Under the pieces are notes generated by a model, which worked only from the letters and a program-made list of their open reading frames with translations, did no database searches and was not told where the DNA came from. A DNA stretch of 64,000 nucleotides, from contig JAIESE010000036.1 of NCBI GenBank assembly GCA_019746225.1, forward strand, positions 11,519 to 75,518. The letters run 5' to 3'. The DNA is from Alphaproteobacteria bacterium. GTDB taxonomy: Bacteria; Pseudomonadota; Alphaproteobacteria; Paracaedibacterales; VGCI01. This document shows, piece after piece, positions 1 through 64,000 of the stretch (position 1 is its first letter; each line of letters opens with the position of its first letter). The translations under genes were made by a program, and so were the position numbers.

Positions 1-1148
1 TTTAAAAGCAAGGCCATTTCACCAAAGGATCCTGGATAACTTAAGACAAACAGTTGTTTTTGCTTCTTGGTGCCAGATTTGGTTTTGTAGGCAATCGAAA
101 TCTCGACAACGCCTTCCCCAATCATAAACAAGGATTCGCCTTCTTCACCTTCAGAAACGATTTTGTCTCCCTCAGAAAAGACATGTCGTTTCACCTGTTC
201 AGTAAGTTTCAAGACGGCTGATTTTGGCAAGCTCTTGAACATATCAACCTGTCTGATGAGTTTTTCAACCGAAAGAGGTAAGTCTTCTTGATAAGGCCTT
301 CCACCTTTCCTAATAGCATATTCTCCAAGATATTCAGACACACGCAAACTATAGGCATGCAAACTCTTGATGACGTATTCGATCACGTCATGCCTAGCGT
401 CAAGACTCTTCAATACATCAAGCACTTTATACTTAATCTCATAAACAATACCCCCTTCAGTGGTTTTGAGAGCTTTAACTTTACATTGTCGATCATAAAT
501 ACTCGGGGCTTGCATGGCCCCAGCACGCAATATACGGGTTGCCCGATCAACGGGGATCGAGTGATCTACCGTTATCTCAACCTTATCCCAATAATCCATT
601 TCAGGTTTGTTGTAATTGATAAACCCTTGAGCGATTTTTCGATGAGGAATCACGATAAGATGCCCCTCAAGATTTTGCAAAATGACGGTTCTCCAATTCA
701 CCTCAACAACTTTGCCAAGATCGCCACCAAGAGGTTTAATCCAATCCCCCAACTCAAAAGGGGATTCTGTCTCTAAAATAACCCCTGAAAAAGCATCCAA
801 TATAAGATCACCCAAGGCAAATGTTAATCCCGCACTGACGAGGCCCCCAAGGGCAACTAAACTAAAGATCGACTTGCCCAAAACAAAAACAATAATGGAA
901 AGAATGATGGCCACAAAAATAAGGAGCTTCGTTGTCATGAACACAATGCGGGGCACGTCCCTTTTGAAAAGACGCTTATACCGATCAAAAAAGATGGCCT
1001 TAATGAGAACATACAAAGTAATCCACGAAAGACCGATTAGAATGGCCTTAAAAGCTTGCAACGTTATATGAAGGGGGCCACTTGGCATAAGAGATGTATT
1101 AATCATCGCAGACGAAATGATCAAAAGAAATAATATTGAGAAAATCAT
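1..1148 (-). CDS. Mechanosensitive ion channel (MscS family) with C-terminal cyclic-nucleotide-binding domain; 3' end runs off the window
   Basis: My own minus-strand translation from the ATG at 1148 is open to position 1. It reads MIFSILFLLIISSAMINTSLMPSG...GDLILDAFSGVILETESPFELGDWIKP (MscS beta-domain motif)...VFSEGDKIVSEGEEGESLFMIGEGVVEISIAYK...PGSFGEMALLL (cNMP-binding fold). It is absent from the ORF track because no stop lies in the window. The + ORFs 288..776 and 682..1071 are its antisense shadows. Confidence 0.8.
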   Translation of the reverse strand, partial: MIFSILFLLIISSAMINTSLMPSGPLHITLQAFKAILIGLSWITLYVLIKAIFFDRYKRLFKRDVPRIVFMTTKLLIFVAIILSIIVFVLGKSIFSLVALGGLVSAGLTFALGDLILDAFSGVILETESPFELGDWIKPLGGDLGKVVEVNWRTVILQNLEGHLIVIPHRKIAQGFINYNKPEMDYWDKVEITVDHSIPVDRATRILRAGAMQAPSIYDRQCKVKALKTTEGGIVYEIKYKVLDVLKSLDARHDVIEYVIKSLHAYSLRVSEYLGEYAIRKGGRPYQEDLPLSVEKLIRQVDMFKSLPKSAVLKLTEQVKRHVFSEGDKIVSEGEEGESLFMIGEGVVEISIAYKTKSGTKKQKQLFVLSYPGSFGEMALLL

Positions 1149-1309
1149 AAAACTTTTATGCCAGGACAACTCAACTGACTCCTTTATAGGGCACAGACTC
1201 TTTTCTAACCCTATCTTATGACCAAAGAGGTAAATAATTTATGAATAGATTTAGAACCTGAATGGGGTATAGATTGCAACAATGATGCGCAACACTTACC
1301 CCTCACCCC

Positions 1310-2407
1310 CTACCGCTGATCGAGCCTAAACTCAATTCGACGGTTGCGCGCCATGGATTTTTCAACACCCATTGAGTCTTCTTTGGCATCACTTCTTGGT
1401 TCAAGCGGTTGGAACTCCCCAAATCCTGCCGCGACCAAGTTCTTCGGGTCAATCCCTTGTGATATCAGGTAGCGAACTACGGAAATCGCCCGGGCGGAGG
1501 AAAGCTCCCAGTTGGAAGGGAATTGTTGGCGCTTAATGGGAATGGTGTCCGTGTGCCCATCCACCCGCAAAATCCAGCGAATCGAAGAAGGAATCTTTAC
1601 AGAAATTTCCTTGAGGGCAACCGCCAATTTATCCAGTTGTTCATGACCTTCTTTTCCAAGTTCCGCAGATCCTCGATCAAAGAGAACCTCTGATTGGAAA
1701 ACAAACCGGTCCCCCACAACTCGAATATCTTGTCGATCCCCAAGTACTTTCGAGAGCTTTGTTAAGAAGTCAGACCGGAACTGACCCAATGAGGTCACCC
1801 CTTCAGAGGTTACACCCTTCTTTTGGCCCAAATCGTCAACTTGAACCTTGAGGAGAACGTTTTCCCCTTGAACCCCTTCCAACTCTTTACGTAAAGCTTC
1901 CAGCTCCACCGTCTTTTTGGCCAGTGTATCTTCCAAACGACGATGCAGATTCGCTAGCTCCAGTTCTTGCTCTTTATACTTGGTCTCTTCGGTTTTAAGG
2001 GCTGAATTCAAGTGAGAAATCGCTTCTTGGAGTTCTGCAATTTGTTGGGACAAACTAACGGCTTTTTCAGCTTCTTGAGTCTTGGCAATTTTCTCCGCTG
2101 ATAAATCTTGTGTCGCCAAACTCAATTGGTGAGTAAGAGATGTGATCTGAGTCTCAAGCGACATCAAGGTTTTCTGAGCTTCTTCTTTGGAGATTCGTTC
2201 TGTCTTGAGGTTATGGGTCAAAGTATCAATCTGCTTGTTCAAGCTGATGACTGATTGATCCCGATCATTCAAGGCATCCGTCAGATACAGTTGTGCCACG
2301 ACAAAGGTCATCAGCACAAAAATGATCACCATCAACACCGCGGCAAGCGCATCCACAAACCCAGGCCATATATCAAAATTATGGTGACGACGACGAATAG
2401 CAAACAT
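1310..2407 (-). CDS. MotB-like membrane anchor / coiled coil / OmpA-family peptidoglycan-binding protein
   Basis: The N-terminus (FDIWPGFVDALAAVLMVIIFVLM) is a MotB-type TM helix. A long heptad-like Q/E/L/K region sits in the middle. The C-terminus (GHTD..P...FPSNWELSSARA..V..YL...G....L.A.GFGE..P) is an OmpA_C-like domain. Confidence 0.8.
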   Translation of the reverse strand: MFAIRRRHHNFDIWPGFVDALAAVLMVIIFVLMTFVVAQLYLTDALNDRDQSVISLNKQIDTLTHNLKTERISKEEAQKTLMSLETQITSLTHQLSLATQDLSAEKIAKTQEAEKAVSLSQQIAELQEAISHLNSALKTEETKYKEQELELANLHRRLEDTLAKKTVELEALRKELEGVQGENVLLKVQVDDLGQKKGVTSEGVTSLGQFRSDFLTKLSKVLGDRQDIRVVGDRFVFQSEVLFDRGSAELGKEGHEQLDKLAVALKEISVKIPSSIRWILRVDGHTDTIPIKRQQFPSNWELSSARAISVVRYLISQGIDPKNLVAAGFGEFQPLEPRSDAKEDSMGVEKSMARNRRIEFRLDQR

Positions 2408-2470
2408 ATCTCAAACCTTTATGATCGTTTTCTTTGTCGCCATTCTATCGAAGAGTTGGTGTGGTGTCTA

Positions 2471-3376
2471 TCAAGCAGATAAAATCTGCAAAATCGCCTC
2501 ACTTAAGGCAGGCATCAAGTCAATCCCATTGGTTGGATGGGGAATTGTGTTACAGGTTACAACTTTTGAAGCCCCTGCCTGTATCAGGCTGATATAGGCG
2601 TCACCTGCAAAAATACCGTGAACCCCAATGCATACGGGCGGATTCATGCCCTTTTGATTCACATGGACGACGGTCTCAATCATCGTGCGGGCGGTTGAAA
2701 TAATATCATCTACGAGGACCGGCGTATGAGACATAAAGGCGGACATGTCGGGAAAAGTAACGGAAACCTCCCGATCGCCAGTACGTGTTTTTTCCAAAAT
2801 AACGAAGGGTGCCTTTGAAAGCCTTGCAATGCTTGAGACCCACTGTACACTTTCCGCATCAGGACCAATGAAAAGGGGTTGCTCCACATGGCTCATAACC
2901 CATTTTACAATGGCATCCGTAGCATGGATCACTTGCGAGGGAATGGTATAAATCTCATCCAAAGAATGACGCCGATGCAAATGGGGATCGACCGTCAAGA
3001 CCCAATCAAAGGCTTCAGAAAGAACGCGAGCAAAATAAGTGGACGTGATCGCTTCACCGGGATGAAACCGCTTGTCTTGACGCATATATGCCAGATATGG
3101 GCATACCAATCCTACCCGTTTTGCTCCCAATTCTCGCGCTGTTTCTGCAAGAAAAATCAGCGGTATCGTTTTTGTGTCAGGTTGGTGCAGACTGTCAAAA
3201 ACAATGACGTTGCGGCCTTCTATTTCCTTCGAGATATCACCTTGAATTTGGAGATAATCTTCCCCGTCCGGAAAGGCGTGATGATTCACGCGTCCCAAAT
3301 CTGCGTTTAACAAAATCTGAAGTTGTTGCACCAAAGCGGGTTCGGTAAATAAGCTGAGGAGAATGGGTTTCATCAC
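2471..3376 (-). CDS. Ribose-phosphate pyrophosphokinase (PRPP synthetase) family protein
   Basis: The 301-aa product carries YLAYMRQDKRF (compare the YxxYARQDR flag region) and VLVDDIISTARTM (PRPP-binding loop). It overlaps the upstream gene by 4 nt. Confidence 0.8.
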   Translation of the reverse strand: MMKPILLSLFTEPALVQQLQILLNADLGRVNHHAFPDGEDYLQIQGDISKEIEGRNVIVFDSLHQPDTKTIPLIFLAETARELGAKRVGLVCPYLAYMRQDKRFHPGEAITSTYFARVLSEAFDWVLTVDPHLHRRHSLDEIYTIPSQVIHATDAIVKWVMSHVEQPLFIGPDAESVQWVSSIARLSKAPFVILEKTRTGDREVSVTFPDMSAFMSHTPVLVDDIISTARTMIETVVHVNQKGMNPPVCIGVHGIFAGDAYISLIQAGASKVVTCNTIPHPTNGIDLMPALSEAILQILSA

Positions 3377-4899
3377 GCTTCGTCCACGCGAATGACGTTG
3401 GGATCTTGTTCTAGGTAGGCAAGCGCGTAATCCAGCTCACTACGTGTATCGGCATAAACCGTAAACAACGGCTGACCCTTTTCAACTTTCGCCTCTAAAG
3501 GGGTGTGAAGTCTTATCCCTGCCCTTTTTGCATGTGGGGCGCCGGCCAACTTTGCGAGTCGTGAAATAGCACGATTATCGATTTGGGTCACTTTACCTTG
3601 CCTTTCAGCAAGAACCTCATGGGTATGATCCGCCAGCTTGAATGTGCGAAATCCTCCTTGAGCCTCACAAATCTTTACAAACTTTTCCCAAGCCTTTCCG
3701 CTGACTAAGATCTCTTCGGCGAGGGCTCTTCCCATACCCGCATGGATATGAGGTTGAAACTCGATAATCTTGGCCGCTATGGTTAACGCTCGTTCCCGCA
3801 AATCTTGAGGTGCTTCAGGGCTTCCTTGCAATACTTGAAGAATGTCAAAGGCCTCTAAAGTAGGACCAATCCCCCGTCCAACAGGTTGCAGACCATCGCT
3901 GAATAAAACGTCTACCATCACCCCGAGTTCATGACCCACACGCTTCAAAAGCTTCGCAAGAGAGTCTCCTTCAGCGTGCGTTCGAATCTTTGCCGTTGGC
4001 CCCACAGGCATATCAATCAAAATCTGCGTTGAGCCAGCGGCTATTTTCTTGGACAAGATGGAAGCCACAAGCTGCCCCTCTCCATCAAAATCCAGAACAC
4101 GTTCGATACGAATCAATAGATCATCCACCGGGCTCAAATTAACGGACCCACCCCAGGCAATACACCCATTTTCTTGGCGGACAACTTTACGCATCATGTC
4201 TAAGGTTAACTCGACAGGTGCAAATACTTCCATGGTATCAGCCGTTCCTGCAGGGGACGTGATGGCCCGAGAAGAGGTTTTTGGCATTAGCAATCCATAA
4301 GCCGCAATGATGGGAACAACAAGAAGCGTGGTTCGATTTCCCGGTAACCCCCCCACACAATGTTTATCAACGACAAAATCATGCCCCCAGTCAATAGTAT
4401 CCCCCGTTTTAACCATGGACTTTGTCAAAGCAGTCACTTCTTCCTGGTTTAGATTTTCAGACCCACACGCTGTCAAAAAAGCCGAGATATGAATATCCGA
4501 ATAATTTCCCGACATAATATCGGCCAGAATACTGTCAAACTGCCGCTGATTCAGTGTATTTCCATAGATTTTCGAATGAAGGCAAGAAAGGGACTTTAAC
4601 GGAGGGGGATGGGACACAGAAATTGAGGCACCCTCATGGGCTTTCAGCGTTTTCCAGGCATAATTCGACAAAAATACGACATTCTTTGGTAAAAGATCGG
4701 AGTGAACTTTATAAAGGGTTGCGATCACTGACCGCTTGCCTAAAGTTACCTGGACACGGCTAAAGGCTTGCAAACCTTCCGCACGACACACATGAGAATC
4801 ATGGTGTAAGAAAATGATGGATTCGCTATAGGTATCAACGTCCAACCGCTTGAGGATTAACTCCCCATTTTGATGATTGCTGGCTTGCTGATCACTCAT
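3373..4899 (-). CDS. Thymidine phosphorylase family protein (long, AMP-phosphorylase-like form)
   Basis: The 508-aa product has motifs of the glycosyl-transferase family 3 core and the pyrimidine nucleoside phosphorylase C-terminal domain: VDKHCVGGLPGNRTTLLVVPI, TSSRAITSPAGTADTME and DGEGQLVASILSKK. It also has an extra N-terminal region of about 90 aa. Confidence 0.8.
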   Translation of the reverse strand: MSDQQASNHQNGELILKRLDVDTYSESIIFLHHDSHVCRAEGLQAFSRVQVTLGKRSVIATLYKVHSDLLPKNVVFLSNYAWKTLKAHEGASISVSHPPPLKSLSCLHSKIYGNTLNQRQFDSILADIMSGNYSDIHISAFLTACGSENLNQEEVTALTKSMVKTGDTIDWGHDFVVDKHCVGGLPGNRTTLLVVPIIAAYGLLMPKTSSRAITSPAGTADTMEVFAPVELTLDMMRKVVRQENGCIAWGGSVNLSPVDDLLIRIERVLDFDGEGQLVASILSKKIAAGSTQILIDMPVGPTAKIRTHAEGDSLAKLLKRVGHELGVMVDVLFSDGLQPVGRGIGPTLEAFDILQVLQGSPEAPQDLRERALTIAAKIIEFQPHIHAGMGRALAEEILVSGKAWEKFVKICEAQGGFRTFKLADHTHEVLAERQGKVTQIDNRAISRLAKLAGAPHAKRAGIRLHTPLEAKVEKGQPLFTVYADTRSELDYALAYLEQDPNVIRVDEA

Positions 4900-5065
4900 T
4901 CATTTCGCCTCATAATTCCTTGTTTCTTGAATGCCTGTTTCATATTCTGCGCCAAGTCACCCCTTTTACGCAATTCAAGAAAATACCCGTTAATAAATCA
5001 TTAACCCTTTCCCCTTAGCCTAACATTAGAAGAAACTTTTATGTGTGTTTTTTAGGAGAATTGTG

Positions 5066-5422
5066 ATGCAACAAGTCTATCTGCGAGCTCAACTCTTTGT
5101 CCTTTTCTGCTTCCTATTTGCCGTACCTCAAACCTTAGCCGGGGTTGATGATGATTCCTACCCCCATATAATCGATACCTCTTCAGGTGACAATGTAGTT
5201 GAGGTCCATGACATTAATTTTTCTGCAGATGACCACGAAGCTCTCATTGCTCAACAACCGATCACCCCTCCTTCACTCTCGAGCAACAAGAGCGAGAAGC
5301 GCGCATTAAAACTCAAACACAAAGCCGAAATAAGAGCCTTAAATAGAAGATTTCAGGATGATCTACACCGACTGGAATTACGCCAAGAAGCCGCTATAAA
5401 GGCGCTAGAGGCAGGGCACTAA
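5066..5422 (+). CDS. Small secreted protein with a charged helical C-terminal half (member 1 of a tandem set)
   Basis: An AGGAG motif precedes the ATG at 5066; the track ORF begins at a GTG at 5045. The signal peptide is MQQVYLRAQLFVLFCFLFAVPQTLAG. The tail is KSEKRALKLKHKAEIRALNRRFQDDL. Confidence 0.6.
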   Translation: MQQVYLRAQLFVLFCFLFAVPQTLAGVDDDSYPHIIDTSSGDNVVEVHDINFSADDHEALIAQQPITPPSLSSNKSEKRALKLKHKAEIRALNRRFQDDLHRLELRQEAAIKALEAGH

Positions 5423-5541
5423 TAAGTCAGTAATGACGCTGATACAAAAACGTCCTTCTCGACAAGACACGCGCATTAACGAAATCTAAAGATATTTTAG
5501 TGCACAATCTCTATAGATAAATTGATAATTTAAGGAAAATT

Positions 5542-5937
5542 ATGATGACCCTAGTCACCCCCCGCTTCCAAGTCATGGCTATTTGTGGAACGTTGCTATT
5601 CACGTCTCAAATTTTGGCGACAGATCTTTCGATCCTATCACCAGAACCAGAAAGCCTCATGAGTCAACAACCCCAAGGCTCAAGAAAAGATACCTATCGG
5701 CAAAGAAAAGATGCTGCTGAACAGGCTTCTCAACAAAGAAAAGATGCTTTAAGAGCTCAAAGAGAAAGCGGAGACATTTCCAAACAGGAACACAAAGCCG
5801 CTAAAAAGGCAGAAAAGAAGTCACTAAAAGAGACAAAGAAAGCGGAAAAGAAGAGTTACAAACAAGACAAGAAGGCAGCAAAAAGAGCTGCACAATCGAA
5901 TGGAAATCAAAACGTTGGGGATAATATCCCCAATTGA
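5542..5937 (+). CDS. Small secreted Lys/Gln/Ala-rich repeat protein (member 2)
   Basis: It has a signal-peptide-like N-terminus (FQVMAICGTLLFTSQILATD) and an SD-like AAGGAAA motif upstream. The motif KKAEKKS(L/Y)K occurs twice. Confidence 0.65.
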   Translation: MMTLVTPRFQVMAICGTLLFTSQILATDLSILSPEPESLMSQQPQGSRKDTYRQRKDAAEQASQQRKDALRAQRESGDISKQEHKAAKKAEKKSLKETKKAEKKSYKQDKKAAKRAAQSNGNQNVGDNIPN

Positions 5938-5974
5938 ACGGAAAATGAGGAAATCGTAAACAATTTTTTGGAGA

Positions 5975-6499
5975 ATGACCATGACAAAATTAACCACCCA
6001 TTTAAAGACCTTTGCTCTTTCTGGAACTGTTCTGTTAGCCCCCCTAACTCAGGCGAGCGAGACTGGAACTCCGGCTCCTACCAAAGAAATGTCTCGCGAT
6101 ATAAAAGATACCGCTACCGCCACCTATCGTAAAGCAGAAGATGATGCTAACGCAGTGTATCGTAAAGCAAAGGATGATGCTGACAAGGCATATAGTGAAA
6201 AAGCGGCAGCAGCTACAACTAAAGATACTGAAAAGAAAGCTGAGATCGAAAAGGTAAAAGCAGCAGGCACCATCGGAGACAAAGCTTACAAGAAGCAAAT
6301 GAGTGAAGAAAAGAAGGTGTTTGACAAGTCATTAAAAGATGCAGCCAACGAACGTGATAAGGCAAAAAAAGCAGCAGAAAACCAATACAATAAATCCATA
6401 AAGGATGCAAAGAAGAAGTTAGAGGATGTTAAAAAAACACAAAAGAAAAGCCATAAAGCTCAAGTGAAGGCCCAAAAAGCCCAAGGAGCCGCAAATTAG
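5975..6499 (+). CDS. Small secreted Lys/Ala/Asp-rich repeat protein (member 3)
   Basis: The signal peptide is TFALSGTVLLAPLTQASE and a GGAGA motif lies upstream. The motif YRKA(E/K)DDA(N/D).(V/A)Y is repeated, followed by a K/A/E-rich tail. Confidence 0.65.
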   Translation: MTMTKLTTHLKTFALSGTVLLAPLTQASETGTPAPTKEMSRDIKDTATATYRKAEDDANAVYRKAKDDADKAYSEKAAAATTKDTEKKAEIEKVKAAGTIGDKAYKKQMSEEKKVFDKSLKDAANERDKAKKAAENQYNKSIKDAKKKLEDVKKTQKKSHKAQVKAQKAQGAAN

Positions 6500-6551
6500 G
6501 CAGTACGGAAAAAATAGAGTGGAACGAATACATTTTTAAAAGGAGACGACC

Positions 6552-7007
6552 ATGATTAAGATATCAAATGCAGTTATTTTTTCAACAGCCCTACTAGCCT
6601 TTCCTATGGCTGGCGCTTCGGAACCGGCTGCAAGCCCAAAGATGGAAACGTCAGCACCCGCAGCTGTCAGCCCACAAACCACCGCTACCCCTTCTGCTGA
6701 GGTTAAGGTCACCAGTCGTGAAGACTATCAGAAACAAAAAGCTGAGTTGAAAGCTCAAAAGAAAAATAAGAGCATTACAAAAAAGGAATACAAGGAAAAG
6801 AAGAAAGCCTTGAAGCATGCGTATAAGGCCTACCGCCAAGCTCAAAAAGCGGAACACAAAGCAAAGAAGCAAGCATTGAAGGACGAAAGAAAAGCCCTCA
6901 AAGCAAAAGAAAAAGCATTGAAGGACGAAAGAAAGGCAAATAAGAAAGCCGAGAAAATGGCGAGTGAACCTGCCAAAGTAGAGCAACCCGCCGCTAAAGC
7001 TTCTTAA
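6552..7007 (+). CDS. Small secreted Lys/Ala/Glu-rich repeat protein (member 4)
   Basis: An AAAGGAG motif lies upstream and the signal peptide is [26 protein letters not shown](L/N)K occurs twice. At DNA level, gcattgaaggacgaaagaaa is a 20-nt direct repeat with the two copies starting 42 nt apart. Confidence 0.65.
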
Positions 7008-7219
7008 GATTTAGGTTGCGTTGGCTTCCTTGAAGTTTTGGGCGCGTCCTCAAGAGGGCGTGCCTCATCTTCCAACATAATCGGAATACCATTGCGAATC
7101 GGATACGCAAGACCGGCGGAACGACTGACGAGCTCTTGCGCGCCTCTATCATACTCCAAAGGCCCTTTCGTTACAGGACAAACCAGTATTTTTAAAAGGC
7201 TAGGATCAACTTCCGTCAT
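7004..7219 (-). CDS. Trm112 family protein
   Basis: The 71-aa product has [17 protein letters not shown]...[12 protein letters not shown], the typical Trm112/UPF0434 signature. Confidence 0.85.
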
Positions 7220-7231
7220 TATTATTTTCCT

Positions 7232-7915
7232 TTAGTGACACGTTTGATTTTTCTTGTTCTGATCAAGAACAGCCATTTCCATGAGGGCCGTCATGACGCG
7301 GGATTGCTCTTCTGGGTTCCTGGTTTCAAGCAGGGCCTGTTTTTCGCGAACAGCAAACGGACAGGCGATAGAAAGGACATTGAGCAATTGATCGTTGGAT
7401 GCTTTCTCCAAAGTATCCCAATCCGCATTCATATCATTTGAAGCTAGGTACGATTTTAGGCTGCGTAAAAGTCGAACCCGATCAATGGAAAAATCCAACT
7501 TCTGAGCTGAATCTCCTGGGTAGGAATCATAAGTCACTCGTGCTGTGCGGCACCCATTATCTGGGGCTAATTCCTCAACAATGTCGAAGCGACAAAGGCC
7601 CTTCAGAAGAACGACGAGGTTGTTTTCCTCCGTCTTGCCGAATTCCACAATTTCCCCCAAACACCCCGTAGAAAATAGCGGTGCCAGAACTTGGCCCTCA
7701 ATCAACGTCGAATTTGGTTGAACCAATCCGATATGCTTTTTCTCAGCCTGAACACAGGCGGCAAGCATCGCTGCTTGGGTGACATCAAAGATGGGCACAG
7801 GCAACAATGTACGAGGCATCAAGATGACCCCGCGCATGGGCAGCAAGGGTAATACGTCAGGAAAGGATGGACTTTGAGTCATATTTTTTTGAGTCATCAT
7901 AGTAATTATGTGCAC
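7232..7915 (-). CDS. LON peptidase substrate-binding (Lon N-terminal) domain protein
   Basis: LPLLPMRGVILMPRTLLPVPIFD is the Lon-N start motif. The size of about 220 aa fits, and adjacency to Trm112 is a common alphaproteobacterial arrangement. The true start may be an internal Met. Confidence 0.8.
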   Translation of the reverse strand: MHIITMMTQKNMTQSPSFPDVLPLLPMRGVILMPRTLLPVPIFDVTQAAMLAACVQAEKKHIGLVQPNSTLIEGQVLAPLFSTGCLGEIVEFGKTEENNLVVLLKGLCRFDIVEELAPDNGCRTARVTYDSYPGDSAQKLDFSIDRVRLLRSLKSYLASNDMNADWDTLEKASNDQLLNVLSIACPFAVREKQALLETRNPEEQSRVMTALMEMAVLDQNKKNQTCH

Positions 7916-7981
7916 TTTTTTCCCATAAATTTCAAGTGGTTTATGAATGATACGAGGCCAAATCTAGGAAAACTCTTGCTC

Positions 7982-8010
7982 TTGACAAGTTGCGGCCCTG
8001 TGATTATGGT
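7982..8010 (+). promoter_or_regulatory. Candidate sigma70-type promoter for the MFS transporter gene
   Basis: TTGACA sits at 7982..7987 and TATGGT at 8005..8010, separated by a 17-nt spacer. The element lies about 140 nt upstream of the ATG at 8152. Confidence 0.3.
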
Positions 8011-8151
8011 CAAGGTGAAATTTCCCTCTCCTGCTTATAAATGGATATTGTTTAAGGGGTATCAAATCATGATTCAGTATCTTCTTTCCAAACATACATA
8101 ACTTCAACGACTAAATCATTTCTAACAACTTGATTTTATAAGGATAAATCT

Positions 8152-9492
8152 ATGCCTAAAAATTCCAATTCTCATGTCACCCTTCTTGCAAGCTTGGGGT
8201 CTACCTTAGAGTATTATGATTTCGTGGTGTACGGCATGATGGCAACTTATTTGAGCGTTGTCTTCTTTCCCCCTCACAATCAAGCCGCTGCCGTATTGCA
8301 ATCCTTTTTGGTCTTTGCTGTAGGCTATTTCGCCCGGCCCTTAGGAGGCACTGTTATAGGCGTAATCGGCGATCGTTGGGGGAGAAAGCCTGCTTTCTTG
8401 CTATCAACTTCCCTCATGGCCGCAAGCACCCTATTCATCTCTTGTCTTCCCAGTTACGAAACTTCCGGACATATTGCGGTATTTCTCCTCATATTGTTTC
8501 GTATTATTCAGGGCCTTTCTTTTGGGGGTGAATTACCAGGGGCTATGACCATTGTGGCTGAATTCTCAACAGAACATCGTCGAGGGAGAAAAACGAGCCT
8601 CGTAGTGGCAAGCACCAGTCTTGGAGCGCTCTTGGCCAGCGGTGTCCTCTATCTTCTCGCAGCAACCTTGAGCCGCGAAGAAATTATCGCTTGGGGATGG
8701 CGTCTTCCCTTTATGGGTGGCGGGATCTTGGGCCTCCTCCTTCTGATTGCCAGAAATACAATTCAAGAAACGCCCGCCTTTCAAGCCCTAAAAAGTAATC
8801 TCAATACGAGGGAACCCTTGATAGCCTTGTTTCAAGAACACAAACTTTCTCTCCTCAGAGGCGCAGCATTAACTGCCTGTATGGCTGCCCTGATCATCAC
8901 CAATCTCTATTTCCCTTATTTCATTCCAAAGTTCTATGGGTATGAATCAAAGGATGTTTATTTCGCAACGACGGTCAGCCTTGTTTTTGTGATCTTGATG
9001 CTTCCGATCGCGGGCATCGTGGCAGACTTGTTTCGTCAAAAAGAGACACTCTTGCGGCTGACTTGTAGCTTATATATAGCCCTTTCCCTGCCTATTTTTT
9101 CATTACTTTCCCTCAAGTCAGTGCCTTTATTGATTGCGTTTCTCATCATTCAACAACTCTTCATCGCGCTTTGTGCCCCGAGTCTTTTCCCCATTATCCT
9201 TCGACTCTTTCCCACAGAAGTGCGCTACACAGGGATTGCGGTGTGTTATAATCTCACCTGGGCACTGATGGCAACGCTTCCCATGGCTTACACTGCTCTT
9301 CTTGATAATTATGCAGCCCCTTGGGTCGTTCCTGGCATGTTATCTGTAATTGCTGGCCTGTCAGCGTTGGCAACCTGGGGTTTGAAAGGGGGGATAATGG
9401 AAACGATCCCTAATCGGATAGGTAATCATGCGGTTAATGAGAGTGGAAAAAATAGGCCAGCTCTTACAGGAACTGACCCAACTTCTTATTAA
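8152..9492 (+). CDS. MFS transporter, metabolite:H+ symporter (ProP-like) family
   Basis: The 446-aa product has about 12 hydrophobic segments. It carries LEYYDFVVYG and the GDRWGRKPAFLLS loop motif typical of the MHS family. Confidence 0.85.
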   Translation: MPKNSNSHVTLLASLGSTLEYYDFVVYGMMATYLSVVFFPPHNQAAAVLQSFLVFAVGYFARPLGGTVIGVIGDRWGRKPAFLLSTSLMAASTLFISCLPSYETSGHIAVFLLILFRIIQGLSFGGELPGAMTIVAEFSTEHRRGRKTSLVVASTSLGALLASGVLYLLAATLSREEIIAWGWRLPFMGGGILGLLLLIARNTIQETPAFQALKSNLNTREPLIALFQEHKLSLLRGAALTACMAALIITNLYFPYFIPKFYGYESKDVYFATTVSLVFVILMLPIAGIVADLFRQKETLLRLTCSLYIALSLPIFSLLSLKSVPLLIAFLIIQQLFIALCAPSLFPIILRLFPTEVRYTGIAVCYNLTWALMATLPMAYTALLDNYAAPWVVPGMLSVIAGLSALATWGLKGGIMETIPNRIGNHAVNESGKNRPALTGTDPTSY

Positions 9493-9598
9493 TATTAATG
9501 CAGTAGAAAGTTTGCTGGCCAAATATTATGGTTTATCCTACGTGGTCTCCAAGTATAAACAACGCCCTCACTCTTTCCAATTTAGGGGCAACCATTTA

Positions 9599-9781
9599 TT
9601 ACGCCTTTGCCCAGTCTCTATGGAGAACTTCTGCTTTCAACCAGTTCCCCGTGCTCCCATGAACAAACGAACCAACAGTCCCTTGGCAACTTTTACAATC
9701 ATGGGTATCCCCTTCTACGCCTAGGGAATATTGAGCCAAAACTAATATGACAAAAAATAGTATCGTCCTAATATTATCCAT
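9599..9781 (-). CDS. Possible small secreted Cys-containing peptide (60 aa)
   Basis: An internal ATG at 9781 is preceded on the minus strand by GAAGGAGAAAGAAA. The product MDNIRTILFFVILVLAQYSLGVEGDTHDCKSCQG... has a signal-like N-terminus. I recognise no homology. Confidence 0.3.
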   Translation of the reverse strand: MDNIRTILFFVILVLAQYSLGVEGDTHDCKSCQGTVGSFVHGSTGNWLKAEVLHRDWAKA

Positions 9782-10271
9782 TTTCTTTCTCCTTCTATCA
9801 TGACACTTCAAAAGATCTCCCCATTGTGTAAGAGAAAACTAAGAGCGGGCATTGAAACCCCTGAGGCCCAGTGATTCGCCTTTAAAGGCTCTTCGATTTT
9901 TCGCTGCCCACGAAAAATTGTCTAAAACCAAATCACCAGATCTTATAAGGCCAATGCCCTAACCGCTCCTTTTAAAATCACCGTAAGGAAGTATTCTAAA
10001 CTTTTTTATCCGGAAAGAAGGCGTAAGTAGTCTACTTAGGTACATATTACGTATAGAATTTTAGATAATATATGTGGAATTTAGCGCTCTGGGACAATGT
10101 TCTTTCATCTCGGCATTTTGTGAGGACGTCAACCCCATTGAAAAATATATAAAAGCAAATGAATTCGGCGTAGTATGTAGCAGACTCTTCTCTTCATTTG
10201 AAGGGGCGAGTTCATAAAATTAATAACGAATAAGAGTAAATTTAATACTCTGGAAATTGTAAGGAACCATA

Positions 10272-13200
10272 ATGGAACATAAGGAACTTAGCGCTCCTCT
10301 GAATCTTTACGATGAAAGCTTAACCACAATAAGTGGCATAAAGTTCACCCATCGAGAGATGGACATTATTACCTTTATCTTTCATACAAGGGGCTCCAGC
10401 AAAATTGCCTCCCTTCTATCCATTTCTAACCGAACTGTTGAAACGCATACCGCAAATATCATGCGAAAAATGGATACGAACTCCAGAGAAGGCATTATAG
10501 ATTTTGTGAGCAAGCACGGGCACACCCTTCGTATTAAAAAACACTACCAAGCTCTGTTAGTCCAACTTAACTTCACCAAAAGACTGCAAGAAGTCTTTCG
10601 CCTTACTAAAAACAAGAATTTTACAAGCACCATCGTATTTAATGATACGACCCATGAGGAAAGGACTTTTCTGAACGCTCTTAAAGGTCATCTTGGTCTT
10701 TGCGGCATCAGTACAGTCTTAATTGAAAACAAGGATGAGAAGCCTATAGGAGATGTTAGCTCCCAAAATATTCTCGAGCCAAATGATCACATCCTTTATC
10801 TCGTCCCTCAAAAATTTTTAGAAGCCTATCAAAATAATTCCAAGAACCAAACAAAATCAATAGAAACGCTTAACCTAAATTCCGGGACTTTTACCTTCTT
10901 AACATGGGGAATGAAGCAACTCAGCCTGCCAAATGTGTTTTATGAAACAAACTCAGTCTGTTTTGAGGAACATGAAGACTATTTCTGCACCTTTTTTAAG
11001 CTCATCAAGAGAATGCTCCCGGATATAAATATCGATCCAATTATGTCCTCATTTCAAAAAGACCAGGAATTAACTAACGAAGTTTTGCAGCAAGATATTT
11101 TCGACCATGGTACCCTCTTAGAGAAAACGACACAGCAAATACCCACTCCTAAAAGAAGAATAGCAAAGCTCTTGTTTGTTGCGTCTACTCTTGTGGGCAC
11201 GGTATATCTTGGCCTTTCATTCCATAACATTAGTAAAGGCAGCTGGTTCAATAGGACGGACTCGAAAACATCGTCTTCAATCCGTTCTGATCTGCTTGTT
11301 CCTACCGACAATATATTCCTCAAACGTCCAAACGTGATCACGAAGATTGCAGAGGGTTTGAAAGAGAAACAAGGAATTCAAACGGTTGCAATTGTTGGGA
11401 TTGGAGGGGCAGGAAAAACAACCATCGCCCGACAATATGCCTTGAAGCAAAACGCCAATATCGTTTGGGAAATTAACGCAGAAACCAGAGAAAGCATCAA
11501 AGATTCTTTCGAACACCTAGCGTATGCTCTTTGCAAATCTGAAGAGGAGCGTAAAAGATTAATGGGGCTACAAGGTATCAAAAATAAAATTGAGCGGGAT
11601 GAGAAAATTCTTCTCCTTGTCAAAGAAAAATTAAAACAATATTCAAACTGGTTTCTCATTTATGACAACGTCAACAAGTTCACAAGCATCCAGCAGTATT
11701 TTCCTTGTGACTCAAAGGCATGGGGAGAAGGAAAGGTCATTATTACCACAACTGACAGCAATACGAAAAATAATAGTTTGATCAATAATTTCGTTTACAT
11801 AGGGGAGTTATCTCCAAATGAAAAACTGAATCTTTTTATGAACATCATGGGAAATGAAACAAGTCACACCTTCACTCCTTCCCAAGCAGAACAAGCCAGA
11901 ACTTTCTTGAATGATGTTCCACCCTTTCCGTTAGATGTATCAATTGCAGCTTATTATTTGAAATCAACCAACACGCCTTATGCTAAGTATCTCGAGAAAT
12001 TAAAGGAAGATAGTACGGATTTTGAAACGATCCAAGAAGATGTCGTCAAGGAAGCAAGCGGCTATACAAAGACACGATATAGCATCGTCTCTCTATCTTT
12101 GAAGCAACTCATTGAGACCCATCGAGATTTTGCCGATCTTTTAACATTGATTAGCCTCCTCGATTATCAAAATATCCCACGACCCCTCCTTTCGAGTTAT
12201 AAAAGTGACATTGTTGTTGACAACTTTATCTATAATTTAAAGAAGTATTCCTTGATAACCTCCGAGACTTCTGTAAATTCAATTTCTACGGTCTCTTTTC
12301 ACAGAGCAACGCAGGAAATTCTTCTCACCTATCTAACAAAGGCATTAGCCCTGTCAAATAAGAGCCCCCTTATAAATGACATCGCATTGTCTCTCGAGTC
12401 TTATATGGTTGAAACAATTGAAAACGAAGATTTTTCACGTATGAAACTCCTTGTTCCCCATTGCGAAGCCTTTCTTAACCGCGATCCATTACTCAATTCA
12501 AAAATGGAGGGTTCAATTGGGGGTGCCTTGGGTTGCATATATTACTATTTGCGCTACAATCTTCAAGCGAAGCAACATCTTGAAACAAGTTTGGCAAGTT
12601 TAAATCCGCATGAAATCAATAATCAGGATAAGATTGCCCGGATTTTAGCATATCTGGGGAGTTTTTATAGAGCCCAAGGCGATTATGAAAAGGCCAAAAC
12701 TTTTCTGGAACAAAGCCTTATTATTTATGAAAAAACACCAAACCATGTAAAAAGCACGAGAGCCCTAGGTTATTTGGGAGTCGTTTATCGAGATTTAGGC
12801 GACTACAAACGCGCCAAGCTTCTGTTAGAGCAGAGCCTAGAAATTCATGAGAAAAATGCACAAAATCAAATTGGCCATGCCTGGATTCAGGCGCATTTAG
12901 GAAACATCTACGCCATTTTGGGGGACTATAAAAAGGCGAATTTGTTACTTGAAAAAAGCCTCTTGATTTATAAAAAGCAAGCTGAAGACTATGTCGGTGT
13001 TGGATGGGTTTTGGGATATTTAAGCAATGTTTACCGAGGATTGGGGGACTTTCAGAAAGCACGAACTCTTGCAGAACAAAGCCTTACAATCACCAGAAGC
13101 AATTTTTCGGACAGCCACATTTATGTAGCCTCCCGTCTCGCGATTTTGGGTGCAGTCTATAATGAACTTGGAGATTATCAAAAAGCACGGAGTCTATTTG

Positions 13201-13589
13201 AAGAAAGCTTGCATATTTATGAGAAGGAATATGGTAAAAACCACAACGATACCGCTCGTGTCTTAAAATTGTTGGGGGAAACCTATTGCCTTGAGGGCGA
13301 CGTTGAAACCGCAGAAGAACTGCTCAACAAAGCCTTGCTCGTCTTCCAGCTCAAGAAATCTCCTGAAGCTTATAAATCACTCGAAAGTTTAGGTGATTTG
13401 TATTTGAAAAAAGGCAAGATAGCAACGGCAGAGGGGGACTTCAAGCATGCTCAGTCCTACAATATCCAAGCACTAAATTATTTTAATCAAGCCTTGGCAA
13501 TGACAAAAGAGTATTTCCAAGAAGATTCCCCTCATACATTAAGAATTAAAGTAAAACTGAATAGTATGCCGATGGCTCAGGTTGCATAG
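10272..13589 (+). CDS. STAND NTPase: N-terminal LuxR/GerE HTH, one TM helix, NB-ARC P-loop domain, C-terminal TPR array
   Basis: The HTH is FTHREMDIITFIFHTRGSSKIASLLSISNRTVETHTANIMRKM. The hydrophobic helix KRRIAKLLFVASTLVGTVYLGLSF lies at about nt 11164..11226. Walker A is VAIVGIGGAGKTTIARQYA (about 11396..11422) and Walker B-like is WFLIYDNVN. At least 7 TPR units of KLC type follow, each of the form LG..Y...GDY.KA....E.SL.I. Confidence 0.85.
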   Translation: MEHKELSAPLNLYDESLTTISGIKFTHREMDIITFIFHTRGSSKIASLLSISNRTVETHTANIMRKMDTNSREGIIDFVSKHGHTLRIKKHYQALLVQLNFTKRLQEVFRLTKNKNFTSTIVFNDTTHEERTFLNALKGHLGLCGISTVLIENKDEKPIGDVSSQNILEPNDHILYLVPQKFLEAYQNNSKNQTKSIETLNLNSGTFTFLTWGMKQLSLPNVFYETNSVCFEEHEDYFCTFFKLIKRMLPDINIDPIMSSFQKDQELTNEVLQQDIFDHGTLLEKTTQQIPTPKRRIAKLLFVASTLVGTVYLGLSFHNISKGSWFNRTDSKTSSSIRSDLLVPTDNIFLKRPNVITKIAEGLKEKQGIQTVAIVGIGGAGKTTIARQYALKQNANIVWEINAETRESIKDSFEHLAYALCKSEEERKRLMGLQGIKNKIERDEKILLLVKEKLKQYSNWFLIYDNVNKFTSIQQYFPCDSKAWGEGKVIITTTDSNTKNNSLINNFVYIGELSPNEKLNLFMNIMGNETSHTFTPSQAEQARTFLNDVPPFPLDVSIAAYYLKSTNTPYAKYLEKLKEDSTDFETIQEDVVKEASGYTKTRYSIVSLSLKQLIETHRDFADLLTLISLLDYQNIPRPLLSSYKSDIVVDNFIYNLKKYSLITSETSVNSISTVSFHRATQEILLTYLTKALALSNKSPLINDIALSLESYMVETIENEDFSRMKLLVPHCEAFLNRDPLLNSKMEGSIGGALGCIYYYLRYNLQAKQHLETSLASLNPHEINNQDKIARILAYLGSFYRAQGDYEKAKTFLEQSLIIYEKTPNHVKSTRALGYLGVVYRDLGDYKRAKLLLEQSLEIHEKNAQNQIGHAWIQAHLGNIYAILGDYKKANLLLEKSLLIYKKQAEDYVGVGWVLGYLSNVYRGLGDFQKARTLAEQSLTITRSNFSDSHIYVASRLAILGAVYNELGDYQKARSLFEESLHIYEKEYGKNHNDTARVLKLLGETYCLEGDVETAEELLNKALLVFQLKKSPEAYKSLESLGDLYLKKGKIATAEGDFKHAQSYNIQALNYFNQALAMTKEYFQEDSPHTLRIKVKLNSMPMAQVA

Positions 13590-13604
13590 GAAAGCCCTTA
13601 GGTG

Positions 13605-14135
13605 TCATCGGGATACTTTCTTCAACCGGACATAAAGAGCGCCTCCGCCCCCATCTTGTGGTTTAGCCGTTGTATAAACGGACACGACAGCTCGAAAATG
13701 CGGTTCCTCAAGCCACTGGGGGACAAGGTCTCTCAAGCTTTTATAGGGACGTGTTTGAGAAGACCCATCCTGATCCAGTTGAGGTCGACCTTTCCCGGTA
13801 ATCACTAAAACCCAGTGACAGCCCCTCTCTTGGCTCGATACTAAAAACCGAGCAAGAGCTTCACGGGCCTTTTCCCGTGAAAAACCATGCAAATCGAGGC
13901 GCGCTTCAATGTCGACGTTACGAATCCTTTGAATCCGGTGGGAGGATGTCGACTGAGATATGTGAGGAAGCTCTGGTGGAAGCACCATAGGGGCCTTCTT
14001 TCGAAGAGTCCGATAGGGTTTAGAAGGGGGAGGCGTTACAGGCTTTTTTCCAGGCGACAGGGGTTTAACTTTTTTAGAGACGATTTCCCACAATGTTTGC
14101 TCATCTGGCGTGAGATCCCTTCTCTTCCGGGTCAT
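13605..14135 (-). CDS. Smr domain-containing protein
   Basis: LDLHGFSREKAREALARFLVSSQERGCHWVLVITGKG is the Smr domain core. The gene overlaps mltA by 4 nt. Confidence 0.85.
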   Translation of the reverse strand: MTRKRRDLTPDEQTLWEIVSKKVKPLSPGKKPVTPPPSKPYRTLRKKAPMVLPPELPHISQSTSSHRIQRIRNVDIEARLDLHGFSREKAREALARFLVSSQERGCHWVLVITGKGRPQLDQDGSSQTRPYKSLRDLVPQWLEEPHFRAVVSVYTTAKPQDGGGGALYVRLKKVSR

Positions 14136-15223
14136 TTAGGCAACAGCAAATAAAATTCCCCTCGTGACTTCATGCGCCCAGCATAATCAGCAGCATCAGC
14201 CCCACATCCCCAAAAGAGATCACCTCGCACGCCCCCTTTAATGGCACCCCCTGTATCTTGAGCAACAACCAAGGATTGAAGACGCGGCGCGCCGGCATCT
14301 GGATGTTCTAAATCAATCCAAAGGGGGGTTCCTAAGGAAATGTATTCCCGATCAACTGCAAGACTTCTCTGAGGGGTCAAGGCAACCCCTTGACTTCCGA
14401 TGGGCCCTTCCCCATGCCGAATTCGGAAAAACACGTAAGACCTGTTGGTAGACATGACAGATTCTGCTTGGGAAGGATGCGCTTTTAACCAAGCAACGAT
14501 GGACTGCCTTGAGACATCATCCGAAGACAAGGCTCCCCGATCAATCAATGTTTTTCCAATCGGATGGTAACCACATCCATTCGTCCCGGCATAACCCAAA
14601 CGCATCACGCTACCATCGTCCACACGCACGCGCCCAGAGCCTTGAATCTGGAGGAAGAAAGCGGCGATGGGATCATCAACCCACACCAGCTCAAGCCCCC
14701 GTCCCTTCAAACCGCCTTTTACAATGCGATTGCGAGGCATCCCTTTATAACGAATTTTAGCTCCAGGAAGGCGGTACAGGGGGGTTTGGTACCGCCCATG
14801 ACGACGCTTTGATCCGCGAAGCTCTGGCTCGTCATATCCTGTAAACAAACCCGTCGCGCCACTAGAACCAGAAGCTTGGTAAGGCCTCAAGTGGCGCTGA
14901 ATGACTTGCCTTAAATCTGACTCTGTCGTGGGTGAATTGTCCAGAATCGCTGAACAAAATGGACGCCAATCGCCGGCAGTTCCCATTTTGTCGCCTCGCG
15001 TAATCATGGGAGTAGACGAATCTTTCTTTAACAAGGTCGTGCAAGATCGTTTCAATGCAGGCAAGGCCTTTAAGGCTTTATCGGTCTTCCATCCGGGTAG
15101 TTCTTGGTATGTCACGGGTATTAAATCTAGAGAGGATGGCCGCATGGGTTGGGTTTGGCATCCAGCTAAGAGAAGAGATATCGCAGTCAGGGCAATAAAA
15201 CAAAAGCGTAAAGGAAGCCTCAT
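14132..15223 (-). CDS. mltA: Murein transglycosylase A
   Basis: The 363-aa product has a signal/lipoprotein-like N-terminus (LLAGCQ). It also carries FFLQIQGSGRV, GYAGTNGCGYHPIG and SLAVDREYISLGTPLWI motifs with a 3D-domain end. Confidence 0.85.
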   Translation of the reverse strand: MRLPLRFCFIALTAISLLLAGCQTQPMRPSSLDLIPVTYQELPGWKTDKALKALPALKRSCTTLLKKDSSTPMITRGDKMGTAGDWRPFCSAILDNSPTTESDLRQVIQRHLRPYQASGSSGATGLFTGYDEPELRGSKRRHGRYQTPLYRLPGAKIRYKGMPRNRIVKGGLKGRGLELVWVDDPIAAFFLQIQGSGRVRVDDGSVMRLGYAGTNGCGYHPIGKTLIDRGALSSDDVSRQSIVAWLKAHPSQAESVMSTNRSYVFFRIRHGEGPIGSQGVALTPQRSLAVDREYISLGTPLWIDLEHPDAGAPRLQSLVVAQDTGGAIKGGVRGDLFWGCGADAADYAGRMKSRGEFYLLLPK

Positions 15224-15226
15224 GAC

Positions 15227-15913
15227 CTAATTGCCTTCAATGCGCGTCGCAATAAGGACCCAGTTGGGATTTTCAGAGCCAATCGGTCGGCTAAAGGTCC
15301 AAATATCATTCATTGTTAAGGTTAAGTGAGCAGGATTATCTTGGATTTTGCCTTCCGCATCTTTTGTCACAACAATCTGTTCACTGACAAACTTTAAGGT
15401 GATTTGTTCTTGCTTGCCCTTGATCTCGATATCAACAACTTCTGGATCTTTCAAATCAACAATCTTTGTCTCAACGGTTTGCCCAGCTTCTTCGCGATCT
15501 TGAAGGGCACTTACAAATGATTTGAATACCCCAGGACTTAACAAGGGTTTCAAGGAGCTCTTATCACCCTTCGCAAATGCCTCTACAATCATCTCGAATG
15601 CCGTCACAGCGCCATTCAAAAAATGATCTAACTGAAACGCAGGATCAACGGCTTGAATCTTCTTAAGACCTTCTTGTATCGAAGGCTTAAGATCTATAGG
15701 AGTATCAGCTTCTTCAGACATTGAGACGCTTTTGACGGATCTCATAGAAGGCCTGACCGGCAAAGGAATTACATTATCAGAAGCTTTAGTATCCTGTTGA
15801 GAGGTTGGAGGCGCCTCAAACCCATCGCGTTTCCCAAGAACGGTCCACAGTCGAAAAATCATATAGCCTGTTAATGCCGCAAAAAAAAGTATTTCCATCA
15901 TACGTATTGTCAC
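15227..15913 (-). CDS. Tim44-like domain protein
   Basis: It has an N-terminal TM helix and a C-terminal Tim44-like fold motif (FLNGAVTAFEMIVEAFAKGD...WTFSR...NPNWVLIAT). It sits in the classic position between secB and mltA. Confidence 0.8.
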   Translation of the reverse strand: MTIRMMEILFFAALTGYMIFRLWTVLGKRDGFEAPPTSQQDTKASDNVIPLPVRPSMRSVKSVSMSEEADTPIDLKPSIQEGLKKIQAVDPAFQLDHFLNGAVTAFEMIVEAFAKGDKSSLKPLLSPGVFKSFVSALQDREEAGQTVETKIVDLKDPEVVDIEIKGKQEQITLKFVSEQIVVTKDAEGKIQDNPAHLTLTMNDIWTFSRPIGSENPNWVLIATRIEGN

Positions 15914-16073
15914 TACTCCTTAAGAGGCCTTTTGTTGCGGCCATATTCAGAACAATTTTATCTATCGTCAAGGTTTTCGTAACCTATCTCCTGTTATTCT
16001 AGTGTAGACGAAGTTGGGTTCAAATTGCTACAACTTGAAGATAATATAATTTTATATAAGGAGGAAACAAGAA

Positions 16074-16589
16074 ATGTCTACTGAAACAAAAGAGCCGGGC
16101 ACAGAATCAACGGGTCCTGCAATGACCCTACCCATCACGATCCACGCGCAATATATTAAGGATTTATCATTCGAAAATCCGACACCTATTGCATCATTTA
16201 CAAATGAAAACAACGCACAACCAAATATCTCTGTTGGCATTCAAGCCAAAGCAGAAAATTTAGGGGGTCGTAATTTTGAAGTCATTTTGGACATTCGCAT
16301 CGATGCAACACGCGATAAGGCTCCCCTTTTTGTAACGGAACTCAGTTATGCAGGTATCATAACGTTAGGGGATAACGTTGAGGAAAGTGATGCTGGCCCT
16401 CTCTTAATGATAGAATCCCCACGCCTCCTGTTCCCATTTGCCCGCAATATCCTGGCAGATGTCACAAGGGATGGTGGCTTTCCGCCTTTGATGTTGGCTC
16501 CAGTTGATTTTGCAGCTCTTTATGAGCAGCAAAAGAACCAAGAAGCTGCTAATGGTAAAGATCCTAAGGGAAACAAAGAAGACAAGTAG
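16074..16589 (+). CDS. secB: Protein-export chaperone SecB
   Basis: The 171-aa product has IHAQYIKDLSFENP...LLMIESPRLLFPFARNILADVTRDGGFPPLMLAPVDFAALY, the canonical SecB signature. Confidence 0.9.
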   Translation: MSTETKEPGTESTGPAMTLPITIHAQYIKDLSFENPTPIASFTNENNAQPNISVGIQAKAENLGGRNFEVILDIRIDATRDKAPLFVTELSYAGIITLGDNVEESDAGPLLMIESPRLLFPFARNILADVTRDGGFPPLMLAPVDFAALYEQQKNQEAANGKDPKGNKEDK

Positions 16590-16608
16590 ACTATTCGCTT
16601 TTCAGTTA

Positions 16609-16671
16609 CGTCAAAGCCTTGCGCGAAGCACCTCAGGTTTCTTGCCTGCCGCTACACGCAAGACTTTGACG
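16609..16671. repeat. Inverted repeat downstream of secB (15-nt arms, 1 mismatch, 33-nt spacer)
   Basis: cgtcaaagccttgcg at 16609..16623 pairs with cgcaagactttgacg at 16657..16671. No T-run follows. Confidence 0.5.
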
Positions 16672-16929
16672 ACTCCCTCCTTCACAAGAAAATTCAAGAT
16701 ATACCTTCTTCTTATCCACTGGTACAGGTCAGCAGACCCTTTTCTAATATAACATTTCACCCATTAAATAGATTTTTAACATAATTTCACTTTACTTTAA
16801 TAAAAATACTTTATTTTTATTTTCTAGAATGAGAAAAATTTCTAAAGTATTTACTTGATTTTTCCCGTACTTCTAACTACTTAATTATTATCTTCTTAGA
16901 AAATTAGAATTTAACTTTGAGAGTTTTTT

Positions 16930-18105
16930 ATGTTTAAAAATTTTAGAAATGCGATTATCAGTGTTTCAGCAGCTCTATTTTCCTTGTCTACCCTCACACC
17001 AAGCAGCTTTGGAATGGAAGACGATGGATCATTTCTTCCCAAACCCCGCTTTCAAAATACAAATAAAGAAAACGAAAGCCAACCCGCTTTCACCCCAAAA
17101 CGCGCTTCTAAGCTATGTGTATTCAATGCTGCCCTCTTTCATGATGCTGAGGAGTTTAGACAGCCAACAAAGAAAAAAACAAAACTACTCACCGCTGAAG
17201 AGGTAAATCTTGATGTTCTCACTCCCCGAAAATTAAATACATGTAAAGAGGCAGGCGTTTCCACCCCTGAATTAAGAGAGGGGATTGCTCAGGTTAAACG
17301 ACGCCATCCAAATAAAATCCAAGACACTGACCGTTTCCAGCCATCACACCAAGTTTTCTATAGTCCTGTGGCTCCTTTGGTGCTCTCCCGAACAGAGACC
17401 CTCGAAGCCCGTAAAGGGTCACATATCGTCTCTCTTCCCGCAACGGCCTTTATCAAAGCAGAGATGGTTGAAAGTCCGGAAGAACGACGTGCTCGTAAAG
17501 AAAAGCAAATGGCTGAATTTGAAGCCGCTGAGGCTGCAAGAGGCATTTCAATTGTCCATTTGGAAGAAGAAAATCAAACGGCTCTCCAACCATGGCTTGG
17601 TTTTTTTAAATATATTGACTTCAAAAAGGAACGTATCACATTGGGCTCAGATAAGAAGATGAAGTGGCCAGATATAGCAGATGCCTTCTCGAAATTTGTT
17701 GCGCCTCATATGAGTCGACACCAGATTGATGGATATGAAATTTATTATTTATTAAAAACCGTTGATTTCAATAGGGTCAATCCTTTAAACCAACATCCCA
17801 ATTATATAAATATGATGCATGGTGGTTGTCCTGTTGGAAGCGACAATGATTCTATGGAATGGCACCATGTCACTCGCTTTGATAAATCTCATAAGATCAA
17901 AATTGATGAGCCAACACTGCTCGCTTATGAAGGCCCTTTGAAGATTATTTTAATTCCTGCGTGGATTCATCAACAATACCGTCAACTTCACCTCGGCAGA
18001 TCATTCTATAAAAAGCCAAGAACTAAAATGGATCGCTCCTATTTTGGAGAATACCGCGAACTGTTCAACCAACATATTGTGAAAACACACTATACAATAA
18101 ACTAA
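16930..18105 (+). CDS. Secreted protein with C-terminal WHH-type HNH/EndoVII nuclease-like toxin domain
   Basis: The signal peptide is MFKNFRNAIISVSAALFSLSTLTPSSFG. The C-terminus reads GCPVGSDNDSMEWHHVTRF...KIILIPAWIHQQYRQLHLG, with WHH at nt 17860..17868. This matches the W-H-H ... (L/I)(V/I)P..(I/L)H .... H.G pattern of the WHH family. An AT-rich leader lies upstream. Confidence 0.55.
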   Translation: MFKNFRNAIISVSAALFSLSTLTPSSFGMEDDGSFLPKPRFQNTNKENESQPAFTPKRASKLCVFNAALFHDAEEFRQPTKKKTKLLTAEEVNLDVLTPRKLNTCKEAGVSTPELREGIAQVKRRHPNKIQDTDRFQPSHQVFYSPVAPLVLSRTETLEARKGSHIVSLPATAFIKAEMVESPEERRARKEKQMAEFEAAEAARGISIVHLEEENQTALQPWLGFFKYIDFKKERITLGSDKKMKWPDIADAFSKFVAPHMSRHQIDGYEIYYLLKTVDFNRVNPLNQHPNYINMMHGGCPVGSDNDSMEWHHVTRFDKSHKIKIDEPTLLAYEGPLKIILIPAWIHQQYRQLHLGRSFYKKPRTKMDRSYFGEYRELFNQHIVKTHYTIN

Positions 18106-18107
18106 GA

Positions 18108-18665
18108 TTAGTTCTTCAGGACAATTTTTGCGAGCCATTCATAAAGATCACTATATCTATCATGGATTTTCACTTTAGGCACAACCGTATACCGAGCAAC
18201 CTCACCACTTGCATAATTGATGCAGAAGAACTCACTCGCCGTCAGATGCGCAAAAACAACCCAGGGACTTGGAATCCCCTTTTCCTGACCACGCCTAATC
18301 CCACTATAAAGAATATCCCTTAAGGGTGACAAAATAATGAAGCCGAAACTGGTGTCCAAGTTGCTTTGCCGCCTGTGCAGTTCTTTAAGGGCTTCCGGCA
18401 AGACAAGTTGGCTCTCTTTCGTGAAGATTCTTCTTTCAATCTCTAAAAACGCCTGATCTACTTCTTGGCGCCTTTGGAATTTATCCATTTGCACTGGATT
18501 AAGCTGTTCCTTCACTCCTAACTCTTTAAGCTGCTGCTGAGCTTGTGTTACCTTGAGGGATAGTTTTTCCCACACCTCTTCACCCCTGAATTGTTCTGCC
18601 CCGTTGACGGTCGCTATCGGAGCAAGGAAAAAGCATGTAAATAGAAATATTTTAAAACAGTTCAT
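18108..18665 (-). CDS. Hypothetical exported protein, C-terminus reminiscent of SUKH/SMI1-KNR4 immunity proteins
   Basis: The signal peptide is MNCFKIFLFTCFFLAPIATVNGA. The C-terminus VVFAHLTASEFFCINYASGEVARYTVVP....YSDLYEWLAKIV resembles the SUKH end (F/A-x-D/G...F-x-x-D...G-x-V......F-x-E-W/F-L). The assignment is weak and made by eye. Confidence 0.3.
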   Translation of the reverse strand: MNCFKIFLFTCFFLAPIATVNGAEQFRGEEVWEKLSLKVTQAQQQLKELGVKEQLNPVQMDKFQRRQEVDQAFLEIERRIFTKESQLVLPEALKELHRRQSNLDTSFGFIILSPLRDILYSGIRRGQEKGIPSPWVVFAHLTASEFFCINYASGEVARYTVVPKVKIHDRYSDLYEWLAKIVLKN

Positions 18666-18795
18666 ATTAAAAATTCCGTAAATTAAAGGTAATATTTTTC
18701 ACAAACTATCATAAAAAATGATTTTTAATCTACTCAATTTTTTATTGCATGAATTTATTGATTTTTCATCATTAAGAGAAAAGCTGTCTGCGAAC

Positions 18796-18826
18796 AGAAA
18801 AAAAGCACCTTCCGAAGAAGGTGCTT
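18796..18826 (-). terminator. Rho-independent terminator after the 18850..19497 gene
   Basis: On the minus strand the sequence is AGCACCTTC-ttcg-GAAGGTGCT followed by TTTTTTT. The stem spans 18804..18825 and the A-run on the + strand spans 18797..18804. Confidence 0.8.
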
Positions 18827-18849
18827 TTATTAAGACCGAAAGACACTAA

Positions 18850-19497
18850 CTATTTTACTTCTACTAACTTTGGCATGTCAGCCTTCATTTGTGCTTCAAG
18901 TCCAGCTCTACGAGCTGCTTCCCCTCGAAAATAAGCTGCAAGTGCATTAGGGACTTCCTTGAATTCGTCTTGCATATGGAATTCTTTGACTTTTTCTTCA
19001 AGTTTCTTTCTATTTGCCGGTGTGAGTTCGCGCCATACTTTGTCACCAAATTCCTTGACGTCTGGCTCCAAATCATGCACCAGAGGCTTTTTTATGGCTT
19101 TTCCTCCACTTAACTCAATTTCTTTTCCAGCTTGATGTTGCTTTTCTAAGAAATGGATAACGCCAACCACTAAAGTATCTTGGAACTTATCATAGATGGC
19201 TTCAACCCATGCTGGCCTCCCAAGATCCCGCCACCCAAACTTTTCAATGAGTGCATTTGACGTTTGAAATATTTGGTTTTCAATTCCCGGGTTCTTTGTA
19301 GCCGTAAACTCTTGTAAAGCACTCAAACATCTTGTTGCATGCTCAACATTTAACAATGCTTTGTTGGCATTCGGACCACAGCTCTGATTATAGATTATTT
19401 TGAATCTTGCATCAGAAGCATTTCCTTCACCACACAAGGTCATAAAGGATGCCACAAATAACGTGCACAGCGATCCCATTTTTACTAATTTACTCAT
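18850..19497 (-). CDS. Hypothetical exported protein
   Basis: The 215-aa product has a signal-like N-terminus (MGSLCTLFVASFMTLCGEGNA). I recognise no domain. It lies immediately downstream of the OMP gene on the same strand. Confidence 0.5.
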   Translation of the reverse strand: MSKLVKMGSLCTLFVASFMTLCGEGNASDARFKIIYNQSCGPNANKALLNVEHATRCLSALQEFTATKNPGIENQIFQTSNALIEKFGWRDLGRPAWVEAIYDKFQDTLVVGVIHFLEKQHQAGKEIELSGGKAIKKPLVHDLEPDVKEFGDKVWRELTPANRKKLEEKVKEFHMQDEFKEVPNALAAYFRGEAARRAGLEAQMKADMPKLVEVK

Positions 19498-19526
19498 TTT
19501 CTAACTCCTTGTTAAATGTTTAACCT

Positions 19527-20228
19527 TTAAAAATGGTACCTAAAAGAAGCTAAGACTGTGCTAACACGTGGTTTGAAACGAAATACTGTCGTCACATTGT
19601 TTGCGTCTGGGTTAGCAAGAGTCCTTGAAACTTTACCGTATAAAGCAACTCTATACTCTAGAGTTCCTGTAATATTTTTTGTCAGATTAGTCTGAACACC
19701 AACGCCTGGCGCAAAAGCAGTCTTATTGGTTGAAAAACTAAGAGTATTTCTTGCAGTATCAGCTGGCAACCCAACCGGACCAAAGGCTGATGCAGTTGAC
19801 TTAAAGCGGCGATTTTCCATACCCAAGCGAATGAAGCCCATTACACGTTCACAATGGTAACCTACTCTTAAACCAAGACCCCATGCGCCATTGGAAGTCA
19901 CTTTTGCTAACGCATTGTTAGCATTTGCTGTTGGAAAAGATGCTGAGTCATTAATATTTCCAAACAAATAATCAGCCTCTAATCCAAGATGCCAAGAATT
20001 TACTTTAATCGCATAACCTAAGATGAGATCTAATGCAGCATTAAACTTGGTCATAGCAAACTTATAATTTATTGGTGTTACATTGTCAGATAATTCTACT
20101 TTTGTATATTCACCCACAACTGTACCAGCACCAAAACCAATATATGGACCATGGTTGCGTACATTTGCGACTGATGCTGTCGTTGCCAAAGCAACAATTG
20201 CTAGTGATTTTAGTACTTGCTTCTTCAT
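19527..20228 (-). CDS. Outer-membrane beta-barrel protein (Omp25/porin-family-like)
   Basis: The signal peptide is MKKQVLKSLAIVALATTASVA. Alternating amphipathic beta strands are present with G/Y-rich turns, and the protein ends in a C-terminal aromatic residue (..SFRYHF). Confidence 0.75.
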   Translation of the reverse strand: MKKQVLKSLAIVALATTASVANVRNHGPYIGFGAGTVVGEYTKVELSDNVTPINYKFAMTKFNAALDLILGYAIKVNSWHLGLEADYLFGNINDSASFPTANANNALAKVTSNGAWGLGLRVGYHCERVMGFIRLGMENRRFKSTASAFGPVGLPADTARNTLSFSTNKTAFAPGVGVQTNLTKNITGTLEYRVALYGKVSRTLANPDANNVTTVFRFKPRVSTVLASFRYHF

Positions 20229-20475
20229 TTGCTTACTCCTTAATTTGTTTCCAATTTATACTCTGAGAGAGCGCATAACTCTCTTCACACTCTAAAAGTC
20301 TAGCCAGGTTGTTTATATATTTAGAATGATTTAATAGATTGTTGGAAAAATTTTAAAAAGAGTTGTGATAGTTTTAACACAATTTTATTAATACTTTATT
20401 TACTAATGGCCTCATTTACAAGTGCAGCAAGACTTTGATAAAGAAGGGTTCAAATGAACAGGTGCCCCAACACCT

Positions 20476-23400
20476 TTACTTCTCCTCTTTGCACCTTCGC
20501 ATCGCCCGTAACATGAGCGCAGATGGTGTCACAAGAAGCGTGAGACTGGAAGCAAACAAAACACCATAAACGATACACACAGATAAGAGGTGCCACCATT
20601 GGGTCGAGGGCGCCCCAACCGTAATTTCGAAGTTGATAAAGTCAATATTAATCCCCAACATAATCGGCAACAAACCAAGAATTGTCGCCAATTTAGTTAA
20701 GATCACGGGGCGCACACGCTGTAGACAGGTATGGATGATGACTTCGCGATATTGAGCCAGGGTTGGCTTTTTAATCTGCGCAATCATGAGATCATAAGTA
20801 TCGATCAAAAGGATGTTGTTAGAGACAATAATCCCCGCGAGTGCAATGACGCCGATGCCGCCCATGACAATTCCAAATGCCAAATTGTGCACAAGCAACC
20901 CCACAAAGATACCGACACTTGACAGGACAACCGCACTCAAGACAAGGCCTGTACTGAAGAAACTATTAAATTGCGTGACTAATATTATGGCGATCATAAA
21001 AATCGCGACCATGAACGCTTGCATTAAAAAGATCATAGACTCTTGTCGGTCCTTTTCTTCCCCTTTAAATTTGACGTTAACCCCGGGATCGAGATTCAGC
21101 TTGGGAAGCGCAGCGCGTATTTCTGTAATTTGATCCGCAACAAGGGCACCGGGCACAACATCCGCATTTAATGTTAACACCTCATGCCCATCGACCCGAT
21201 CAATCTTACTAATCTTGGGCTCCGGCTTTCTGGTCACAAAGTTGCTGATAGGCATCAGGCCTTCTTTGGTTTGTATCTTTAAGGTATCCAACTGATCCAA
21301 CACCCTGAAGGGGGGCGTATATCTCACAACGATATCAACCTCATCTCGCGCATCTTCCGGTCGGAACGTGGCAACGGTCACCCCGTTGGTGACCAACTTG
21401 ATGGCATTGCCCACTTGTCGGACATTGGCATCAAATTTAGCTGCCTGGCCCCGGTCAATGGTCAACTGCCACTCAATACCTGGGATGGGGAGGTTATCGG
21501 ATATACTTGTAACACCGGCCATACCCTTCAGGTGCTTTTTCAAAATGAGAAGAGCAGGCTTTAAGAGAGAAGCCTCTGGCGCACACAATTCAATATTGAT
21601 CGGCTTTTGAGCAGGCGGTCCACTCTTTTCCTTTTGAACAGCAACGTGAATGCCGGGGATGTCTTTTGTATTTTTATCAATCTCATCTAATATGATATCC
21701 GCAGGGCGGCGCTTGCGCCAATCAATAAACTCAACCGTGATGGTGCCGATCACGTCTTCTGGAAGGTCCGCGCCACTTCCCGTGAAAGTGCCCGTACGTG
21801 TGTAAACGGACTTCAATTCTTTCATAGGCAAGATTTTGGCTTCAACAAGACGAACCAAGTCGTCCTTATCTGTTATGGATAAATTACCCCGCCCTTGAAT
21901 CTGAATGGCAGCAATTTCCGGTTCCACATTTGGAAAAAACTCCACACCTCGACCAAAATGGGAATAGGCCGTCTTAGCCAATATCAAAATGACAATCGCC
22001 CCCAAAATAATGCGCTTGGGATGATCTAAGGCGAACTTCAAAACTCTTAAGTACTGGGCCATCAGACCTTTAAGTTCTATGGGTTCATTGGAGACCTTCT
22101 TTAGAGGGATGTGCCCTGGCGGTGGCTTCAACAGCTGACCAATCGCTGGAATAAAGATCAAGGCCATCAAAATCGAGGCACTCAAAACCGCAATTAAGGT
22201 GATGGGCATAAACTTCATAAATTGCCCGGGCACCCCTGGCCAAAACAACAAGGGCATAAAGACGACAATAATCGTAATAATTGAAGTTATAACAGGCCAC
22301 GCCATCCGTTGTGCAGCATGAAGATACGCAGGACCCGGTGGCACGCCTTCCTCTATTTTGAGATCCGCATATTCAACCACAATAATGGCACCATCCACCA
22401 ACATGCCGACCGCAAAAATCAAGCTAAACAGAACCACAATGTTAACGGTTAAGCCCATCAGTGAAATAATCATGATGCCCATTAAGAAGGAGCCGGGAAC
22501 GGCCACACCGACCAAAAGAGAAGACCTCCATCCAAGACTCATCACGATAATTCCCATAACCAAAATAATGGCGAGGATGAGGTTGTTTTGGAGATCATTT
22601 AACATATCCCGGATATGGTGGGATTGATCGTTTTGATAAGCGACGATCACATGCTCCGGCCATTTCTTCTTTTGTGCATCAACGATTGCTTTCACATCCT
22701 CAATCGTCTGAATGAGGTTTTCCCCGGTTCGCTTCGAAATTTCCAGAGATACAGCGGCCTTTCCTTGATCTCGAACAATACTTTCAAGGTCTTTAAAAGT
22801 ACGTCGCACCTCGGCAATCTCTTTCAACTCAATCACAGCGTCTTGAAATGTTGCTACGGGAAGTCTTTGAATATCTTGAATACTTTCCAATACACCGGGC
22901 ACCTTGATGGCAAAGCGCCCCGTCTTCATTTCAATATTTCCCGCTGGAATTAACTGATTGTTCATGGAAAAATTCATGATAACTTCATCAAAAGCCAGCC
23001 CATACCCTTCCACCTTTGTGGGGTCAATGAGGATCTCGACAACGTCCTTCTGGTCTCCCATAATTTCCGCTTTTCGAACGCTGGACAGACTTCCTTCAAT
23101 TTCATCTCGCAGTTCTCGCGCCATGTGGTAGAGCGTGCGGTGCGGAATTTGACCGGAAAGCTTGACAACGAGGACAGGAAATAGACTGAGATTAATCTCT
23201 GTAATAATGGGTTCTTTTGTTTCTAAAGGGAGTTTTGGTTTAGCAAGATCTACCCGATCTCGCACATCAGAGCGCGCGCGATCTGAATTAAATCCTGCGG
23301 TAAATTCTAAAACAATGTTGCCCCCACCCTCAAAAGCTGTGGAGCGCATCTCTTTCACGCCTTCAATATTATGAAGTTCTTGCTCAAGCGGGCGAAGTAA

Positions 23401-23589
23401 GAGTCTTTGGGAATCTTGAGGAGAGATCCCCTCATGAATCAAGGAAACATAAATGATGGGTATTTTGACATCAGGGGTTGATTCCTTGGGAATTTTCCAA
23501 TAGGCAATCGACCCCCATATGATGAATAGGGCCAAAATAGATAAGACCGTGCGGGTGCGAGATAAAGCAGCTGCAATTAACCCATTCAT
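20476..23589 (-). CDS. RND efflux transporter permease (AcrB/AcrD/AcrF family)
   Basis: The 1037-aa product shows the 12-TM layout with two large periplasmic loops. The N-terminus is R..V.SILALFIIWGSIAYWKIPKES.PD. It overlaps the adaptor gene by 4 nt. Confidence 0.9.
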   Translation of the reverse strand: MNGLIAAALSRTRTVLSILALFIIWGSIAYWKIPKESTPDVKIPIIYVSLIHEGISPQDSQRLLLRPLEQELHNIEGVKEMRSTAFEGGGNIVLEFTAGFNSDRARSDVRDRVDLAKPKLPLETKEPIITEINLSLFPVLVVKLSGQIPHRTLYHMARELRDEIEGSLSSVRKAEIMGDQKDVVEILIDPTKVEGYGLAFDEVIMNFSMNNQLIPAGNIEMKTGRFAIKVPGVLESIQDIQRLPVATFQDAVIELKEIAEVRRTFKDLESIVRDQGKAAVSLEISKRTGENLIQTIEDVKAIVDAQKKKWPEHVIVAYQNDQSHHIRDMLNDLQNNLILAIILVMGIIVMSLGWRSSLLVGVAVPGSFLMGIMIISLMGLTVNIVVLFSLIFAVGMLVDGAIIVVEYADLKIEEGVPPGPAYLHAAQRMAWPVITSIITIIVVFMPLLFWPGVPGQFMKFMPITLIAVLSASILMALIFIPAIGQLLKPPPGHIPLKKVSNEPIELKGLMAQYLRVLKFALDHPKRIILGAIVILILAKTAYSHFGRGVEFFPNVEPEIAAIQIQGRGNLSITDKDDLVRLVEAKILPMKELKSVYTRTGTFTGSGADLPEDVIGTITVEFIDWRKRRPADIILDEIDKNTKDIPGIHVAVQKEKSGPPAQKPINIELCAPEASLLKPALLILKKHLKGMAGVTSISDNLPIPGIEWQLTIDRGQAAKFDANVRQVGNAIKLVTNGVTVATFRPEDARDEVDIVVRYTPPFRVLDQLDTLKIQTKEGLMPISNFVTRKPEPKISKIDRVDGHEVLTLNADVVPGALVADQITEIRAALPKLNLDPGVNVKFKGEEKDRQESMIFLMQAFMVAIFMIAIILVTQFNSFFSTGLVLSAVVLSSVGIFVGLLVHNLAFGIVMGGIGVIALAGIIVSNNILLIDTYDLMIAQIKKPTLAQYREVIIHTCLQRVRPVILTKLATILGLLPIMLGINIDFINFEITVGAPSTQWWHLLSVCIVYGVLFASSLTLLVTPSALMLRAMRRCKEEK

Positions 23590-24677
23590 GTGGATTTTAC
23601 CGGTGGTTCAGAAGGCTCAAGAGATGTATGCACTGATTGGCCCTCAACAACAAAATCGCCGCCTGTTGTAATCAGTGTAATGCTATCGGGCAAGCCTGCA
23701 ACGAGGAGACCTTCTGGTTTGGATTCAATAATTTCAATGGGATGAAATACAACTTTCCCGTCCGCAATAGCTTTCACACCGATCGTACCATTATCCCTTA
23801 AGCTTATGGTCGATGGTGAAATTAAATAGCCATTCGTACTTTTCGTCGGAAAATTAATGCGCGCAGTCAGGCCCGCCGGTATGTCCATGTCGGGATTATC
23901 TGTCTGTATTTCAACACGATAGGTACGCGTCTTCGGTTCAGCATCCTTCGCAATATATGTCACCCGCCCCAACAGCTTATGATTGTCAAGGGCGGGGAGG
24001 ATGATTTCAGCTTCTCCATTAAGGTGAATGCGAGAAATATCTTTTTCAGAGATGTTACAAATAACCTTCAAGGGATCCAGATCAATGATTGTTGCGACCT
24101 TATCCCCGACATTGACCACATCTCCCAGTTCGACAAATGTATCTTCCAAAATACTCTTGAAGGGGGCCTTTATATGAGTATCTTGAATTTCCTGTTCAAT
24201 GGCGACCAGTAAACTTTTTGCAGCCTCATAGTCGGCTTTACTTGCCGCGAGAGCATTTTGCGCCTTGAAGGCCCTTTCCTCCAATTTCGTGTCAGCTTTA
24301 AATTCAAGGGATCGTTGCTCCAGTTTTGCCTTTGCTTCTGCTAAGCGTGCGGGACGATCTTCTGCATCAATCAGAATAATGTCTTGTCCTGTATCAACCT
24401 TTTGCCCCTTCTTGACAAGGAGCGATAGTATACGCCCGCCCGTTTTGGCTTTTAGGGTGACAGTGCGATCTGCAAGGGTATGTCCATTCAACTGGATACT
24501 TGTCACCAAGGGTGTCGCCTTCATCTCCTTCACCTTGACTTTTGGGATGGGTGTAACAATCGGGGCTGGTTCGGCATGAAATAAGTTTGCGCGTCCTATG
24601 AATAACACCACAAAAACCCCAATAATAATCGACAAGGGATTGCGGGTTATATACTGACGAATTTGGATCAATTTCAC
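23586..24677 (-). CDS. RND efflux periplasmic adaptor (membrane fusion protein)
   Basis: The 363-aa product has an N-terminal anchor, a lipoyl/barrel-sandwich motif (G.V..LLVKKGQKV..GQ.I..ID), a coiled-coil hairpin and a beta-barrel. Confidence 0.85.
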   Translation of the reverse strand: MKLIQIRQYITRNPLSIIIGVFVVLFIGRANLFHAEPAPIVTPIPKVKVKEMKATPLVTSIQLNGHTLADRTVTLKAKTGGRILSLLVKKGQKVDTGQDIILIDAEDRPARLAEAKAKLEQRSLEFKADTKLEERAFKAQNALAASKADYEAAKSLLVAIEQEIQDTHIKAPFKSILEDTFVELGDVVNVGDKVATIIDLDPLKVICNISEKDISRIHLNGEAEIILPALDNHKLLGRVTYIAKDAEPKTRTYRVEIQTDNPDMDIPAGLTARINFPTKSTNGYLISPSTISLRDNGTIGVKAIADGKVVFHPIEIIESKPEGLLVAGLPDSITLITTGGDFVVEGQSVHTSLEPSEPPVKST

Positions 24678-24858
24678 GAGAGACTACCTTACTATTCTAC
24701 TAAGTACATTTGAGATTGGTTTACTGACAAGCTTCTCAACACGAGAAGCTCTCAAAGACTCACTCTTTTAGAATAGTTTATCTTAAAATGGAGCAGTAAG
24801 GATGGTCAAGGGAGAACAGCCAGTAATGAAAAGAATAAATCAGGGAACTGATGTTTGT

Positions 24859-24894
24859 CAAAAAAAGGAGAGAAAGTTTGCTGCTTTCTCTCCT
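24859..24894 (-). terminator. Rho-independent terminator after the 24917..26143 gene
   Basis: A perfect 11-bp stem joins aggagagaaag (24866..24876) and ctttctctcct (24884..24894) across a 7-nt loop. A T-run follows on the minus strand, seen as an A-run at 24860..24866 on the + strand. Confidence 0.8.
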
Positions 24895-24916
24895 CTTAAT
24901 TGTCCTCCCTATCGAG

Positions 24917-26143
24917 TTAGTTTTTCACAAGTTTCACCCGTTTGGCAGGAACTTGTAGATTGCTACGGACAATCATTTCTGGATATTCAACAATCTCGAA
25001 ACCCTTGATCCCATTTAGAAACACTCGACTCTCGCGCGATAATGGGGATTGCTCGTTATTCGCGAAAATAAATAATTCACCACCCGGTTTTAAAGAGTTT
25101 ACCATGCTCTGGAATAAGGACTCATTCCCCTTACTCATAAAACCCTCTAGGCCAATTTCATCCTTAATATAGCTAACAGAACCTGAGGTGATACCAGCCC
25201 AAAGCGCAACATCTAAGCCATCAGCATAGATATCAGGACATTGTGTTGCATCGATGTTAATTGTAACTTCACCACGTGCTTTGTGGTCTTCTCGGCAGCC
25301 CGCACAATTGCTATGCTCATATTCATCGAGATTGAGGTTAGCTAGGGTTGAAACAGTCAAAAAATGTCCACACCCAAGGATAAGACCACGGGCTTGACTG
25401 CTCTCAATTTTAGCGTTCAAAAGGGCTGCTGGATTGTAGCGATAGTCAATTGGATTTTCTATAGTTGTTGAAATGATCCCACTCTTTCTCAACGCGTCCC
25501 AAGTGATTTGACGGGCTTTAAGAGGGAGAGGTTCTTCTCTATCAAAGCGCCCTTTTTCGGCATAGTCACACCCTGGAGGCATTTTAATGGATGACCCAAG
25601 GACATAATAAATGAAGCTATTCCAAAGACCCAGAGGTTGGGTTCCGTAAGTCTGCGTCCATTGGCTATAGAGTTCAAAGTCATTTATCTTATTTTGCTGT
25701 CTTTTCTCAAATTCGGCTTGTTCTTCTGCCACTTTCCTTTGAACTTCTTGATCAATAAGGTCTTCAGCGGCTCCACTTTCTTTTAAAACAACCTTCAAGC
25801 CCTCAACCGTTTTGACATTAAAGAATGAAATGGTAACTCCATGTTGTTCAGCAAGCATCAGCTTAAAATTATGCAGAGCTGATTTCAAATTAGATACCAG
25901 TTCGCTCTCATCCATGCTTTTAACAGCCAACGGAGGCAGTTCAGGTAATACGGATTTTTCAAAACCAGAAACTATGTCTTGAACAAACGTCAATTCCGAA
26001 TTGCTTTGAAGCATATCTTTAAAAGTTCGAACACTTTCAGAAGACGCCTTTAAAATAAAAGGAGCCAGACTCTGTGCCTCTTCCATAGCTTGAATATTGG
26101 AGATAGAAGAAAACAAAAGTGTAGACAAGAGAATACGTTTCAT
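24917..26143 (-). CDS. Exported hypothetical protein with C-terminal class I SAM-methyltransferase-like motifs
   Basis: The likely start is the internal MKRILLSTLLFSSISNIQA (signal peptide); the track ORF extends to 26185. The C-terminal half carries GLILGCGH (motif I-like), TINID and LKPGGELFIFANN (motif III-like). The assignment is tentative. Confidence 0.45.
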   Translation of the reverse strand: MKRILLSTLLFSSISNIQAMEEAQSLAPFILKASSESVRTFKDMLQSNSELTFVQDIVSGFEKSVLPELPPLAVKSMDESELVSNLKSALHNFKLMLAEQHGVTISFFNVKTVEGLKVVLKESGAAEDLIDQEVQRKVAEEQAEFEKRQQNKINDFELYSQWTQTYGTQPLGLWNSFIYYVLGSSIKMPPGCDYAEKGRFDREEPLPLKARQITWDALRKSGIISTTIENPIDYRYNPAALLNAKIESSQARGLILGCGHFLTVSTLANLNLDEYEHSNCAGCREDHKARGEVTINIDATQCPDIYADGLDVALWAGITSGSVSYIKDEIGLEGFMSKGNESLFQSMVNSLKPGGELFIFANNEQSPLSRESRVFLNGIKGFEIVEYPEMIVRSNLQVPAKRVKLVKN

Positions 26144-26359
26144 CGGGGTTTCCTTTAAATAATAATTTAAATAGTTTCTATTCACAAATAGGTACTAGGT
26201 TAATTGAAATATATATAGGAAATTTATTTTTATTTTTCAATCTGTTTCTTGATTTTAAACTTAAAAAACTCTTAAATAGTAGTGTTGTCATTCTTGTTTA
26301 TACAATTGGTGTTCAAAATCTCTTAGTCTTTAAGACAAAACAACAATCTGAAAACATCC

Positions 26360-27670
26360 TTACAAAATAAACTTTGAAAGATCCGCGTTGTGGGCCAAAT
26401 CAGAGACCTTATCCCGCACGTCTTTGTCCGTGATGGTAATGGTCTCTCCCGCCATTTCGGAGGCTTTGAAGCTGATGTCTTCCATCAATTTTTCAAGAAT
26501 CGTGTGTAGGCGGCGCGCGCCAATGTTTTCCACCGACTGATTCACCTCAGCCGCTAAGGTTGCAATCTCTTGAATCGCATCATCTGTGAAATTGAGCGTA
26601 ACGGATTCGGTTTCCATCATAGCTTTAGATTGACGAATAAGGTTGGCTTCAGGTTCCGTTAAAATACGAACGAAGTCATCTTTCGTCAGGGCCTTGAGTT
26701 CAACTCGAATAGGAAGACGACCTTGCAATTCAGGCAGCAAATCGGACGGTTTGGCCAAATGAAAGGCCCCAGACGTAATAAACAATATATGGTCTGTTTT
26801 GATGGTTCCATGCTTTGTAGAAACACTTGTGCCTTCAATAAGAGGCAGGAGATCTCGCTGTACCCCTTCCCGACTCACATCGGCCCCATGGTGATCGGAA
26901 CGTGCACAAATCTTATCGATTTCATCAATAAAAACGATCCCATTTTGTTCAACCATTTCTGTGGCTTCCCGGACCACCTTATCCATATCCAAAAGCTTGT
27001 CACTTTCTTCTTGGATCAAAACCGTATAGGCTTCTGCAACGGTCATTTTCCGGGCCTTTGTCCGTTGCCCAAAGGCTTTGCCAAACATATCGCCCAAATT
27101 CATCATGCCCATTTGCGCACCAGGCATGCCAGGCACATCGAAGGTTGGCATGCTCATACCGCTGGTGTCCGCAACCTGGAGTTCAATTTCCTTCTCATCC
27201 AACTCCCCATCATGAAGGAGATGCCGGAACTTTTGACGTGTCTCCGGACTCGCACTCGCCCCCACAAGCGCATCCAAAACACGCTCTTCCGCGTGCGTTT
27301 CAGCCTTAACTTTCACTTCTTCACGCAACCGTTCGCGCGTCATTTGAATCGCGATTTCGATCAGATCTCGAATGATTTGCTCCACATCCCGCCCCACATA
27401 GCCAATTTCCGTGAACTTTGTAGCCTCTACTTTGATGAATGGCGCTTGAGCAAGCTTCGCCAGACGGCGGGCAATTTCAGTTTTTCCAACGCCCGTCGGT
27501 CCAATCATGAGAATGTTCTTGGGCAAAACTTCTTCTCTTAATTCTAATGGCAATTGCTGGCGGCGCCACCGATTGCGCAAAGCAATGGCTACGGCTCGTT
27601 TCGCATCATCTTGGCCGACGATAAAGCGGTCGAGCTCACTGGCAATTTCACGGGGGGTCAGGGAAGTCAT
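26360..27670 (-). CDS. hslU: ATP-dependent protease ATPase subunit HslU
   Basis: [37 protein letters not shown]...[15 protein letters not shown] is canonical HslU. Confidence 0.95.
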
Positions 27671-27674
27671 GGAT

Positions 27675-28226
27675 TTACAAACTCTCTATGGTGATATTTT
27701 TATTGGTGTAGATGCAAATGTCGGCAGCAATTTCAATGGATCGCCGAGCAATGGTTTCTGCGTCCATATCGTCGACGGTCATGAGGGCTCTTGCTGCAGC
27801 CAGCGCAAAAGATCCGCCGGATCCAATGCCAATGAGCCCATCTTCCGGCTCTAACACATCTCCGTTCCCCGTTAAAACCAAAGAAACAGAAGAATCTGCA
27901 ACCGCCATCATGGCCTCCAGGCGACGCAGATAACGGTCCGTTCGCCAGTCCTTCGCCATTTCCACACAAGCGCGTGCCAATTGGCTGGGATATTTTTCAA
28001 GCTTGGCTTCGAGGCGTTCAAAAAGGGCAAACGCATCAGCAGTGGCCCCTGCAAATCCAGCAATCACTTTACCATCCCCAATGCGGCGTACTTTTCGCGC
28101 TTGAGATTTAATGACAGTGGCCCCCAAGGTAACTTGACCATCACCGGCAATAACGACCTTGTTGTTTTTGCGAACACATACAATTGTTGTCCCATGCCAC
28201 GAGGGTAGATTCGAAGACGTACTCAT
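27675..28226 (-). CDS. hslV: ATP-dependent protease subunit HslV
   Basis: [25 protein letters not shown] contains the catalytic Thr context. I chose the ATG at 28226 because AGGAG lies 6 nt upstream on the minus strand; the track ORF starts at 28253. Confidence 0.93.
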
Positions 28227-28330
28227 GAAAAGCTCCTGATGAAATGTAGACATATCCTAGTTTTACATGAAAGATTAGCAAAATGGCAAGAATTTGCTAT
28301 GCTAAGTTATATTCATGAAGGAGGAACCCA

Positions 28331-28684
28331 TTGATTTACGACTATAACAATATTTTTGCAAAAATCTTAAAGGGCGAAATCCCATGCGACCGGGTCTACG
28401 AAGATGATCAAGTCTTAGCTTTTAAGGATATCAACCCCAAAGCCCCCATCCATGTTTTGGTGATTCCCAAAGCACCTTATGCTTCGTTAATTGATTTTAC
28501 TGTCCGCGCCACCCCGGATGAAATCGGAAACTTTTTTCAAATCGTAGAAAAAATAGCCGAGGAGTTGCAGTTAACCGATCAAGGCTTTCGCCTGGTGATG
28601 AATAATGGCGCCGATAGTGGCGCCGAAGTAGATCACTTCCATGTGCACATCATTGGTGGCAAGCGCTTAGGGGGGATGGCGTAA
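28331..28684 (+). CDS. HIT (histidine triad) family protein
   Basis: IFAKILKGEIPCDRVYEDD..LAF.DINP.AP.H.LVIPK and the triad DHFHVHIIGG are present. The start is TTG, 6 nt after AGGAGG. Confidence 0.9.
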   Translation: MIYDYNNIFAKILKGEIPCDRVYEDDQVLAFKDINPKAPIHVLVIPKAPYASLIDFTVRATPDEIGNFFQIVEKIAEELQLTDQGFRLVMNNGADSGAEVDHFHVHIIGGKRLGGMA

Positions 28685-28716
28685 GGGATTCCTAACTCAA
28701 AGAAGGGTCAAAATAT

Positions 28717-28878
28717 ATGGAAACTGAAATCGTTAAATACGGAATCTCATTTGGAACAGCTTTAGCCATTGCTGTCTCATTCAATCAAAACCACTCGATA
28801 ATATGGGCCATTATTCATGGGTTTTTGAGCTGGTTTTATGTGATTTACTATCTGTTGTTTAAGAAAAAGCGGAAGTAA
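28717..28878 (+). CDS. Possible small membrane protein (53 aa)
   Basis: My own translation is METEIVKYGISFGTALAIAVSFNQNHSIIWAIIHGFLSWFYVIYYLLFKKKRK. It has two hydrophobic helices and a basic tail. It is too short for the ORF track. Confidence 0.35.
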   Translation: METEIVKYGISFGTALAIAVSFNQNHSIIWAIIHGFLSWFYVIYYLLFKKKRK

Positions 28879-28881
28879 TTC

Positions 28882-29424
28882 TTAATAGGCTCCGAACTTA
28901 TAGACATTAAGCCTCTCGTAATGAACGGGACCTTGATTCAACATGCTTTCAAATAAAATAAGGTGATCGACTGTCATATTAACCTCCTCGAAGAGATGCG
29001 TTTTCAGGACATCCGTTACATTCTTCGGTGGATGAAACCGACGAACCGTTACATGGGGCACGTGGGGACGCGCCTCAAGGATGAACCCCAGAGAAGTTAA
29101 AGCGTTGCCGGTTGTTTGAACAAGGGCATTCATTTGAGGGGATTCCTTCGTCCCAAGGATAAGCGTACGAGCTCTTTTGGAGCTCGGAAAGGCACCGACG
29201 TGATCAAAGATTAAGGGAAAGGAAACCCCCAAATCAAGGGATTGAAGCGCTTCATCCACAAGAGGACATCTTGCCTCCTCAACATTTCCTAAAAAATGTA
29301 ATGTTATATGCCAATTTTGAAAAGGGATCACCTTCCCTAAGAAATGCCCTATCTGCAGCGATATTTTGGTCGAAACATCTTCTGGAAGAGGGATTCCCAA
29401 AAAAAGGCGACGATGTTCCCCCAT
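28882..29424 (-). CDS. thpR: RNA 2',3'-cyclic phosphodiesterase (2H phosphoesterase, LigT/ThpR)
   Basis: Two H-x-T motifs (WHITLHFLG and PHVTVRRF) sit at the correct spacing in a 180-aa protein. Confidence 0.8.
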   Translation of the reverse strand: MGEHRRLFLGIPLPEDVSTKISLQIGHFLGKVIPFQNWHITLHFLGNVEEARCPLVDEALQSLDLGVSFPLIFDHVGAFPSSKRARTLILGTKESPQMNALVQTTGNALTSLGFILEARPHVPHVTVRRFHPPKNVTDVLKTHLFEEVNMTVDHLILFESMLNQGPVHYERLNVYKFGAY

Positions 29425-29428
29425 TATT

Positions 29429-39286: not shown

Positions 39287-41398
39287 TTAAGCCTCAGGAG
39301 CTTCCTCCGTTTGAGGAATCGACTTCATGGTCAGTTTTACTTTCCCACGATCGTCAAATCCAACGACTTTTACGCGTACCGTATCGCCCTCTTTAACGAT
39401 GTCCGTTACCTTAGCGACTCGTTCTGGTGACAATTCACTGATGTGAACCAAGCCATCGCGGTTACCCATAAAGTTGACGAACGCCCCAAAGTCCATGATT
39501 TTGACAACCTTGCCAGTGTAAATTTCACCCACTTCAGGGTCACAAGCAATGCCTCGAATGGTGCTTAAAGCCGCTTCAATAGCCTTCGCATCGACTGCAG
39601 AGATGCTGACAGTGCCGTCATCTTCAATATCGATCTTAGCGCCTGTGGTCTCACAAATTTCCCGAATCATCTTGCCGCCTGGGCCGATGATGTCACGAAT
39701 CTTGTCTTTAGGAATGGTGATCGTTACCATGCGCGGGGCATGGTCGCTTACCGATTCACGAGATGACTCAATTTCTTTGCTCATTTCTTCTAAGATATGC
39801 AAACGGCCTTCACGCGCTTGGCCAAGCGCAACACGCATAATTTCAGGCGTAATACTCGTGATTTTAATGTCCATTTGAAGCGCTGTCACACCATTGGTTG
39901 TTCCAGCAACTTTAAAGTCCATATCTCCTAAATGATCTTCATCACCCAGAATGTCTGAAAGAACAGCGAATTTCTTGCCCTCTTTAATAAGCCCCATGGC
40001 AATACCCGCAATGGGACGTGTTAAAGGAACGCCGGCATCCATCATGGACAAAGAGGTTCCACAAACCGTTGCCATTGAAGAAGATCCATTGGATTCTGTA
40101 ATTTCAGAGACGGTTCGAATCGTATAGGGGAACTGCTCCTTGCTGGGAAGAAGGGGACGAATCGCACGCCATGCCAATTTTCCATGGCCAATTTCGCGAC
40201 GACCTGGGGATGACATCCGGCCCACTTCACCTACGGAATATGGGGGGAAGTTATAGTGAAGGAGGAAGCGTTCGCGATATTCCCCTTCAAGGGCGTCAAT
40301 AATTTGCTCATCCTGTCCAGTTCCAAGGGTAGTCACCACAAGGGCTTGAGTTTCTCCACGGGTAAACAAAGCACTGCCATGGGTACGCGGCAAAATACCG
40401 GTTTCACAAACAATGGGGCGAACCGTTGTTAAATCACGGCCATCAACACGCTTTGAATCTTCAAGAATGAGGTTGCGCAATATGTCAGCTTCCAAAGCCT
40501 TCAACGCATGACTTAATGCTGACTCATTCTCGATTTCACTTGCGAGCTTTTCCTTTGTGGCAGTCTTCACTTCGCCAATGGCGGTGTAACGATCTTGCTT
40601 TGTTGTGATGCTATAGGCCTTGCGCAAATCTTTCTCGGCAATCTTTTTAACTTGATCATAGATCGCCTTTTTATCATAAGCCGGCGCGGGAAGGTCCCAA
40701 TCGTCTTTGCCTGCCGCATCTTTTAGCTTAGCAATAGCCTCAATAATCGGTTGGAAAGCCTTGTGGCCAAACTCAACAGCACCTAACATGATATCCTCAG
40801 ATAACTCTTGAGCTTCTGATTCAACCATCAAAACACCGCTTTTGGTCCCGGCCAGGATTAAATCCAACTGGCTTTCAATTAATTCTGAGGGAGTTGGGTT
40901 CAATATATACTCGCCGTTCGCATAACCAACACGTGCCGCACCAACCGGGCCCAAGAAAGGAACACCAGAAATGGCAAGGGCAGCAGAAGCGCCGACTAAA
41001 GCCACAACATCCGGGTCATTTTCAAGGTCATGGCTCAAAACGGTGCAAATGACTTGCACTTCGTTACGAAAGCCTTCTGGGAATAAGGGGCGAATGGGGC
41101 GATCAACAAGACGAGAGGTCAGAACTTCTTTTTCGGAAGGTCGGCCTTCGCGCTTGAAAAAGCCACCTGGTATGCGGCCTACTGCAAACACTTTTTCTTG
41201 ATAATGAACTGTCAGCGGAAAGAAATCCACATTTGGATTCGGCTCTCTTTGGGCCACAACCGTACATAAAACTGTTGTTTCACCGTAAGTGGCGAGTACA
41301 GCACCATCTGCCTGACGAGCAACCTTACCAGTTTCTAATATAAGTGTGCGGTTGCCCCACTTAACTTCTTGACGTGTAATTTTAAACATTTTTGACAT
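39287..41398 (-). CDS. pnp: Polyribonucleotide nucleotidyltransferase (PNPase)
   Basis: The 703-aa product has two RNase PH domains, a KH domain ([20 protein letters not shown]) and an S1 domain ([15 protein letters not shown]). Confidence 0.96.
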
Positions 41399-41433
41399 TA
41401 ACGTACCTTTTCATTTTGGGAAAATATAAATAA

Positions 41434-41466
41434 TAAAAGAGCGAAGTCCCAAAACTTCGCCCTTTT
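41434..41466 (-). terminator. rpsO-pnp intergenic hairpin (terminator/attenuator or processing site)
   Basis: On the minus strand the sequence is GCGAAGT-tttggg-ACTTCGC followed by tcttttatt. The stem spans 41441..41460. Confidence 0.6.
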
Positions 41467-41553
41467 CATTTCATAAACCTTGATATTTTGTGAGCTTGAG
41501 CAATATTTAAGCCTCATCATCATGCTGTATCTGATTCCATCCGATGCAATCAA

Positions 41554-41823
41554 TTAGCGACGTATCTCTAGGCGTTTAATCAACGTTTGATAACGCTCTT
41601 CACTTTTACTTTTTAGATAATCCAGAAGTCGGCGACGTTGACCGACCATTAGGATCAAGCCACGACGAGAGTGAAAATCTTTTGGATGTGTTTCCATGTG
41701 ACCAGACAGATTGCGGATGCGCTCTGTCAAAATGGCAACCTGAACTTCAGGAGATCCAGTATCTCCAGGCTTGGTTGCGAACTCCTTAATTAATTCCTGT
41801 TTACGTAACGCTTCGATCGACAT
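41554..41823 (-). CDS. rpsO: 30S ribosomal protein S15
   Basis: The 89-aa product has [19 protein letters not shown]...H.KD.HSRRGL..MV..RR.LL.YL. Confidence 0.96.
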
Positions 41824-42080
41824 CGGATTTTGTCCTCTTCTTTAAAACTTTTATACAACATTTCTTTATATCGCTCCAGGTCTAGTCAACCAAAAGCAAC
41901 TTTTAACTGCCTTTTACGGCGGAAGTTAACTCTCTTTAACTCAATCAGTTAGAGGAAAGCTTCCATACAGATGTCTGGGAGAAGCTCAAACATTATGTAC
42001 AATCATAACGAGCTTATACTAACCCTTCGACAACCTACCCTTTCGTCCCCTACTCTTCCGTTAAGTAGACAAAAGCAAAG

Positions 42081-42998
42081 CTATTTAAAAACACGAATCG
42101 GGTAATAATACCCTTCGCGCGCCTTCGCTATGGCGGCCACCTGGTCGCCTAACTTAAGAACAACCAAAGAAAATCCAACGCCATTCCCTATGACAGGAAT
42201 CCGCTGCCCTTGGTTAATCTTCATCGCTTCTTCCTCCGTCACGGAAACTGCCGGGATGTCGTCCAGAACAGCCCCAAGGGGAAGAAATGCTTGATGTAAT
42301 TCTGATTTATGCCCGAATTCTTTCAACATTTCCAGAGAAATCGCATCAATTTGATGAAATTTTCCAACAAGCATACGTCTTAAACGAGAAACATAGCCCA
42401 CTGTGCCTAGCACTTCCGCCATATCGCGGGCAAGAGAGCGAACATATGTCCCAGGTCCACAAGTAACAATAAACGTCGCCTGGTCGGGGGAATCAATCGA
42501 CTCCAGCACAAGGTTGTAAATCACAACAGGGCGTGTTTTCAAAGCGATAGCATCCTTCAAATTCGCTAAAATCAAGGGATCACCGGATCTTGCCAAATCA
42601 TAAGCACGTTTTCCATCAATATTAAGAGCAGAAAATATCGGGGGCCGTTGATTAATTGTCCCCATAAACTGAGGCAAAATGTCACTTATAGACTCCGAGG
42701 AAGGTCGATGATCAGAAGTTGCAATGACAACCCCTTCTGCATCGTCAGTAATACGCGCCTCCCCCCATGTCACTTGAAAGGAGTATTCCTTTACGTCGGC
42801 CACAACATAAGGAAGCGTTTTTGTAGCCTCGCCCAACGCAATGGGCAAAACTCCTGTCGCAAGGGGATCTAGAGTTCCTGCATGACCCGCTTTTGAAGCC
42901 CCAGTGAGTCGACGTACCATGTTGCTCGCCTTTGTCGACGTCATCCCATAGGGCTTATCGAGGATAATCCAACCGTCTACTCTCTTTGCAAACGTCAT
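42081..42998 (-). CDS. truB: tRNA pseudouridine(55) synthase TruB
   Basis: DGWIILDKPYGMTSTKASNMVRRL...KAGHAGTLDPLATGVLPIALGEATK contains the catalytic Asp motif. Confidence 0.93.
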   Translation of the reverse strand: MTFAKRVDGWIILDKPYGMTSTKASNMVRRLTGASKAGHAGTLDPLATGVLPIALGEATKTLPYVVADVKEYSFQVTWGEARITDDAEGVVIATSDHRPSSESISDILPQFMGTINQRPPIFSALNIDGKRAYDLARSGDPLILANLKDAIALKTRPVVIYNLVLESIDSPDQATFIVTCGPGTYVRSLARDMAEVLGTVGYVSRLRRMLVGKFHQIDAISLEMLKEFGHKSELHQAFLPLGAVLDDIPAVSVTEEEAMKINQGQRIPVIGNGVGFSLVVLKLGDQVAAIAKAREGYYYPIRVFK

Positions 42999-44110
42999 CT
43001 GCTTCGGCCAAATCGAATGGTGTTATGCAAGGCAACAGAAAAAATTAATCCTTGTCCAATCAGAAGGGTGAGCATCGCGGTTCCGCCATAAGAAATAAAA
43101 GGTAAAGGGACGCCCACTACAGGCAACATGCCCATAACCATAGCCATGTTTATGAAAACATACAAGAAAACTGTTGTTGTCATCCCCAAAGCAACCAGCC
43201 GACCAAATGAAGTGCGGCTGGCCATCGCAATCCGAAATCCATAGGCCAGAAGCGCTGCATAAAGGCCCAGCAGAATAATGCCCCCTATCAAGCCGAATTC
43301 TTCGCTAAACATTGTGAAGATGAAATCCGTTTGCTTTTCAGGCAGGAAATTGAGGTGACTTTGAGTTCCCTTCAGATAACCCTTGCCCGTCAGACCTCCA
43401 GACCCAAGCGCAATCTTAGATTGAGTTACATGATACCCCGAATTGGCAGGATCGCTTTCGGGATTGATAAAGGTCAAGATCCGCATTTTCTGATAATCAT
43501 AGAGTTGCATCCAAATCACCGGAGCTGCTGCCAGCATAGCGACTCCCGCCGTCAAAAATTTCCACCATTGGACACCCGCTGCAAAGAAAAGGGTACATCC
43601 ACATAAAATCAAAATGATCGCCGTGCCAAGATCCGGTTGACGCATCACAAGAAGGGTCGGCACGAATATAAGAGCGAGGGGCACCAGGAGCGTGGATATT
43701 TGTCGAATTTCATCGAGAGTTCTTTTATGAAAAAAGCGGGCAAGTGCCAGGACCAGAGCTATTTTCATGACCTCAGACGGCTGAAGCTGAAAAACATAGA
43801 GATCAATCCACCGTTGCCCCCCTTTCCCCACAAACCCTATGACTTCAACACCAACAAGCAAGATCAAGGTTACAAAGTAGATTGGGTAGGCATAGGCCAT
43901 CCATGTTCGGCTATCGGTCACACTCACAACAAACATCAGCGTAAAACCCATGGAAAAGCGGTATACTTGCTTCCAGGCCCAAGGTGTCATACTGCCATTG
44001 GCTGCGGAGTAAAGCATGAAAAACCCGACACTGGCAATGAGAATCAACAGCCCAATCACCCACGGGTTAATTTGGCGCAAGAGGGATACTTTAAGGGCAA
44101 TAGATGTCAT
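42995..44110 (-). CDS. rodA: SEDS-family peptidoglycan polymerase, RodA-like (FtsW/RodA/SpoVE family)
   Basis: The 371-aa product has about 10 TM helices. It carries QRWIDL..FQLQPSEVMKIALVLALA, DLGTAI, PE..TDFIF and LPFISYGGTAMLT. Length and N-terminus fit RodA better than FtsW. Confidence 0.75.
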   Translation of the reverse strand: MTSIALKVSLLRQINPWVIGLLILIASVGFFMLYSAANGSMTPWAWKQVYRFSMGFTLMFVVSVTDSRTWMAYAYPIYFVTLILLVGVEVIGFVGKGGQRWIDLYVFQLQPSEVMKIALVLALARFFHKRTLDEIRQISTLLVPLALIFVPTLLVMRQPDLGTAIILILCGCTLFFAAGVQWWKFLTAGVAMLAAAPVIWMQLYDYQKMRILTFINPESDPANSGYHVTQSKIALGSGGLTGKGYLKGTQSHLNFLPEKQTDFIFTMFSEEFGLIGGIILLGLYAALLAYGFRIAMASRTSFGRLVALGMTTTVFLYVFINMAMVMGMLPVVGVPLPFISYGGTAMLTLLIGQGLIFSVALHNTIRFGRSR

Positions 44111-44170
44111 AGAGTTACGGGTGCTTTATTTCTATTTGTTGTTTAGCATAGGGCGTTTAAATTAAAATCA

Positions 44171-44653
44171 TTACTTCTTCAGTTTTCGAAGCGCTTTTTG
44201 TTCCTTAAACCATGCATTTGAGGGCCTTGTAAACAAAAGAACACAGGCACCCAAGGACAAGAATATTGCGAAGATAGATAGAACAATCACCATTTTAGGT
44301 CCTTCCATCATTTCCATGAAGTTCAAGAGCCATGAAGGCACTCCAATGATCATGGTGATTAAATAAAGGATACGCGCCCAATTGCGACTCGAAGAAATTT
44401 TAAGAATTATCCAAAGTAGAATGGTTAAGGAAAGGCTCATTGTTAGAATAAGAAACATCTCCAGAGTCATCGGAAAATTGGGGGGTGGAAAGTCTGGAGA
44501 TTTAGTACGCGCCATAAGAATGACATGCCCCCAATTCAACACCATACCAAGAATGCTGACCGCGAAGTACGCCCAAAGAAGCTTTATAGCAAGAACAATT
44601 TCTTTAGGCTTTTCGGCAGTATGCGGTTGATTTGTCATGGATATTTTCCCCAT
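44171..44653 (-). CDS. Hypothetical 4-TM membrane protein
   Basis: The 160-aa product has four hydrophobic helices and a basic C-terminus. I recognise no family. It is transcribed divergently from tssB. Confidence 0.5.
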   Translation of the reverse strand: MGKISMTNQPHTAEKPKEIVLAIKLLWAYFAVSILGMVLNWGHVILMARTKSPDFPPPNFPMTLEMFLILTMSLSLTILLWIILKISSSRNWARILYLITMIIGVPSWLLNFMEMMEGPKMVIVLSIFAIFLSLGACVLLFTRPSNAWFKEQKALRKLKK

Positions 44654-44930
44654 AAATAGTAAATCTTAATATTACTTTACATCAGAATTCTTGATTTTGA
44701 CAAGCACGAGCTCGTCTCGGGCTTCACCCCTCTTGAATTTTTCATAGCAAGTCTACACATACTTAAAGTCCTCCGTACTCAAAATAATAAATTAATACTT
44801 TGTTAATAATCTCTAAATCAAAAAATCGATAAACTTTAACAAAATTAATAATTTTTTAAACAATTAAGCGTATTAATTAAAGTATAGCACGGAAATTCTC
44901 CGATATTGGAGAGAACAAGGAGGCTCAAAA

Positions 44931-45452
44931 ATGGTTGAAAGTTTACAACATAAACTGGATCGGGTAAGACCACCACGGGTTCAAATTACCTATGACGTTG
45001 AAATTGGTAACGCCATCGAGATGAAGGAATTGCCTTTTGTTATGGGAATTTTGGCTGACCTGTCGGGTATGCCAGCTGAAGCCTTACCGAAAGTTAAAGA
45101 CCGCAAATTCGCAGAGATTGACCGCGATAATATCAACGAAATTATGGCCTCAATTAATCCAAGGCTAGCGTTGCGCATCAACAATACTCTTGCCAATGAC
45201 GATACACAAATGAGCGTTGAGTTGTTCTTCAAAAATATTGAAGACTTCGAACCCCTCAATGTGGCCAAGCAAGTCCCTGCCCTTGAGAGACTTTATGAAG
45301 CGCGAACACGCCTAAAAGACTTACTGACCAAGCTGGATGGTAACGACACTTTGGGTGAAATGTTACAGGAAATTATTACCAATACGGAAAAGCGCGATGC
45401 TTTGAAAACAGAGTTGGGTATCACCGATACGCCACCTCCCGCTGCATCTTAA
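44931..45452 (+). CDS. tssB: T6SS contractile sheath small subunit TssB (VipA)
   Basis: RPPRVQITYDVEIGNAIEMKELPFVMGILADLSG...DRKFAEIDRDNINEIMASINPRL is canonical TssB. An AAGGAGG SD precedes it. Confidence 0.92.
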   Translation: MVESLQHKLDRVRPPRVQITYDVEIGNAIEMKELPFVMGILADLSGMPAEALPKVKDRKFAEIDRDNINEIMASINPRLALRINNTLANDDTQMSVELFFKNIEDFEPLNVAKQVPALERLYEARTRLKDLLTKLDGNDTLGEMLQEIITNTEKRDALKTELGITDTPPPAAS

Positions 45453-45469
45453 TTTAAGGAGATACGATC

Positions 45470-46942
45470 ATGGCTGACGATAAAACAGACGCACCAGCAG
45501 CAGCAGAAGAAACCGCCCTCGATGTATTAATGTCGAAAGGTAAATTGGCTCGCGATGATTCGCAAAAACCATTTGCACGTGATTTGGTAACAGAATTTGT
45601 CAACCAAGTTCTCGAGCAAGGAACCGTTGTGAGCAACGATACGGTTGCCTTCATCAATCAACGCATTCTTGAAATTGATGATTTGATTGGGAATCAATTA
45701 AACGAAATCATGCATGACCCCGCTTTCCAGAAACTGGAAGGGTCTTGGAGAGGCTTAAACTACCTGGTGATGAATACCGAAACAGCTGTGCATTTGAAAC
45801 TTCGCTTAATGAACATTACCAAGAAAGAACTTCTGGACGATTTGGAAAAGGCCGTTGAATTTGACCAAAGCCAAATGTTTAAGAAAATCTATGAAGAAGA
45901 ATATGGCACGTTTGGTGGCCATCCCTACTCTTGTTTGGTTGGTGACTTTGAATTCACCCGCCATCCTCAAGATATGGAACTTCTTCAAAAGATGTCTCAA
46001 GTGGCAGCCGCCGCGCATGCACCATTCTTGACAGCGGCCGATCCAAAACTTTTTGATTTGGACAAATTTGAACACTTGGGCGTTCCAAGAGATCTTTCTA
46101 AGATTTTTGAAAGTCTTGAAATGATTAAGTGGAACTCTTTCCGCGAAACAGAAGACTCCCGTTATGTGGCCATGTTGTTGCCGCGGGTTTTGATGCGTCT
46201 TCCTTATGGAGCAAACACCCTTCCCGCAGAAGGATTGAACTTTGAAGAAGATGTGGCTGGTGCCGATACATCAAAATTCTGCTGGACAAATCCGGCTTAC
46301 ATTTTGGGTCAACGTATAACGAACGCTTTCTCACTTTATAAGTGGACAGCAGCGATACGTGGTGTTGAAGGCGGTGGCATCGTGGAAGGCCTTCCAGCCT
46401 TTACGTTCAAAACAACCGACGGCGATATCGCCTTGAAGTGCCCAACAGAAACAGCCATTACCGATCGTCGTGAAAAAGAGTTGAGTGATCTTGGCTTCAT
46501 CTCTCTGTGCCATTGCAAAGGAACAGACTATGCGGCGTTCTTTGGCGGACAAACAACACAAAAGCCAAAGATCTACAACTTAGATGATGCCAATGCCAAT
46601 GCGAACCTTTCCGCCCGTCTGCCGTATATTTTGGCAGCCTCTCGTTTTGCGCACTACATCAAAGTAATTATGCGCGACAAGATCGGTAGCTTCTTAACAC
46701 GGGACAACGTTGAAAAGTATCTCAACACCTGGATTGCAAGTTATGTGGTTATCAATGATAACGCCTCTCAACCAGTTAAGGCGAAATTCCCCTTAAGAGA
46801 AGCACGGATCGATGTCTACGAAATTCCAGGAAAACCAGGATCTTATCGGTCTGTCATTTACTTGAGACCGCATTTCCAAATGGAAGAACTATCGGCCTCG
46901 ATCAGAATGGTCGCAACCTTACCACCACCGGCGGCTCAATAA
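45470..46942 (+). CDS. tssC: T6SS contractile sheath large subunit TssC (VipB)
   Basis: The 490-aa product has DPAFQKLEGSWRGLNYLV, YSCLVGDFEF, AAAAHAPFLTAA, RYVAMLLPRVLMRLPYG and GFISL motifs. Confidence 0.93.
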   Translation: MADDKTDAPAAAEETALDVLMSKGKLARDDSQKPFARDLVTEFVNQVLEQGTVVSNDTVAFINQRILEIDDLIGNQLNEIMHDPAFQKLEGSWRGLNYLVMNTETAVHLKLRLMNITKKELLDDLEKAVEFDQSQMFKKIYEEEYGTFGGHPYSCLVGDFEFTRHPQDMELLQKMSQVAAAAHAPFLTAADPKLFDLDKFEHLGVPRDLSKIFESLEMIKWNSFRETEDSRYVAMLLPRVLMRLPYGANTLPAEGLNFEEDVAGADTSKFCWTNPAYILGQRITNAFSLYKWTAAIRGVEGGGIVEGLPAFTFKTTDGDIALKCPTETAITDRREKELSDLGFISLCHCKGTDYAAFFGGQTTQKPKIYNLDDANANANLSARLPYILAASRFAHYIKVIMRDKIGSFLTRDNVEKYLNTWIASYVVINDNASQPVKAKFPLREARIDVYEIPGKPGSYRSVIYLRPHFQMEELSASIRMVATLPPPAAQ

Positions 46943-46971
46943 AGCACGCGGTAATTTGAAAGGAGTTAGAG

Positions 46972-47565
46972 ATGGCAGTTAACAAAGAACAAAGCATACA
47001 GGCCGTAAGTCAAAGATATAAGGACGAAGCAGGCAACCCGCCCTTAGGCACTGTTACATCGAGCTTCTTTATCTCAATGGATGATATTTTTGCCACCTCA
47101 AACGTTGGCTCAGGGTCAAGCGCGAACGCTGCCGGATTAGCAAATGCTGTCCATCTACTCTATTATACGAGCGTTGAAGAACGCCCGTCGATTGGGACGA
47201 TGACCAGTGACTTTCAAGCCAGTGCGACCCTTATTCATTCCTTGGTTGAATTGCATATTCTAACTGACTCCGCCATGCCGACTTTGCGTCAGAACATGCG
47301 TTCAAACAAACCAGTTGCCGAAATGAAAATTACGCGCGTCGGCCATCTTGGTGAGGGAGCCGACAACACAGAAATGTATTCCAGCACGTTTACGAATAAC
47401 TTCATTGAATCCATCGAAGAAATTCCAGACAAACTCATTGTTAAAGTTCGTGTCAATACACGCTCTGACACAGCTGCAACAACAGACTTTACCGGTACTC
47501 AAGCAACCACTTCAGGAAGTGCAGCTTCTGGTTGGGATTATACACAAAACGCCCCTATGGCTTAA
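46972..47565 (+). CDS. hcp: Divergent Hcp-like T6SS tube protein (copy 1)
   Basis: It sits directly after tssC, the usual Hcp position. The C-terminus SGWDYTQN resembles the Hcp G-W-(D/N)-x-x-x-N end. The middle region (MPTLRQNM..NKPV.EMKITRVGH) aligns loosely with Hcp1 TPNLMMAC..GKHY..AKLTIRKAG. At 197 aa it carries an extra N-terminal segment of about 25 aa. Confidence 0.55.
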   Translation: MAVNKEQSIQAVSQRYKDEAGNPPLGTVTSSFFISMDDIFATSNVGSGSSANAAGLANAVHLLYYTSVEERPSIGTMTSDFQASATLIHSLVELHILTDSAMPTLRQNMRSNKPVAEMKITRVGHLGEGADNTEMYSSTFTNNFIESIEEIPDKLIVKVRVNTRSDTAATTDFTGTQATTSGSAASGWDYTQNAPMA

Positions 47566-47608
47566 GGTGGATAGTCTTTCCCTGTCTTGTTAAATAAAGA
47601 CCCAATTC

Positions 47609-47647
47609 GACCCCTCATTTGCGTAAGTAAATCAGGGGTCTTTTTTT
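47609..47647 (+). terminator. Rho-independent terminator after hcp copy 1
   Basis: The stem joins GACCCCT (47609..47615) and AGGGGTC (47634..47640), followed by TTTTTTT (47641..47647). Confidence 0.8.
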
Positions 47648-47878
47648 AACCTGTCTCCTTTAATAAATCCCCCAACACTTTCGACGGGTAAGCTTTGCTA
47701 CTCCTATTTAGCTAATTTTAATAAAATTAGCTATACACCAGTTGCCAAACACCAGGTATGCACGTTAAGCTATTATTAATGAATTGTTAACCATTTGTTA
47801 AGGATGACCTCCTTTGGGTCACCAAGGTGACTGTTTCCCTTAGGAAATACGCTGATTTAAGGTAGAGGAATTTTTTAG

Positions 47879-48439
47879 ATGTCCGACGCAAAAGCGCTTC
47901 AAACTTCCCCAACAGAAAACCAATTTTCGCCATCTGGAAACCCTCCTATCGGGACAGTCACATCAAGCTTTTTTGTTTCAATCGACAAAGTCTTCGCCCA
48001 CACCTCTGTTGAGGTTGAAACAGTTAAAGAATCTGTTCAGCTGCTCTGGTTTACGAGCATTGAAGAACGTCCTTCCATTGGCAATATGACCAGTGATTTT
48101 CAGGCCAGTGCGACTCTTATTCATTCTTTGCTTGAGATGCATGTTTTGACAGATTCAGCTATGCCCATATTAAGAGAGAACATGAGGAACAATACCCCCA
48201 TTAAAAAAATTATTATTTCCCGTGTAGGCCACTTGGGAAAAGATAAACACAATAAATTATTATATTCCTCCACGTTTGAAAATTGCTTTCTTGAAGCTGT
48301 TGAAGAATTTCCGGATAAGCTCATCATTAAAGCCCGTATCACCAAGCGCACAGACAAAGCAGCTGCAACTGATTATACAAATACGCAAAAAGGAAACACT
48401 GTTTCTGGTTGGGATTATGCGAAGAACCAGGCTGTATAA
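47879..48439 (+). CDS. hcp: Divergent Hcp-like T6SS tube protein (copy 2, paralogue of 46972..47565)
   Basis: It is collinear with copy 1. Compare NPPIGTVTSSFFVSIDKVFA with NPPLGTVTSSFFISMDDIFA, and EERPSIGNMTSDFQASATLIHSLLEMHVLTDSAMP with EERPSIGTMTSDFQASATLIHSLVELHILTDSAMP. It ends in SGWDYAKNQAV. Confidence 0.55.
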   Translation: MSDAKALQTSPTENQFSPSGNPPIGTVTSSFFVSIDKVFAHTSVEVETVKESVQLLWFTSIEERPSIGNMTSDFQASATLIHSLLEMHVLTDSAMPILRENMRNNTPIKKIIISRVGHLGKDKHNKLLYSSTFENCFLEAVEEFPDKLIIKARITKRTDKAAATDYTNTQKGNTVSGWDYAKNQAV

Positions 48440-48502
48440 TAGGTCTACTGCAAATTAAAGTACTGTCTTCGTCATTACTGAAAAAGCATCAAGGAGTATA
48501 CT

Positions 48503-49003
48503 ATGGCCGGAGCTTTAAAGGATGCCACAGCCGAAACAAAAATGATAATCGGAGCTCCTGCTCCGTTATTCGATCGCTTAATCGATGAAGATCCAGAAAC
48601 ATCGACCGAATATCCTGTAAAGAAGAATCTAAACCGCTTTGAGCTGATTCAATCCATTGAGCATGAAGTTTCACGTATCCTCAATACCCGGGCCACTGTT
48701 AAACGTGCTGAATATGAAGATTTTTCAGAAGACCCCTTAAACTTCGGACTCCCAGAAATGTTTGGCCTTGGGGATTTTTCCCAATATGATGCCACAAATG
48801 AACAAGAATGGCCCCGCATCGCTGAACTTTGTGAACAAGCCATCAAGCGCTATGAGCCTCGGATAAAGAATGTCACCGCAAACGTAACCGCATTTGACAA
48901 AAAACAACAATCCTTGAGCATTACCATCCACGCCGACTTTGCCATGAAAGAATTTCAAGGAGAGCTCACCTTCCCCACTGCTTTCGCCATGGGGGGAAGA
49001 TAG
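48503..49003 (+). CDS. tssE: T6SS baseplate subunit TssE (gp25/GPW family)
   Basis: APAPLFDRLIDEDPE, LIQSIEHEVSRILNTR, NFGLPE and ICEQAIKRYEPRIKNV match the TssE pattern (LLDRL.D..P / L..S...DL..LLNTR / YGLPD / I..AI..FEPRL). Confidence 0.85.
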   Translation: MAGALKDATAETKMIIGAPAPLFDRLIDEDPETSTEYPVKKNLNRFELIQSIEHEVSRILNTRATVKRAEYEDFSEDPLNFGLPEMFGLGDFSQYDATNEQEWPRIAELCEQAIKRYEPRIKNVTANVTAFDKKQQSLSITIHADFAMKEFQGELTFPTAFAMGGR

Positions 49004-49030
49004 GCGTTGAGAGGGAGGTGCTTTTTCCCT

Positions 49031-49480
49031 CTACAAGGAATTGTTCTTAATAAACGCTACAAAATCTTTGACGTCATTGAACTGTTTATAAACGCTTGCA
49101 AACCGTACATAAGCAACAGAATCTAGATTGAGAAGCGCATCCATAGCCATCTCGCCAATATCCGTTGTTGGAATTTCCGTTTCTCCGGACGTTTCCAATT
49201 GTCGTACAATACTGGAAACGACACGTTCGAGCCGCTCTGGATCAATCTCCCGTTTGTGCAAAGCTGTTTCAATAGATTGCGCCAGCTTGTCCCTGTCAAA
49301 TGGAACCCGAAGACCGCTTTTCTTCAAAACCATTAAATCGCGCAACTGAACCCGTTCAAACGTCGTAAAGCGTGAACCACATTCCATACAAAACCGCCGC
49401 CTTCGGATGGTGGCGTTGTCTTCTGTGGTTCGAGAGTCTTTAACCCCTGTATCCGGGTGGTTGCAAAAGGGACATCGCAC
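49031..49480 (-). CDS. nrdR: Transcriptional repressor NrdR
   Basis: With a GTG start at 49480 the product reads (M)[41 protein letters not shown], giving a zinc ribbon plus an ATP-cone. The upstream extension in the track ORF overlaps glyA and is unlikely. Confidence 0.9.
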
Positions 49481-49484
49481 GCTT

Positions 49485-50747
49485 CTAGGCTCCCTTCTGT
49501 TCAGAATAAATAGGGAAGCGATGACATAAAGAAATTGCTTCTTCTCGAACTTGTGCAATGGTCGCAAGCGAGGGATCATGAATCACTTTTGAAATCATAT
49601 CCGCCACTTGGACAAACTCTGGCTTCCCAAAGCCGCGCGAAGTACAAGCAGGACTTCCCAGACGAATGCCTGATGTGATCGTGGGAGAAACAGTATCAAA
49701 AGGAATGCTGTTTTTATTGCACGTAATGTTGGCTTGTCCAAGAGCCACTTCGGTGTCTTTTCCCGTCACGCCTTTCGCCCGCAAATCCACGAGAATAAGG
49801 TGAGAATCTGTTCCGCCCGATACCAAAGAAAAACCATCCTCAACCAATCGTTGGCCCATCGCTTTGGCATTGGCAATGACATTAGCTGCATAGGTTTTAA
49901 ACTCAGGCTTCAACGCTTCCCCAAATGCCACCGCTTTTGCCGCAATGACATGCATGAGCGGGCCGCCTTGCAAACCTGGGAATACAGCAGAATTTATTTT
50001 CTTCGCCAATGCCTCATCGTTCGTTAAAATAATGCCGCCACGGGGCCCCCGTAAGGTTTTGTGGGTTGTGGACGTAACCACATGAGCATGAGGGAAAGGG
50101 CTTGGGAACACGCCACCTGCAACAAGACCTGCGAAATGAGCCATATCCACAAAAAGATAGGCGCCCACCTCATCGGCAATTTGGCGAAATCGAGCAAAAT
50201 CGATGGTTCGTGGATAAGCCGACCCCCCCGCAATAATCAATTTCGGCTGAGTTTCCTTGGCAATTCTGGCAACATCATCATAGTCAATGAGGTGCGTTTC
50301 TGGATGAACATCATAGGAGACAGCTTTGAACCATTTGCCCGACAAATTGACCGATGATCCGTGCGTCAAATGTCCTCCAGCTGCCAAAGACATCCCTAAA
50401 ACCGTGTCACCCGGCTTTACGAGGGCCAGAAAAATCGCTTGATTGGCTTGGCTCCCGGAATGGGGTTGGACATTGGCAAATGCACATCCAAAGAGCGATT
50501 TTACACGATCAATGGCCAAATCCTCCGCAATATCAACGAATTCACACCCCCCATAATACCGGCGACCCGAATAGCCTTCCGCATACTTGTTGGTCATCAC
50601 AGACCCTTGCGCTTCCAAAACAGCTCGAGAAACAATATTTTCGGACGCAATCAATTCAATTTGATCTTGTTGTCGATGCAACTCGAGGCTCATAGCTTCT
50701 GCAATTTGAGGGTCAGTTTTCAAGAGAGCTTCATGAGAAATAGCCAC
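49485..50747 (-). CDS. glyA: Serine hydroxymethyltransferase
   Basis: The 420-aa product has [29 protein letters not shown] and [16 protein letters not shown], the PLP-lysine motif. Confidence 0.96.
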
Positions 50748-51025
50748 AGTGTGTATAATCCTTAACTTAAAGGGACAATTTTTTCCACCATAGCCAAATT
50801 CTGTCCCTTTGGCAAAGGGGTTGCTTGCTAGAATTTACACATGCTCTTGACAATTTTCTCGAAGATTCCCATATTTATTTCTAGTATCCCTCAAATTTTA
50901 CAGGTTATACGTATTATGAAAATTTCCCCTCGATAGGCCCGATTCAGGGCGAAGACGCACAAAACCCTTGCGGATCCGGTGTGCAGAATTGTCCTAAATT
51001 TCAAACAATTATCGAGAGGTATCTT

Positions 51026-52453
51026 ATGATGCATCATCCCATTTCAATTAATTCCCTTGGACTCCATTTCCCCCAAAAAGTCTGTTTTGAGGACTTTTCG
51101 ACCCGCATTCACCCCGGCATGCGCATTGCCCTTGTGGGGCGCAATGGCTCAGGGAAATCGACTCTTATAAATATCCTTCGAGGCCATGCCCAACCATCAG
51201 AAGGGGAAGTCTTTATACCTGACGATGTTAGGATTGCCTATGTTCCTCAAGTGATTGAGGATTTTTCGCAAATGAGTGGCGGTCAGCGTCTGAATGAGGC
51301 GCTCACAAAAGCCCTCATCACAAATCCAAATGTCCTTTTGCTGGATGAGCCCACCAATCATTTGGACTTGAAGAATCGCCGCTCTCTAATGCGCCTGCTT
51401 CAAAAATTTCCAGGGACCCTCATTGTGGTCTCCCATGATATTGAGCTGTTGCGCACCTGCATCAATACGCTGTGGCATATAGATCAGGGGAAAGTCACTG
51501 TTTTTTCAGGACATTATGACGATTATATACGGGAAACAACCCAAAGGAGAACTTCTCTCGAGAAGGAATTGTCGGCCTTAGATCTCCAGAAAAAGGAAAC
51601 ACATTCCGCTCTCATGCAAGAGCAAACACGAGCAAAGAATAGCCGCCTCAAAGGAGAGAAACACATTGATCAGCGAAAATGGCCAACGGTTGTATCCGGC
51701 GCAAAAGCCCGTCGTGCTGAAGAAACGTCGGGTCGTAAAAAACACGATATTCACACCAAAAAACATGATCTATCCGAAAGGTTAGCTGAGTTACGATTGC
51801 CCGAAATCATTGTCCCGACGTTTTCTCTGAAAAGTTCTGAGGTATTTTCCTCTAGAGTGATTCTTTCCATTGCAGAGGGAGGTTGCAGGTATAACACCCC
51901 TGTTCTTGAGAGCATCTTTTTATCCTTAAGCGCATCTGGGCGTCTTGCCATAAAAGGCGATAATGGGTCCGGAAAATCGACGCTCGTTAAAGGCATTCTT
52001 AATGACCCCACTGTTATCAAATCAGGGGAATGGATCACCCCAAAGCGTGAAGATATTGGATACTTGGATCAGCATTATTCGACCCTCACTCTCGACAAAA
52101 GTGTGCGCCAGACAATTCAAGATCTTGTCCCAACTTGGACCCTTGCGGATGTAAGGCGTCTTCTGAATGACTTTTTGTTTCGCAAAAATGAAGAAGCTTC
52201 GGCCATGGTATCAACCCTATCAGGCGGTGAAAAGGCACGCCTTTCGCTTGCCCAAATTGCCGCAAAGACGCCAAAATTGTTGATCCTGGATGAGATTACC
52301 AATAACCTCGATCTCGAAACACGAAACCACGTGGTGCAAGTGTTAAAACAGTATCCCGGTGCCATGATCGTCATCTCTCATGACGAGGATTTTTTGAAAG
52401 AAATCGGGATAGAGGATTTTTATGAGTTGAGAAATGGGGGGGTGGTCAAATGA
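51026..52453 (+). CDS. ABC-F family ATPase (two ABC domains, no TM domain), short form of about 475 aa
   Basis: Two Walker A motifs (GRNGSGKST, GDNGSGKST) and two signatures (MSGGQRLN, LSGGEKARL) are present. A basic K/R/E-rich interdomain linker joins them (QKKETHSALMQEQTRAKNSRLKGEKHIDQRK...). I chose the ATG at 51026, which follows GAGAGG. Confidence 0.88.
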   Translation: MMHHPISINSLGLHFPQKVCFEDFSTRIHPGMRIALVGRNGSGKSTLINILRGHAQPSEGEVFIPDDVRIAYVPQVIEDFSQMSGGQRLNEALTKALITNPNVLLLDEPTNHLDLKNRRSLMRLLQKFPGTLIVVSHDIELLRTCINTLWHIDQGKVTVFSGHYDDYIRETTQRRTSLEKELSALDLQKKETHSALMQEQTRAKNSRLKGEKHIDQRKWPTVVSGAKARRAEETSGRKKHDIHTKKHDLSERLAELRLPEIIVPTFSLKSSEVFSSRVILSIAEGGCRYNTPVLESIFLSLSASGRLAIKGDNGSGKSTLVKGILNDPTVIKSGEWITPKREDIGYLDQHYSTLTLDKSVRQTIQDLVPTWTLADVRRLLNDFLFRKNEEASAMVSTLSGGEKARLSLAQIAAKTPKLLILDEITNNLDLETRNHVVQVLKQYPGAMIVISHDEDFLKEIGIEDFYELRNGGVVK

Positions 52454-53034
52454 TACTCTTTTTAAATGGATGCTCATCCTCAGGAAAAACAACTATTGCC
52501 AAGGCCATTCAACACTTGGCAAATGAGCCTTGGTTGCTTTTGGGTATCGATTTGTTTATTGACATGATGCCGGCACAATATGTTGGGTTTGGTGAAAAAG
52601 CCCATGAAGGCTATCACTTTATTCCCGACCAAGATGACGAAGGGCCCTTCATGCGCATCAAAAGTGGGCCGTTTGGAAGTGCTGTTACCCAATCCTGCCC
52701 AAATGTTGTGAAAACATTAGCAGATGACGGGCATCACCTCATTGTGGATGAGGTATTATTCACCGATGCAGAATTGGAAATTTATGTCCGAGCCCTCGTG
52801 GGACATACGGTCTATTTTATTGGTGTGATGTGTGATTTGAAATCCTTACAAGAAAGAGAACTTCTTCGAGGCGATCGGGCAATCGGATTAGGACACGATC
52901 AAATCGCCCGCGTTCATAATCGCTCACGCCCTTATGATTTTACCGTTGACACCACCAGAAAATCCGCATTTGAGTGTGCCCAAGAAATCTTGTCGTTTAT
53001 GAAGAATGAGCCAAATCCGCGATCCTTTGGTTGA
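52450..53034 (+). CDS. Chloramphenicol phosphotransferase-like (CPT family) P-loop kinase
   Basis: It is collinear with Streptomyces CPT as I recall it: ILFLNGCSSSGKTTIAKAIQ, EPWLLLGID, LRGDRAIGL, YDFTVDTT..SAFECAQEI. ATGA overlap with the ABC-F gene (52450..52453). Confidence 0.8.
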   Translation: MILFLNGCSSSGKTTIAKAIQHLANEPWLLLGIDLFIDMMPAQYVGFGEKAHEGYHFIPDQDDEGPFMRIKSGPFGSAVTQSCPNVVKTLADDGHHLIVDEVLFTDAELEIYVRALVGHTVYFIGVMCDLKSLQERELLRGDRAIGLGHDQIARVHNRSRPYDFTVDTTRKSAFECAQEILSFMKNEPNPRSFG

Positions 53035-53066
53035 GATGGAAAGGTATAACTGATTGTATGGAAATC

Positions 53067-53178
53067 GTCCCGATCGGGACTAATCTGCGTAGAGTACCTT
53101 ACAAATTTGATAAATCGACCCGTACGGGATTATTTTCTTTGTTTTGGACTAAAATATGATATAATCATCCCGAAAGGG
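53067..53178 (+). promoter_or_regulatory. hipBA control region: three TCCCG/CGGGA-type palindromes and an extended -10
   Basis: GTCCCGATCGGGAC (53067..53080) is a perfect 14-nt palindrome. CCCGTACGGG (53119..53128) is a perfect 10-nt palindrome. TCCCGAAAGGG (53168..53178) is an imperfect third site. TGaTATAAT lies at 53157..53165. Confidence 0.5.
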
Positions 53179-53187
53179 TTGATAAAA

Positions 53188-53412
53188 ATGAAAAAAATTG
53201 AAGATATTAAAGGTCTCGGGATTTGGGTCCGTCAAGCGCGAAAAGAGCAAGGTCTAACACAAGAACAACTTGCAGCTACTTCCAGTGTAGGCATCCGTTT
53301 TATAAGGGAACTTGAGCAAGGAAAAGAAACCTGTCATATCGGGAAGGTCATGCAAGTCTTGCAAATGCTTGGGATTGAGATCTTTGCAAGGAAAAGAGGA
53401 GAGGTAAACTAA
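53188..53412 (+). CDS. hipB: XRE-family HTH antitoxin HipB
   Basis: MKKIEDIKGLGIWVRQARKEQGLTQEQLAATSSVGIRFIRELEQGK is a Cro/C1 HTH. Its stop overlaps the hipA ATG (TAATG). Confidence 0.8.
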   Translation: MKKIEDIKGLGIWVRQARKEQGLTQEQLAATSSVGIRFIRELEQGKETCHIGKVMQVLQMLGIEIFARKRGEVN

Positions 53413-54662
53413 TGACCCGTATTTTAGACGTCTATTTACACGAGCAACTGGTTGGAAAATTGATACAGGACAATTCAGGACGTTTGCAATTTCAGTATGA
53501 AGAAAATTACGTCTCCGATAAGAATTCAATGCCCATTTCTTTATCTATGCCCGTGCGATCAGAGCAATACGAAGAAATAAAAGTTCGTGCTTTTTTCTCC
53601 GGTCTTCTGCCCGATGATATCGCCCGTCACCGATTGGCCCGCTACTTAGGTGTTTCAGAGAAGAATCCATTCTCACTACTCGAAGCAATTGGAGGAGAGT
53701 GCGCAGGGGCTCTTGCTTTATATCCTGAAGGGGAACTGCCTCCCCCTCCTAAAAATGGAGATATTGAAAAACTTGACAACAAACAATTGAAGGAAATCCT
53801 AAATCTCCTAAAACGACGCCCCTTAATGGCAGGAGAAGACAATGTCAGGCTCTCTCTTGCAGGTGCTCAAGATAAGCTTGCCATCAGTTTAGTAGATGAT
53901 TGTATTGCTTTGGTGAGGGGAACGACCCCTACAACTCATATCCTAAAACCTTTGATAGAAGAGGTAAAAGACAGCGTATACAATGAATTATTCTGCTTAT
54001 CACTTGCCGCGCTACTAGAAATAGAAACACCACGCGCAGAAATCCGCTGGCTAGACGATACTCCCTACTTTCTTGTAGAACGTTATGATCGTCAAATTGA
54101 TTCGAACAACAAGATTGTACGGATACACCAAGAGGATTTCTGTCAAGTTTTGGGAGTTCTGCCAGAACTCAAATATGAACGTGAAGGAGGTCCAAGCGTT
54201 ACGCAAAGTTTAGAACTGCTGCAGAATCACTCTTTGCAACCTGCTGCTGATCGACTCGCGTTTATCCAAAGGTTGATTTTCAACTACCTCATTGGAAACT
54301 CAGATGCTCACGGTAAAAATAATTCTATTCTCTTTACAAATCGACTACCAAGATTAGCACCAGCTTATGATTTGTTATCAACTATTATATATCCAAATCT
54401 CTCAAACAAGATGGCAATGAAAATAGGAGGCAAATATGACCCTGAGGTTGTCCTTCTTCGCCATTGGCAACGAATTGTTCCTGATACAACCGTCGCAAAG
54501 AGAGCATTGAACAAAGACTTAATGAAGATTTCAAAAGACTGTCTAGAACAAGCACACACTCTCAAAGCAGCACTAAAAGAACAAGGGACTTACTCAATAA
54601 TATTTGATGATATCTGTCAGGTAATTAAAAAGAGATCTGATCACATCCTGAGGCAACTTTAA
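53412..54662 (+). CDS. hipA: Type II toxin HipA family serine/threonine kinase
   Basis: The 416-aa product starts with L.VYL....VG.L........F.Y (HipA N-terminal). It also has SLAGAQDKLA, and IGNSDAHGKNNSILF is the catalytic loop. Confidence 0.88.
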   Translation: MTRILDVYLHEQLVGKLIQDNSGRLQFQYEENYVSDKNSMPISLSMPVRSEQYEEIKVRAFFSGLLPDDIARHRLARYLGVSEKNPFSLLEAIGGECAGALALYPEGELPPPPKNGDIEKLDNKQLKEILNLLKRRPLMAGEDNVRLSLAGAQDKLAISLVDDCIALVRGTTPTTHILKPLIEEVKDSVYNELFCLSLAALLEIETPRAEIRWLDDTPYFLVERYDRQIDSNNKIVRIHQEDFCQVLGVLPELKYEREGGPSVTQSLELLQNHSLQPAADRLAFIQRLIFNYLIGNSDAHGKNNSILFTNRLPRLAPAYDLLSTIIYPNLSNKMAMKIGGKYDPEVVLLRHWQRIVPDTTVAKRALNKDLMKISKDCLEQAHTLKAALKEQGTYSIIFDDICQVIKKRSDHILRQL

Positions 54663-54666
54663 CCCC

Positions 54667-55437
54667 TCACCCGCCCGCAAGGGCTTTTTTAATCATCAAC
54701 AAATCAAGCCAGGATTGGGCTTTTTGGCCCGGGGAGCGTAAGAGGAAAGAGGGATGATAGGTCGCAATCGCCTTGATGGGGTCTTTGAGTTCAGGCGACG
54801 TATAAGATTGCCAAGTCCCACGCAAGCGCATAATGCCATCATTGGTATTAAACAGCGTCTTCATAGCAACCCCACCCACCAAAACCAATAGGGTTGGAGA
54901 AACGAGTGCGATGTGCTTTTCCACAAACGGTTTGCATACCGTAATCTCTTGAGGGGTCGGTTGGCGATTTCCAGGCGGACGCCAGGGGACAATGTTTGTG
55001 ATGTATACGGATGTGCGATCAAGCCCAATTGTGGCGAGCATGCGATCCAAAAGTTGGCCGCTCACGCCCACAAAGGGAACGCCTTGACGATCCTCATCGG
55101 CGCCAGGCGCTTCGCCCACCAACATCACCTTTGCACTTGGGTTGCCATCGGCAAAGACCAAATTTGTGGCGGTCTTTTTCAAAGGACATCCTTCAAAGGC
55201 CTCAAGAACACGGCGTAAATCCGCCAGCGTCTTGCAGTCTGACAAGTTGGGAGGCGGCATCATCGAGGGCACAGAAGGAGAAGGCGTTGGGGATTTCAAT
55301 TGAACGGGTGCAGCACCCTTTGAAGGAATCGACTTTAACGGCTCATAATGATTACGAGGGGTATCACCAACGGCCACGTCAATGCCCAATTCTTGATACC
55401 ATCGCAACGTTTCAATAAGTTTCTGATTTATCATCAT
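54667..55437 (-). CDS. Uracil-DNA glycosylase, family 4
   Basis: VMLVGEAPGADEDRQGVPFVGVSGQLLDRML and HPSFLLR are family-4 UDG motifs. A Pro-rich N-terminal extension is present. Confidence 0.88.
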   Translation of the reverse strand: MMINQKLIETLRWYQELGIDVAVGDTPRNHYEPLKSIPSKGAAPVQLKSPTPSPSVPSMMPPPNLSDCKTLADLRRVLEAFEGCPLKKTATNLVFADGNPSAKVMLVGEAPGADEDRQGVPFVGVSGQLLDRMLATIGLDRTSVYITNIVPWRPPGNRQPTPQEITVCKPFVEKHIALVSPTLLVLVGGVAMKTLFNTNDGIMRLRGTWQSYTSPELKDPIKAIATYHPSFLLRSPGQKAQSWLDLLMIKKALAGG

Positions 55438-55500
55438 ACTTACTTTGTCTAAAGTATAATTAGGTGAATGACAACTGTGTTTTAAGAAGGCGGCATAAAT

Positions 55501-57096
55501 ATGGACGAGATGACTTACGATGTTGTGATTGTGGGAGCCGGCCCCGCCGGACTGTCCGCTGCCATTCGACTAAAACAACTCAATCCTCAAGTCACTGTTT
55601 GTATCTTGGAAAAGGGATCAGAAGTCGGTGCCCACATTATTTCTGGGTGTGTGTTTGAGCCTCGCGCGTTGAATGAGCTCATCCCCGATTGGAATCAAAA
55701 AGGTGCCCCTTTGACGATACCGGTGTCACAAGATCAGTTCTGGTTTTTGACTAAGAAGCGCGCATTGAAGCTCCCCATCCCGCCCCAAATGCACAACCAG
55801 GGCAACTATATCATTTCCTTAAGTCAATTCTGTCGGTGGTTGGGAAAAAAAGCCGAAGCTCTCGGCGTGGAAATATACCCTGGATTTGCAGCTGTTGACG
55901 TATTGTTCGATGAGAAAGGGGCTGTGCGCGGCGTGAAGACCGGCGATATGGGCGTTGGACGAGATGGCAATCCAACAGAACTTTTCCAACCCGGTATTCC
56001 AATATATGGAAGGCAAGTATTGGTGGCCGAAGGGGCGCGGGGAAGTCTGGGTGAGAAGCTCATTCATCATTACAAGTTGCGGGAAAATTCTGACCCCCAA
56101 ACCTATGGGTTGGGCATCAAAGAAATATGGCAAGTAACTCCTGAAAAACACAAAGCTGGTACGGTTCTCCACAGTGTGGGATGGCCACTAAACTTAAAGA
56201 CCTATGGGGGCAGTTTCCTCTATCATTTGAATGACCATCAAGTGGCCGTCGGATATGTTGTGGCCCTGGATTATCAAAACCCTTACCTATCCCCTTTCGA
56301 AGAATTTCAGAAATTCAAAACCCACCCGTCGATTCGTCCCCTCTTCGAAGGTGGAAAGCGCCTCAGTTATGGGGCACGCGCTATTAATGAAGGCGGTTGG
56401 CAATCTTTGCCGAAATTGACATTCCCTGGTGGCGCGCTGATAGGCTGCAGCGCAGGGTTTCTCAATGTGCCCAAAATAAAAGGGTCCCATACGGCCATGA
56501 AGTCGGGCATGCTCGCGGCCGAAGGTGTAATGGAGACCTTGCAAGGGCGACGTAATGATTATGAAAATCGATTGCGCAAAAGCTGGGTTGCCATTGAGCT
56601 TCAACAGGTGCGCAATATTCGTCCCGGATTTCGATGGGGTATGCTGTTGGGCTTAATCCATGCAGCTTTAGACACGTATATATTTCGAGGAAAGGCCCCT
56701 TGGACCCTTCACAATCATGCGGATCACCTGCAACTGAAAAAGGCTTCTGCCAGCAAGCGCATCCCTTATCCAAAACCCGACGGCGTGGTTACGTTTGACC
56801 GCTTAAGTTCGGTTTATTTATGCACGATCCATCACCCCGAAAATCAACCGAATCACTTGCATTTAGCGATTCCGGATTTAGCCATTTCTCATAACTTCGC
56901 CTTATATGACAGCCCCGAGCAACGCTATTGCCCCGCCAATGTTTATGAAATCGTGAAAACGGAAGGAAAGCCATCGCTCCAAATCAACAGCGCCAATTGC
57001 ATTCACTGCAAAACCTGTGATATCAAGGATCCACTGCAGAATATTCACTGGGTCCCCCCAGAAGGCGGGAGTGGCCCAACTTACAGTGATATGTAA
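55501..57096 (+). CDS. Electron transfer flavoprotein-ubiquinone oxidoreductase
   Basis: YDVVIVGAGPAGLSAAIRL is the FAD fold motif. The C-terminal 4Fe-4S motif is NCIHCKTCDIKDP...W..PEGG.GP.Y. The product is 531 aa. Confidence 0.92.
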   Translation: MDEMTYDVVIVGAGPAGLSAAIRLKQLNPQVTVCILEKGSEVGAHIISGCVFEPRALNELIPDWNQKGAPLTIPVSQDQFWFLTKKRALKLPIPPQMHNQGNYIISLSQFCRWLGKKAEALGVEIYPGFAAVDVLFDEKGAVRGVKTGDMGVGRDGNPTELFQPGIPIYGRQVLVAEGARGSLGEKLIHHYKLRENSDPQTYGLGIKEIWQVTPEKHKAGTVLHSVGWPLNLKTYGGSFLYHLNDHQVAVGYVVALDYQNPYLSPFEEFQKFKTHPSIRPLFEGGKRLSYGARAINEGGWQSLPKLTFPGGALIGCSAGFLNVPKIKGSHTAMKSGMLAAEGVMETLQGRRNDYENRLRKSWVAIELQQVRNIRPGFRWGMLLGLIHAALDTYIFRGKAPWTLHNHADHLQLKKASASKRIPYPKPDGVVTFDRLSSVYLCTIHHPENQPNHLHLAIPDLAISHNFALYDSPEQRYCPANVYEIVKTEGKPSLQINSANCIHCKTCDIKDPLQNIHWVPPEGGSGPTYSDM

Positions 57097-57110
57097 TTTT
57101 ACGCGCTGAA

Positions 57111-58046
57111 ATGAAAAAAATGACTATTACTCGCCTAGCTCCGGCCAAAATCAACCTCATGCTCCATGTCGTCGAGCGCTTAAACGACGGCTATCACCAC
57201 CTGCAATCCTTGATTGCATTTGCGAACACAGGCGATCAAATTTCCATTGAAAAGGCGGATCAATCCAGCCTCACGGTAGATGGCCCTTTTGCCGATCAAA
57301 TCACGTTCGGGCCCCATAACAGCATCATCCAAGCCGCTCAATTTATGGGGAAAAAGTATCCTGATATTGGGCAAATCCACATACATTTGACGAAGAATCT
57401 ACCCATAGCTTCAGGCATCGGTGGCGGTTCCAGTGATGCGGCAGCCACCATTGCCGCCCTTCTCGATTACCACAAAGTTATCCTTTCAACAACGCAAGAA
57501 GACACTCTTATTTTGGAATCCTCTACATTGGGGGCCGATTTGCCGGTGTGTTTGGCCCGTCAATTTGCGCGGGGACCTTTCTTTTGGATTGACGGATCTG
57601 AGCGTGAAGTGTTGCCGATCCCGATTCATCAAAAATTATCCGGGGTAATACTTCTCGTGAATCCAGGTGTGGCGTTGCCAACACACGATGTTTTTGAGAA
57701 GATTCGCCCCCCCTATACCTCACCCCAAGATTTTGAGATTGTCTTGGACCATGCCTTTCAAGGGAATCTCCTGAAATACTTGAAATCTCAAGCCAACGAT
57801 CTGACACCAGCCGCGATTGCTCGAGAACCCATCGTTGAGAACGTACTCGAAACGCTCCAGGCAACCCCAGACTGTCATCTCGCCCGGATGTCTGGTAGTG
57901 GGGCCACCTGCTTTGGAATATTTGGGGATGAGGACTCTGCACAACAAGCAAAGGCGCTTTTTGAAGCAAAATATCCAGAAGGTTGGAGCATAATCTGCCA
58001 ATTATTTCCAGAGGCACCTACGCCTGTGAAGACTATATTTACCTGA
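57111..58046 (+). CDS. ispE: 4-(cytidine 5'-diphospho)-2-C-methyl-D-erythritol kinase
   Basis: APAKINLMLHVV.R..DGYH.L.SL is followed by the GHMP motif IASGIGGGSSDAAA and then MSGSGATCFG. Confidence 0.9.
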   Translation: MKKMTITRLAPAKINLMLHVVERLNDGYHHLQSLIAFANTGDQISIEKADQSSLTVDGPFADQITFGPHNSIIQAAQFMGKKYPDIGQIHIHLTKNLPIASGIGGGSSDAAATIAALLDYHKVILSTTQEDTLILESSTLGADLPVCLARQFARGPFFWIDGSEREVLPIPIHQKLSGVILLVNPGVALPTHDVFEKIRPPYTSPQDFEIVLDHAFQGNLLKYLKSQANDLTPAAIAREPIVENVLETLQATPDCHLARMSGSGATCFGIFGDEDSAQQAKALFEAKYPEGWSIICQLFPEAPTPVKTIFT

Positions 58047-58085
58047 TATATTCCTGCTCAACCCTCAAAACTATCAGTTAAAGAA

Positions 58086-58508
58086 ATGACCAGATGGCCT
58101 ATAAGCCGGGTTTTGTCCGCAAAGCTTCAGATTTGCATCCTACTTTACTGTATGACTATTCATCTGGGACGACAGTTACCTGTCGCCTCTAGCGATCAAC
58201 CCGGATGACCTGCACAAACACAGTTGAGGGGTTGCCCCCTCGCTCATCCCTATTAGATCTTGCTCCGAGTGGGGTTTGCCCTGCCACCTCTGTTACCAGA
58301 GGTGCGGTGCGCTCTTACCGCCCCATTTCACCCTTACCGTTGAGTTGCCTCAACGGCGGTATATTTTCTGTGGCACTTTCCCTAAAGTCAGCCTTTGTCA
58401 ACTGACCCCGGCGGACGTTATCCGCCACCCTTATTTGTGTGGAGCCCGGACTTTCCTCCAACCTCGAGGTTGCCCTCAAAATCAGCAGTCATCCAGCCAT
58501 CTGGTACT
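58086..58508 (-). ncRNA. rnpB: RNase P RNA, bacterial class A
   Basis: The minus strand contains GGAGGAAAGTCCGGGCTCCACA (complement of 58441..58462). It also has GGTAAGAGCGCACCG, GGCAAACCCCACTCGGAGCAAG, and the 3' ACAAAACCCGGCTTATAGGCCATCTGGTC, which pairs with the 5' ACCAGATGGCTGG to form P1. The ends are approximate. Confidence 0.9.
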
Positions 58509-58668
58509 GTATCATATAGGTTTCCTTTGACCTTTTGTCAATGAAGCACTATGGTTGGGACACGTTTGTCTCATGAAATACAATAAAAATAGTGTGAGAG
58601 TTTTTATACCCCTTTGTCGTGATGGTCACCTAAGCGAGGAAGGTTAGATTAATAAGGAAAGATAAACA

Positions 58669-64000: not shown

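Follow-up and report, generated by a model that had tools for sequence, protein, structure and literature searches.

We tentatively propose that one gene of the analysed alphaproteobacterial DNA (the whole stretch of 64,000 nucleotides, hereafter the window) encodes a bitopic transcription factor of the ToxR kind, with its STAND sensor outside the cytoplasm, and that this factor belongs to a large single-pass family that is uncharacterised. Drawn from sequence and predicted structures, this reading is in our view a good possibility, somewhat short of probable. An earlier note made from the bare sequence had described an N-terminal HTH, a TM helix, an NB-ARC domain and TPRs, and this order is upheld by Pfam and AlphaFold (Table 1). 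The NCBI record of the product is labeled "tetratricopeptide repeat protein" and nothing further.

Table 1. Positions in the window of the gene, its upstream elements and the parts of its product
Feature	Position	Strand	Basis
Conserved upstream cis-element, TTATCCGGAAAGAAGGCGTAAGTAGTCTACTTAGGTACATATTACGTATAGA, putative operator	10006..10057	+	Aligned upstream regions
Ribosome-binding site AAGGA	10261..10265	+	6 nt 5′ of ATG; read from sequence
Whole gene: HTH / alpha-beta domain / TM / NB-ARC / TPR protein, 1105 AA	10272..13589	+	ATG start; NCBI MBX9805377.1
GerE/LuxR-type helix-turn-helix, AA 25-78	10344..10505	+	Pfam GerE, E = 1.2e-11
Helix AA 85-112, five-stranded alpha/beta (flavodoxin-like) domain AA 117-250, helix AA 255-280	10524..11111	+	AlphaFold2
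Predicted single transmembrane helix, AA 297-317, IAKLLFVASTLVGTVYLGLSF, KRR before it	11160..11222	+	Kyte-Doolittle, alignment, AlphaFold
Juxtamembrane motif S-I-R-S-D-L-x-x-P...L-x-R, AA 336-352	11277..11327	+	Leads into NTPase
NB-ARC / STAND nucleotide-binding oligomerisation module, AA 353-691	11328..12344	+	Pfam, Foldseek, motif conservation
TPR sensor array, 8 helix pairs, AA 743-1081, KLC/LGN-like TPR_12 type	12498..13514	+	Pfam, AlphaFold

The open reading frame claimed in the earlier note is present and starts with ATG. It follows a ribosome-binding site, and Met1 is almost invariant in the homologue alignment. An MFS transporter gene upstream ends at 9492 and leaves a gap of 779 bp (given before as about 780 bp), and the downstream neighbour is, as claimed, a convergent Smr-domain gene (13605-14135). 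Scanning of the gap for repeats and promoters gave none beyond chance level. The window also encodes a T6SS sheath protein.

The C-terminal half of the protein combines an NTPase with a repeat array. Pfam NB-ARC (PF00931) matched AA 356-588 with 40.3 bits (cutoff 23.5), and the motifs of this domain could be assigned as Walker A (G376-T384), Walker B (D465-N466), a sensor-I position (T494), a GLPL-like motif (P553-L554) and an MHD-like H677. The GIGGAGKTT and LIYDNV stretches singled out before are thus the Walker A and Walker B motifs, and both are conserved family-wide. K382, P553, L554 and H677 were found in all 106 sequences compared (106/106 each), D465 in 103/106 and N466 in 101/106, while an arginine occupies the sensor-I position in 77/106, where our protein has T494. 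Judging from these residues, nucleotide binding is kept under selection. The top PDB match in Foldseek was the STAND+TPR protein 6mfv (E = 5e-14), and CED-4, NRC4 and RPP1 were matched as well; by profile, motifs and predicted fold, the module is a STAND NTPase of the NB-ARC (AP-ATPase) clade. For the repeats, Pfam TPR_12/TPR_10 gave 171 bits over about AA 780-1060 (TPR_12, E = 4.5e-51), the AlphaFold pLDDT exceeds 94 over most of the region, and Foldseek matched the TPR domains of LGN and KLC. The earlier count of at least 7 KLC-type TPRs agrees with the eight helix pairs of the AlphaFold model and with the KLC match.

At the N-terminal end, Pfam GerE (PF00196) matched AA 25-78 with 44.5 bits (cutoff 23.5), and the four-helix HTH superposes at approximately 1 Å rmsd on the DNA-binding domains of VqmA, CviR, LiaR, NarL and GerE (Foldseek). 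In the family alignment, conservation of the recognition-helix residues T55, H59, N62 and K66 reaches 94% or more. An HTH at AA 20-80 followed by a linker of about 200 AA had been described; the HTH stands, but the supposed linker does not, as AA 85-280 are confidently predicted to be folded and are conserved. In the AlphaFold2 model of the N-terminal part (pLDDT 88.4, pTM 0.86) the alpha/beta domain gave no more than weak Foldseek matches (E about 0.01-0.03), to LacI, LysR and mGlu-type alpha/beta half-domains. A TIR-like or receiver-like identity of AA 117-250 was considered and rejected: Pfam gave no match, and Foldseek against the PDB gave no TIR or REC match. The helix and alpha/beta module is kept in the best 150 representative homologue matches and is missing from three short-form members, whose HTH is followed directly by TM, NB-ARC and TPR in a layout that mimics ToxR. 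The module (AA 85-280) is family-specific and predicted to be cytoplasmic.

Upstream of the gene we identified a conserved element that has four TAMGTA/TACKTA hexamer boxes, among them the 19-bp palindrome CGTAAGTAG-T-CTACTTAGG. This element aligns in 8/8 upstream regions of the closest homologues, whose genomic contexts are unrelated; no synteny was observed among these, each being flanked by different housekeeping genes. One match was found in the 64-kb window vs. 0.08 expected, and in a metagenome scan all complete copies (4/4) preceded a family gene, at a distance of 180-275 bp. Other family members have a related 21-bp palindrome, TCTAMG-N9-CKTAGA, 83-135 bp upstream. Of its 19 sites, 11 precede the start of a family gene by no more than 300 bp, vs. 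0.35 expected. This canonical form is absent upstream of the window's gene, the subfamily of which has the related, differently spaced element. We rejected an RNA-structure reading of the palindrome: a variable position is compensated in two sequences and broken in three, a pattern that fits a degenerate protein-binding half-site better. The function of the HTH is supported by the near-invariant recognition-helix residues together with operator-like elements at non-syntenic loci, and the conserved element that precedes family genes suggests that the family's LuxR-type HTH binds DNA there and that the genes are autoregulated. The element at 10006..10057 could also be bound by another regulator.

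Between the two halves lies the one clear hydrophobic helix that had been noticed after KRR. The segment KRR-IAKLLFVASTLVGTVYLGLSF (AA 294-317) contains the most hydrophobic 19-mer of the whole protein (Kyte-Doolittle 1.81), a value towards the lower limit of the family range; the runner-up 19-mers belong to a domain core and to the P-loop strand. An equivalent segment occurs in 105/105 aligned full-length homologues, about 76 AA N-terminal of the P-loop, with a hydrophobic core of 20 AA (median) and a median Kyte-Doolittle value of 2.23. Its position and hydrophobicity are conserved across these homologues, but its amino acid sequence is not, and it is non-amphipathic (family medians of Eisenberg <H> 0.78 and muH 0.12). 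Exactly one TM-type segment was found in 147/157 members. No genuine second one was seen in the 157, the single apparent case falling within the alpha/beta domain, and 188/189 members have no TM-like segment C-terminal of the P-loop. In the AlphaFold model, the helix (AA 295-320) is placed between the disordered stretches 280-292 and 319-333 and packs on no domain. On these sequence and model data, the segment behaves like a real transmembrane helix and not like a buried core helix. The latter would, according to the earlier note, have removed the novelty, and both the disordered linkers around the helix and its conserved hydrophobicity without conserved sequence speak against it. The re-entrant anchor offered in that note is not supported: the core is non-amphipathic and about 20 AA long, and no member adds a genuine second helix to it. 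The topological problem raised there is real and conserved family-wide. Past the helix, residues R338, S339, D340, L341, P344, L350 and R352 of the juxtamembrane motif are each 86-99% conserved in 106 sequences.

The orientation of the helix was assessed from its flanks. Across the family, K+R residues number 5.0 before and 3.3 after it (83 vs. 11 sequences; Wilcoxon p = 4e-13), with a net charge of +3.6 vs. +1.0 (+4 vs. +2 in our protein). This bias modestly favours N-in; the C-terminal flank remains net positive. That residual charge also counts in favour of a wholly cytoplasmic STAND regulator tethered to the membrane, with a helix that would do no more than anchor or localise it, by monotopic or peripheral insertion or as an oligomer-dependent bundle, and with cytoplasmic ligand and ATP as in AfsR, GutR and MalT. 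Such a tether also agrees with the established cytoplasmic location of all known STAND NTPases. Moreover, about 5% of the intact paralogues have no helix (P0096, P0062, P0153, P0163, P0176), so a cytoplasmic location is possible for the NB-ARC-TPR module. TM-less and TM-bearing paralogues may share a genome, as in the case of P0096, with which the L008 tandem array begins. Yet an uncharged, non-amphipathic helix of 19-21 AA (muH 0.12) between two large soluble domains leaves no obvious way for both ends to lie on one side, a two-helix hairpin as a simple route to a cytoplasmic anchor evolved in no member, and the helix is unpacked against any domain in the AlphaFold model. We consider the tether unlikely.

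The family comprises more than 100 full-length homologues, with 50%-identity clusters in the hundreds, all labeled in the databases as "TPR protein" only. It occurs mainly in Holosporales, Paracaedibacteraceae and Rickettsiales-like alphaproteobacteria, relatives of protist symbionts, and those carriers that have names live inside amoebae as endosymbionts (Ca. Caedibacter acanthamoebae, Ca. Paracaedibacter symbiosus, Ca. Finniella). The literature searched holds no description of the family or of a LuxR HTH / TM / NB-ARC / TPR architecture, nor do the genome papers on protist/amoeba endosymbionts that were searched mention it. The earlier suggestion of an unrecognised architecture is thus correct in that it is undescribed there, but the architecture is not rare. 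Many genomes have more than one copy, and copies may be arrayed in tandem or plasmid-borne; a paralogue, P0013, is recorded together with our protein on a 415,413-bp contig and has an ankyrin-repeat gene nearby. The gene stands alone in this window, as had been noted, but not so its relatives elsewhere, which include the tandem arrays and, at 10/80 family loci, a divergent orphan partner of approximately 190 AA. The partner has 69 homologues, all "hypothetical", and no homologue in the window; its identification as a LuxI-like autoinducer synthase was rejected, with no Pfam match and no PDB profile match.

The family has expanded in copy number, with tandem arrays and plasmid copies, and its genes often become pseudogenes; diversifying conflict systems typically show these traits. 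In an NLR-like defence role, ligand-triggered NB-ARC oligomerisation would bundle the helices into a membrane-damaging pore, comparable to the TM effectors of Avs/bNACHT and the funnel of plant ZAR1. We regard this as very improbable: the helix is mid-protein between two linkers and not at a free N-terminus, the highly conserved HTH and conserved upstream putative operator argue for a transcriptional output, and the carriers, being intracellular, probably meet few phages. PADLOC returned no defence-system match, giving only generic TPR matches and a weak P-loop match to VakA (E = 0.004), and a defence system was rejected as the primary reading. The Avs/bNACHT-type effector proposed earlier fails on the same PADLOC result and on the lack of a genuine second helix beside the first in any member. 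The same HTH and putative operator upstream of its own gene indicate action in the bacterium, and we give hardly any credence to a secreted effector that would be anchored by its helix to a membrane of the protist host and mimic eukaryotic NLR/TPR proteins with its NB-ARC-TPR module. The carriers do live as symbionts of protists and abound in eukaryote-like repeat proteins, and the T6SS sheath protein of the window and the ankyrin-repeat gene near P0013 could be counted in its favour, but neither a secretion signal nor a link to a secretion system turned up at the family loci or in the closest-homologue contexts.

For the preferred bitopic reading, we propose that the N-terminal 295 AA reside in the cytoplasm, where dimers or oligomers would bind the upstream TAMGTA-box element and exert autoregulation. 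The helix would serve as an N-in signal anchor, so that the NB-ARC-TPR module would face the periplasm. There the TPR array would bind a ligand, and the NB-ARC domain would exchange ADP for ATP and oligomerise in a STAND-like manner, clustering the TM helices and hence the cytoplasmic HTH domains and turning DNA binding on. Such induced proximity across the membrane would follow the ToxR/CadC logic.

We know of no extracytoplasmic STAND NTPase, and the characterised NB-ARC proteins known to us all work in the cytosol. The earlier note had considered that an ATPase on the far side of the membrane would be in a periplasm without ATP. This premise is unsafe: the named carriers are obligate intracellular bacteria of a lineage of which inner-membrane ATP/ADP translocases, requiring host ATP in the periplasm, are a hallmark (PMC4198247). 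An extracytoplasmic STAND sensor is plausible because named bacteria of this lineage take up host ATP by way of the periplasm. The 20 ORFs of the window that were scanned included no ATP/ADP translocase. Import of host ATP through such translocases would bring both ATP and ADP into the periplasm while the bacterium is inside its host, and the regulator could double as an "inside a host cell" detector. The protein may then be the first extracytoplasmic STAND/NLR-type NTPase, its periplasmic NB-ARC-TPR ectodomain using host ATP/ADP from across the outer membrane and its oligomerisation being relayed through the inner membrane to the LuxR HTH, with the family as paralogue-expanded "host-cytosol sensors" that tie host state to transcription; we offer this fuller version still more tentatively than the bitopic layout itself.

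The signal might also be passed on by regulated proteolysis, with sensing by the NB-ARC-TPR module leading to cleavage in or near the TM helix and a soluble HTH/alpha-beta fragment binding DNA. Release by intramembrane proteolysis is an established route for membrane-tethered regulators, the disordered linkers (AA 280-292 and 319-333) would be protease-accessible, and numerous split or truncated genes of the family code for an N-terminal module by itself (P0121-P0126). Those short N-terminal ORFs, however, look like pseudogene fragments or contig ends and not like a designed product, and no conserved protease gene was found adjoining family members at 80 loci. Proteolysis would need the topology of the bitopic reading and so represents a variant of that reading, not a true alternative; we judge it improbable.

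The protein can be compared with several known systems. Like the Streptomyces AfsR (SARP-NB-ARC-TPR) and, as we take it, Bacillus subtilis GutR, it joins an N-terminal DNA-binding domain to an NB-ARC-type STAND NTPase and a C-terminal TPR sensor, and presumably shares with them the logic of nucleotide- and ligand-driven oligomerisation that controls DNA binding. However, the SARP part of AfsR is an OmpR-type winged helix with BTAD, whereas ours is GerE/LuxR, with no Pfam match to Trans_reg_C or BTAD in the 1105 AA, and AfsR lacks the extra alpha/beta domain and transmembrane helix between DNA-binding domain and NTPase. The NCBIfam AfsR model scored 53.6 bits (cutoff 1430) over the TPRs only, which places the protein outside AfsR. 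MalT and the LAL regulators share the LuxR-type HTH, STAND NTPase and helical-repeat sensor, as well as oligomerisation and transcription activation triggered by ATP and ligand. Their HTH is C-terminal, the reverse of the order here, and their soluble MalT-clade NTPase has no TM helix, in contrast to NB-ARC plus TM helix; the NCBIfam MalT model scored 27 bits (cutoff 537) on the HTH only, below MalT/LAL membership. The layout we propose is that of ToxR, CadC and TcpP: a DNA-binding domain at the N-terminus in the cytoplasm, one TM helix (as seen in 147/157 members) and a C-terminal sensor on the opposite side. Those proteins contact DNA with a winged helix of the OmpR type, and their periplasmic domains are small and bind no nucleotide; here the DNA-binding domain is GerE-type by Pfam and Foldseek, and the NB-ARC-TPR sensor spans approximately 790 AA. 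The resemblance is one of mechanism, not homology. Closest to the NB-ARC-TPR half by profile and structure are the FxSxx-COOH system TPR protein (NF040586) and the archaeal STAND-TPR 6mfv; NF040586 scored 208.8 bits over AA 349-896, below its cutoff of 300, and both matches leave the HTH, alpha/beta domain and TM helix outside. Anti-phage Avs/bNACHT STANDs likewise have an NTPase, a repeat sensor and hydrophobic helices, but their TM helices are N-terminal effector bundles and they contain no DNA-binding domain.

STAND/NLR NTPases play a central part in immunity, in cell death and in the control of transcription across all domains of life and, to our knowledge, have so far always been treated as cytosolic machines. 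The family described here either breaks this rule or shows an unknown mode of anchoring STAND proteins to the membrane, and may be a new route of signalling across the bacterial membrane. For the protist/amoeba endosymbionts among Holosporales, Paracaedibacteraceae and Rickettsiales-like bacteria, it supplies candidate regulators together with a predicted operator, and periplasmic host ATP as a possible "inside the host" cue is a directly testable idea.

The open reading frame described in the earlier note proved to be a real gene: its ATG is preceded, 6 nt upstream, by an AAGGA ribosome-binding site, and the product exactly matches NCBI entry MBX9805377.1, annotated as 'MAG: tetratricopeptide repeat protein [Alphaproteobacteria bacterium]'. 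Its paralogue P0013 is 54% identical, and both are recorded on a 415-kb contig. On the 5′ side a gap of 779 bp separates the gene from an MFS transporter gene; on the 3′ side lie a convergent Smr-domain gene and then MltA, a Tim44-like gene and SecB. The description of the gene as standing alone holds for this locus, with its gap and convergent Smr gene; elsewhere, copies of the family occur in tandem arrays (loci L005, L008 and L030). Within the 779-bp gap there is a 70-aa ORF (9599-9811, minus strand), whose internal Met opens a signal-peptide-like stretch (MDNIRTILFFVILVLAQYSLG...). It shows no homology to the small ORFs that lie divergently in front of the gene's closest homologues, and may have arisen by chance or encode a small secreted protein.

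Coordinates of the gene, its domains and other features of the window and of homologue loci
Feature	Position	Strand	Remarks
HTH/NB-ARC/TPR gene	10272-13589	+	1105 aa, ATG start
GerE	aa 25-78 of the product		Pfam, above curated cutoff
NB-ARC	aa 356-588 of the product		Pfam, above curated cutoff
TPR_12/TPR_10	~aa 780-1060 of the product		Pfam, strong, above curated cutoffs
~52-nt upstream block	10006-10057		266 to 215 nt 5′ of the ATG; sole match in the 64-kb window
ORF without Pfam match	16930-18105	+	391 aa
ORF without Pfam match	24917-26185	-	422 aa
Type VI secretion sheath gene VipB/TssC	45470-46942	+	
HipA-family toxin kinase	53412-54662	+	HipA_C and Couple_hipA domains
RNase P RNA, bacterial class A	58086-58504	-	Rfam, 303 bits, sole Rfam match in the window
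Orphan ~190-aa family	L012, L013, L016, L019, L023, L038, L043, L060, L065, L069	- (L013)	e.g., L013:434-1063

The full-length AlphaFold2 model of the protein, built from a 106-sequence alignment, was confident (pLDDT 87.8). Its HTH superposes on LuxR-family DNA-binding domains with ~1 Å rmsd, and for the C-terminal half the solved STAND-TPR protein 6mfv is a structural match (E = 5e-14), as are LGN/KLC TPR domains, CED-4, NRC4 and RPP1. The protein is a bona fide member of both the GerE-type HTH proteins and the NB-ARC STAND proteins. The segment previously read as a 200-aa linker is instead predicted by AlphaFold2 to be a folded module, in which a long helix (aa 85-112) is followed by a five-stranded alpha/beta domain (aa 117-250) and a second helix (aa 255-280). 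Modelled separately, the HTH and alpha/beta module reached a pLDDT of 88.4 and a pTM of 0.86; structural matches to the alpha/beta domain were weak and generic only.

The order of modules (DNA-binding domain, NB-ARC, TPR) is most like that of AfsR/GutR. MalT/LAL proteins have the same components, a LuxR HTH, a STAND NTPase and a repeat sensor, but in reversed order, and the likeness to ToxR/CadC lies in the proposed mechanism. The top NCBIfam match was the FxSxx-system NB-ARC-TPR model, with a score below the model cutoff, the MalT and AfsR models each aligned to one domain only, and a PADLOC search revealed no defence-system match. By such membership tests the protein falls outside the MalT, AfsR, ToxR, FxSxx-TPR and PADLOC systems. 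We class it as a STAND transcription regulator that carries an additional alpha/beta domain and has a TM helix inserted between its modules.

A full-length search gave 381 matches with a best identity of 60%, more than 100 of them ~1100 aa long and carrying GerE, NB-ARC and TPR domains. When aa 1-340 were compared with 50%-identity representatives, 870 proteins were found at E <= 1e-10, and the HTH and alpha/beta domain were covered in nearly all of the best 150 of these. Named carriers of the family are Ca. Caedibacter acanthamoebae, with copies on both chromosome and plasmid, Ca. Paracaedibacter symbiosus (at least three copies), Ca. Finniella and Caedibacter sp. 38-128. As judged from MAG labels, which define the taxonomic restriction seen here, the family also occurs in many Alphaproteobacteria, Rickettsiaceae and Holosporales MAGs and in a few with other phylum labels. 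Several copies are split or decayed, and some adjoin conjugation genes. Neither the Holosporales and amoeba-symbiont genome papers checked, which do not mention LuxR, TPR or NB-ARC proteins, nor broader literature searches yielded a description of the family. The architecture, which the earlier note did not recognize, is widespread, yet undescribed within the literature searched.

Upstream of many family genes we found a 21-bp palindrome, TCTAMG-N9-CKTAGA, in two flavours, TCTACGTA-N5-TACGTAGA and TCTAAGGGAAAATCCCTTAGA. With at least 11 of the 12 specified bases required, 940 kb of loci contained 19 sites, 11 of which are found in the 300 bp that precede family gene starts (0.35 expected). The canonical palindrome was not found upstream of the window's gene. 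A ~52-nt block made of the same TAMGTA/TACKTA boxes (TTATCCGrAAAnnAAGCGTAAGTA-N3-TACyTAAGTAC...TTACGTAtAGA) is, however, common to the window and to 7/7 of the closest homologues, which lie in unrelated housekeeping contexts. In an independent metagenome scan, 4/4 complete copies of the block preceded a family gene by 180-275 bp. Together with the nearly invariant residues of the HTH recognition helix, these elements suggest that family members bind the upstream element and autoregulate; a regulator other than the family protein could use it.

A close relative of the element (TTATCCGGAAAATATGCGTAAGTACTACCTACGTACATA) is present at L089 2827-2848 in a gap of 466 bp; the 10 kb downstream contain no family gene, and the site may be what remains of a lost copy, or else a second target of the regulon. 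Some family members are preceded, at a distance of a few kb, by genes for small stand-alone LuxR/GerE proteins of ~276-295 aa and an ankyrin-repeat protein (L084:316-1146, L084:1208-2035, and cluster 9 in L033, L050 and L059). As a TCTACGTATTTTCTACGTATA site lies ~70 bp upstream of one such gene (~293 aa, L050), the putative operator may serve more than one LuxR-type regulator. In 10/80 loci the family gene is preceded, at a distance of 0.25-2 kb, by a divergent gene for an orphan ~190-aa protein (consensus MFxIIEP...ATFI...GIYGGA...FYRxLYxKL...FLCLTL...WPY...LFHGIL), which may act as a functional partner or be a target of regulation. Pfam and PDB gave no match to this protein, and the window has no copy; its 69 homologues, all 'hypothetical', belong to the same lineage. 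Elsewhere in the window, the VipB/TssC gene indicates that the genome encodes a contractile secretion system, and the HipA-family gene suggests a toxin-antitoxin module.

The nucleotide-binding site is highly conserved. Walker A K382, GLPL-like P553 and L554, and MHD-like H677 are present in 106/106 sequences, and Walker B D465 in 103/106; the residue after it is N466, in place of an acidic one, in 101/106. A sensor-I arginine occurs in 77/106 sequences, the protein studied here having T494 at this position. Judged by these motifs, the family NTPase is not degenerate. Strong selection therefore acts on nucleotide binding, so that the question of topology is a real one.

The sole TM-like stretch of the protein is KRR-IAKLLFVASTLVGTVYLGLSF (aa 294-317). 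In the AlphaFold2 model the helix (aa 295-320) is not part of a buried core but is flanked by two disordered stretches (aa 280-292 and 319-333). A hydrophobic core (median 20 aa, median Kyte-Doolittle 2.23) is found 64-88 aa upstream of the P-loop in 105/105 aligned full-length homologues, without conservation of its sequence. Family helices are non-amphipathic (Eisenberg <H> median 0.78, muH median 0.12), and that of the window's protein is at the weak end of family hydrophobicity. Of 157 members in which HTH and P-loop are both present, a single TM-type segment occurs in 147, and in nine it is weak or missing; the sole apparent second segment falls within the alpha/beta domain. After the P-loop, a TM-like segment is absent in 188/189 members. 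K+R is 5.0 before vs. 3.3 after the helix (83 vs. 11 sequences, p = 4e-13), and the C-terminal flank is still net positive. Flank charges favour an N-in orientation, with a moderate bias.

Access to DNA requires a cytoplasmic HTH, and with one ordinary, strictly conserved TM helix between the HTH and the NTPase the simplest physical reading is a bitopic N-in/C-out protein. The NB-ARC-TPR module would then lie outside the inner membrane, where ligand and nucleotide would drive its oligomerisation, bringing together the TM helices and, in the cytoplasm, the HTH domains, as in ToxR/CadC logic. ATP/ADP translocases are located in the inner membrane, and from established transporter biology host ATP would therefore have to reach the periplasm. 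Such translocases are characteristic of this group of symbionts (PMC4198247), and the objection of missing ATP is weaker in this lineage; none was detected among the 20 window ORFs scanned with Pfam. We put the full bitopic model forward tentatively, at somewhat less than even chances. Its chief rival, a cytoplasmic NB-ARC-TPR module with the helix as a non-spanning anchor, seems rather unlikely; in its favour are the TM-less paralogues and the universal precedent of cytosolic STANDs, STAND proteins being to our knowledge without exception cytosolic so far, yet it leaves a single 20-aa hydrophobic helix without a good structural explanation. A proteolytic-release variant and pore-forming defence or secreted-effector readings are less likely. 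The helix is missing from ~5% of intact paralogues (P0096, P0062, P0153, P0163 and P0176), which at times share one tandem array with TM-bearing copies. P0096 (L008:172-3357), intact at 1061 aa, opens a three-gene array and has a polar linker in place of the helix, while two TM-bearing paralogues adjoin it; this array is a natural experiment on the role of the helix. If the ectodomain topology is true, the protein would put a STAND module to a categorically new use.

Follow-up and report, generated by a model that had tools for sequence, protein, structure and literature searches.

A convergent gene pair for a predicted Sec-exported LHH-type nuclease and an exported SUKH protein, a candidate toxin and its immunity protein, in an alphaproteobacterium

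Introduction

Nucleases of the LHH type and SUKH proteins form an established toxin-immunity pairing (PMC3113570; PMC3482391). In the described cases that were found, the immunity protein is cytoplasmic and is encoded downstream of the toxin in the same orientation. In the window, by which the whole 64,000-nucleotide stretch of DNA analysed here is meant, a gene for a nuclease-like protein and a gene for a SUKH-like protein meet tail to tail, and both products begin with what resembles an export signal. The question raised by this locus is whether such an arrangement joins a toxin to its immunity protein and, if it does, against whom the toxin would be directed.

Layout and composition of the locus

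The two convergent open reading frames, of 391 and 185 aa, were reproduced with their coordinates, and the junction between them reads TAA-GA-TTA, leaving 2 nt between the stops. The genes and the putative signals around them are:

16930 to 18105, plus strand: gene for the 391-aa predicted toxin (GenBank MBX9805382.1, annotated 'hypothetical protein')
18108 to 18665, minus strand: 185-aa SUKH gene, for the predicted cognate immunity protein (MBX9805383.1, annotated SMI1/KNR4)
16590 to 16929, plus strand: AT-rich region 5′ of the toxin gene, 31.8% GC (composition)
16666 to 16693 and 16756 to 16785, plus strand: sigma-70-like promoter matches before the toxin gene (consensus match only)
18708 to 18737, minus strand: promoter-like site TTGAGT-18-TATGAT upstream of the SUKH gene (consensus match only)
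18801 to 18828, minus strand: intrinsic-terminator-like hairpin, a 12-bp stem and then a T-run, ending the transcript of the upstream 215-aa gene

Since the hairpin would close the transcript of the 215-aa gene, the SUKH gene is probably transcribed independently, from its own promoter. Family HMMs matched only these two genes, and no further copy of either was found within the 64-kb window.

The region from 16600 to 20300 had been described as an AT-rich islet. Taken as a whole it is indeed poor in GC (39.2% against 44.2% for the window, within the lowest 0.8% of 3.7-kb windows), although the description does not extend to the pair itself, since the toxin gene (41.0%) and the SUKH gene (43.4%) are near average and the low value is due to the intergenic spacers (27-32%) and an OMP gene. 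The idea that the pair sits on a recently acquired AT-rich island is ruled out by this near-average composition together with the synteny shared with Finniella-like genomes. Relative to related loci between SecB and AcrB, the additions specific to the window are the 215-aa gene and the OMP gene; these two may have been acquired recently.

The C-terminal domain is a predicted nuclease of the LHH clade

The nuclease motifs on which the sequence-only reading was based, GGCPVGSDNDSMEWHHV...ILIPAWIHQQYRQLHLG, were located in the toxin (W311, H312, H313, H347 and H354), just as the SUKH-like C-terminus was found in its neighbour. The toxin can be divided as follows:

16930 to 17013, plus strand: predicted Sec signal peptide, aa 1-28, MFKNFRNAIISVSAALFSLSTLTPSSFG (hydropathy heuristic)
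17092 to 17649, plus strand: family-specific N-terminal region, mostly helical, aa ~55-240 (AF2 pLDDT > 90)
17656 to 18102, plus strand: LHH-type nuclease domain, aa 243-391 (family profile searches, alignment with classical LHH toxins)
17863 to 17868, plus strand: HH dyad H312-H313 in beta-strand 1, invariant in 57/57 aligned domains
17884 to 17943, plus strand: insert KSHKIKIDEPTLLAYEGPLK peculiar to the subclade, separating the HH strand from strand 2 (family alignment)
17968 to 17991, plus strand: H347 (on a helix) and H354, predicted metal ligands, each kept in 55/57 aligned domains

The prediction that the C-terminus is a toxin domain of the HNH/EndoVII (His-Me finger) type is borne out at the level of sequence, where the catalytic constellation is intact. 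Its placement in the WHH clade (PF14414) had to be abandoned: none of 43 full-length relatives match that family and 39 match LHH (PF14411) instead, the best with E=9.6e-16. No WHH match appeared for the full-length toxin (E<=1), for its C-terminal domain (E<=10) or for the 43 relatives (E<=0.01), and the tryptophan preceding the HH dyad is not conserved: among the 57 aligned relatives it stands in only three, namely the window protein, P0013 and P0022, and is replaced by Y, F, L or H elsewhere. The window toxin itself scores low against the LHH model. Its full length gave no LHH match at E<=1, and its C-terminal 101 aa reach 14.9 bits (E=0.031), below the PF14411 gathering threshold of 23.3 bits, which P0002, the one homologue retrieved by word-index search, passes with 27.5 bits. 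The shortfall is probably due to a 12-residue insert of the subclade, and the insert raises the spacing from the HH dyad to the helix histidine from 25 residues to 36-37.

An exhaustive HMMER search recovered 85 cluster representatives of the toxin family, 47 of them below 1e-10; the family counts about 60 clusters at E < 1e-5 and 85 at E < 1e-3. Across the aligned domains N291, H312 and H313 are invariant, P301, G303, D305 and R369 are conserved in the family, and the window toxin retains every one of these residues. Its nuclease domain can moreover be aligned with classical LHH toxins, with coinciding N/HH/H/H positions. The published Tox-LHH signature, given as 'N, LHH, E, H, H, W' by Zhang et al. 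2012 (PMC3482391), is followed except at two places, the E and the W: in our alignment the window family has hydrophobic residues (I/V-V-L-I) where classical toxins have 'xE[ML]T', and the tryptophan of the classical C-terminal 'YWK' gives way to 'FN'. Membership of the predicted nuclease domain in the LHH clade is well supported by profile searches and alignment.

The AF2 model of the toxin (pLDDT 91.3) begins with a helix at 2-21, after which residues 27-50 form a linker modelled with low confidence, and shows what may be a beta-beta-alpha topology around the conserved nuclease residues, with H312-H313 lying within strand E310-313 and H347 in helix 344-349. Under the assignment of Zhang et al. 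2011 (PMC3113570), the HH dyad would provide a metal ligand and the water-activating histidine. Among viral proteins, the top Foldseek match of the model, with a target-normalised TM-score of 0.64, comes from a phage and bears the name 'LHH'. Against the PDB, Foldseek with the confident full-length model returned nothing below E=2 and sequence searches with the toxin and the family profile gave chance-level matches only; by these two kinds of search no solved structure resembling the LHH domain was found. NCBIfam yielded no informative match for the toxin or the SUKH protein. The N-terminal region has no match in Pfam, in PDB sequences or in Foldseek-PDB, and carries motifs conserved among relatives; it may have a role in receptor binding or translocation.

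The neighbour is a divergent SUKH protein

Two features were assigned to the 185-aa protein:

18597 to 18665, minus strand: predicted signal peptide, aa 1-23, MNCFKIFLFTCFFLAPIATVNGA (hydropathy heuristic)
18129 to 18425, minus strand: SUKH domain core, aa 81-179 (Pfam SMI1_KNR4 sub-threshold, family HMM, hhalign)

On its own the window protein stays below the Pfam cut-offs, with 21.4 bits (E=4e-4) against 25.4 for SMI1_KNR4 (PF09346) and 17.1 bits against 27 for SUKH_5 (PF14567). Its orthologous neighbours exceed the SUKH_5 cut-off in all six cases tested, with up to 61.7 bits. A leave-one-out family HMM gives the window protein 75 bits, and still 50 bits when the two closest relatives are removed, and hhalign matches the exported SUKH family to classical SUKH proteins with 95.4% probability (E=2e-8). 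The resemblance to SUKH proteins seen at first sight is therefore confirmed through the orthologues and the profile-profile match, and by this profile evidence the 185-aa product is a true member of the SUKH family, though a divergent one. Single-sequence AF2 gave an unusable model of it (pLDDT 47.4).

Both partners carry predicted export signals

Signal peptides were judged by the maximum of Kyte-Doolittle hydropathy over 11 residues, which is a heuristic. The maxima are 2.25 for the toxin and 2.30 for the SUKH protein, with K/R before each hydrophobic segment, in agreement with the export signals originally proposed for both; seven classical SUKH proteins reach at most 1.03. The same heuristic finds a signal-peptide-like N-terminus in 34 of 35 full-length toxin relatives and in none of the seven classical SUKH proteins. 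A hydrophobic segment at the N-terminus is present in all 13 convergent SUKH partners, with basic residues before it in 10. The SUKH partner is accordingly predicted to depart from the cytoplasmic rule of classical nuclease immunity proteins.

The convergent pairing is conserved in relatives

Of 18 related loci, 16 have a SUKH gene running towards the toxin gene, the coding ends lying between -34 and +8 nt apart, and the orientation is convergent in every one of the 16 toxin-SUKH pairs. The loci that repeat the pair are only 30-45% identical and represent at least four genomic contexts; such recurrence places the arrangement far beyond chance. What had been taken for an atypical convergent pair is thus a conserved functional pairing, and the fallback offered at the time, that of an unrelated neighbour, is contradicted. 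An adjacent SUKH gene was not found at two loci, L027 and L028, at the divergent edge of the family. The locus scan was made with a 16-sequence alignment, the 43-sequence alignment being too diverse for pattern design; an earlier contig scan with a two-sequence alignment had given no confirmed locus. Classical LHH toxins recovered by the same scans (L011-L019) are accompanied by SUKH genes in the same orientation as the toxin gene, and the SUKH products lack signal peptides.

The named organisms that carry the toxin family are relatives of Candidatus Finniella. In Candidatus Finniella and allied MAGs (Holosporales, Paracaedibacteraceae), which the literature describes as intracellular bacteria of protists, the pair occupies a fixed slot between SecB and AcrB, usually as a single copy per genome. 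Here identity to the window's proteins is 72-86% for the products of the flanking genes, but only 30-36% for the toxin and 20-32% for the SUKH protein. One locus (L023) bears two tandem toxin-SUKH pairs of different subtypes, and four toxins with the insert are partnered with the SUKH proteins closest to that of the window. Toxin and SUKH similarity scores correlate with a Spearman coefficient of 0.57, a value inflated by shared ancestry. By these sequence comparisons toxin and SUKH subtypes co-vary.

In the family comparison the N-terminal part of the toxin is as divergent as the C-terminal part, every member found bears the same LHH-type C-terminal domain, and no orphan toxin cassettes were seen in the examined loci. 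As judged from the alignments, divergence affects the whole toxin, and C-terminal polymorphism of the cassette type is absent in the family.

Discussion

The pair is closest to the Tox-LHH/Imm-SUKH polymorphic toxins (PMC3113570, PMC3482391), with which it shares a C-terminal LHH nuclease of the HNH/EndoVII type, the N...HH...H...H pattern and an adjacent SUKH gene. The toxins differ in build. The N-termini of classical LHH toxins are described in the literature as of the Rhs, filamentous, CDI, T6SS or T7SS types, and the classical toxins met in our scans range from 245 to 1411 aa, with large multi-domain proteins among them, for instance of 1050 and 1411 aa, whereas the toxins of the window family have ~400-550 aa and combine a Sec signal with a helical N-region peculiar to the family. 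The partners differ as well: in classical LHH systems the SUKH gene is co-directional and immediately downstream and encodes no signal peptide, and in the window family it is convergent, abuts or overlaps the end of the toxin gene and encodes a protein with a predicted export signal. Polymorphic toxin systems combine a constant N-terminal trafficking part with swappable C-terminal cassettes, an organization that the window family does not show.

Nuclease colicins and S-type pyocins, such as colicin E9-Im9, offer a second comparison, since these modular, diffusible toxins also join a non-catalytic N-part to a C-terminal His-Me finger DNase, and the colicin Im proteins, as the window SUKH protein is predicted to be, are small, highly specific and fast co-evolving one-to-one inhibitors (PMC5821083). 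They differ in that the immunity protein is cytoplasmic and encoded in the same operon as the toxin (PMC5821083), and the Im proteins, unlike the window partner, are not SUKH proteins. The window pair can also be set beside the pore-forming colicins and colicin M (Cmi). There the gene for immunity is encoded opposite to the toxin gene and has a promoter to itself (PMC9517006), and the immunity protein faces the periplasm, where the toxin arrives (PMC5821083). The targets of those toxins, however, are the membrane or lipid II, attacked from the periplasm, and the proteins that give immunity to them are embedded in the membrane or anchored to it, in contrast to the predicted nuclease and the soluble-looking SUKH protein of the window. 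Unlike the window toxin, colicins are not known to carry a signal peptide, and their release depends on a lysis protein. Paracaedibacter-like symbionts (Odyssella thessalonicensis, Zhang 2012; Candidatus Bodocaedibacter vickermanii, PMC8163844), of the same family and lifestyle, have toxin-immunity pairs that include HNH-fold nucleases (AHH, HNH-HHH), plus a T6SS; in the operons described there, a large toxin is followed by orphan modules and an immunity gene of the same orientation. The main text of PMC8163844 mentions neither SUKH nor LHH, and an exported immunity protein or a convergent pair was not found in the passages searched of PMC3113570, PMC3482391 and PMC8163844.

We consider the pair to be, with somewhat better than even probability, a cognate toxin-immunity pair made up of a fast-evolving Sec-exported nuclease and a periplasmic or co-secreted SUKH immunity protein. 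In the model that we propose, the toxin would traverse the inner membrane unfolded and therefore would never be an active nuclease in the cytoplasm of its producer. It would fold in the periplasm, where the SUKH protein would bind and block it, and would then be released, either by itself or in complex with SUKH. In cells without a matching SUKH protein the toxin would reach and degrade nucleic acid, whereas in kin cells the periplasmic SUKH protein would catch the incoming toxin ahead of its passage through the inner membrane. Separate convergent transcription would allow SUKH to be constitutive and the toxin to be regulated separately, and the overlap of the 3′ ends could provide antisense control.

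A periplasmic step of immunity, already put forward when the locus was first read, is a plausible inference. The periplasm offers a nuclease no obvious substrate, which makes the need for an inhibitor there an argument and not a demonstration, and the cytoplasmic location of the immunity proteins of known nuclease bacteriocins and polymorphic toxins (PMC5821083) counts against it. No route of the toxin across the outer membrane was identified; a T6SS is present in the genome. The most likely targets are competing strains of the same endosymbiont lineage, in a bacteriocin-like kin discrimination, with the host as the main alternative. To our knowledge, strain-on-strain competition is undocumented for obligate intracellular symbionts, which counts against an interbacterial target.

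If the host is the target, the symbiont would secrete both nuclease and SUKH protein into the protist, the nuclease attacking host nucleic acids and the co-secreted SUKH protein tempering or timing its action. We regard such a host-directed module, possibly one of addiction, as unlikely. The intracellular life in protists of the bacteria that carry the family speaks for it, and so does the exported antidote, which the model requires and which is hard to explain for an antibacterial toxin acting purely in the cytoplasm. The two members without an adjacent SUKH gene would suit toxins aimed at the host. In addition, a Paracaedibacter-like symbiont of Bodo saltans has been proposed to be addictive through polymorphic toxins, and attempts at curing killed the host (PMC8163844), and SUKH domains have been recruited by eukaryotes and their viruses (Zhang et al., PMC3482391). 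Against it, the Sec signal alone takes proteins only as far as the periplasm, a path by which they would be secreted into the host was not found, and the presence of adjacent immunity genes beside endosymbiont toxins points, by the reasoning of Zhang et al. 2012 (PMC3482391), to conflict between bacteria and not to a host target. Under the logic of addiction an antidote less stable than the toxin would cause the host to die on loss of the symbiont, as in post-segregational killing and Wolbachia CifA/CifB. The narrower proposal that nuclease and SUKH protein are a co-evolving module of host addiction or incompatibility, CifA/CifB-like, penalising symbiont loss or strain mismatch, is rather improbable; if true, it would be the first secreted SUKH antidote and would give a testable molecular basis for the dependence of hosts on Paracaedibacteraceae symbionts.

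The fixed chromosomal spot amid housekeeping genes in several genomes, usually with a single copy, and the predicted export of both products would also fit a periplasmic or secreted nuclease for nucleotide scavenging or degradation of incoming DNA, held by a periplasmic inhibitor and with no role in conflict; endonuclease I and Vvn are known examples of His-Me finger enzymes that are periplasmic or secreted (table in PMC5714182). We hold this to be improbable, for toxin and SUKH protein diverge far faster than the genes that flank them, their subtypes co-vary and a tandem pair of another subtype occurs at L023. A dedicated inhibitor is, besides, unnecessary for the known periplasmic nucleases, and LHH domains appear solely as toxin modules in PMC3113570, PMC3482391 and PMC5714182.

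An effector-immunity pair of the type VI secretion system is suggested by the window genes for TssB (44931-45452), TssC (45470-46942) and TssE (48503-49003), and by a TssF gene divergently upstream of the toxin gene in three loci (L004, L005, L008). T6SS effectors with a periplasmic site of action typically have immunity proteins that are exported, which would agree with such a role. A nuclease, however, would act in the cytoplasm and not in the periplasm; a Sec signal peptide, found here in nearly all toxin relatives, is atypical of T6SS cargo; domain searches detected no PAAR, VgrG, Hcp or adaptor domain in the toxin; and most pairs lie between SecB and AcrB, far from T6SS genes. The T6SS explanation is thus very improbable. 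That the two genes are chance tail-to-tail neighbours or not real genes, an idea to which the sub-threshold Pfam scores of both window proteins lend themselves, is refuted by the comparative data, namely by pairing in so many divergent loci and contexts, together with the confident toxin model and the invariant catalytic residues.

Returning to the cognate toxin-immunity pair that we favour, its novelty is that a clade of ~60-85 clusters departs on both counts from the described LHH-SUKH cases, with export signals on both partners and convergent genes. If the SUKH protein works outside the cytoplasm, immunity to a nuclease would act before the inner membrane, or even inside the host cell, which would bear on strain exclusion among endosymbionts, on the dependence of hosts on their symbionts and on the use of SUKH proteins by eukaryotes and viruses. 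The SecB/AcrB locus, with its hyper-divergent alleles, offers a natural experiment in the co-evolution of toxin and immunity.

Gene pair and identity of its members

The two genes converge at the positions proposed by the sequence-only reading of this alphaproteobacterial MAG, with 2 nt between their stop codons (junction TAA-GA-TTA):

16930..18105, + strand: toxin gene, 391 aa, NCBI MBX9805382.1, annotated 'hypothetical protein'
18108..18665, − strand: SUKH gene, 185 aa, NCBI MBX9805383.1, annotated as SMI1/KNR4 family protein

Both products begin with a signal-peptide-like N-terminus, in which a short run of basic residues leads into a hydrophobic segment (maximum 11-residue hydropathy: toxin 2.25, SUKH protein 2.30), and the toxin motifs quoted earlier, W311-H312-H313, H347 and H354, are present. 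The WHH identity proposed from those motifs must be abandoned. The full 391-aa toxin matches no Pfam or NCBIfam family, and its last 101 residues match LHH (PF14411) weakly (14.9 bits, E=0.031) and WHH not at all. A word-index search retrieved one distant relative, P0002 (33% identity), which is above the LHH threshold (27.5 vs 23.3 bits). An exhaustive HMMER search, queried with the alignment of the C-terminal domains, gave 85 cluster representatives at E < 1e-3, 47 of them at < 1e-10; most of the members found are 390-550 aa long and carry the domain at the extreme C-terminus. LHH is matched by 39 of the 43 full-length members (best E=9.6e-16) and WHH by none. Tryptophan precedes HH in only 3 of the 57 aligned sequences, the position being otherwise occupied by Y, F, L or H.

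In that 57-sequence alignment N291, P301, H312 and H313 are invariant, while G303, D305, T315, D318, H347, H354, P363 and R369 are found in at least 96% of the sequences; the window toxin retains all 12. Its subclade is marked by an insert of 12 residues separating the HH strand from the helix His, with a spacing of 36-37 residues vs 25, and this insert is probably the reason why the window toxin alone fails the Pfam LHH model. The core TN...PIGxDGxxMNxHH...H...H...R is common to the family and to classical LHH toxins from the metagenome scan; of the published 'N, LHH, E, H, H, W' signature, the E and the W are missing from the family. Judged by these alignments, the toxin is a divergent LHH-clade protein; the presence of an LHH-type nuclease domain whose active-site constellation is intact is well supported.

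From an alignment of 40 sequences, AlphaFold2 built a model of the toxin with unexpectedly high confidence (pLDDT 91.3, pTM 0.71) and the following elements:

residues 2-21: signal-peptide helix
residues 27-50: low-confidence linker
residues about 55-240: mostly helical N-terminal region
residues 310-313: strand with H312/H313
residues 338-342: second strand
residues 344-349: helix bearing H347

The C-terminal domain is thus modelled with a beta-beta-alpha topology. Residues ~55-240 (window 17092-17649) are predicted at pLDDT above 90, and no relative of this region was detected in the PDB by sequence or Foldseek. It contains the short conserved motifs G-STPEL, SPxxR, SLP, ETxEER...RG and W..Y..YI..RK.

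The proposal that the neighbour is SUKH-like held, even though the window protein itself is just below the Pfam thresholds for SMI1_KNR4 (21.4 bits, threshold 25.4) and SUKH_5 (17.1 bits, threshold 27). The genes in the same position beside the relatives' toxins pass SUKH_5 in 6 of 6 cases tested, with scores up to 61.7 bits, and precomputed annotations also call them SUKH. The window protein scores 75 bits against a leave-one-out HMM built from those neighbours, and still 50 bits when its two closest relatives are omitted. Profile-profile comparison of the exported family with classical SUKH immunity proteins gave 95.4% probability (E=2e-8). The structure predicted for the window protein, at a pLDDT of 47, was uninformative. 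These profile scores argue strongly for assigning the neighbour to the SUKH family.

Conservation of the convergent arrangement

The comparison covered 18 loci with family members, taken from GTDB genomes, JGI metagenomes and exact-protein look-ups. In 16 of them a convergent SUKH gene (168-205 aa) meets the toxin gene, the coding ends ranging from a 34 nt overlap to an 8 nt gap; the convergent pairing is therefore conserved. By a hydropathy heuristic, signal-peptide-like N-termini are present in all 13 aligned SUKH partners and in 34 of 35 full-length toxins, so that both proteins carry export signals by this measure; the partners in L029 and L030 also start with a hydrophobic segment. Classical LHH/SUKH loci from the metagenome scan are an internal control that sharpens the contrast: their toxins span 245 to 1411 aa (1050 and 1411 aa among them), and their SUKH genes lie co-directional and directly downstream, with a hydrophobic N-terminus in 0 of 7.

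The exceptions are two loci at the family's divergent margin: no SUKH gene was found within the available flanks of L027 (2742-4088, P0094) and L028 (354-1574, P0050); the toxin is followed by the gene of an exported protein of > 478 aa in the former and by gyrB in the latter. The P0050-like subclade (HHLTRR..PG, without the D..TH loop) may represent a branch that lacks immunity genes. In L009 (278-2044) the toxin frame is split into ORFs of 274 and 112 aa next to an intact convergent SUKH gene, either a decayed toxin whose immunity was kept or an assembly error.

Genomic setting and divergence

The gene order in the window is Smr, MltA, Tim44-like, SecB, the convergent pair, a 215-aa exported protein, an OMP barrel, AcrB and its membrane-fusion protein. 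The pair occupies the same SecB/AcrB slot in:

L002 (= L006), uncultured Candidatus Finniella sp. MAG: both flanks visible
L020, L021/L022 and L023, metagenomic contigs: both flanks visible
L003 (Candidatus Finniella inopinata), L007 and L024: contig shows the AcrB side only

Finniella belongs to the Holosporales, family Candidatus Paracaedibacteraceae, a group described in the literature as intracellular bacteria of protists. At this locus, identity to the window proteins is 72-86% for the flanks, but only 30-36% for the toxin and 20-32% for its SUKH partner: for genes at a fixed position, the two diverge unusually fast. The subtype of the toxin co-varies with that of the SUKH protein. The partners of the four insert-type toxins (window, L023b, L025 and L026) include three of the four SUKH proteins closest to that of the window, and toxin and SUKH similarity scores over all pairs correlate with a Spearman coefficient of 0.57, shared ancestry not being corrected for. 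In L023 (2482-7095) the SecB/AcrB locus of one metagenomic genome holds two tandem convergent pairs, one of the insert subtype and the other of the common subtype, whose toxins are 35% identical. The pair is also found beside PriA and a HAD hydrolase (L001), TssF (divergently upstream of the toxin gene in L004, L005 and L008) and RbfA (L029); therefore, it moves or persists as a unit.

The AT-rich islet described at 16600..20300 exists as a composition dip (39.2% GC vs 44.2% for the window), but the pair is not its source (toxin 41.0%, SUKH 43.4%); the dip stems from the spacers and the OMP gene. The 215-aa exported protein, which matched no family, and the 233-aa OMP beta-barrel (GC3 only 0.256) are encoded at 18850-20228 (−), between the SUKH gene and AcrB. 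Since both genes are absent from all syntenic loci, they are the portion of the islet for which a recent insertion is most likely.

Elsewhere in the window, four tandem small genes (5045-7007, +; 125, 131, 174 and 151 aa) each encode a signal-peptide-like N-terminus and a Lys/Ala/Glu-rich repetitive tail (KKAEKK... type); the AT skew that results is strong (0.44 at 6001-7000), and neither of the two genes tested had a Pfam match. A STAND-type regulator of 1105 aa (10272-13589, +) combines a LuxR-type HTH, an NB-ARC NTPase and a long TPR array. T6SS genes are located at 44931-49003 (+), namely TssB/VipA (44931-45452), TssC/VipB (45470-46942) and a gp25/TssE-like gene (48503-49003), with two ORFs between them that have no Pfam match. 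A HipA-family kinase toxin gene with HipA N-terminal and C-terminal domains lies at 53412-54662 (+).

Transcription and proposed mechanism

Two elements precede the SUKH gene:

18828..18801, − strand: strong terminator-like hairpin, 3′ of the 215-aa gene
18737..18708, − strand: promoter-like site upstream of the SUKH start

Because of them, the SUKH gene is probably a transcription unit of its own. The region upstream of the toxin gene (340 nt, 32% GC) also contains promoter-like sites. The gap between the convergent genes is too short for terminators, and therefore the two transcripts would have to overlap or end within each other's coding sequence.

SUKH proteins are established immunity partners of LHH nuclease toxins (PMC3113570, PMC3482391). 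With its LHH-clade toxin and SUKH partner the window pair would work like a Tox-LHH/Imm-SUKH pair; unlike polymorphic toxin systems, it has no co-directional downstream immunity gene, and the family members found do not combine a constant N-terminus with interchangeable C-terminal cassettes. Neither exported SUKH immunity proteins nor convergent LHH/SUKH pairs were found described in the open-access papers searched. We propose that the toxin, being Sec-exported, would fold only outside the cytoplasm, where the exported SUKH protein would meet it and neutralise toxin on its way out, intercept toxin coming in, or do both. With each of the convergent genes transcribed on its own, immunity could be constitutive and the toxin regulated separately, as in pore-forming colicins, whose immunity genes lie on the opposite strand under their own promoter (PMC9517006). 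Immunity to colicin M faces the periplasm (PMC5821083).

A host-directed or addiction module is the main alternative: the antidote is exported and the lifestyle intracellular, and such a role echoes the hypothesis for a Bodo saltans symbiont (PMC8163844; SUKH and LHH do not occur in the main text of that paper). Less likely is a housekeeping nuclease of the periplasm together with its inhibitor. Less likely still is a T6SS effector, in spite of the T6SS genes in the window and beside some family members. Instead, the hyper-divergence of the pair, its co-varying subtypes and the presence of one immunity gene per toxin favour a bacteriocin-like function by which related symbiont strains would compete.

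Follow-up and report, generated by a model that had tools for sequence, protein, structure and literature searches.

Five T6SS genes lie side by side between housekeeping genes in the 64,000-nucleotide stretch of DNA analysed here (the window), in an uncultured alphaproteobacterium which is probably a protist endosymbiont, and the question they raise is what kind of apparatus so small a set of components belongs to. A sequence-only reading of this DNA had labelled the block an orphan and had offered a dispersed T6SS, a decaying remnant or co-option by some non-canonical baseplate as explanations, favouring the last.

Identity of the five genes

Five intact, co-directional open reading frames occupy positions 44931-49003 on the forward strand, in the order tssB, tssC, hcpA, hcpB, tssE. 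The first two encode a contractile sheath pair: tssB (VipA, sheath small subunit, 173 aa, 44931-45452) matched PF05591 (E 1.8e-56) and TIGR03358 (188 bits, cutoff 97 bits), and tssC (VipB, sheath large subunit, 490 aa, 45470-46942) matched TIGR03355 (689 bits, cutoff 271.5 bits), both over their full length. The last gene, tssE (166 aa, 48503-49003), encodes a gp25-like baseplate wedge subunit which matched PF04965 (E 8e-14) and exceeded the TIGR03357 equivalog cutoff (82 bits against 53.2 bits), as a standard T6SS TssE does. Between these lie hcpA (197 aa, 46972-47565) and its paralog hcpB (186 aa, 47879-48439), whose products are 55% identical and which scored only 17.7 and 14.6 bits respectively against the Pfam Hcp model PF05638, where the cutoff is 23.5. 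The earlier description of intact, canonical sheath genes beside divergent tube genes is borne out, the sheath proteins passing their TIGR equivalog cutoffs whereas both tube proteins stay below the Pfam threshold.

Searching the PDB with a sequence profile of the Hcp family gave an Hcp, 7fcf, as the best match, but only marginally (E 0.1), and so a comparison of structures was needed. An AlphaFold2 model of the hcpA product was obtained (pLDDT 69.9, pTM 0.64), in which confidence is low for roughly the first 27 residues, and its significant Foldseek matches were exclusively Hcp structures or entries in which Hcp1 is fused to, or in complex with, another protein. The best of these were 1y12, Hcp1 of Pseudomonas aeruginosa (E 2e-9, target TM 0.74, probability 1.0), and 7fcf (target TM about 0.8). 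Judged by this modelled fold, both hcp genes encode Hcp, and with the profile matches to the other three products this establishes the five-gene set as real. At NCBI the identical sequence to the hcpB product is MBX9805411.1 (locus tag K2Y18_06635, K2Y18_ being the prefix of the source MAG), which is annotated as hypothetical. A profile of this divergent family found only 70 clusters among 1.84e9 representatives, and PF05638 was matched by 17 of 55 distant members.

These assignments place the module near the canonical clustered subtype i systems, such as VipA/VipB/Hcp of Vibrio cholerae and the H1-T6SS of P. aeruginosa, with which it shares TssB, TssC and TssE passing the NCBIfam equivalog cutoffs and the fold of Hcp1. 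It differs from them in that its genes are not gathered in one cluster and in the sub-threshold Hcp with its poorly modelled N-terminus. The subtype ii system of Francisella, an intracellular bacterium, resembles it in that the gene for an Hcp-like tube protein, strongly divergent in sequence, comes after the sheath genes of the operon (iglA-iglB-iglC-iglD), and uses ClpB instead of a dedicated ClpV, but the TssB and TssC of the window are canonical subtype i equivalogs by profile score. Compared with extracellular contractile injection systems and T6SS-iv (Afp, PVC, Amoebophilus), the window has a sheath of the TssB/TssC type and a tube with the Hcp fold, and not a phage-type sheath with a gp19-type tube.

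Genomic surroundings and the Holosporales relatives

As had been reported, the module is flanked by rodA-truB-rpsO-pnp on one side and nrdR-glyA on the other. Such a position between housekeeping blocks, together with an AT-rich leader, might suggest a mobile island recently acquired between two operons, but the G+C content of the module (43.8%) equals that of its background (44.2% for the window), no integrase, tRNA or repeat boundaries were found at the module, and even relatives with RodA no more than 75-79% identical carry it at the same site between rodA and nrdR-glyA. We consider recent acquisition scarcely credible.

No family match to TssA, TssF, TssG, TssJ, TssK, TssL, TssM, ClpV, VgrG or PAAR was found among the called genes between roughly -6.6 kb and +71 kb on the window's numbering, a search which covered about 78 kb of the 415-kb JGI contig of the MAG. 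This upholds the earlier claim that the window holds no other T6SS core genes, and extends it about 6.6 kb before and 7 kb after. The only AAA+ gene in the window is hslU, with ClpV absent, and no genes of Afp or PVC type were found within it. The lack of canonical baseplate and membrane-complex genes nearby is a reason to suppose that a non-canonical baseplate, for instance one of Afp/PVC or phage type, has co-opted the genes for sheath, tube and gp25-like protein, and the unusual divergence of Hcp beside a canonical sheath would fit with this, as would a review which terms the Holosporales T6SS “probably non-standard”.

The relatives of this bacterium argue otherwise. Core genes of the T6SS are spread over at least four loci in Bodocaedibacteraceae, Paracaedibacteraceae and Caedimonadaceae, one of these loci being a conserved separate [tssB-tssC-hcp] unit, and in Bodocaedibacter the genes for TssF/G, TssE, two VgrG, TssJ-like/K/L/M/A (as one locus), TssB/C/Hcp-like and DUF4280 are found at separate places and are all transcribed (PMC8163844). 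Ca. Bodocaedibacter vickermanii and the Paracaedibacteraceae and Caedimonadaceae, which are of the same lineage, thus have the same contiguous unit apart from the other core genes, with a divergent Hcp-like gene. The unit in the window differs in having tssE and a second hcp attached, whereas in Bodocaedibacter tssE is separate and one Hcp-like gene is listed. In our own comparison, tssB-tssC-hcp was contiguous and apart from other core genes here and at seven loci of relatives, and the gene contexts around the relatives' Hcp, TssC and TssE genes showed no TssF, TssK or TssM neighbour, the sole addition being a ClpV in Ca. Odyssella thessalonicensis (AEWF01000002.1, L018). There the gene order, tssB-tssC-hcp-hcp-tssE, is identical to that of the window, although its Hcp paralogs share no more than 19-25% identity with those described here, and a ClpV/TssH gene (TIGR03345, 1048 bits) lies directly downstream and convergent to the module, where the window has nrdR.

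That complete genomes of relatives hold canonical TssF/G/K/A/L/M and VgrG elsewhere (PMC8163844), that a bona fide ClpV adjoins the same module in Odyssella, and that TssE is a standard T6SS equivalog in a window devoid of Afp/PVC-type genes together make co-option improbable, and we do not retain it as the favoured explanation. Instead, the five genes very probably supply the contractile-tail components of a T6SS of canonical type (subtype i) whose genes are unclustered, in a Paracaedibacteraceae-like (Holosporales) host. The remaining parts (TssF/G, TssK/L/M/A, VgrG/PAAR-like proteins and possibly ClpV) would be expected at other chromosomal sites, by analogy with the relatives. Since members of the Holosporales are already known to scatter their T6SS over several sites, the module is an unexceptional case of an arrangement described before; the dispersed option gains support from the relatives' core genes at other loci, and the label “orphan” is wrong, a separate [tssB-tssC-hcp] unit having already been described (PMC8163844). 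Reviews hold the T6SS to be conserved throughout the Holosporales, and one notes that TssJ and Hcp are apparently lacking in the group; as the Bodocaedibacter gene list is also without ClpV (PMC8163844), details of the apparatus may depart from the standard.

Conservation across the clade

Homologs of Hcp, TssC and TssE were found solely in MAGs of Alphaproteobacteria or Holosporales and in Ca. Paracaedibacter, Finniella and Odyssella. The best 120 TssC database matches (74-100% identity) were all of Holosporales type where named, and the TssC of the window shares 93% identity with its counterpart in a Ca. Paracaedibacter MAG, and 77% with the one in Finniella inopinata. Across relatives, identity was 90-95.5% for TssC, 87-90% for TssB and 60-79% for TssE, compared with 87-92% for PNPase, 75-79% for RodA and 81% for GlyA. 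Modules differ in Hcp copy number (1 to 3) and in gene order (B-C-hcp x3-E in a Finniella MAG, B-C-hcp-E-hcp and B-C-hcp-E in others) while the sheath is nearly invariant.

The presence locally of just 5 of about 13 core genes could indicate the decaying remnant of a once complete cluster, and split genes are seen in relatives, the first hcp of one (L013) being divided into two open reading frames of 94 aa and tssC being split in the Odyssella draft. However, all five reading frames in the window span the full length of their models, conservation of the sheath within the clade matches or exceeds that of PNPase, the non-coding leader described below is conserved far above synonymous sites and Bodocaedibacter transcribes its homologs of these genes (PMC8163844). 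Decay is therefore very improbable, and the relic option is contradicted by the very strong conservation; on these sequence comparisons, the module is under strong purifying selection and is not a relic.

Leader and probable transcription units

The AT-rich 277-bp leader noted earlier (44654-44930) has a G+C content of 29% against 44% for the window, and carries the reported Shine-Dalgarno sequence AAGGAGG at 44917-44923. Its last 125 bp (44806-44930, forward strand) form a conserved block, putatively a promoter and 5' leader of tssB, with a mean pairwise identity of 72% (7 relatives) against 43% at the four-fold degenerate sites of tssB. Within this block are the invariant motif TTARAGTATAGC, a sigma-70-like site (44836-44864; promoter-like match TTAACA-17-AACAAT) and, just upstream of the Shine-Dalgarno sequence, a conserved stem-loop (44896-44913) for which RNAalifold, given a small sample of 8 distinct leaders, predicted 6 pairs; compensatory double changes support 2 of these. 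In a metagenome scan with the leader motif, 4 matches were true tssB leaders and 2 arose by chance, and the motif was seen at no other T6SS locus.

A strong intrinsic terminator follows hcpA on the forward strand (stem 47609-47640 with a T7 run to 47647; -19.2 kcal/mol, z -4.3, with none of 200 shuffles folding as well), which makes it unlikely that the five genes form a single operon. Two transcription units, tssB-tssC-hcpA and hcpB-tssE, are likely, and in one lineage (L015/L017) these two halves are found at different loci. The 11-mer TTAATAAAATT, present in the relatives' tssB leaders and in the hcpA-hcpB spacer of the window, was considered as a common operator but was rejected because the exact 11-mer is missing from the tssB leader of the window itself, and a second match in the window is unrelated. 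The spacer did not align with the regions upstream of the relatives' hcp genes. At the far end, the hairpin which had been proposed between the stops of tssE and the convergent nrdR is present at 49005-49038 (-16.3 kcal/mol, z -2.5 on the forward strand; -11.5 kcal/mol, z -2.7 on the reverse) and is likely to be a shared terminator.

If the module is the tail part of a scattered T6SS, tssB-tssC-hcpA would be transcribed from the deeply conserved promoter and leader, hexamers of Hcp would pile into a tube on a VgrG-tipped baseplate containing TssE, and TssB/C would polymerise around that tube and then contract, driving the tube and its effectors out, presumably into compartments of the host, should secretion be active here. 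The apparently orphan block would then be the sheath-tube unit that one expects from the scattered T6SS characteristic of Holosporales endosymbionts, a finding of slight importance beyond annotation. The conserved leader does offer a handle on T6SS regulation in these uncultured symbionts, and the Hcp fold predicted for two proteins that NCBI calls hypothetical supports the existence of a tube protein in a group reviewed as apparently without one. A more speculative idea, which we regard as possible though rather doubtful, is that the Hcp of this clade, in an apparatus otherwise ultra-conserved, is a fast-evolving family of tube proteins or effector carriers, with one to three copies and a lineage-specific N-terminal stretch, and that the tail genes are under dedicated control through the leader with its TTARAGTATAGC motif and covarying hairpin. 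If true, this would settle the statement that Hcp is apparently missing in the Holosporales, and would mean specialised tubes or cargo adapted to different protist hosts.

The five-gene module and its Hcp proteins

The module (window 44931-49003, + strand) consists of tssB (44931-45452; PF05591 E 1.8e-56, TIGR03358 188 bits), tssC (45470-46942; TIGR03355 689 bits, model positions 2-473 of 473), hcpA (46972-47565), hcpB (47879-48439) and tssE (48503-49003; TIGR03357 82 bits), all on the + strand. Pfam and NCBIfam named three of the five (TssB, TssC and TssE), whereas HcpA (17.7 bits) and HcpB (14.6 bits) stay below the Pfam Hcp cutoff of 23.5. Across all called genes between approximately -6.6 kb and +71 kb, Pfam annotation, both precomputed and run afresh, found no further T6SS families, and together the ORF listing and Pfam/NCBIfam searches confirmed the sequence-only reading of five co-directional T6SS ORFs with no other T6SS gene nearby. 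The AT-rich leader it described (277 bp, 29% G+C compared to 44.2% for the window), the AAGGAGG Shine-Dalgarno sequence (44917-44923) and the hairpin between tssE and the convergent nrdR were likewise found.

The module is flanked on one side by rodA (42995-44110, - strand) and a 160-aa predicted membrane protein (44171-44653, - strand; divergent from tssB, without a family match), and on the other by nrdR-glyA. The membrane protein is missing from the corresponding position in a Finniella MAG (L008) and a metagenome contig (L013) and so falls outside the conserved module. At 182 aa, the longest nrdR ORF (49031-49579, - strand) shares 95 bp with glyA; the true start is probably a GTG giving VRCPFC..., as NrdR in relatives is 149 aa long and includes a zinc ribbon (L016).

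HcpA and HcpB share 55% identity. Their family is small, with 56 clusters at 90% identity that all come from metagenomes or MAGs, and its members are named Hcp by some sources and hypothetical by others; a family profile run against 1.84 billion representatives matched 70 clusters only. An AlphaFold2 model from an alignment of 35 members (pLDDT 69.9, pTM 0.64) shows a beta-rich core with a single helix, its first ~27 residues being of low confidence. The significant Foldseek matches of this model in the PDB were Hcp proteins, or entries in which Hcp1 is fused to or complexed with another protein, including P. aeruginosa Hcp1 (1y12, E 2e-9) and 7fcf (target TM ~0.8), and PF05638 was matched in 17 of 55 distant family members (best 3.6e-6). 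On these structural and profile matches, the two middle proteins are, as modelled, divergent yet genuine Hcp.

Relatives and conservation of the module

The module proteins have exact NCBI counterparts in MBX9805409-11 (locus tags K2Y18_06630 and K2Y18_06635, "MAG: Alphaproteobacteria bacterium"), encoded on a 415,413-bp JGI contig. In genomes, HcpA is closest to proteins of an Alphaproteobacteria MAG (77%) and, at 62%, of a Ca. Finniella MAG, Finniella belonging to the Paracaedibacteraceae, Holosporales. Among the 120 best TssC matches, at 74-100% identity, are Ca. Paracaedibacter sp., Ca. Finniella inopinata and "Holosporales bacterium"; TssE has matches in, among others, Ca. Paracaedibacter symbiosus and Ca. 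Odyssella thessalonicensis. Several clade members carry TssB-TssC fusions of 643-650 aa with PF05591 and VipB domains (TssC homologs P0123, P0140, P0159, P0170 and P0173).

The loci of relatives hold the same unit with small variations. The order is pnp-truB-rodA / tssB-tssC-hcp-hcp-hcp-tssE / rpe in the Finniella MAG, rodA / tssB-tssC-hcp-tssE-hcp / nrdR-glyA in L013, tssB-tssC-hcp-tssE-hcp / nrdR-glyA in L016 and tssB-tssC-hcp-tssE in L014 (both metagenome contigs). In metagenome contig L015 and MAG L007 it is rodA / tssB-tssC-hcp followed by a 492-aa low-complexity lipoprotein / mreDCB, while L017, from a sister sample of L015, has hcp-tssE / nrdR-glyA. Ca. Odyssella thessalonicensis (L018 6604-13326, AEWF01000002.1) has tssB-tssC-hcp-hcp-tssE and then a convergent true ClpV (TIGR03345, 1048 bits). 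In an identity tree the Hcp duplications look partly lineage-specific.

In the Odyssella draft a frameshift or sequencing error divides tssC into ORFs of 167 and 331 aa, and a second Clp-type ATPase lies ~10 kb off. In L013 the first hcp (8082-8658) is broken, where a short 'MPT' is duplicated, into two ORFs of 94 aa each, which could reflect either a pseudogene or faulty assembly; the copy that follows tssE is unbroken. In the lineage without tssE at this site, the ~490-aa protein after hcp (L007 2204-3676, L015 12168-13646) carries a lipoprotein signal and matches no family; its low-complexity sequence is enriched in Q, E, R and K.

Identity to relatives was 90-95.5% for TssC, 87-90% for TssB, 60-79% for TssE and 45-77% for Hcp, compared to 87-92% for PNPase, 75-79% for both RodA and TruB and 81% for GlyA. 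By this comparison the sheath proteins are as constrained as core housekeeping proteins or more so, which rules out the suggestion that the module is a decaying remnant. Its conserved position and native G+C (43.8%, equal to background) argue against recent transfer.

Leader, transcription units and other window features

The ~125 bp before tssB (44806-44930) have a mean identity of 72% across seven relatives, compared to 43% at four-fold degenerate sites of tssB, and contain the invariant motif TTARAGTATAGC; a metagenome scan with this motif returned tssB leaders only, plus two chance matches. Compensatory changes keep pairing at 2 of 6 pairs of a stem-loop at 44896-44913 (8 sequences). Together these suggest a conserved promoter or operator with a 5' hairpin, probably dedicated to this module.

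A strong intrinsic terminator is found after hcpA (-19.2 kcal/mol, z -4.3; stem at 47609-47640, then U7), and the spacer before hcpB is 313 bp. We infer two transcription units, tssB-tssC-hcpA and hcpB-tssE; that tssB-tssC-hcp and hcp-tssE are separate loci in the L015/L017 lineage fits a unit boundary at this terminator. Downstream of it the spacer holds an imperfect palindrome with 27-nt arms (47694-47748; perfect core TAGCTAATTTT/AAAATTAGCTA). Neither the spacer sequence nor the palindrome is conserved in relatives.

Elsewhere in the window, a protein of 2085 aa (61383-64000, + strand, on to ~67640 on L011) matches leucine-rich repeats weakly and is a candidate for a eukaryote-like symbiont effector, and a 298-aa protein (35552-36448, + strand) has a weak plant-type LRR match (E 2.7e-4). 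A 1105-aa STAND-type protein (10272-13589, + strand) has a LuxR HTH and an NB-ARC NTPase together with numerous TPR repeats. Four small ORFs in a row (5045-7007, + strand, ~118-174 aa) lack family matches, lie in sequence of very strong AT skew (0.44) and are conserved on metagenome contigs L009 and L010. At 16930-18665, an ORF of 185 aa that matches SUKH-1/SMI1-KNR4 (immunity-protein) below threshold is convergent with a 391-aa unknown ORF, and the two may be a toxin-immunity pair. There are toxin-antitoxin pairs at 38385-39214 (TacA-like and GNAT acetyltransferase) and 53188-54662 (HipB-like HTH and HipA), and a bacterial class A RNase P RNA at 58086-58504 (- strand, 303 bits).

The dispersed T6SS of Holosporales

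The T6SS genes of Bodocaedibacter are scattered, with TssF/G at CPBP_00125-126, TssE at 00258, VgrG at 00353 and 00355, TssJ-like/K/L/M/A at 00933-937, TssB/C/Hcp1-like at 00985-987 and DUF4280 at 01201, and all are transcribed (PMC8163844, supplementary table). The same paper places the core T6SS genes of Bodocaedibacteraceae, Paracaedibacteraceae and Caedimonadaceae at four or more loci, one of them tssB-tssC-hcp. A 2025 review describes the T6SS as kept in almost all Holosporales genomes, "probably non-standard" and apparently lacking TssJ and Hcp, and a 2025 preprint again states its conservation throughout Holosporales. A dispersed T6SS, the first of the options named from the sequence, is thus the published state of this lineage. 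From the relatives we infer that TssF, TssG, TssK, TssL, TssM, TssA and VgrG are present in the module's own genome. The module is best read as the part of the dispersed Holosporales T6SS that encodes sheath, tube and TssE, in an arrangement that is ordinary and already described.

What the first reader, a model, noticed from the sequence alone, without database searches (positions are those of the whole stretch)
46972..48439. Two tandem, strongly divergent Hcp-like paralogues separated by an intrinsic terminator and a 313-bp spacer
Seen in sequence: the ORFs of 197 aa and 186 aa are clear paralogues with long identical stretches such as EERPSIG.MTSDFQASATLIHSL and SGWDY. They differ in a Gly/Ser/Ala-rich insertion present only in copy 1 (SNVGSGSSANAAGLANA). 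Similarity to canonical Hcp is limited mainly to the C-terminal G-W-D-x-x-x-N motif and a loose central alignment. Both copies carry an N-terminal extension of about 25 aa. A good terminator (47609..47647) follows copy 1, so copy 2 plus tssE probably form a separate transcription unit. Inference: the two copies may form a specialised or heteromeric tube, or one copy may act as an effector-chaperone Hcp. The N-terminal extension would project at the ring surface.
Basis: partly seen in the sequence, partly recalled or inferred. Interest (0 to 1): 0.55.

Follow-up and report, generated by a model that had tools for sequence, protein, structure and literature searches.

The report
Two diverged T6SS tube (Hcp) genes
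Both ORFs are real but highly divergent copies of the type VI secretion inner-tube protein Hcp, sitting between the sheath genes and tssE in a protist-symbiont-type alphaproteobacterium; the identity is solid and useful for annotation, but duplicated Hcp genes are an ordinary feature of these systems.

Summary
ORFs 46972..47565 (197 aa) and 47879..48439 (186 aa) are paralogues (58% identity, E 3e-79). They lie between tssB-tssC and tssE, with a strong hairpin plus T7 tract (47609..47647) after copy 1. Pfam's Hcp model scores below threshold and NCBIfam finds nothing. However, AlphaFold2 models of both copies match only Hcp structures (E to 4e-11, TM to 0.85), and a profile including distant relatives hits nine Hcp chains in the PDB (best E 2e-8). 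Both carry a real N-terminal extension of about 28 aa. The locus rodA | tssB-tssC-hcp(n)-tssE | nrdR-glyA is syntenic in Candidatus Finniella-like (Holosporales) MAGs. Hcp number there varies from one to three, and in one MAG the pair is split between two loci. The Gly/Ser loop is the family's majority state, so copy 2 has a shortened loop rather than copy 1 an insertion. Both copies keep the family's conserved core. In all eight multi-copy lineages the tssC-proximal copy is the more acidic. Most likely copy 1 is the bulk tube subunit made with the sheath, and copy 2 is a minor, sub-functionalised Hcp made with tssE. Published work already lists [tssB-tssC-hcp] in Holosporales. This is a new member of a known kind, of modest interest.

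The parts
44836..44864 (+). candidate sigma-70-like promoter upstream of tssB (TTAACA-17-AACAAT)
   Evidence: A 9/12 consensus match. It overlaps an AT-rich motif (AAACTTTTA-N9-TAAAATTTT) that recurs upstream of tssB in L008, L010 and L012. Weak evidence only.
44931..45452 (+). tssB (small sheath subunit)
   Evidence: PF05591 E 1.8e-56 and TIGR03358 E 8e-56.
45470..46942 (+). tssC (large sheath subunit)
   Evidence: PF05943 plus PF18945, and TIGR03355 E 3e-207. It is 93-95% identical across the related loci.
46972..47565 (+). hcp copy 1 (197 aa, net charge -8), a divergent Hcp/TssD
   Evidence: - Model and fold: AF2 model pLDDT 69, pTM 0.63. Foldseek top hits are all Hcp (1y12 E 5e-10, TM up to 0.82).
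- Pfam: Hcp model scores 17.7 bits, below the 23.5 cut-off.
- Public record: identical to NCBI MBX9805410.1 / K2Y18_06630, 'hypothetical protein'.
- Translation start: AGGAG lies 6 nt before the ATG.
47609..47647 (+). intrinsic-terminator-like hairpin plus T7 tract, 44 nt after the copy 1 stop codon
   Evidence: dG -19.2 kcal/mol, z -4.2, 0 of 200 shuffles fold as well. A comparable hairpin with a T-rich tail lies at the same offset in L013. A strong hairpin without a T-run lies there in L014. L012 and L008 have none.
47709..47733 (.). perfect 25-bp palindrome TAGCTAATTTTA-A-TAAAATTAGCTA in the spacer (candidate operator)
   Evidence: It is one of only two perfect inverted repeats with arms of at least 12 nt in the 64-kb window. 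29 of 30 block shuffles have none. Its sequence is not found in the related loci, although L012 and L003 carry other long AT-rich palindromes upstream of their tssE-proximal hcp. Its function is inferred.
47879..48439 (+). hcp copy 2 (186 aa, net charge -1), a divergent Hcp/TssD
   Evidence: - Model and fold: AF2 model pLDDT 72, pTM 0.67. Foldseek top hits are all Hcp (4w64 E 3.7e-11, TM up to 0.85).
- Conservation: matches 59 of 59 family columns that are at least 90% conserved.
- Public record: identical to K2Y18_06635, 'hypothetical protein'.
48503..49003 (+). tssE (gp25-like baseplate subunit)
   Evidence: PF04965 E 8e-14 and TIGR03357 E 2.6e-23.

Best explanation
Identity (shown). Both ORFs are functional inner-tube proteins (Hcp/TssD). 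They belong to the dispersed, canonical-sheath type VI secretion system typical of Holosporales-type protist symbionts. The family is a divergent Hcp lineage with an N-terminal tail of about 28 aa and a long beta1-beta2 loop.

Origin (shown). The pair comes from hcp duplication, which recurs in this clade.

Expression (inferred). Copy 1 is transcribed with tssB-tssC, and most transcripts stop at the hairpin/T7 terminator. The abundant sheath and bulk tube subunits are therefore made together. Copy 2 and tssE are expressed at a separate, probably lower, level. This would come from read-through and/or a promoter in the 313-bp spacer, possibly controlled through the 25-bp palindrome.

Role of copy 2 (inferred). 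Copy 2 keeps the family core and the ring-contact elements, so it can enter the tube. It differs in the N-terminal tail, the beta1-beta2 loop and surface charge (-1 against -8). It probably acts as a minor Hcp variant with altered cargo or stacking properties.
For: Fold and homology:
- Fold matches for both copies.
- Profile hits to nine Hcp chains in the PDB, at E from 2e-8 to 1.4e-4.
- 21 of 64 members of the wider family match Pfam Hcp at E <= 0.01.
- Gene context tssB-tssC-hcp-hcp-tssE.

Conservation of the locus:
- The same locus is syntenic in eight related lineages, with 1-3 hcp copies.

Both copies under constraint:
- Intact ORFs with Shine-Dalgarno sequences.
- dN/dS 0.06-0.25, though dS is saturated.
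- Copy 2 matches 59/59 and copy 1 56/59 of the columns that are at least 90% conserved.

Where the copies differ:
- Differences concentrate in the N-terminal tail (11% identity) and the beta1-beta2 loop (18%).
- The beta2-beta3 loop (94%) and the helix (85%) are nearly identical.

Systematic asymmetry:
- In 8 of 8 multi-copy lineages the tssC-proximal copy is more acidic than the tssE-side copy.
- Copy 1 is 86% identical to its L014 counterpart, copy 2 only 62%.

Transcription:
- Terminator, with analogues in L013 and L014.
- Spacers between tandem copies are always long (208-369 bp; the one exception is the 80 bp between L008 copies 1 and 2), against 20-100 bp at the tssC-hcp and hcp-tssE junctions.
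- hcpB-tssE stands alone in MAG JAJONN01 and in L003.

Precedents:
- Bacteroidales minor Hcps form heterohexamers and bind effectors (PMC13213661).
- Holosporales T6SS genes are organised as [tssB-tssC-hcp] among four or more loci (PMC8163844).
Against: - Pfam gathering score is not reached (17.7 and 14.6 bits against 23.5), and there is no NCBIfam hit.
- The models are of moderate confidence (pLDDT 69 and 72).
- No consensus promoter lies on the + strand in the spacer, and the spacer is poorly conserved between loci.
- The hairpin is absent in L012 and L008.
- No alignment column separates tssC-proximal from tssE-proximal copies across lineages, and deep nodes of the paralogue tree are unsupported. 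A clade-wide fixed division of labour is therefore not shown.
- L009 manages with a single hcp, so a second copy is not essential.
- Ring formation, secretion, expression levels and cargo binding were not testable.
- The other T6SS genes are outside the window.
Confidence: 0.6

Rival explanations
1. The two copies are functionally equivalent tube subunits. The duplication only raises Hcp supply, since Hcp is expelled at each firing. The sequence and charge differences are neutral drift on loops that tolerate change.
For: - Copy number varies freely, from 1 to 3, among close relatives.
- Copies of one genome cluster together in L012 (85% bootstrap) and in L013, suggesting repeated duplication or gene conversion.
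- No position-specific diagnostic column exists.
- Both copies keep the conserved core.
Against: - 42-45% divergence is large for dosage duplicates.
- The charge asymmetry has the same sign in 8 of 8 lineages, including those whose copies cluster together.
- Rates are unequal: 86% against 62% identity to the L014 counterparts.
- A terminator-like element separates the copies.
Confidence: 0.2
2. Copy 2 is a baseplate-proximal adaptor or 'tube initiator' ring made with TssE. It would seed tube polymerisation on VgrG, like the second tube protein of phage tails and extracellular contractile injection systems (gp48/gp54, Afp5/Pvc5-type; from general knowledge).
For: - Gene order sheath-tube-second tube-gp25 homologue.
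- Copy 2 is paired with tssE even when the locus is split.
- The tssE-side copy is consistently less acidic.
Against: - L009 has one hcp only.
- In the two Finniella loci (L010, L011) the second copy lies after tssE, and L008 has three copies.
- Copy 2 is no more similar to tssE-side copies of other lineages than to tssC-side ones.
- Canonical T6SS needs no initiator (general knowledge).
Confidence: 0.08
3. tssB through tssE is a single operon. The hairpin is an RNA-stabilising or processing element rather than a terminator, so the two copies are co-expressed.
For: - No promoter consensus in the spacer.
- L014 has a strong hairpin without a T-tract at the same place, and L012 and L008 have none.
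Against: - In the window the hairpin is followed directly by seven T, the classical intrinsic terminator form.
- L013 has the same arrangement.
- The spacer carries a statistically unusual palindrome typical of an operator.
- hcpB-tssE exists as an autonomous locus in a relative.
Confidence: 0.25
4. The ORFs are not Hcp homologues. They would belong to another beta-barrel family that merely sits in the locus.
For: Pfam is sub-threshold and NCBIfam finds nothing. NCBI annotates both as hypothetical proteins.
Against: - The top 50 structural hits listed for each model all contain an Hcp structure.
- Profile search gives E 2e-8 to solved Hcps over the full domain.
- The C-terminal GWDxxxN motif is shared.
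- No other family matches.
Confidence: 0.02

Closest known systems
Canonical Hcp/TssD (Pfam PF05638; e.g. P. aeruginosa Hcp1, PDB 1Y12; A. baumannii Hcp1, 4W64; Salmonella Hcp2, 5XEU)
   Same: - Same predicted fold (TM 0.74-0.85 normalised to the target).
- Same order of strands and single helix.
- C-terminal G-W-D/N-x-x-x-N motif.
- Position next to the sheath genes.
   Different: - Only 8-19% identity in the structural alignments, and below Pfam's gathering score.
- An N-terminal extension of about 28 aa with a conserved NPPxGTVTSSFF segment.
- A beta1-beta2 loop of about 22 aa.
Holosporales '[tssB-tssC-hcp]' module and the 'putative Hcp-like superfamily protein' CPBP_00987 of Candidatus Bodocaedibacter vickermanii (Midha et al. 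2021, PMC8163844)
   Same: The T6SS core genes are dispersed over several loci, with hcp directly after tssB-tssC. The host lineage is alphaproteobacterial symbionts of protists. The window shows exactly this module, with no other T6SS gene in 64 kb.
   Different: The window has two hcp copies plus tssE in the module. I could not compare sequences directly with CPBP_00987. That paper does not describe duplication, the N-terminal extension or the charge asymmetry.
Minor Hcps of Bacteroidales T6SS (San-Miguel et al. 2026, PMC13213661)
   Same: Several diverged Hcp paralogues in one T6SS locus. There, one major homohexameric Hcp forms the tube, and minor Hcps form heterohexamers that recognise effectors.
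   Different: [quoted passage not shown] Here no effector gene adjoins copy 2 in the window, and heteromer formation is untested.
Duplicated hcp genes of Vibrio cholerae (hcp1/hcp2) and multiple Hcps of Pseudomonas aeruginosa (general knowledge, not tested here)
   Same: More than one hcp gene serves one organism's T6SS.
   Different: The V. cholerae copies are essentially identical dosage duplicates at separate loci. The Pseudomonas Hcps belong to separate T6SS clusters. Here two 58%-identical copies sit in tandem within one module.

Membership tests
Hcp/TssD (T6SS inner tube protein) | Hcp/gp19-like beta-barrel fold with one flanking helix | tested here: met
   AF2 models of both copies (pLDDT 69 and 72). 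The top 50 Foldseek PDB hits listed for each all contain an Hcp structure. Best E values are 5e-10 and 3.7e-11, with TM up to 0.82 and 0.85. These are predicted, not experimental, structures.
Hcp/TssD (T6SS inner tube protein) | Score above the curated threshold of the family models (Pfam PF05638; NCBIfam Hcp models) | tested here: not met
   PF05638 scores 17.7 bits (copy 1) and 14.6 bits (copy 2) against a gathering score of 23.5. No NCBIfam family appears at E <= 1.
Hcp/TssD (T6SS inner tube protein) | Statistically significant sequence homology to experimentally solved Hcps | tested here: met
   A profile of the two window proteins plus 62 relatives hits 5xeu_A at E 2.1e-8, plus eight further Hcp chains at E <= 1.4e-4, over nearly the whole domain. 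A profile of close relatives alone gives only E 0.04.
Hcp/TssD (T6SS inner tube protein) | Encoded with other T6SS core genes | tested here: met
   The genes sit directly between tssB-tssC and tssE. The same holds in the related loci that carry this module (L001-L014).
Hcp/TssD (T6SS inner tube protein) | Forms hexameric rings that stack into a tube inside the sheath | not testable with these tools
   Only single-chain prediction was available. It needs multimer modelling, electron microscopy or crystallography.
Hcp/TssD (T6SS inner tube protein) | Secreted in a T6SS-dependent manner | not testable with these tools
   Uncultured MAG with no expression or secretome data.
Minor / effector-adaptor Hcp (Bacteroidales type) | Forms heteromeric rings with another Hcp and binds a cognate effector encoded nearby | not tested
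   No effector-like gene adjoins copy 2 in the window. Interaction was not testable.
Intrinsic (Rho-independent) terminator | GC-rich stem-loop followed directly by a U-tract, downstream of a stop codon | tested here: met
   47609..47640, with a 7-bp GC-rich base plus a 6-bp upper stem, dG -19.2 kcal/mol, z -4.2, then T7, 44 nt after the stop codon. Actual termination was not measured.

The most novel reading that the evidence does not exclude
Holosporales-type symbionts may build a two-component T6SS tube. An acidic bulk Hcp would be made with the sheath. A near-neutral second Hcp would be made with the baseplate protein TssE and act as a dedicated adaptor or initiator ring, or as a cargo-specific ring, for delivery into eukaryotic host cytoplasm. 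The family-specific N-terminal tail would act as an inter-ring staple. That would be a tube architecture not described for canonical-sheath T6SS.
Probability: 0.1. Interest if true: 0.6.

Novelty: new member of a known kind. Interest (0 to 1): 0.3.

Why it matters
- Current uncertainty. A 2025 review of the Holosporales calls their T6SS 'probably non-standard' because genes for main components, including the inner tube, appear to be missing (PMC11909080). NCBI annotates both window proteins as hypothetical.
- What this adds. The gene(s) after tssC fold as Hcp and connect to solved Hcps by profile search. This removes part of that apparent gap. It also gives an annotation handle for the whole family: an N-terminal tail of about 28 aa, NPPxGTVTSSFF, the central EERPSIG.MTSDFQASATL block and the C-terminal GWDY.
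- A further contrast. Across these symbionts the sheath is almost invariant (93-95%) while the tube protein is the fastest-evolving gene of the locus (47-86%) and is repeatedly duplicated. This suggests that the expelled, host-exposed part of the machine is where adaptation occurs. That is a testable idea, but not a new kind of system.

Tried and rejected
- Sigma-54 promoter (TGGCAC-N5-TTGC): no match in the spacer or upstream of tssB, and the window-wide count equals chance.
- Sigma-70 scan: no + strand hit inside the spacer. Manual inspection found nothing better.
- Rfam at permissive threshold over 44000..50000: nothing.
- Small ORFs in the spacer: nothing credible.
- Alignment of the regions upstream of the tssE-side hcp from eight loci: 40% mean identity, with only pairwise-shared motifs (L008/L003 and L010/L011).
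- Shared regulatory repeat between the tssB upstream region and the spacer: only weak AT-rich matches.
- Search for residues diagnostic of tssC-proximal versus tssE-proximal copies: zero columns.
- Bootstrapped NJ tree to date the duplication: deep nodes have 0-36% support. Only window_1+L014_1 (100), L012_1+L012_2 (85) and the post-tssE Finniella pair (100) are solid.
It shows only that there is no sign of decay.
- Single-sequence PDB search: only E 0.26 to an Hcp.
- Other T6SS genes in the window: none among 36 ORFs scanned in total, 30 of them outside the module.
- Horizontal-transfer signature: the module's GC is like its flanks. Only hcp2 is slightly lower (GC 0.41, GC3 0.385, against 0.44-0.48).
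Full report
**1. The observation**

The two ORFs exist as described: 46972..47565 (197 aa) and 47879..48439 (186 aa), both on the + strand.
- BLASTP gives 58% identity over 174 residues, E 3e-79.
- Upstream lie tssB (44931..45452) and tssC (45470..46942). Downstream lies tssE (48503..49003). All three exceed their curated Pfam and NCBIfam thresholds.
- The 313-bp spacer begins with a hairpin at 47609..47640 (dG -19.2 kcal/mol, z -4.2, none of 200 shuffles as stable). Seven T follow directly.
- Both proteins are already in public databases as 'hypothetical protein' K2Y18_06630 and K2Y18_06635 of an alphaproteobacterial MAG. JGI labels copy 1 as Hcp.

**2. Are they Hcp?**

Direct sequence evidence is weak.
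- Pfam PF05638 scores 17.7 and 14.6 bits against a gathering score of 23.5.
- NCBIfam finds nothing.
- A single-sequence PDB search gives E 0.26 to an Hcp.
- A profile of 49 close relatives gives E 0.04.

Three stronger lines settle the question.
- AlphaFold2 models built on the family alignment (pLDDT 69 and 72; pTM 0.63 and 0.67) were searched against the PDB with Foldseek. Every one of the top 50 hits listed for each copy contains an Hcp structure. Best E values are 5e-10 and 3.7e-11, and TM normalised to the target reaches 0.82 and 0.85.
- An exhaustive HMMER search of 1.8 billion representative proteins found 69 relatives, mostly about 190 aa long. Of the 64 aligned members, 21 match Pfam Hcp at E <= 0.01.
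- A profile of that wider alignment hits nine solved Hcp chains at E between 2.1e-8 and 1.4e-4, over nearly the whole domain.

**3. Family-specific features**

- In that profile alignment, position 38 corresponds to residue 6 of Salmonella Hcp2. The first strand of the models starts at residue 30 in copy 1 and 29 in copy 2.
- The N-terminal extension of about 28 aa is therefore real. Residues 1-19 are variable, while 20-36 (NPPxGTVTSSFF) are conserved in all 49 close homologues.
- The Gly/Ser-rich beta1-beta2 loop (SNVGxGxS...) is the family's majority state. Many tssE-side copies in other genomes have it too. Copy 2 of the window has a loop 7 residues shorter with a different sequence. It is an indel hotspot, not an insertion unique to copy 1.

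**4. Context and evolution**

No other T6SS gene occurs in the 64-kb window.
- The five-gene module sits between rodA-truB-pnp on the left and nrdR-glyA on the right.
- This fits the published description of Holosporales T6SS genes as scattered over four or more loci, one being [tssB-tssC-hcp] (PMC8163844).

Related loci come from MAGs named Candidatus Finniella, from one labelled Candidatus Finniella inopinata, and from unclassified Alphaproteobacteria MAGs. They show the same flanks and module but a variable hcp content:

| Arrangement | Where seen |
|---|---|
| One copy | L009 |
| Two in tandem | window, L012, L013, L014, a 47-kb JGI contig |
| Three in tandem | L008 |
| hcp-tssE-hcp | L010, L011 |
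| Split into tssBC-hcpA and hcpB-tssE-nrdR-glyA on two contigs of one MAG | L006 and L007 (JAJONN01 bin.42); equally L001 and L003 |

The history of the duplication could not be resolved.
- A bootstrapped NJ tree resolves only shallow nodes.
- No alignment column separates tssC-side from tssE-side copies.
- The data cannot distinguish one old duplication with partial homogenisation from repeated duplications.

**5. State of the two copies**

- Both have Shine-Dalgarno sequences and intact frames.
- dN/dS is 0.25 between the copies and 0.06-0.12 against counterparts. dS is saturated, so this shows only that neither copy is decaying.
- Copy 2 matches all 59 family columns that are at least 90% conserved. 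Copy 1 deviates at three: W64Y, C143N and F151I.
- Identity between the copies is 11% in the N-terminal tail and 18% in the beta1-beta2 loop. It is 94% in the beta2-beta3 loop and 85% around the helix.
- From general knowledge of Hcp structures, those last two elements make the ring contacts and the outward, sheath-facing surface. Their near-identity is compatible with both copies entering the same tube. This is inference.

Two asymmetries point to some division of labour.
- Copy 1 is 86% identical to its counterpart in the nearest relative (L014), while copy 2 is only 62% identical.
- In all eight multi-copy lineages the tssC-proximal copy is more acidic than the tssE-side copy. The window values are -8 and -1. 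This holds even where the copies of one genome cluster together.

**6. Transcription**

For a separate unit:
- The window hairpin has the classical terminator form.
- L013 has a similar hairpin with a T-rich tail at the same offset after its first hcp. L014 has a very stable hairpin without a T-run.
- Spacers between tandem copies are long, 208-369 bp, apart from the 80 bp between L008 copies 1 and 2. The tssC-hcp and hcp-tssE junctions are 20-100 bp.
- The window spacer holds a perfect 25-bp palindrome (47709..47733). It is one of only two such repeats in 64 kb, and 29 of 30 shuffles contain none. This is a plausible operator.

Against:
- L012 and L008 have no such hairpin.
- No sigma-70 or sigma-54 consensus lies on the + strand of the spacer.
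- The spacer is not conserved between loci.

The existence of an autonomous hcpB-tssE locus in a relative shows that this half can stand alone. My reading is partial termination after copy 1 plus separate, probably regulated, expression of copy 2 and tssE. This is inferred, not shown.

**7. Comparison with what is known**

- These are members of the Hcp superfamily by fold, by profile homology and by context. They fail the curated Pfam and NCBIfam thresholds.
- Ring formation and secretion could not be tested.
- Diverged Hcp paralogues in one locus have a precedent in Bacteroidales. There, minor Hcps form heterohexamers that recognise effectors (PMC13213661).
- An Hcp-like gene after tssBC in Holosporales is already published (PMC8163844).
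- A 2025 review nevertheless still lists the tube gene as apparently missing in this group (PMC11909080).

**8. Verdict**

The 'insertion' and the proposed special roles are corrected or left open. This is a new, divergent member of a known kind. It is useful for annotating symbiont T6SS and suggests host-facing diversification of the tube, but it is not surprising to a specialist. Interest 0.3.

Noticed in passing
window 44931..49003 compared with L001, L003, L008-L014: The sheath protein TssC is 93-95% identical across these lineages. That is more conserved than PNPase (82-91%), RodA (74-81%) or GlyA (77-81%). The adjacent Hcp proteins are only 47-86% identical, which makes the tube protein the fastest-evolving gene of the locus.
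   Followed up: partly
window 46972..48439; L008, L010, L011, L012, L013, L014, L001+L003: In all eight lineages with two or more hcp copies, the tssC-proximal copy has the more negative net charge. Examples are -8 against -1 in the window, and -15, -11 and -1 in L008. The lineages are not phylogenetically independent, so no formal significance is claimed.
   Followed up: partly
window 47709..47733: A perfect 25-bp palindrome, TAGCTAATTTTA-A-TAAAATTAGCTA, lies in the hcp1-hcp2 spacer. It is one of two perfect inverted repeats with arms of at least 12 nt in the window. There is no exact copy in the related loci, but L012 and L003 have other long AT-rich palindromes at the equivalent place.
   Followed up: partly
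L001 10656..12140 (also L002): In the lineage with the split locus, hcpA is followed by a 494-aa ORF with no Pfam domain. It has an N-terminal hydrophobic segment that looks like a signal peptide (by eye, not tested) and long low-complexity Q/E/K/R-rich stretches. It stands where the window has hcp2. This could be a secreted protein or an effector candidate.
   Followed up: no
L015 6001..6594 and L016 1786..2379: Distant Hcp-like relatives (about 24% identity; their cluster includes a protein labelled Holosporales bacterium) are orphan genes. They lie directly upstream of a sigma-54 activator and flhA, not next to tssBC.
   Followed up: no
window 44831..44860; L008 7121..7147; L010 6677..6703; L012 3856..3884: A conserved AT-rich motif, AAACTTTTA-N9-TAAAATTTT, lies upstream of tssB in several lineages. 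The window has a variant that overlaps the only promoter-like match upstream of tssB.
   Followed up: no
window 47879..48439: hcp2 has lower GC (0.408; GC3 0.385) than hcp1 and all neighbouring genes (GC 0.44-0.48; GC3 0.43-0.50).
   Followed up: no
window 18801..18828: The other perfect hairpin with 12-nt arms in the window is AAAAGCACCTTC-CGAA-GAAGGTGCTTTT. It has A- and T-tracts on either side and looks like a bidirectional terminator between two minus-strand ORFs.
   Followed up: no
window 10272..13589: A 1105-aa protein combines an N-terminal LuxR-type HTH (GerE), an NB-ARC NTPase domain and a long TPR array. This is a STAND-type regulator architecture.
   Followed up: no
window 53412..54662: A full-length HipA-like toxin kinase (Couple_hipA plus HipA_C domains) lies near the T6SS module. 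Toxin-antitoxin systems are noted as prominent in a related symbiont (PMC8163844).
   Followed up: no
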